From Candidatus Zhuqueibacterota bacterium (GTDB lineage Bacteria > BS750m-G25), in the NCBI GenBank assembly GCA_016783505.1, contig JADHWK010000001.1, positions 177,336-197,335 on the forward strand: a DNA stretch of 20,000 nt, given 5' to 3'. The position numbers and the translations under genes are program-made. Shown here one piece after another: positions 1 to 20,000 of this stretch. The notes below the pieces were generated by a model, which had not been told where the DNA came from, searched no databases, and was given only the letters and a program-made list of their open reading frames with translations. Within the stretch, counting starts at the first letter, position 1. The number at the start of each line of letters is the position of its first letter.

Positions 1-1040
1 AGCCTGGGATTATCGGCCACCTGGGCAGCCACGGCCCGCTCGATCTTGCCCTGGTGGACCAGCCGCTGCAGGTCCTGGTCTAAGGTCTGCATGCCCGACT
101 TGGCCCCGGCCTGGATGACCGACGGGATCTGAAAGATTTTATCCTCGCGTATCAGATTGCGGACGGCGACATTGGCGATCATAATCTCGCAGGCGGGGAC
201 CCGACCGTTCCCACCCTTTAAGGGCAGAAGCTTTTGGGCAATAACCGCTACTAAGGATTCCGACAGCATGGAGCGCACCTGGGCCTTCTGGTTCACGGGG
301 AAGATGTCAATGATGCGGTCCACGGCCTTGGCCGAGGAGGCGGTGTGCAGGGTAGCCAATACCAGATGACCGGTCTCCGCCGCTGTTAACGCCAAGGCAA
401 CGGTCTCCAGGTCCCGCATCTCCCCCACCAGGATGACGTCCGGGTCCTCCCGCAGCGCCGCCCTCAGGGCGTTGGCGAAGGAATGGGTATGGGCCCCAAG
501 CTCCCGCTGGTTGATGAGACAGTTCTTGCTCTTATGGAAATATTCCACCGGGTCCTCGATAGTGATAATATGCAGCTCCTTGTATTCGTTAATATAGTCT
601 ATCATCGCCGCCAGGGTGGTGGATTTGCCGCATCCGGTGGGCCCGGTGAGCAGGATTAAACCCCGATCCTTCAAGGAAAAATCTTTGAAGATCTCTGATG
701 GCAGGCCCAGTTCGTCGAAGGAGCGAATCCGGTCAGGGATGGTGCGGAAGGCGGCCGCCAGGCCCTTCATCTGGTAGAAGATGTTCACCCGAAAGCGGGC
801 CACACCGTCCACCTGTTTGGAAAAGTCCACCTCCTTGTTTTTTTCAAACCGCTTTCGCTGGTCCTCGTTCATCACCGAGTAGGCCAGTTCCTTCATCTCA
901 TCGGAGGTAAGGACGGACAGATTCAGCTTCTGAATCCTACCGCTTACCCGCACCATGGGAACTGATCCTGCCGAGAGGTGGAGGTCGGAGGCGTCGGCCT
1001 CAGCGGCAAACGTCAAAAGCTCCTCAATTTTCAAGGGCAT
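1..1040 (-). CDS. pilT: Type IV pilus retraction ATPase PilT (3' end runs off the window)
   Basis: Not in the ORF track; translated by hand from ATG at 1040 (alternative TTG at 1034): MPLKIEELLTFAAEADASDLHLSAGSVPMVRVSG..., Walker A LTGPTGCGKSTTLAAMIDYIN, Asp box HIITIEDPVEY, Walker B ALREDPDVILVGEMRDLET, His box AETGHLVLATLHT, and AVRNLIRE (PilT AIRNLIRE motif). Confidence 0.95.
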   Translation of the reverse strand, partial: MPLKIEELLTFAAEADASDLHLSAGSVPMVRVSGRIQKLNLSVLTSDEMKELAYSVMNEDQRKRFEKNKEVDFSKQVDGVARFRVNIFYQMKGLAAAFRTIPDRIRSFDELGLPSEIFKDFSLKDRGLILLTGPTGCGKSTTLAAMIDYINEYKELHIITIEDPVEYFHKSKNCLINQRELGAHTHSFANALRAALREDPDVILVGEMRDLETVALALTAAETGHLVLATLHTASSAKAVDRIIDIFPVNQKAQVRSMLSESLVAVIAQKLLPLKGGNGRVPACEIMIANVAVRNLIREDKIFQIPSVIQAGAKSGMQTLDQDLQRLVHQGKIERAVAAQVADNPR

Positions 1041-1057
1041 TCTCCATAAGTATTTGA

Positions 1058-1492
1058 TTACCGCTCCGCGCCCTCGGGCGGCAGACCGTAGCCGTAGAAT
1101 CTACCCTCCGACAGATCATATCGGACCTGCTGGCCCGCCCCCCCCCTCATCTCATCGGTGCTGGTCGCCTGGATGGAACCCGTTCTCAGGTCGTCTGCGA
1201 TGGCGTTTAGCTGGAAGATCCATTTGCGCTGGGTGGCATCATCAATGGTCAGAATACCAAATTCTTCCAGCTCCTCCACATCGGCCGGGGCTCTGCCGTA
1301 CTGTTGTCGGTACATCTTGACCCCATTAAAAATAGCCCCCATGGTGGACTGGGCATCGGCGGCCCGAGCCCCTTCCACATAATCTAAGTAAATGGGCACC
1401 GAGATAGCCGCCAGGATAGCCACGATCACCACCACTACCAGCACCTCAACCAGTGTAAAACCCTGCTGGCGTTCAGAATTCTTGACTATCAT
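1058..1492 (-). CDS. Type IV pilin (PilA-like prepilin with class III signal)
   Basis: Cleavage/N-methylation motif QQG|FTLVEVLVVVVIVAILAAISVP with E5 and P22. Start moved to ATG 1492 because the track's first codons (TTG GAG GTA) contain a GGAGGT Shine-Dalgarno. 17 nt separate it from pilT. Confidence 0.92.
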   Translation of the reverse strand: MIVKNSERQQGFTLVEVLVVVVIVAILAAISVPIYLDYVEGARAADAQSTMGAIFNGVKMYRQQYGRAPADVEELEEFGILTIDDATQRKWIFQLNAIADDLRTGSIQATSTDEMRGGAGQQVRYDLSEGRFYGYGLPPEGAER

Positions 1493-1528
1493 ATATACCT
1501 CCAATTAAATTTAAACTATAACTTATTA

Positions 1529-1556
1529 AATATAAGGATTTTTTCACAAAAATCAA
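1529..1556 (-). promoter_or_regulatory. Putative sigma70-type promoter for pilin-pilT
   Basis: Minus strand TTGATT (1556-1551), 16 nt, TATATT (1534-1529) in an AT-rich intergenic stretch upstream of the pilin SD. Confidence 0.45.
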
Positions 1557-1646
1557 GTAAAAAGGAGAGCGGATTTGAACATATAAACCCGTTTTCCCAC
1601 AACTATTGCTTCAAGGTTGCACATTGAAACATTAAAGACACCTTTT

Positions 1647-1666
1647 TCAGTCAGGCGCCTGACTGA
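1647..1666. repeat. Perfect 20-bp palindrome (REP-like element or terminator hairpin)
   Basis: TCAGTCAGGCGCCTGACTGA is its own reverse complement; lies about 60 nt after the stop of the 1725..6851 gene. Confidence 0.8.
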
Positions 1667-1724
1667 TGGAATTTGGAATTTATCCTTACCTCTGAAACTG
1701 AATTACTCCGAAATTTGCCAGATA

Positions 1725-4700
1725 TTATTTCAAACAAACCATCTTGATCGTCTTCGTAAAGACTAACTCCCCCCCTTTCCGGGCGGTGATCCGGCACAGG
1801 TACACCCCCGAGGCATAATCCTCCGCCTGCCACTGGGTATGATAAAACCCGGCGGGCTGGCGGCAGGCTACCAGGGTGGCGACCTTCTGTCCCAATAGAT
1901 TATAAATGTGAACATTCACCCAACTTTCTTCAGGAATGCCGTAACGGATAAGGGTGCTGGCGTTGAAGGGATTGGGGGCGTTCTGGGTCAGGGAAAAGAC
2001 AGTGGGCACCCCAGGTTCCTGACCAGGGTTGAGGCTCACCATGGTTCCCGTCCCGCTCAGGGATACTATGGCCGGGCTTTCCTCCGGGTCGTTGCTGATG
2101 AATATCAGGCTTCCGGTAGTATCCCCGGCCTGAACAGGCTGGAAGCTCACCAGAACTAGCTGGCTCTGGCCGGGGTTTAACGTAAAAGAGATGTTCTCGG
2201 CTATCGTTTGGGGGGTGCCCCGCTGGCCTAAGGCCACCGAAAATGGACCCTGATCCACGTAAAGACTGTCCACCACCAGGTCGGCCTGACCCTGATTACT
2301 GACTACTAAGCCCCATTCGGCTTCCCCGCCTACGAGCACGGTGCCAAAATCGTGCTCGCTGGCTGAAAGGAAAATATCGGGAACGATTTCGGGATTGCCC
2401 ACCGTTAGGGACACCGGAACCCCAATGGGCTCACCCGGGGCATTGCTCTGAATCAGAAGATTTGCCCCGTAGGCCCCTGGGACCAGATCGGAAGCATCCA
2501 CCTGTACGCTCACCCCGATAATGCTGTCGGGCATCACCATCCCCCCATCGGGGTCCACCGTCAGCCAGCGGATCGGGGGATAGAATCCCACAGCAAGGCT
2601 GTCCTCCACATAGGGGGCGTTGTGGACTACGGTGAGGCCGATGCTGCCGTCCCCGTTCTGAATTCCTACCGTGGTTTCATCAAGTCGCTCGCTCCCCATA
2701 TCCAGGTATTGATACACAATTCCCCCATCCCAGGTCAATACCGCCTGGAAGGTATAGGGACCTCCCCGGGGACCCCACCCCGGCACCCCTATGAAAGAGA
2801 CCACCAGGGATTCGGCGGTGACATAGTAGAAAACCTGTCCCCCATATTCTAAGCTCAGGTCATCCCAGAAGATGGCCAGCAGGTTTTCGGGTTGAGCCGG
2901 GTCGGGTAAGGGGTAATTGGAGAAAGAAGTGTCGGTGGAGGTAAAACTGATCCAGCCGTTGCAACAGACCCTGAAACTGCTGAAACTTTCCCCGTAGAAT
3001 GGAAAGTCAAACCCTAAGGGAAAAGGACCCAGGTTGGAATCATCCCCCAGCACGACGATTTCATCCCCGACCCCTGTGATGTCGGCCCAGCGAAACGGGG
3101 GCCCCAGGGGTTCGTGGCTGTCGTACCAGGTGTAGCCATAGCCGTCCGGGCCGCCGGAGTTTAAGACCACCGCCGGATAGTGGGCTCCCACCGCCCCTTT
3201 AACTGGGGGGGATTCCCCCTCCATCCATATGGTAGGTGGGAACTGACTGATCAAATGGGTAGAACGTTCTTCCCCACGGCTGATCAGGATGGTAAACAGC
3301 AGGGTTGATCCCCCGGGGTTGGACACCGTCAATAGGTCAGAGGATACCCCCCCGACGGGCACGGTAAAGGAAAAGGAGTTGGGTTCCACTACCATCACAG
3401 GAGGTTCCACTTCACCCCCATGGTCGGTGGTAAACCGAATGGCGCGACCCGGGGCCAGGGCGGCAGCGGGGGCCGGATAATGGTTAAAATAGGTGTATTC
3501 GAGACCGTCATCCTGATCCGGGGATTCGATCCCCACGGTGGCGTAATCGTTATCACCATAGTTGCCAGGGACATTGGATACCGTATGGTATTGAAAGAGA
3601 ATGGGACCATCCCCGGACGGGGTGGGATAATAGGCGGGATCGCCGAGGACGACCTCAAAGGTCTCTTGTGTATTGGTACCGGCGGTGCGAACCCGGCTCC
3701 ATTCAAACAGGCAGCGATGGAAGCTGCTATCGTAATAGAAGACCACCTTACCCCCCGAGCTGAGCCGGAGGTCATCCCAGAAGGGTGCTATCATGGCCGC
3801 TGGGCCCAGGGCGGACGGGATGGCCCAGTTGCGGAAATTGTTGAGGTTCGTCGCCCCCATGGAAATCCAACCGTTGGTACATACCGTAACCCAGTGGTAA
3901 AGTCGTCCGTAATAGCTAAACGTAAACGGCAGGTTCATGACCAGGCTCTGGTCCTGCTGGTCCCCCCCATCGGATAAGGGCAGCACCGTCCCCGGCCCCC
4001 CATAGTCGGGATCAATTTCTATCCATTGATACTCCGGGGCCTGGGAATACCCCATATCAGTATCGTCGAAGGCGTAATACCCGTATGCGTCCGGGCCCAA
4101 AGGGTCAAAGCTGTGCACTACACCTACGGTAATGGTAAAACGGGTCGTATCCTGTATCCCCCCGGTGATGGTCAACATCAGTTCAAAATCTACCCGGCTG
4201 CCCGGAAAGAGGGTCGAATCGGCGGACAGGATCAGGGAATCGCTCCCATTGTCACCCTGCCCTCCGATGGGTATCGTACCGAAGAAGGCAACGGAATCCA
4301 GTATAATCACCCCTGGGGAAAAGGAGCGGAGCAGCCCGGCGACCCCCTGGGCCTCAAGCCCGCCGTTGTTTGAAAGATTGATCCCTATGGGTGCGGTTTC
4401 GCCCGGATCCAATAACCCATTTCCCCCATCCAAAATGGTGATCCCTGAGGTTACCAGATCCGGCCCCTTTACCCCCAGGATCAGCCGGGAAAGCCAGAGC
4501 TGGTCGGAGGAGTTGTAAATCCTTAAGTCAAAGGCGAGCTGGGTGCCATCGGGGCACTCCGGGTTTACCCGGAAGACGAAGCTATCCCCAGGGGCTGCTA
4601 CCTGTCCCGAATCTAAATCGCCGTAGTTAGCCACGCTGTCCAGCATGGCCACCCAGTGATCGGGAGTGCTCAGCACCACCCACACCCCCATCTCCCCCCC

Positions 4701-6851
4701 GCTTCCATAGTTCTTCAAAATGATGTCCAGCTCCACCGTCTCGCCGGGGTTTATCTCCCCATCCCCGTTCCCCAGACTGGCCCCGGTAGAATCGTCGTCC
4801 ACCACCTGATCATAAAACCCCACAAAACCCGTATCCTGGAGAACTGGGATTTTGGCCTGATAGGGAAAATAGTTTTGTCGGCTAACCGTAAGTTCGAGGG
4901 TATCTTCTTCTGCTATGGCAAGGGGGAGGTGGGCATTTCCCTGGTCGTCCGTAATCCCTCGGCTGATGATCTCCTCCCCGGATACGACACAGACATAAGC
5001 CCCAGGAATGGGTCGGCCCTGATCGTCCAAGGCCAACACCGACAGGCTATTGCTGCCCAGGGAAATGAGTTGGGGGTGCCCTACCGCTAAAGATCGGGGT
5101 ACATCCGTCCACATCGAAAGCCCGGGATCACCCAGGAGGTTATACGTATAAAAGTAAAACTGAACAGCGGTACGATCGTTGCCGTAGATGTTATCGGGGA
5201 AATTCTGGTAGAGCCCCATCTTCCCCCGCAGGATAGCAGGACCCAGATGCTCGATTTTCTCTTGGAGAATGCCCTGAAAGATCTCCCCATCAAGGCAGTT
5301 ATTGAACCGGGTGCTGGTGTCATAATAGCTGGGGCCTATGCAGGCGATCCCCCCCCTGGGATTGGAGGCCGTTCCGGCTCGGAGGAAGGCCTCAGCCTGA
5401 CAGGGGTCATTCCAGCTGTTAAACTCCCCGGTAGCACAGACCATCCCCATGACCACGGGTAGTTTCCAGCCGTTGTTCAGATTTAAAATATAGGAGGAAG
5501 TATAACCGTCCCAATAAATCCAGCCCCGATAGTTTACAAAGGACACCCCACTGTTAATGGAATTGGTAACCTGGCTCGCCGGGATACTCCAACCGCTGTA
5601 AAAGACGGTATCCACCCAGCTGTACCCCCCATAAGTCAAGAACATCCGCTTTATGGCCTGTTTTGTAGTCTCACAGGAGATAGTGGTATGGGTGGCGGCG
5701 ATCATCAATGCCCGCTTGAACCAGGTGGTATCGGTCATAAAAGGATCACTTTCGTAGTCTACGATCTTGCTGACTATGGTATTCAATTGACTGATGCTGC
5801 GTATCGAGAGCCGACCCACGAACACCTCGGGGAAGAAGTCAGTCCCCTCCAGCAGGCTGTAAGTGAGGTTTGAGACATTCCAACTTCCCGTCCAGGCGGG
5901 GATAGAATAGCTCCCCGATTCATCCCCCACTAATACCACGTATTCCGGGGGGATCTCCCCGCTCTGATAGGCGTTTCGGATATAATTGCGGATATTGGAG
6001 GCGGAATAGCCAGTCTCCGAGAGCCTGGCCACCGCAGTAGGATAACCCTTCTTTCGCTTCCATTCCACCAAAGGCTGAAGGGACTGTTCCACCTGATTGG
6101 AATTGGGGATGATGAATAAATATCCCCCCCTCTGGTCGGCCTCCTCGGTCTGGAAAAGCTCAGCACCCAAGACGAAATTCCCCACCAATTCCCCGAAGCC
6201 CTCCGAGGGACGAACCCTCGGGTCTAATTTGGGATTCTCATCGGAATGACCGGTATAGCTAAGCCGGAAGGTAATCTGCGTGTAAAACCAGTTCTCCTCC
6301 CGACCCGGATTGACCCGTATGGGGTAGATGTGGACGGGGACCATCCGCAGATTTCGCATGATGACGGGTTTGCCCACCGATAGGGGTTTTTCAGGAAAGA
6401 AAGTGTCCCTGGTGTATAAATCATCATCCCAGTTGAAGGCCTGGGCCCCTTCCCTGGAATCGGACCCAAACCCCTGCCCCGGCAAGGCCAGCCCCGGGGG
6501 TAGCGGCACCGAATCCAATCCTACTATTTCCAGCTCAACCCCGGCCATCGGGGGAACGGCCACCCACTGGGTGAAGGCGGGCAGTTCCGGCTTTCCCCTT
6601 TCCCCCATTAGGCCAGCACCGGGTATACCAAAGGTCCTAAATATTTGTCCATTTTTTACCATTTCCCCCACCTCGACCCCGGGGAAGGTAATCCTGACCT
6701 CAGTTAAGGCGTCACTTGACTCAAGAACCACCACTGCCGGCTTTTCGGAAAAAGCCCGATCATGGCCAGGGATCCAGTCCGCCCTGGCCAGGATGGGTCC
6801 CTGGAAGCACAAACACAGAATAAGAAGCAAACCCAATCTTCCCAATTTCAT
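1725..6851 (-). CDS. Gingipain-like peptidase C25 family multidomain protein with T9SS C-terminal sorting domain (paralog A)
   Basis: Signal peptide; C25 propeptide (GKPELP, P.IMRNLR.VPV.IYP); C25 core (LVEWKRKKGY, PEYVVLVGD, PEVFVGRLS, FVNYRGW, MVCATGEF); two D/GNG..[N/D]PGET Ig-like modules; two GPD.YGY...FPFYG...NGWIS...FWDDL modules; choice-of-anchor-D-like Ig domain; C-terminal QNAPNPFNAST...KMVCLK. Confidence 0.88.
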   Translation of the reverse strand: MKLGRLGLLLILCLCFQGPILARADWIPGHDRAFSEKPAVVVLESSDALTEVRITFPGVEVGEMVKNGQIFRTFGIPGAGLMGERGKPELPAFTQWVAVPPMAGVELEIVGLDSVPLPPGLALPGQGFGSDSREGAQAFNWDDDLYTRDTFFPEKPLSVGKPVIMRNLRMVPVHIYPIRVNPGREENWFYTQITFRLSYTGHSDENPKLDPRVRPSEGFGELVGNFVLGAELFQTEEADQRGGYLFIIPNSNQVEQSLQPLVEWKRKKGYPTAVARLSETGYSASNIRNYIRNAYQSGEIPPEYVVLVGDESGSYSIPAWTGSWNVSNLTYSLLEGTDFFPEVFVGRLSIRSISQLNTIVSKIVDYESDPFMTDTTWFKRALMIAATHTTISCETTKQAIKRMFLTYGGYSWVDTVFYSGWSIPASQVTNSINSGVSFVNYRGWIYWDGYTSSYILNLNNGWKLPVVMGMVCATGEFNSWNDPCQAEAFLRAGTASNPRGGIACIGPSYYDTSTRFNNCLDGEIFQGILQEKIEHLGPAILRGKMGLYQNFPDNIYGNDRTAVQFYFYTYNLLGDPGLSMWTDVPRSLAVGHPQLISLGSNSLSVLALDDQGRPIPGAYVCVVSGEEIISRGITDDQGNAHLPLAIAEEDTLELTVSRQNYFPYQAKIPVLQDTGFVGFYDQVVDDDSTGASLGNGDGEINPGETVELDIILKNYGSGGEMGVWVVLSTPDHWVAMLDSVANYGDLDSGQVAAPGDSFVFRVNPECPDGTQLAFDLRIYNSSDQLWLSRLILGVKGPDLVTSGITILDGGNGLLDPGETAPIGINLSNNGGLEAQGVAGLLRSFSPGVIILDSVAFFGTIPIGGQGDNGSDSLILSADSTLFPGSRVDFELMLTITGGIQDTTRFTITVGVVHSFDPLGPDAYGYYAFDDTDMGYSQAPEYQWIEIDPDYGGPGTVLPLSDGGDQQDQSLVMNLPFTFSYYGRLYHWVTVCTNGWISMGATNLNNFRNWAIPSALGPAAMIAPFWDDLRLSSGGKVVFYYDSSFHRCLFEWSRVRTAGTNTQETFEVVLGDPAYYPTPSGDGPILFQYHTVSNVPGNYGDNDYATVGIESPDQDDGLEYTYFNHYPAPAAALAPGRAIRFTTDHGGEVEPPVMVVEPNSFSFTVPVGGVSSDLLTVSNPGGSTLLFTILISRGEERSTHLISQFPPTIWMEGESPPVKGAVGAHYPAVVLNSGGPDGYGYTWYDSHEPLGPPFRWADITGVGDEIVVLGDDSNLGPFPLGFDFPFYGESFSSFRVCCNGWISFTSTDTSFSNYPLPDPAQPENLLAIFWDDLSLEYGGQVFYYVTAESLVVSFIGVPGWGPRGGPYTFQAVLTWDGGIVYQYLDMGSERLDETTVGIQNGDGSIGLTVVHNAPYVEDSLAVGFYPPIRWLTVDPDGGMVMPDSIIGVSVQVDASDLVPGAYGANLLIQSNAPGEPIGVPVSLTVGNPEIVPDIFLSASEHDFGTVLVGGEAEWGLVVSNQGQADLVVDSLYVDQGPFSVALGQRGTPQTIAENISFTLNPGQSQLVLVSFQPVQAGDTTGSLIFISNDPEESPAIVSLSGTGTMVSLNPGQEPGVPTVFSLTQNAPNPFNASTLIRYGIPEESWVNVHIYNLLGQKVATLVACRQPAGFYHTQWQAEDYASGVYLCRITARKGGELVFTKTIKMVCLK

Positions 6852-6875
6852 GTTCCAAATCTTCCTGAAAGCTAT

Positions 6876-9800
6876 TTATTTGATCAACAGCAACTTACGG
6901 TTCTGGGTGAAGTCCCTGGCTTTCATTCGACAAAAATATACCCCCGAAGGCCATACCGTCCCATCCCACCGCACCCGATAATATCCCGGGGCTTTATCCT
7001 TCTCTACTAAAACCGCTACCTCCTGCCCCAGGATATTATAAATCTTCAAAGAAACATGACTAGGAACGGGTATCTGGTATCTGATGACGGTCTCCGGATT
7101 AAAGGGATTGGGATAGTTTTGCCCCAGTGTAAAGACCTTCGGTAGGGCGTGACCGTCCCCCTCATCAACACCCACCGGGGTAATCGTCAGCCTCACCGGG
7201 ATCACCACCGTATCCCCCAGGGCGTTGTGGCTGATCCGGATCTGGGCACGATATTCCCCCACCCCCCAGTTCTCGGTGTCAAAATTTACCTGAATGGGAT
7301 GACTTTCCCCACCGGGCAGTATCCCATCCCTCGGGGAAACCGAAATCCAGTCCATGTGATAGCCGGCGTGATACCCCTCCACCCGATCCGATGAAGCCTG
7401 AATGATGACCACCATCACCCAGCGACTGTGAGCCCATTCATCCGTTATCTCCGCTCCCCCGGCATGCTCCCCACTGAACCCAGCCAGATGGGTCACCACC
7501 CGAATCTCGCCCGTAGAGGTATCCATCTTGCTGACCTGAAGCCCCGGGTCCCCCCCATCCTTGGAAAAAACATACAGGTTGAACCCCTCCTCATCCTCCG
7601 GCTGCCAGCCCAAACCATATATCCGCAGGTTACTGGGATATTGCCGCAATACCGTCCCTGAACGATCAATTACGTAGATGTCAGTGTTCACGCCGGAAAC
7701 CCAGAAATGATCCATCCCCGGATCGTAGGCGATGGCTCGGGCCGGATGGACGGGACTGGGGATCTCACCGATAAAATTCCCCAGGGTATCAAAAACCGTA
7801 AGGGTAGAACCAAAACTGCCATATAAATACTCCCCATCCCAGGCCAGGTCCCGGAAGCCCCAGCCAGCCGAACCCCCGGGCTGCTCAAAGAAATCCAGAT
7901 AATTCCCATCCAGGTCAAAAATATACACGTAGTTGGGTTGGGCCGAATTGTTGGCCCCGGACACGTAAAATTTTTTCCCGACAAAGGCGGCACCCAACAA
8001 CCTCCCATCCCCGGTGGGGGAACCCCCATCAAAAGAAAATTCCTGATCCCAAGGAATCCCTGCGGCACCCCCCGTATCGGGCTGAAAATGAACCCCCACC
8101 CGATACTCTAAAGGACCATTGCCTGGATTGCTCAAAGTAAAGGCCACTTCCTGACTCTGCCCCTGCGCCAACACCATGGTCAGTGAATCAGAATCCACCC
8201 ACACCTCAGGATGGGTTAAGGCAAAATCTAGGGCAGCGGTGTCGTCCACCGTAATCTCCACCCCCTGAATCAATGGATTATATCCCTCCAGGTGAGCCTC
8301 AAACTGATAATTTTTCACCAGGAGATCGGGGATAAAATAGAACCCGGATGAATCGGTAATCCCAAAATATACATCCCCCAGTGCCCGTACCCGGGCCCGG
8401 GGTAGGGGTTCCCCGGTTTCTAAATCGGTGACCCTTCCCCGCAAAGCCCCCCTTAAAAAGTTGATCTCGGTGGTGAATTTGATGGCCCTTCCCGCGATCA
8501 GGGGGGAGGCGGTCAGGGGCCTTACGTGAAAGTAGGAATACTCCAGCCCGTCTGCTTGGGAGGGGGATTCGATGCCCACAGTGGCATAGTCATTATCGGA
8601 GTATCGCCCTGGGACGTCGTTCACCGTCTCGTATTGGAACAGGATGTCCCCATCCCCCGACGGGGTGGGGTAGGAGACGGGATTATACAGAATGACCTCA
8701 AAGGTTTCCAAATCATTGCTGTATTCAGTCCGTACCCGGCTCCACTCCACCACAAACCAATTATTGACCGGGTCGTGGTAACAATAGACCCCGCCCCCAC
8801 CCAGTTCCAGATCATCCCAGAACGGGGCGATCATCCCGTCGGGCCCCGGGGCCCCGGGAATACCCCAGTTGCGGAAAAAGGGAATGGAACAGGAACCCAT
8901 GGCCAGCCACCCATTGGAGCAGATGGAGACCCGGGTATATCTATGGCCATAATATTGGAAGGGAAACGGGAGATCCACGATCTCTACATCGTCCTGCTCG
9001 TTCCCGTAATCACTGAGGGGGATTAAGCTCCCCACCCCACCATAATTGGGATCAATCTCGATCCATTGGTATTCAGGGGCCACCTCGTAATCGGAGTCGG
9101 TGTTGTCGAAGGCGTAATATCCGTATGAGTCCGGTCCCAGGGGATCCTGCTGGCCCACCGTCCCCACCTGGATGGAAAAGGAAACGGTATCTGAAAATCC
9201 CCCCTCCGCGGCCAAGGATATAAAGAGGGTAGTCTGATGTCCCCGAATGGTGAGGGCGTTGGCGGCCACCTGGAAATGGTCCTGGGTGTTGGTAGCTACC
9301 CCACCGGATGGAATAGCCCCGAAGACCCCGATGGGATCGGGGATGGTTACAAACGGGTCCTGGGAAAGAAGCCGGCCGGTCACGCTTGAAACCCCCACTG
9401 GTCCCTGATTGGCAACCGTCACCGTTAATTCAAGCACCTCGCCGGGGTCCAAGGTTCCCCCACCACCGATGAAGGTATGACCCCCCACCCTCAGTTCCGG
9501 GGCAAACACGGGGATCTCCAGGGCTGAAACCCAGGTACAATCTGCGTCATTGATAGTTAAATCAAAGGGAAGCTGGTATCCGTTGGGGCAGGAAGGGGAT
9601 ATGATAAAGTCAAAATCGTCAGCGCAGGCGGCGGAATCCCCCGGTCCCAGACCCCCATAGGTTTCCACCGTGTCAATCAGGGTTACCCAAGGGCTGGTAG
9701 TCCCCAGCACGGCCGAGACCTCCCCGGATGAGTCCTGAGCCCCGAAGTTTTTCAACCACACCACCAATTCAACCGTCTCCCCGGCCTGTAGGACCCCATC

Positions 9801-11855
9801 CCCGTTCCCCATACTCTCCCCCAGGGAATCATCGTCCACCGACTGGGCCCAGTAGCCCAGAAAGAGGTCACTGTCCACTACCATGGCTTGCCCTAAGTAA
9901 GGGATGAAGTTGTGCTTGGTCACCGTAACCCACAGTGTGCCCGCCGAGACCGGGTTGAAATTTAGTGCAAGTTGGCCATCCTGGGAAGTCAGCCCCCGGG
10001 CATAGATCCCATCTTCCTCCTTCATCAGGCAGATGTGGGCATCCTCTAAGGGTGCTCCCTGATCGGTCACCGTTAGTGTAAGGGTATTCGACCCCGCCGG
10101 TACTGCGGGTGGATGTGCCACCCCCAAGGGCTGGGGAATGTCCGTCCATACCTGAAGCCCCGGGTCCCCCATCAGGTTATTCCAGTATGAATAGTCAGTC
10201 ACTGCACCGGGATCGGTGGGGCAATTGAGGTACAGGGCTAGTTTACCCCTGAAAAGCGCCGCCCCAATGGCGTAAAGCTCCTCATCGAAAATCCCATAGT
10301 AGATACCCATATCAAGACAGTTGTTGAACCGGGTATGGGTGGAAAGGGTGGCAGAACCGATGCAGGCCACCGCCCCCTTGGGGGTATAGGGGGAGCCCAC
10401 CCGGACAAAATATTCCGACTGATCAGCCCCAGAACCGACGAAATCCCCCGTTCCGCAGGTGATAATCGTAACCACGGGCAGCATGAATCCATTGGTCAGC
10501 ATTGCGATGTCATCGTTGCCAAATCCTTCCATCCCCAGCCAACCCCGATAATTGAAGAACCCCACCCCGTTATTGATGGCATTGCGAATAAAATCGGGGA
10601 CCGACCCCCCCATCGTGTACCACAGGGTATCCACCCTGGAGTAGCCGTGGGTCAGCATCCGCTGTTTAACATAACGTTTGGTATGGATGGTGGAGGTACC
10701 CGAGTGCGAGGAACCAGCCACCAGCACCGCCCGTTTGTACCACCCAGTCTGACCCATGTAGGGAGTTTTTTCGTAATATAGAATTTTGTTAACAATGGTG
10801 AGCAGTTCACCCAAGGAATTGACTGACAGCCGACCCACGAAGGCATCGGCCAGGATATCCCCGCCCTCGAGCTGGACGTAGGGGTGGTCGCTGGTGGAAT
10901 TGGCGGCGGGCACCGAATAGCTCCCCACCTGGGAGCTAGAAGCATCCCCCACCAGCACAATAAATTCAGGGGGGGACTCCCAGCTATCATAGGCCTGTTG
11001 AATGAAACTCTTGATAATATAATAACTGGTGCCGAAGGGAAACCTCTCAACGACCACCGAATGACCCTTCTTCCGTTTCCAATCCACCAAGGGCTGGATG
11101 GCATTCAAAAGATCAGGCTGATCAGGACAGATGAAAAGATAGCTTCCCTTCTCCGTTTCCTCATCAACCGCTGATGGTTCATAATTAAGAACGACATTCC
11201 GGTATAGCTTGGCAAAAGATTCAGAATACCTAGGCCGAACTCTTTCCTTCTCGTTAACGGTGCTGGTTCCAGAAAATTCCAGTTCCACCCGCAGGGTATG
11301 GTTGAACCGGATCTCCCCCGTAGAGGGGTTCACCTGGAACGGGTAGAAGGTGAGGGGAACCACCCTTAAGTCCCTGAGGATGGCCGGATCCCCCATCCTG
11401 ACGGTCTCCGAAGGATAAAAGGCGTCTTCAGAATAGTTGATGATGAGGGGATCGCCCTCCTTAAAATCGGGGGATTGGGCCGGGAAGATGCGAAAGCCCC
11501 TTTCTACGGTGTGATGGACAACCACATTTTTAATGCGCACCCCAGCCCTCGGGGGGATGGCGATCAGCCGTGTCACCACCGGCAGCTCGGGCTTTCCCAC
11601 CTCTATCAGGGACCCTTCCCGCCCCAGTTCAAGCACGGTAAAATCCTCACCATCCACCCTGAAGGATTCAACCCCAACCCCCGGGATCTGGGCCTCCACC
11701 ACCAATCCCGTTTCATCGGATGAAACCACCCGGGCCACCGGCTCGGTTCCACCGACGTTTGCGGGCAGGGAAAGCCATTCAGCCCGAACAGAAATCGAAG
11801 CCCATAAAATAACAAAACTGATGAGAAAAAAAGTTCGAGAAATCCTCCTCACCAT
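6876..11855 (-). CDS. Gingipain-like peptidase C25 family multidomain protein with T9SS C-terminal sorting domain (paralog B)
   Basis: Same N-terminal layout as paralog A (LVDWKRKKGH, PEFIVLVGD, FVGRLS, FFNYRGW, ITCGTGDF), then a carboxypeptidase-regulatory-like domain (GALRGRVTDLETGEPLPRARV), a propeller-like segment (RDLAWDGEYLY, RAIAYDP..DHFWVS) and QNYPNPFNPET...KLLLIK. Start placed at ATG 11855 (MVRRISR, purine-rich SD, normal signal peptide); track start is 11885. Confidence 0.88.
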   Translation of the reverse strand: MVRRISRTFFLISFVILWASISVRAEWLSLPANVGGTEPVARVVSSDETGLVVEAQIPGVGVESFRVDGEDFTVLELGREGSLIEVGKPELPVVTRLIAIPPRAGVRIKNVVVHHTVERGFRIFPAQSPDFKEGDPLIINYSEDAFYPSETVRMGDPAILRDLRVVPLTFYPFQVNPSTGEIRFNHTLRVELEFSGTSTVNEKERVRPRYSESFAKLYRNVVLNYEPSAVDEETEKGSYLFICPDQPDLLNAIQPLVDWKRKKGHSVVVERFPFGTSYYIIKSFIQQAYDSWESPPEFIVLVGDASSSQVGSYSVPAANSTSDHPYVQLEGGDILADAFVGRLSVNSLGELLTIVNKILYYEKTPYMGQTGWYKRAVLVAGSSHSGTSTIHTKRYVKQRMLTHGYSRVDTLWYTMGGSVPDFIRNAINNGVGFFNYRGWLGMEGFGNDDIAMLTNGFMLPVVTIITCGTGDFVGSGADQSEYFVRVGSPYTPKGAVACIGSATLSTHTRFNNCLDMGIYYGIFDEELYAIGAALFRGKLALYLNCPTDPGAVTDYSYWNNLMGDPGLQVWTDIPQPLGVAHPPAVPAGSNTLTLTVTDQGAPLEDAHICLMKEEDGIYARGLTSQDGQLALNFNPVSAGTLWVTVTKHNFIPYLGQAMVVDSDLFLGYWAQSVDDDSLGESMGNGDGVLQAGETVELVVWLKNFGAQDSSGEVSAVLGTTSPWVTLIDTVETYGGLGPGDSAACADDFDFIISPSCPNGYQLPFDLTINDADCTWVSALEIPVFAPELRVGGHTFIGGGGTLDPGEVLELTVTVANQGPVGVSSVTGRLLSQDPFVTIPDPIGVFGAIPSGGVATNTQDHFQVAANALTIRGHQTTLFISLAAEGGFSDTVSFSIQVGTVGQQDPLGPDSYGYYAFDNTDSDYEVAPEYQWIEIDPNYGGVGSLIPLSDYGNEQDDVEIVDLPFPFQYYGHRYTRVSICSNGWLAMGSCSIPFFRNWGIPGAPGPDGMIAPFWDDLELGGGGVYCYHDPVNNWFVVEWSRVRTEYSNDLETFEVILYNPVSYPTPSGDGDILFQYETVNDVPGRYSDNDYATVGIESPSQADGLEYSYFHVRPLTASPLIAGRAIKFTTEINFLRGALRGRVTDLETGEPLPRARVRALGDVYFGITDSSGFYFIPDLLVKNYQFEAHLEGYNPLIQGVEITVDDTAALDFALTHPEVWVDSDSLTMVLAQGQSQEVAFTLSNPGNGPLEYRVGVHFQPDTGGAAGIPWDQEFSFDGGSPTGDGRLLGAAFVGKKFYVSGANNSAQPNYVYIFDLDGNYLDFFEQPGGSAGWGFRDLAWDGEYLYGSFGSTLTVFDTLGNFIGEIPSPVHPARAIAYDPGMDHFWVSGVNTDIYVIDRSGTVLRQYPSNLRIYGLGWQPEDEEGFNLYVFSKDGGDPGLQVSKMDTSTGEIRVVTHLAGFSGEHAGGAEITDEWAHSRWVMVVIIQASSDRVEGYHAGYHMDWISVSPRDGILPGGESHPIQVNFDTENWGVGEYRAQIRISHNALGDTVVIPVRLTITPVGVDEGDGHALPKVFTLGQNYPNPFNPETVIRYQIPVPSHVSLKIYNILGQEVAVLVEKDKAPGYYRVRWDGTVWPSGVYFCRMKARDFTQNRKLLLIK

Positions 11856-11868
11856 TCCTCTTCCTTTC

Positions 11869-12891
11869 TCAGTTATCCCATGCAATAATCAACAACCCCT
11901 GATCCCGGTCGGCCAGGTAGATATATTCTTCGTCAACAAAAACATCGTTGGCGTATGGGGTATTCAAAAAACCTACAAGGATAGGATTTCTAGGATCCAA
12001 AATATCACAAACCTTCATCCCCCCCCGACGACAGGCTAAAAAGGCTTTCTTATCTTTAACTACAATTCGATCCGCATAAAAATTATACTCGTTGGTATCG
12101 TAACCCCCCACTAAGACCAGTGAATCAAGGTTAGAAATATCAACTACCTGAAGCCCTGCCCGACCGCAGGCAATAAAAGCAAAGGTGGAATCCACCCACA
12201 CATCCCGAGCTGACCCAGGCGTATCTACGGAACTTAAAAGCACGGGGGAATCTATATCCGACTCATCAATGACCGCTAAACCGTTTTGTTCCATTGCTAC
12301 ATAAGCATAGGGGAACTTTACGAAAAAACCCCGGGTATTCCAATCTAATCGTATAAAATTTCCTTTTATCTGCCACCAGTTAAGAACCCCAAATTGTTCA
12401 TAATAGGCGAACCAATGTATCCCAAAACCATCGGATAAATCAGAGGCCGCCACTACAACCGTATCCATCTTCTCCTCAACAATCTTAATATCTTCTATAT
12501 CCCGATCATAAGCATTGCCAACAGAATAGATGGAATCCAAATAGCTATAAAATTGTGCCTGGTTTTCAGTTACCACTATGAGGGTTTGGTTCAAGTGAGA
12601 GCCAGTTATTCCACTAACATCAGAGGTGTCAATAGTAAAAAAGGACGTGTCAAGGGTGGGATGGTATGGATTAGAAACGTTAAAAATTTCCACCCCCCCT
12701 TGATCCTCAGCCACAAAGATTGTATCCCCCAACACGACTAATTCTTGAGCATACCCACGTGTCATGGTTTCACTAATTACATTAAGTACAATTTCTGCAG
12801 AATCGGTGGGGGATCTACGCTTCCCACAACTATGCAGACCTAAGGTTAATATAATAAAAAATATTGACAAAAAGTGTGATTTTTTTAACAT
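11869..12891 (-). CDS. LVIVD-repeat beta-propeller lipoprotein
   Basis: Lipobox-like LGLHSC after a basic/hydrophobic N-terminus; repeats GGVEIFNVSNP, GLAVIDESD, GLQVVDISN, GMKVCDILDP, GLLII, each preceded by a YAYVA/FAFIA/YIYLA-type strand. Confidence 0.85.
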   Translation of the reverse strand: MLKKSHFLSIFFIILTLGLHSCGKRRSPTDSAEIVLNVISETMTRGYAQELVVLGDTIFVAEDQGGVEIFNVSNPYHPTLDTSFFTIDTSDVSGITGSHLNQTLIVVTENQAQFYSYLDSIYSVGNAYDRDIEDIKIVEEKMDTVVVAASDLSDGFGIHWFAYYEQFGVLNWWQIKGNFIRLDWNTRGFFVKFPYAYVAMEQNGLAVIDESDIDSPVLLSSVDTPGSARDVWVDSTFAFIACGRAGLQVVDISNLDSLVLVGGYDTNEYNFYADRIVVKDKKAFLACRRGGMKVCDILDPRNPILVGFLNTPYANDVFVDEEYIYLADRDQGLLIIAWDN

Positions 12892-12956
12892 TACATCATA
12901 AATCTAAATACTGTAAATAATTATGCATAAATAGATTGAATTACAAATCGAGGAGG

Positions 12957-12993
12957 GTCATTCTGAATCCGGCAACCGCCGGATGAAGAATCT
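12957..12993. repeat. REP-like hairpin
   Basis: GTCATTCTGAATCCGGCAACCGCCGGATGAAGAATCT: inner stem ATCCGGC/GCCGGAT and outer ATTCT/AGAAT. Intergenic, just after the barrel stop. Confidence 0.65.
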
Positions 12994-13036
12994 CTCTTTC
13001 ACGATAAATCGGGATCAGAGTAACCTAAAAGGGCTA

Positions 13037-14128
13037 TCATAGTGAGTAACTAAATTCCAACGAATAGCGATGGTTGGAGAACTCTTTTAAGTCCACCACC
13101 CAGGGGTAATCGGAAATCACCTCCCGACATTCGAAAAAGTATTCCAACCGCCCCTTCAGCCTGGGAAAGGGACGGGTTTCCAGTCCCAGCACGATCCGAC
13201 CCCTCCGGTTATGGCGACCCGCATGCAGAGAGTCTTCGAAGGGGTGGGCTTCAGAGGAATAATACCGCAACCTGAGACGATAGGCAGCATCCCCGTAAAA
13301 TTTATACGTCAAAATCCTAAAATAAGGGGGACGAATAGAGGCTTTAAACGTATCCTGAACAAAAGAAAGATCCGCCGACCCCGAGGGCGGGGACGGATCA
13401 CGGCCGATGTTATCGGCCTCCTGATAACAATAATCCAATCCAACCCTGAGGCCCTTTAGCAACCACATGGTAAATTTACATCCAAAGATCTGAGAGATAG
13501 TATCATATTCGGTAAAATCCGAATTGTAATAAAGCTCTTCTCGCCGGAGGTAAGCCCCCACCTCCAGCCTTTTCCTGAATCGCCAGTACAGCCCCCCAGT
13601 GTATTGGTTTTCGGTAAAATCACAGGCTCGATAAACCCTGGGATCACCAGAAAATAATGCCACTCGGTCGATATCCTGGTAATGCCTTAAATAGAAGGAG
13701 GGGATATAGAAATATTGAACCTTAAGGGAAAACCCGGCCCCCAAATCCTGTTTTGCCCAAAAAGTATAAGTCTGATAATCCTTGATGGAGTTGATAAGGT
13801 AAGATTTGTGTTTGGCCCAAAATTGCACCTGTGTTCTTCCCGGCAGCCCCAGAGACCATTCCCACCTGAGCCGCAATCGAACGGTGGTAGCCAGATCATC
13901 ATAAGTCTCAATTACCGAAGCATACCTCCTGGTGTTGTTAACGAAGTGATCGCGGTCGGCATCAGAATAGCGGAGAATATTGTCGTCGTAACCGATTCCT
14001 ACTCCCATCTGGATTCGGGGAATCAGGGGGTTAGTCCCGGCAAAAATGGATACAGCAGGGAACAAAATAGCGAAAGCTACAATCCATTTTCTTTGCACTA
14101 CAATCGTTTTAGAGTGAATTTTTCGCAT
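13037..14128 (-). CDS. Predicted outer-membrane beta-barrel protein, Arg-rich
   Basis: Signal peptide ending ...AVSIFA; first strand GVGIGYDDNI; many alternating amphipathic strands (RLRLRWEW, FSLKVQYFY, LRVGLDYCY, LKGRLEYFF); C-terminal beta-signal-like YSLEFSYSL. Confidence 0.75.
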   Translation of the reverse strand: MRKIHSKTIVVQRKWIVAFAILFPAVSIFAGTNPLIPRIQMGVGIGYDDNILRYSDADRDHFVNNTRRYASVIETYDDLATTVRLRLRWEWSLGLPGRTQVQFWAKHKSYLINSIKDYQTYTFWAKQDLGAGFSLKVQYFYIPSFYLRHYQDIDRVALFSGDPRVYRACDFTENQYTGGLYWRFRKRLEVGAYLRREELYYNSDFTEYDTISQIFGCKFTMWLLKGLRVGLDYCYQEADNIGRDPSPPSGSADLSFVQDTFKASIRPPYFRILTYKFYGDAAYRLRLRYYSSEAHPFEDSLHAGRHNRRGRIVLGLETRPFPRLKGRLEYFFECREVISDYPWVVDLKEFSNHRYSLEFSYSL

Positions 14129-15032
14129 CTTCTTCTGGAATCATAACCCTGACCAGAACGCTCCTATCCGGGTCCAACAGCTTAATCTGGTAGGAGTGCT
14201 TCCTCTTGGGAACGTTGACCAAAAAGAACCTTCCTTTCCCGGGAATCTTATCCTTTTCTGTAAGATATTCCGTTACCTTGGATCGAATCGTGCGTAATGG
14301 ATAGGTGGCAATGACCTTCCCATTCTCCGACAATTGAATCCGATATTTCTTCTCTCCTCTCATCCGGTAGTCAAACTCCAACCGGGTCATCACCTTAAGG
14401 ACGGTGGGACCGATGACTCCTACCCGAAAGGGGTCCTCCGGGGTCAGCCGATAATAGATGAGTTCCTCCTCCCGATAGCTCAAGGATATCGGGTCCCCAT
14501 GCTCGGCGGGTGTGAAGGCTATAAACTTAGCCCCTTTCCGCTCCAATTTTTCCCAGAACCGTAGCAGAACTGGAATACCCTGAAGCTCCTCAAGATAAAA
14601 AGCGTAGGTATGCACCCCACTGGGAACCCGAATCTCAGTATCAGTAGCCCTGCCGATGGGTATCTTCTTTCCTAAGGATTTGACCTTATTAGTCTTTCGG
14701 GAAACGGTCTCTATCTTATATTTCTTCCGGCCATCGTCCTTTCGATAAAAATAGGAATTTTTCACCTTTCCCCCCACTCCCCTGTACAGCATGGGTCGGG
14801 AGCGGATTTTAAGCCGCGCCGGGCCCATCAACTCCACCACTACTGGCTTACTGACCTGAAGGGGGTAATAAGTGCGTTTCTTCCCTTGAATGATGAGGGT
14901 CTCTTTCTTTGTCCATTCCCGGGGCCTCACCAACTTCCATTTTGACTTTGCCAGCGGAGCTCCAGGGGTCATCAGACCGGCCCACATGAGAAGAAATATC
15001 CCGACAAACAAGCTCTTTTCTATCCTTCCCAT
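14109..15032 (-). CDS. Exported, strongly basic hypothetical protein with two tandem homologous domains
   Basis: Start ATG 15032 has an AGAGGA SD and a signal peptide (track start 15092 also possible). Internal repeat YYPL..GPARLKIRSR..VPSGVHTY..VLLR vs YYRL..GPTVLKVMTR..VPKRKHSY..VLVR. Overlaps the barrel gene by 20 nt. Confidence 0.8.
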   Translation of the reverse strand: MGRIEKSLFVGIFLLMWAGLMTPGAPLAKSKWKLVRPREWTKKETLIIQGKKRTYYPLQVSKPVVVELMGPARLKIRSRPMLYRGVGGKVKNSYFYRKDDGRKKYKIETVSRKTNKVKSLGKKIPIGRATDTEIRVPSGVHTYAFYLEELQGIPVLLRFWEKLERKGAKFIAFTPAEHGDPISLSYREEELIYYRLTPEDPFRVGVIGPTVLKVMTRLEFDYRMRGEKKYRIQLSENGKVIATYPLRTIRSKVTEYLTEKDKIPGKGRFFLVNVPKRKHSYQIKLLDPDRSVLVRVMIPEEDAKNSL

Positions 15033-15118
15033 AATTCTATTCCTCTGTATTTTAACGTCTTCGGAATTTCTAATTGAGAATATTTTTAGCATTATTTAAA
15101 CATAATTCCAATTGTCCC

Positions 15119-15400
15119 TTAACCTCGAATTGGCGTCAACTTAACGAGTGAAGTCAAATAATTCCCTCTTTTTTAAAGGGGGATTACCACGTAAGTGCAG
15201 CGATAGCCGCCCTTAATGGGGTTGGCTTACGCCAAGGGGGATATTAAAATTTCTCATTCTTTCAATGCAAAATATACCAACATCAATTAGAAATCCCCAC
15301 TCACCCCCCTTTAGTAAAGGGGGGGAATAACTAACTTACCCTCAGGCTGCCGCGCATGCGTAACTTCGGTGTGATCCTAAAAGTCAGGATTTAACCTCGA
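15119..15400. mobile_element. Composite REP/MITE-like intergenic insertion bounded by a 10-bp direct repeat
   Basis: TTAACCTCGA at 15119-15128 and 15391-15400. Inside are two oppositely oriented CCC(C/T)CTTT-n-AAAGGGGG hairpins (~15161-15185 and ~15291-15328). Confidence 0.5.
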
Positions 15401-16537
15401 TCACAGCAGGCTATCCGGCTCCACCCCTTCCCTTTGCAACCGATGAACCCGATGGCCCGAATAAACCACGCCACCCAGGGCCGAAAGCAGTATCAACAAC
15501 GCCGCCCAGGTGACCCTGGGATCATATTTCTCGTCCGCAAAAATCTTCCCTTCCCCCACTTCGGGGAGGGGAACCGGGGCGATCGGTAGGCCATATTCAG
15601 AAACAATTCGGTTGATGTTCAGGATGTGAATAAGGGGAATCCCCTGTTCAGCCAGGCGGATCATGGCGCCCTTGAGCGGATAGTTCTTCATCTCTAAGTT
15701 CTTAGTCACCCCCGACCGGATCAACCGTCCGTTGATGGAATGTCCCAGGCTGCCCGCCCCGCCCCCCACGTTGATGTAGACTTTAATTCCCCTTTTCCCC
15801 GCCAGTTTACGGTAAATACGCAATCTCTCTTCAATGTTCTCCTCGAGGCTCTTGTTGTGGATCAGCGGCAATTCATTCCTCTCCACCGCCTGTCGGAGCA
15901 ACACCCTCCCCTGGACGGTCAACCGTCTCCCCATATCCTGCCCTCCCCCTAAGGAAGCAGCCGCCGAACGGATCGAAAAAATCCCCTTTTCTACCAACAA
16001 ATGCTCCATATCCAGCCAAGTGAAATGGGGATCGTTGGCCCCCCACTGAGAAGCCCCCACCGATGTGATAATAATGGGCACGATGTCCAACACCTCGCTG
16101 GCGGCCAGCACGGCGAGGTTAGCCCCCGGCATGGAACCGGTTAAGGCAACTGCAATTTGATCCCCCGGCCCCAGACCCACCTCCTTCATCATCTGCACCA
16201 CCACGGCGGCAAAGTTTGGGTTGAGCACGGTCAGTTTGGCGTCCAGCAATCCCCGATCGGTGGTGATGGGGGTGTACTGCTCCCCGATTAGAGCGGTCTG
16301 ATTGGGATCGTTTACCTGATCAATGAAAACCCCCTTTTCCAACCGCACTTGACGGATGAGGTCTCCGGCCCTCTTCATCAATTCAGCAGCCGTCAGTTTT
16401 TCTTCGAAGTAGGACCTCCTCACCATAACCGGGGAGTTCAAAGCCCATAACAACAGAAGGACAGCCAGCACCGCCAGGCCGATCAGCGTCCACACCGACT
16501 GAATGGTGGGTCTATACATTGATCTAATCTTTGGCAA
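15401..16537 (-). CDS. pgsW: Poly-gamma-glutamate system protein (PgsW, TIGR04332-like)
   Basis: Motifs LIGEQYTPITTDRG.LDAK.T..NPNFAA, TGSMPGANLA, SVGASQWGAND and YINVGG; N- and C-terminal hydrophobic helices; follows pgsB-pgsC. Start may be ATG 16519. Confidence 0.85.
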   Translation of the reverse strand: MPKIRSMYRPTIQSVWTLIGLAVLAVLLLLWALNSPVMVRRSYFEEKLTAAELMKRAGDLIRQVRLEKGVFIDQVNDPNQTALIGEQYTPITTDRGLLDAKLTVLNPNFAAVVVQMMKEVGLGPGDQIAVALTGSMPGANLAVLAASEVLDIVPIIITSVGASQWGANDPHFTWLDMEHLLVEKGIFSIRSAAASLGGGQDMGRRLTVQGRVLLRQAVERNELPLIHNKSLEENIEERLRIYRKLAGKRGIKVYINVGGGAGSLGHSINGRLIRSGVTKNLEMKNYPLKGAMIRLAEQGIPLIHILNINRIVSEYGLPIAPVPLPEVGEGKIFADEKYDPRVTWAALLILLSALGGVVYSGHRVHRLQREGVEPDSLL

Positions 16538-16544
16538 ATTTAAA

Positions 16545-16611
16545 ATCCTGAAGGTTTGGGACTAATCCCGAATATTCGGGATAGGATTTGTTTGTCCCGA
16601 ACCTTCGGGAT
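16545..16611. repeat. Cluster of three 18-bp palindromic REP-like units
   Basis: ATCCTGAAGGTTTGGGAC (16545-16562), perfect palindrome ATCCCGAATATTCGGGAT (16565-16582), GTCCCGAACCTTCGGGAT (16594-16611). Units 1 and 3 are inverted copies with 2 mismatches. Confidence 0.75.
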
Positions 16612-16671
16612 GGGATTTGGAGCTTGTGATTTATAGATTTTGATTATTTTGTGAAATTTAAGCATGTATTT

Positions 16672-17112
16672 CTACCCCCCTCCGAAGATGAGCATGAGTA
16701 GAAGTTTCACCAGAACTGCGGTCACTGTGACCACCGATAAGGTTCGCACCACCCCCTGTTGTTCCATCCACGAGGCGATCAGTCCCGGTATGATAAATCC
16801 CACCGCCTGCATTCGGATATCGAGGTCGAAGAAGGCGTAGAACCTGAGCTGCCGGCTTAGGTAGCCGTAGAGAAACCCCAGCAGGATGGCCATCACCAGC
16901 CGCCGCTTGCCGTAGATAAAGATAAATTTGGACAGCAGCTTGATGGTTAAAAAGGCCAGATAGGCCACGGCGAAGGTGCCCGCTACCCGCAGGGGTTCTT
17001 CTAAATGAAGGGCAATATATCCGGGGACTACTATCCCCCCGGCGGTGACCCCTAATACCTCGCCCAGAATAAGGCTGAAGAAGACCCCAAGACCGATGGC
17101 CACCTCGATCAT
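16672..17112 (-). CDS. pgsC: Poly-gamma-glutamate synthase membrane subunit PgsC/CapC
   Basis: Hydrophobic ~146 aa with G.TAGGIVVPGYIAL, IYGKRR and GFIIPGLIA.W..QG signatures. ATG 17112 overlaps the pgsB stop (ATGA). Confidence 0.93.
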   Translation of the reverse strand: MIEVAIGLGVFFSLILGEVLGVTAGGIVVPGYIALHLEEPLRVAGTFAVAYLAFLTIKLLSKFIFIYGKRRLVMAILLGFLYGYLSRQLRFYAFFDLDIRMQAVGFIIPGLIASWMEQQGVVRTLSVVTVTAVLVKLLLMLIFGGG

Positions 17113-18281
17113 GCCTGCTGCCCCCCATGTTCCTTGAAACAAGCGGCCAGTTGACGACCCCCGGCCCCCATATTGCCGATAGCTAGCACGACTACCTTGG
17201 GACCGCTGAGGGCCTTTACTTTACGGTAAACCTCCCCCGCCAAAGCCCCACCCAGGTTGACCATCCGGTCAGGCGAAAATCCCTGACGAAGGGCCCTTCT
17301 CCAGATGGCACGGGTCCTCTCACCAGTTAACACCAGCCAATCAGGCCGAATCCTCTCCCAAACCAGGCTTAAAAGCTGAAGTGATCTTCCAAACCGGTCG
17401 CTGCGTGAGTTAAGGATCACGATCAGGTTTTCAATGGGAGATAGCAAATCCCGGGCTTTTCCCCAAACCACCCAGGTAGAGTCGGGGTCGTTTGCAGCCA
17501 GGGCGTTGACGAAATAAAGGTCCCTATTGTCTTCTAGGATATGGAATATCTGCAGTGCCCCTGGGTCGGGGTAGGCCTTGACCATTCCCCCCAGCGCTGT
17601 CTGCCTCTCTACGCCGCAGGCCTGACAGATTGCCAGGGCCAAGGCCACGTTGTCCTGATGCTCTGGATAGCGGAATCGGGCTATCTCCTCTGGGGAAACA
17701 GAATCCTCCTTGACCGCCTTAAGATCAGTTTTCATCCGCCGGGCTGTCTTCTCCATCAAGGGAAACCATACCCTTTCGGTGGTAAAGGCCTTCCGGCCCT
17801 GGGGGAGGGTATTACAAAGGGATAGGGCCACATCCGTCAGGGTGGGTCCCATCTCATCCAGATGGTCGGGCCTGACATTGGTGAAGACCCCCAGCGTAGA
17901 CCGGATCATCCGCTGCTCACTGATCCATTGAAACTGCGGTTTGACCGCCATACATTCCACCACTAATGCCTGGGGATGCCCTCGGGCGGCAAACCGCAGG
18001 GCCCTAATCTGCTCCCCGATGGAGGGCGACCGCAGCCGATGGATAGGAATTTCCAGCCCATGTTCGTCAATAATCCGGGGAAGGGTACCTGTGGTTTTGG
18101 CGATCGTTCGTATGCCCCCAGCCCGCAGACCAGCGGCTATCAGCCGGGTCACGCTTGATTTTCCCCGGGATCCATTGACGTGAATCCGTGTGGGAATAGC
18201 GGCTAAGGCGCGACCGTGCACCCGATATTCCCACCAACCAAGAAGTATTAAAAAAATGGTGATGAATAGTATAATAATCAT
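17109..18281 (-). CDS. pgsB: Poly-gamma-glutamate synthase PgsB/CapB (Mur-ligase-like ATP-dependent amide ligase)
   Basis: N-terminal TM; RIHVNGSRGKSSVTRLIAAGL, AKTTGT, LVVECMAV, TNVRPDHLDEMG, FVNALAANDPDST, N.RSDR..RS. Confidence 0.95.
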   Translation of the reverse strand: MIIILFITIFLILLGWWEYRVHGRALAAIPTRIHVNGSRGKSSVTRLIAAGLRAGGIRTIAKTTGTLPRIIDEHGLEIPIHRLRSPSIGEQIRALRFAARGHPQALVVECMAVKPQFQWISEQRMIRSTLGVFTNVRPDHLDEMGPTLTDVALSLCNTLPQGRKAFTTERVWFPLMEKTARRMKTDLKAVKEDSVSPEEIARFRYPEHQDNVALALAICQACGVERQTALGGMVKAYPDPGALQIFHILEDNRDLYFVNALAANDPDSTWVVWGKARDLLSPIENLIVILNSRSDRFGRSLQLLSLVWERIRPDWLVLTGERTRAIWRRALRQGFSPDRMVNLGGALAGEVYRKVKALSGPKVVVLAIGNMGAGGRQLAACFKEHGGQQA

Positions 18282-18289
18282 TAATACTC

Positions 18290-18318
18290 AATTTAAAAAT
18301 TTTATTATATAAAGTCAA
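18290..18318 (-). promoter_or_regulatory. Putative sigma70 promoter of the pgs operon
   Basis: TTGACT (18318-18313), 17 nt, TAAATT (18295-18290), ending 8 nt before the pgsB ATG. Confidence 0.5.
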
Positions 18319-18322
18319 CAAT

Positions 18323-18350
18323 AAAAAAACCGGATAACAAAAAATTCCGG
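18323..18350 (-). terminator. Putative intrinsic terminator after the FN3/propeller lipoprotein gene
   Basis: Minus strand GCCGGAATTTTTGTTATCCGGTTTTTTT: CCGGA/TCCGG stem followed by a T run. The loop is large. Confidence 0.45.
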
Positions 18351-18451
18351 CTCCTCATGGATATTTTAATTCATCGGGCGTCTGATCAGGCAGTTGCCAG
18401 AGCTCCTGCCCGATTTGCAGAAATTCCGGGATGTCCATTTACTCCCCGTCT

Positions 18452-19807
18452 TTACTCCACATCTACATCAACGGGGCGATCAAAGCCGGTCAAGGAGCCA
18501 ATCTCCCGCCCGTTTCCATCAAATCGAATGACCCTTCCCCAGTAAGCATCGGCCAATAAAATCCCCTGATGGAACACGCTGGGGTTAACGGCAAGGCTAG
18601 CCGACCAATAGGGATAGTCGAGTACTTTGATGGAATCCTCCCCGGCGGGGTACACCTGCCACACCCCATATGGGTCACTTCCAGGCTGATACCGGATTGC
18701 CCAGCAGTCCCCGGTGCTGTCATTCACGGCAACATCCATAATCAATCCGCTGAGTATGGGTCCTTCCACACCACCGTTGATCCGAAAAAGACCAGTGCGG
18801 GTCCCCACCCAACAGATCCCATCATCACTATACACTGCAATTGAAATAGGACTATCCACTGAGATAGTATCCGGATCGGTGGACGGGGAAGGACTGATCC
18901 GAATCACCCGACCCTCACCCTCATCAGCCAGCCAGGCCCATCCCGACTGGGAGTCCACAGTTATGGTAAGGTAATCTGAACAGGGTAGTCCAGAGAGGGG
19001 ATATTTCGTCAAGCCCCCATCCCGATCCAGACGGACAACGGGCGTCCCCCCTCCCTTCAAGGCCACCCAGCAGTCTTCGCTGGACTGGTCTACGGATAAG
19101 TCCAATGGCCATCCTGTCAATTCCACACTAATCATCTCTTTTCCATTCTTGTCAATCTTGATCACCTGCTGGGCAAAGTAATCTGCAACCCACAAGGTGG
19201 TATCCCGACGATATGCGGCGATTGCCACCGGGTAGCTGAACCTTATAGATAGGGGAAAAAGGTGACTCCCATCGTAGGTAATCTTGGTAATCCAACCCCA
19301 GGAATCGGCCACCCAGTAGTTGAAGGGACCGGGGCGGATGGAATCGAAGGGCGAGGGTGGACTTTCGTAACCTTCGGTGAGAGCCGTTATCCAATAGGTA
19401 TATATTGTATCATAGAACACCGTGGAATCGGCATATTGAGAGATTTTTCCAACCACTGAGAATGTATCAAATTCCGTTTGTCCTGAACATTTACGGAAAA
19501 TCCGGTATCCCAACATTCCTTCAACGGAAATGTCATCCCACTCAACGGTCACCTTCCGTTTGTCCGAGACCAGCCGCAGGCCGGTGGGCTTGCCATCCGT
19601 CTCCGGATTCAAGGGATCCAACGGGTTAGTCCGCTCCCTCTCGGAACATCCCCAGAAGACCAGCAGGGCCAGGATCAACCAGCTTAACCGCTTAGCGATC
19701 CATAGAGAACCACTACTTTTGAAAAAGCAGAGGGGCAAGGGCGCAGAGCAGACAAGGTGAAGTTCAGGATTTAGTCCATTATGTCTATTAATTGCGTTAG
19801 CCATCAA
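18452..19807 (-). CDS. Lipoprotein with fibronectin type III-like domain and NHL/YWTD-like beta-propeller; true start uncertain
   Basis: Lipobox LVFWGC then RERTNPLDP; FN3-like (PTGL...VTVEWD...GYRIFR...YTYWITA...ES.PS); repeated blades P.AIAA...LWVAD, PLDLSVD...CWVA, PVDVDVE. The first 23 codons of the track ORF may be IS sequence; an in-frame TTG is at 19738. Confidence 0.75.
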   Translation of the reverse strand: MMANAINRHNGLNPELHLVCSAPLPLCFFKSSGSLWIAKRLSWLILALLVFWGCSERERTNPLDPLNPETDGKPTGLRLVSDKRKVTVEWDDISVEGMLGYRIFRKCSGQTEFDTFSVVGKISQYADSTVFYDTIYTYWITALTEGYESPPSPFDSIRPGPFNYWVADSWGWITKITYDGSHLFPLSIRFSYPVAIAAYRRDTTLWVADYFAQQVIKIDKNGKEMISVELTGWPLDLSVDQSSEDCWVALKGGGTPVVRLDRDGGLTKYPLSGLPCSDYLTITVDSQSGWAWLADEGEGRVIRISPSPSTDPDTISVDSPISIAVYSDDGICWVGTRTGLFRINGGVEGPILSGLIMDVAVNDSTGDCWAIRYQPGSDPYGVWQVYPAGEDSIKVLDYPYWSASLAVNPSVFHQGILLADAYWGRVIRFDGNGREIGSLTGFDRPVDVDVE

Positions 19808-20000
19808 TTTGCGGCAAGGTGTTTTCAGTAATATCAGTGATTCGTTGTCAGTTGCTTATTGTTTTTGGTAATTGACCACTAAAGTTGCACTAAAATTGTT
19901 CTTTGATAACTGGCTGATTCAAGTATTTTCTTAAGATTTTTAGCAAGTTTTCATCTCTGTGATTGAATCTCCACTCGATTTCTTTCAGATAGAGATGGAA
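19739..20000 (-). mobile_element. Downstream end of an IS1595-family insertion sequence (boundary tentative)
   Basis: AT-rich segment containing the transposase end. Candidate terminal inverted repeat GGGCGCAGAGCAGACAAG at 19739-19756 resembles IS1016-group GGGGCTG...AGA ends. The other end is outside the window. Confidence 0.5.
19890..20000 (-). CDS. C-terminal end of an IS1595-family (IS1016-like) transposase
   Basis: Hand translation FHLYLKEIEWRFNHRDENLLKILRKYLNQPVIKEQF* matches the F.L[H/Y]LKE.E[F/W]RFN.R C-terminal motif of IS1595-family DDE transposases. Only 36 aa are visible. Confidence 0.8.
   Translation of the reverse strand, partial: FHLYLKEIEWRFNHRDENLLKILRKYLNQPVIKEQF

Follow-up and report, generated by a model that had tools for sequence, protein, structure and literature searches.

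A PgsW-type poly-gamma-glutamate gene cluster with two linked envelope genes that may take the polymer across the outer membrane

How does poly-gamma-glutamate (PGA) leave a cell that is surrounded by an outer membrane? PgsB and PgsC are known to polymerise glutamate at the inner membrane, and the Bacillus PgsBCA(E) and CapBCADE systems are those of monoderms. To our knowledge, the outer-membrane step of PGA export has not yet been defined. The accessible part of a review describes PGA capsules in monoderms only (PMC13721041). The question is raised by a gene cluster in the window, i.e., the whole 20,000-nt stretch of a Candidatus Zhuqueibacterota contig analysed here (Table 1). As an earlier note on this DNA had claimed, five genes are co-oriented: pgsB, pgsC, pgsW, a gene for a basic protein, and a gene for a beta-barrel all lie on the minus strand. 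It is rather probable that they form a PgsW-type PGA system whose two dedicated envelope components take the polymer across the outer membrane. These two components are named by no database, and no paper on a basic-protein/barrel pair accompanying PGA genes was found in the literature.

Table 1. Position, strand and identifying evidence of the features discussed (coordinates within the window)
Feature	Position	Strand	Evidence
pgsB, poly-gamma-glutamate synthase (Mur-ligase-type amide ligase)	17109..18281	-	TIGR04012, Mur_ligase_M
pgsC, synthase membrane subunit	16672..17112	-	TIGR04011, Caps_synth_CapC
pgsW, poly-gamma-glutamate system protein	15401..16537	-	TIGR04332
pgsW-to-basic-gene spacer, 368 nt, two palindromes	15033..15400	.	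Sequence scan
Basic secreted adaptor candidate	14109..15032	-	Signal peptide, two homologous predicted jelly-roll domains, pI 10.2
Predicted 14-stranded outer-membrane beta-barrel, candidate translocon	13037..14128	-	AlphaFold2, Foldseek, linkage
LVIVD-repeat beta-propeller lipoprotein	11869..12891	-	LVIVD (E 2e-36); N-terminus ...LGLHSC
Giant C25-like protein, propeptide and T9SS C-terminal sorting domain	6876..11885	-	Peptidase_C25 (2e-49), Propeptide_C25, Por_Secre_tail
Second C25-like T9SS cargo protein, tandem paralogue	1725..6851	-	Peptidase_C25 (4e-54), Propeptide_C25, Por_Secre_tail, choice-of-anchor D

The identities of PgsB, PgsC, and PgsW follow from scores above the curated NCBIfam cut-offs: 397.2 bits for PgsB against the equivalog TIGR04012 (cut-off 222.7), 108.2 bits for PgsC against TIGR04011 (96.45), and 313.3 bits for PgsW against TIGR04332 (100). 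In Pfam, PgsB matches Mur_ligase_M, and PgsC, which has three hydrophobic 19-mers, matches Caps_synth_CapC (E 8e-31). The claimed coupling of pgsB and pgsC is read at 17112-17109, where the pgsC start and the pgsB stop share an ATGA. PgsW, for which another possible ATG start exists at 16519, bears the two hydrophobic segments that had been expected around a domain (residues 10-28 and 340-358, with about 310 residues between them), as well as a third, weaker one at 138-156; it matched no Pfam family, and a search for its relatives of solved structure yielded none. PgsB and PgsC, both NCBIfam equivalogs, are orthologous to their Bacillus counterparts. However, no PgsA/CapA family match was found among the 11 window proteins scanned, and PgsW stands here in the place of PgsA/CapA. 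The system differs from those of Bacillus also in having an outer membrane to cross, two additional envelope genes, and, instead of a gamma-glutamyltransferase, a C25-like protein as a conserved neighbour.

The basic protein belongs to no family in Pfam or NCBIfam. It had been described as Lys/Arg-rich and exported, and it indeed contains 64 lysines and arginines among its 307 residues (pI 10.16) and starts with a signal-like segment. In the AlphaFold2 model (pLDDT 89.5), residues 33-163 and 170-299 are folded into two beta-sandwich (jelly-roll) domains, which are homologous to each other (hhalign 99.8%, E 1e-29); a tandem jelly-roll is thus predicted instead of the TPR-like scaffold that the analogy with AlgK had suggested. 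Foldseek relates the model to tandem CBM51, CBM22, and malectin-like domains and, at rank 8, to the BcsB-BcsC fusion structure 9b8i, all with low TM-scores (0.2-0.3). Cellulose passes along the carbohydrate-binding jelly-roll domains of BcsB in the periplasm, and the jelly-rolls of the basic protein would have an equivalent place on the periplasmic path of their polymer. However, BcsB has an inner-membrane anchor, basicity is not part of its design, and its TM-score is only 0.21, with 8% identity and no sequence relation detected. Judging from the aligned sequences, basicity is a family-wide trait: the pI exceeds 9 in 77 of 78 members, and 18 alignment columns contain at least 80% K/R/H versus 4 columns with at least 80% D/E. 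A lipobox-like motif is present in only 3 of the 78. We infer that the protein resides in the periplasm and binds PGA there.

The barrel family has no Pfam or NCBIfam entry. In the window, the open reading frame starting from ATG 14128 encodes 363 aa, and the TAA stop of the basic gene (14111-14109) falls 20 nt within it; the claimed overlap of the two genes therefore holds for this start and vanishes if the in-frame GTG at 14098 is used. TTG 14065 is another alternative start, and the public protein set contains a 342-aa version. AlphaFold2 confidently models the 363-aa protein as a barrel of 14 strands (pLDDT 91.1, pTM 0.85), and the top Foldseek matches of this model are outer-membrane channels: CymA (4v3h_B, E 8e-10, TM-score 0.53/0.61) is followed by OmpG (2iwv_A, 0.52/0.66) and porins, with the PgaA secretin at rank 16. 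CymA and OmpG have the same number of strands. However, they share only 10-13% identity with the barrel, and both belong to sugar operons, where they serve uptake, and not to clusters for polymer synthesis. Some of the 86 barrel relatives match outer-membrane barrel families of Pfam weakly, among them OmpG, Alginate_exp, and Wzi (E 0.0018), each in a single relative.

The earlier note had also stressed an Arg-rich, AlgE-like cationic barrel. The window protein does fit this description (36 Arg, pI 9.29), but the family as a whole does not: the pI ranges from 4.9 to 11.3, with values above 9 in just 35 of the 81 members and below 7 in 24. According to a crude strand-parity estimate, the lumen of the window barrel carries 27 K+R versus 13 D+E, and the net charge of the lumen is positive in 70 of the 86 relatives (median +4). 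A cationic lumen of the AlgE type is not clearly conserved. Conserved residues include K136, R148, R288, and R335. The most conserved motif, YDDNxLRYS with a helix (residues 47-63), belongs to a long segment after strand 1, which could serve as a channel plug.

The association of both genes with PGA synthesis was assessed by scanning 185,579 species genomes with the barrel motif alone, blind to gene context. Among 106 matched stretches, 92 were relatives, and in the best 80 of these 92 loci the neighbours were assigned by phmmer with the window's proteins. The basic gene was found in 77 of the 80 loci, pgsW in 76, pgsB in 70, and pgsC in 69; every missing gene coincides with a contig end, and in none of the 80 are the pgs genes next to the barrel replaced by unrelated ones. 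Hence, among the best 80 of 92 relatives, the basic and barrel genes are not mostly unlinked but are linked to pgs genes, the median gaps being 33 nt between pgsW and the basic gene and 26 nt between the latter and the barrel gene. Repeated in 80 species-level genomes, the five-gene arrangement is far above chance. The loci are labelled as Bacteroidota (56), LCP-89, Calditrichota, Zixibacteria, Marinimicrobia, Ignavibacteria, Chlorobiota, Fibrobacteres, and Acidobacteriota. The association is not universal to diderm pgsBCW: in the cultured diderm Cetobacterium somerae, the sole Fusobacteriota locus seen, no homologue of either gene lies within 9 kb on either side of pgsBCW. This one locus indicates that the basic/barrel module is no general requirement.

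Natural fusions tie the components still closer. In 4 of the 80 loci (L070, L073, L074, and L077), the barrel carries a second copy of the basic module fused to its N-terminus, as evidenced by hhalign comparisons of P0018 with A3 (99.2%, E 1e-19, residues 29-275) and A2 (E 7e-49, residues 299-633); these fusions lack a second signal peptide. Among 149 representatives examined, P0067 comprises four jelly-rolls and a barrel, while P0131 and P0141 consist of PgsW, two hydrophobic segments, and the basic module. The PgsW-basic fusions are rare (2 of 149), and one of them is a singleton on one contig and could therefore result from a lost stop codon. Taken together, the two kinds of fusion chain the inner membrane, the periplasm, and the outer membrane, which supports the trans-envelope chain of PgsW, basic protein, and barrel proposed earlier; the passage of PGA through the barrel itself is inferred.

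The export route might thus be envisaged as follows. Glutamate would be polymerised by PgsB and PgsC at the inner membrane, where PgsW, inserted through its two terminal helices, would have its domain of about 310 residues facing the periplasm. The basic protein, exported to the periplasm by its signal peptide, would bind the polyanionic chain with the many conserved Arg, Lys, and His of its two jelly-roll domains and attach from the periplasmic side to the barrel, whose 14 strands would form the channel for the linear polymer through the outer membrane.

Such an organisation resembles synthase-dependent export, known for alginate (AlgK/AlgE), PNAG (PgaA), and cellulose (BcsC), where TPR are fused N-terminally to the barrel in PgaA and BcsC. 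Common features are polymer synthesis at the inner membrane, a periplasmic module combined with an outer-membrane barrel, clustering of their genes with the synthase, and, as in PgaA and BcsC, occasional N-terminal fusion of the module to the barrel; the rank of PgaA in the Foldseek search is a further likeness. In contrast, a tandem jelly-roll is predicted here where AlgK, PgaA, and BcsC have TPR, the putative substrate is a polyamide rather than a polysaccharide, and, apart from the single weak Alginate_exp match, there is no significant sequence relation to these systems. The AlgE analogy also fails in the number of strands, which is 14 in the model versus 16-18 in the exopolymer translocons of synthase-dependent pathways, AlgE, PgaA, and BcsC among them, according to the abstract of PMC9601211. 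The same abstract describes EpsY/EpsX of Myxococcus xanthus, a composite D1D2-OPX/beta-barrel translocon with an AlgE-like EpsX of 18 strands; there, too, one gene encodes a soluble periplasmic protein and another the outer-membrane barrel, and the two were found by gene coupling across many genomes (PMC9601211). However, EpsY is an OPX protein, while the basic protein has another fold and no Pfam family, and EpsY/EpsX belong, as far as this source goes, to a Wzx/Wzy-dependent pathway (PMC9601211).

The conserved cluster extends beyond these five genes in most lineages, where it also encodes an LVIVD lipoprotein and a T9SS cargo protein of the C25-like type. Among the best 80 of 92 loci, the LVIVD gene follows the barrel gene in 58, with a median gap of 36 nt; a lipobox-like motif in 46 of 59 LVIVD proteins makes a further outer-membrane or surface component possible. 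A C25 relative occurs in 59 of the 80, mostly directly upstream of pgsB. The giant C25-like protein of the window keeps the Cys but lacks the canonical catalytic His, having a five-residue gap opposite His211 of gingipain R; in its paralogue, the His column contains Trp. Polymer at the cell surface is the probable target of the LVIVD and C25-like proteins. Besides these two and pgsBCW, the only conserved neighbours are an HGSNAT-like membrane protein (42 of 80 loci) and a 297-aa protein of no assigned function (37).

The surface-directed LVIVD and C25-like products would also suit a retention role, in which the barrel and the basic protein anchor the PGA capsule at the surface, as the outer-membrane barrel lectin Wzi does for the K30 capsule, and the polymer crosses the outer membrane by another route. 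The linkage and the fusions point to a common function without giving its direction, one relative has the weak Wzi match, and a lectin-like basic jelly-roll could equally bind PGA outside the cell. However, the usual topology of even-stranded barrels puts an N-terminal module in the periplasm, which is where the fused jelly-rolls, with their single signal peptide, would then be; the PgsW-basic fusions place the module there as well, and the 80 clusters contain no other conserved candidate for an outer-membrane channel. Retention has a small chance of being correct.

A similarly small chance is left for a pgs-linked function other than a conduit, such as control of chain length, shielding of the envelope from the polyanion, or assembly of the LVIVD and C25-like proteins, or else for a product other than free PGA, e.g., a gamma-glutamylated envelope molecule. 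Both product and transport are putative, the barrel charge varies across the family, the first long loop contains a conserved motif that might act as a plug, and the C25-like partner devoid of the catalytic His indicates that the cluster contains non-canonical parts. Nevertheless, PgsB is an equivalog-level match to PGA synthase, and the core of five genes persists without the C25-like and LVIVD genes in, e.g., LCP-89, Calditrichota, Zixibacteria, and Acidobacteriota, so the basic/barrel pair is not there to serve those proteins. Uptake, with a CymA-like specific importer and a periplasmic binder recapturing PGA fragments or glutamate, is quite improbable: the nearest structural matches of the barrel are 14-stranded uptake channels, and the Cetobacterium pgs cluster includes genes for uptake and degradation (ggt, a TRAP permease, and a succinylglutamate-desuccinylase-like gene), but the direction of transport can hardly be read from the likeness of outer-membrane barrel folds, the 80 loci contain no conserved inner-membrane importer, and a module fused to the synthase-system protein PgsW suits export better.

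With export across the outer membrane as the preferred reading, one peculiarity of the window deserves mention. The basic gene does follow pgsW, as stated earlier, but the gap between them, which had passed unmentioned, is far longer than the median of other genomes (368 versus 33 nt) and may mark the border between two transcripts or have a regulatory role. It matches no Rfam family and contains hairpin-forming palindromes at 15164-15182 and 15305-15323, a weak terminator-like site (15180-15164), and weak promoter-like sites (15139-15111 and 15118-15091), all three sites on the minus strand, so the basic and barrel genes may form a separate transcript in the window.

Every long ORF of the 20-kb window is encoded on the minus strand, and the genes are collected in the table. 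PgsB, PgsC and PgsW each score above the curated NCBIfam cut-off of their family; pgsW, a gene name used in a RefSeq annotation, stands directly downstream of pgsC. An ATGA at 17112-17109 is common to the pgsB stop and the pgsC start. PgsC shows three hydrophobic segments, and in PgsW such segments span residues 10-28 and 340-358. The protein encoded after PgsW is strongly basic (64 K+R against 32 D+E, pI 10.16), and the TAA of its gene falls 20 nt inside the ORF of the 363-aa barrel. An in-frame GTG at 14098 provides an alternative barrel start that would abolish this overlap, and a 342-aa form of the barrel is called in the public protein set. Thus, sequence reading and family scores bear out what an earlier note had seen in the sequence alone, namely five genes with ATGA coupling, a basic protein and a stop/start overlap.

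Genes of the window in the direction of transcription, with the Cetobacterium somerae plasmid locus
Feature	Position	Strand	Remarks
451-aa beta-propeller-like protein	18452-19807	minus	weak Vgb_lyase match; first in transcription direction, upstream of pgsB
pgsB	17109-18281	minus	TIGR04012, 397.2 bits vs cut-off 222.7; Mur_ligase_M E 4e-7
pgsC	16672-17112	minus	TIGR04011, 108.2 bits vs cut-off 96.45; PF14102 E 8e-31
pgsW	15401-16537	minus	TIGR04332, 313.3 bits vs cut-off 100
basic protein, 307 aa	14109-15032	minus	without Pfam or NCBIfam family
barrel, 363 aa	13037-14128	minus	without Pfam or NCBIfam family
LVIVD-repeat beta-propeller lipoprotein	11869-12891	minus	N-terminus ...LGLHSC
two giant C25-like proteins	6876-11885 and 1725-6851	minus	propeptide and T9SS sorting domain
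type IV pilin-like gene	1058-1504	minus	Pfam/NCBIfam scans
PilT ATPase, cut by window end	3-1040	minus	Pfam/NCBIfam scans
L081, Cetobacterium somerae plasmid p1, NZ_CP143320.1	395196-413837		pgsBCW cluster

A word-indexed protein search returned 15 relatives of the barrel and two of the basic protein. A motif derived from barrel alignment A1, YDDN[VIL][LM][RK][FY]S, was then scanned through one genome per species (185,579 species) and matched 106 stretches, 92 of which encode barrel relatives. The best 80 of these 92 were examined together with as much as 10 kb of flanking sequence on either side, and their ORFs (longest forms, at least 60 aa) were compared with the window proteins by phmmer at E up to 1e-3. 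In these best 80 loci, all with the barrel (80/80), the basic protein is found in 77, PgsW in 76, PgsB in 70, PgsC in 69, and C25-like proteins in 59. Each absence of a core gene coincides with a contig end: the barrel lies at the first bases of the contig in L056 and L075, and the contig begins inside pgsW in L018, L031, L036, L066, L071, L074 and L076. Unrelated genes replace pgs beside the barrel in none of the 80 loci, and the barrel is clustered with polymer synthase genes wherever the contig allows a view. Co-localisation of both unnamed families with pgs genes, which the earlier note had proposed to score, is therefore the rule.

The usual gene order is C25-like, pgsB, pgsC, pgsW, basic protein, barrel, LVIVD; in three loci (L022, L039 and L047) the barrel and the LVIVD gene are relocated upstream of pgsB. 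The genes are closely spaced, with median gaps, approximate because gene starts are those of the longest ORFs, of 33 nt between pgsW and the basic gene (150 nt or less in 73/75) and 26 nt between the basic gene and the barrel (within 150 nt in 71/77). All 80 loci come from metagenome-assembled genomes, 56 of them labelled Bacteroidota, the others LCP-89, Calditrichota, Zixibacteria, Marinimicrobia, Ignavibacteria, Chlorobiota, Fibrobacteres, Acidobacteriota and, in one bin, ‘Clostridia’. The five-gene core is kept in lineages without C25-like and LVIVD genes. Clustering of all ORFs revealed, in many Bacteroidales-type loci, two further genes after the LVIVD gene, for an HGSNAT_cat-like polytopic membrane protein in 42 loci and a protein of about 297 aa in 37 (e.g., L071:4111-5223 and L054:13506-14399); neither is present at the corresponding position in the window. 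The 451-aa beta-propeller-like protein of the window has no relatives across the 80 barrel loci.

The 363-aa protein, which the earlier note called a predicted barrel, is modelled as one by AlphaFold2 (mean pLDDT 91.1, pTM 0.85): the helix of the signal peptide comes first and 14 beta-strands come after it. In a Foldseek search of the PDB, the top match is CymA (4v3h_B, E 8e-10, TM 0.53/0.61), followed by general porins and OmpG (2iwv_A, TM 0.52/0.66), and the PNAG secretin PgaA (4y25) appears at rank 16. The 14-stranded fold is thus shared with CymA and OmpG (TM 0.53-0.66), but sequence membership is absent, Porin_OmpG matching one of 86 relatives at E 0.006. These 86 sequences form alignment A2, which comprises the window protein, 73 of the 80 ORFs from the loci (those of 330-430 aa) and 12 of the 14 non-self database matches, P0008 and P0010 being omitted as near-duplicates of P0007 and P0009. 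Their other Pfam matches to outer-membrane barrels are likewise weak (OMP_b-brl in 8/86, Porin_4 in 7/86, Omp85 in 4/86, and MtrB_PioB, Wzi and Alginate_exp in one relative each). A profile search against PDB sequences at E up to 1 gave no match for the barrel, and the ESM Atlas yielded only ‘hypothetical protein’ clusters from FCB-type phyla. BBP2_2 (PF10082), assigned to 46% of the members of a rank-12 ESM Atlas cluster, was considered as a lead but found no support, as it is absent from the Pfam matches of the 86 relatives.

Residues Y47, D48, N50, S55, H302 and R305 of the barrel are invariant, and R148, R288, R335 and K348 are among those nearly so. In the AlphaFold2 model, the YDDNxLRYS motif is divided between the last part of strand 1 and the helix in the long segment after it; from this position, it could line or plug the channel. 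AlgE, the alginate channel, has an electropositive lumen for its polyanion. In the window barrel, a crude strand-parity estimate, in which residues were assigned to the lumen or lipid side by hydrophobicity, gives a lumen of 27 K+R against 13 D+E, net +14; by the same crude estimate, the family median is +4, the charge is positive in 70/86 members, and the conserved lumen columns are basic at K136, R148, R288 and R335 and acidic at D48 and D78. The description of the barrel as Arg-rich holds for the window protein (36 Arg, pI 9.29) but does not extend to the family, in which the whole-barrel pI exceeds 9 in only 35 of 81 members and is below 7 in 24.

Basicity is a far more constant property of the 307-aa protein, whose relatives have a median pI of 9.76, above 9 in 77 of 78. 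In its family alignment A3, which combines the window protein with P0017 and 73 of the 77 ORFs from the loci (those of 250-360 aa) to a total of 75 sequences, K/R/H make up at least 80% of 18 columns, R79, R158, R195, R217, R231 and R295 among them, against four acidic columns. The AlphaFold2 model (pLDDT 89.5, pTM 0.58) has a signal helix and two all-beta domains, 33-163 and 170-299, and hhalign shows one half to be homologous to the other (99.8%, E 1e-29). Foldseek aligns the protein with jelly-rolls of the tandem CBM51, tandem CBM22, C1q-like and malectin-like kinds, the BcsB-BcsC cellulose complex standing at rank 8. The E values of 3e-6 to 1e-4 are accompanied by TM of only 0.2-0.3, which refers to the whole two-domain model rather than to single domains and is expected because the relative orientation of the two domains is uncertain. 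Only 3 of 78 members carry a lipobox-like motif, as opposed to 46 of 59 LVIVD proteins, so the basic protein is most likely soluble after export, to judge from its sequence. An exhaustive profile search of 1.84 billion representatives retrieved 1005 relatives at E up to 1e-3, each a representative at 50% identity; the number falls to 550 at 1e-10 and to 273 at 1e-30. This points to a large family without a name. Profile searches against PDB sequences gave only two chance-level matches for the basic protein and nothing useful for PgsW. A complex prediction for the barrel (31-363) and the basic protein (29-307) with their own alignments scored 0.01 against a mark of 0.32 and speaks neither for nor against their contact.

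The basic module, i.e., the pair of jelly-roll domains, is also found fused to its neighbours. In L070, L073 and L077 (Acidobacteriota) and in L074, the barrel ORF is extended to 630-840 residues and matches both profiles, and a separate basic gene is kept in all four. The N-terminal extension of the acidobacterial barrels has no Pfam or NCBIfam family, and profile comparison identifies it as a copy of the basic module: in P0018, the fused protein of L070, residues 29-275 correspond to the basic family (hhalign 99.2%, E 1e-19) and 299-633 to the barrel family (E 7e-49). A single signal segment stands at the N-terminus, and the stretch joining the basic part to the barrel part has none. Among the best 150 of the 1005 representatives, 149 were examined, the window's own protein being omitted; nine (P0060 and eight others like it) contain three jelly-roll domains, and P0067 (977 aa) has four, followed by a barrel. 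The jelly-roll domain is therefore modular, occurring in two-, three-, four-domain and barrel-fused forms. In P0131 (693 aa) and P0141 (683 aa), PgsW (TIGR04332, 297 and 317 bits) is followed by two hydrophobic segments and then by the basic module. A search with P0131 gave nine matches, all unfused PgsW except P0131 itself; since P0131 is a singleton from a single contig and its search returned no other fused form, the PgsW fusions count as weak evidence. The termini of an even-stranded barrel face the periplasm, and a module that comes after a third membrane pass of PgsW would face it too, so both kinds of fusion would place it in the periplasm, attached to an outer-membrane partner in the one case and to an inner-membrane partner in the other.

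The earlier note read PgsW, the basic protein and the barrel as a trans-envelope conduit for poly-gamma-glutamate (PGA), and this reading, refined as follows, is the best supported. PgsBC would polymerise the chain and PgsW would present it to the periplasm; we infer that the polycationic tandem jelly-roll protein binds the chain and docks on the barrel, and that the linear polymer passes through the 14-stranded channel. The observations on which it draws are the gene identities, the modelled folds, the linkage, the fusions and the basicity kept throughout the family of the jelly-roll protein. A Wzi-like role of the barrel and the basic protein in retaining polymer at the surface is a rival explanation, and so is an uptake channel like CymA, the structure that heads the Foldseek matches. 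The topology of the fusions makes both less probable, as do the lack of a conserved importer in the loci and the persistence of the five-gene core where the surface proteins are missing. The same three observations make a non-conduit accessory role less probable.

By analogy, the proposed conduit would work like AlgK/AlgE, PgaA and BcsC export and like the composite EpsY/EpsX translocon (PMC9601211). Clustering with polymer synthase genes is common to AlgE/PgaA/BcsC and this barrel, but the present system differs from all of these in having no TPR or OPX domains and no sequence relation. The outer-membrane translocons of synthase-dependent exopolysaccharides, AlgE, PgaA and BcsC among them, have 16-18 strands (PMC9601211), whereas the AlphaFold2 model of the window barrel has 14. 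AlgE, PgaA and BcsC rely on a TPR scaffold, fused or separate, whereas the basic protein, the barrel and their fused forms lack any TPR family and the module is all-beta. Alginate_exp (PF13372) matches its single relative of 86 at E 0.02, and does not match the window protein. EpsY/EpsX has an OPX protein (Poly_export/SLBB) as its partner in the periplasm, in contrast to the basic protein with its jelly-roll fold. The system also differs from Bacillus PgsBCA, as PgsA/CapA (PGA_cap) is found in none of the 11 window proteins scanned.

Among diderms, pgsBCW also occurs without the module. The sole PgsW relative in 72,556 plasmids is encoded on a 664-kb replicon of Cetobacterium somerae (Fusobacteriota, diderm), and a tblastn search of the same plasmids with the barrel and the basic protein gave no match. 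The order in this locus is ggt, DUF6305, TRAP permease, a hypothetical gene, succinylglutamate desuccinylase, pgsB, pgsC, pgsW and a cold-shock protein. A profile search of the six frames of the 18.6-kb stretch recovered PgsW (E 6e-61) and neither barrel nor adaptor at E up to 10. Thus, judging from this single locus, the module appears to be lineage-specific and not universal with diderm pgsBCW, and Cetobacterium somerae must have a different way of handling the polymer. Fusobacterium nucleatum is reportedly named in reviews as a Gram-negative PGA producer.

In the loci with the LVIVD lipoprotein (58/80), its gene follows the barrel at a median gap of 36 nt, within 150 nt in 58/58, and the protein may belong to the system as one more component of the outer membrane or the surface. 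The C25-like proteins (C25 ORFs of 46 loci and the window) were aligned with gingipain R of peptidase family C25, whose catalytic dyad we take to be His211 and Cys244, numbered by counting from the alignment. The Cys aligned with Cys244 is kept in 47 of 48 proteins; the column of the catalytic His holds Glu in 41 of 48, Trp in four (both window copies included) and His in one, and the window protein has a five-residue gap opposite His211-Thr215 of gingipain R (1cvr_A). The C25 His-Cys dyad is therefore absent from the C25-like proteins of the cluster, the His being lacking; these T9SS-delivered proteins may act as binding proteins or as enzymes of a non-canonical kind. The absence of the catalytic His also weakens the case for the C25-like neighbour as a counterpart of CapD or gamma-glutamyltransferase.

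A literature search for outer-membrane export of PGA or for PgsW found no paper, and passages of a 2026 review of bacterial surfaces mention PGA capsules for monoderms only (PMC13721041). To judge from this search, the passage of PGA across the outer membrane is undescribed, and the two unnamed families, tied to pgsBCW wherever seen, are concrete candidates for it. Tentatively, and with rather less than even confidence, we suggest that the FCB group and some Acidobacteriota possess an undescribed trans-envelope machine in which PgsBC, PgsW, a docked or fused jelly-roll protein and a barrel of a new family act in this order to export PGA, with a T9SS-linked coat in Bacteroidota. Such an adaptor-plus-barrel translocon, proposed here for a polyamide and made up of two new protein families, would add a class to the outer-membrane exopolymer translocons, the first whose polymer is not a carbohydrate, and would extend the adaptor-plus-barrel principle beyond polysaccharides. 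At the surface of Bacteroidota, the LVIVD lipoprotein and the T9SS-delivered, His-less C25-like protein would then act on the exported chain, tying type IX secretion to a polyglutamate coat. The finding suggests that polyglutamate coats are widespread among uncultured Bacteroidales and phyla related to them, and secreted PGA production in Gram-negative hosts may benefit.

The spacers of the window have features of their own. Between pgsW and the basic gene lies a spacer of 368 nt (15033-15400), absent from the earlier note and much longer than the median of 33 nt elsewhere. Two palindromes that resemble each other lie within it, CCCTCTTTTTTAAAGGGGG (15164-15182) and CCCCCTTTAGTAAAGGGGG (15305-15323), as do a 15-nt inverted repeat (15063-15077 / 15283-15297) and weak terminator-like and promoter-like matches; Rfam gave no family over the whole window, this spacer included. 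The pgsC-pgsW spacer (16538-16671, about 135 nt) bears two small palindromes built on CCCGAA..TTCGGG, one of which scored as terminator-like on the plus strand (16565-16582). Finally, the G+C content drops to 0.41 at 12001-13000, where the LVIVD gene and the spacer that follows the barrel gene are found, against 0.48-0.59 elsewhere.
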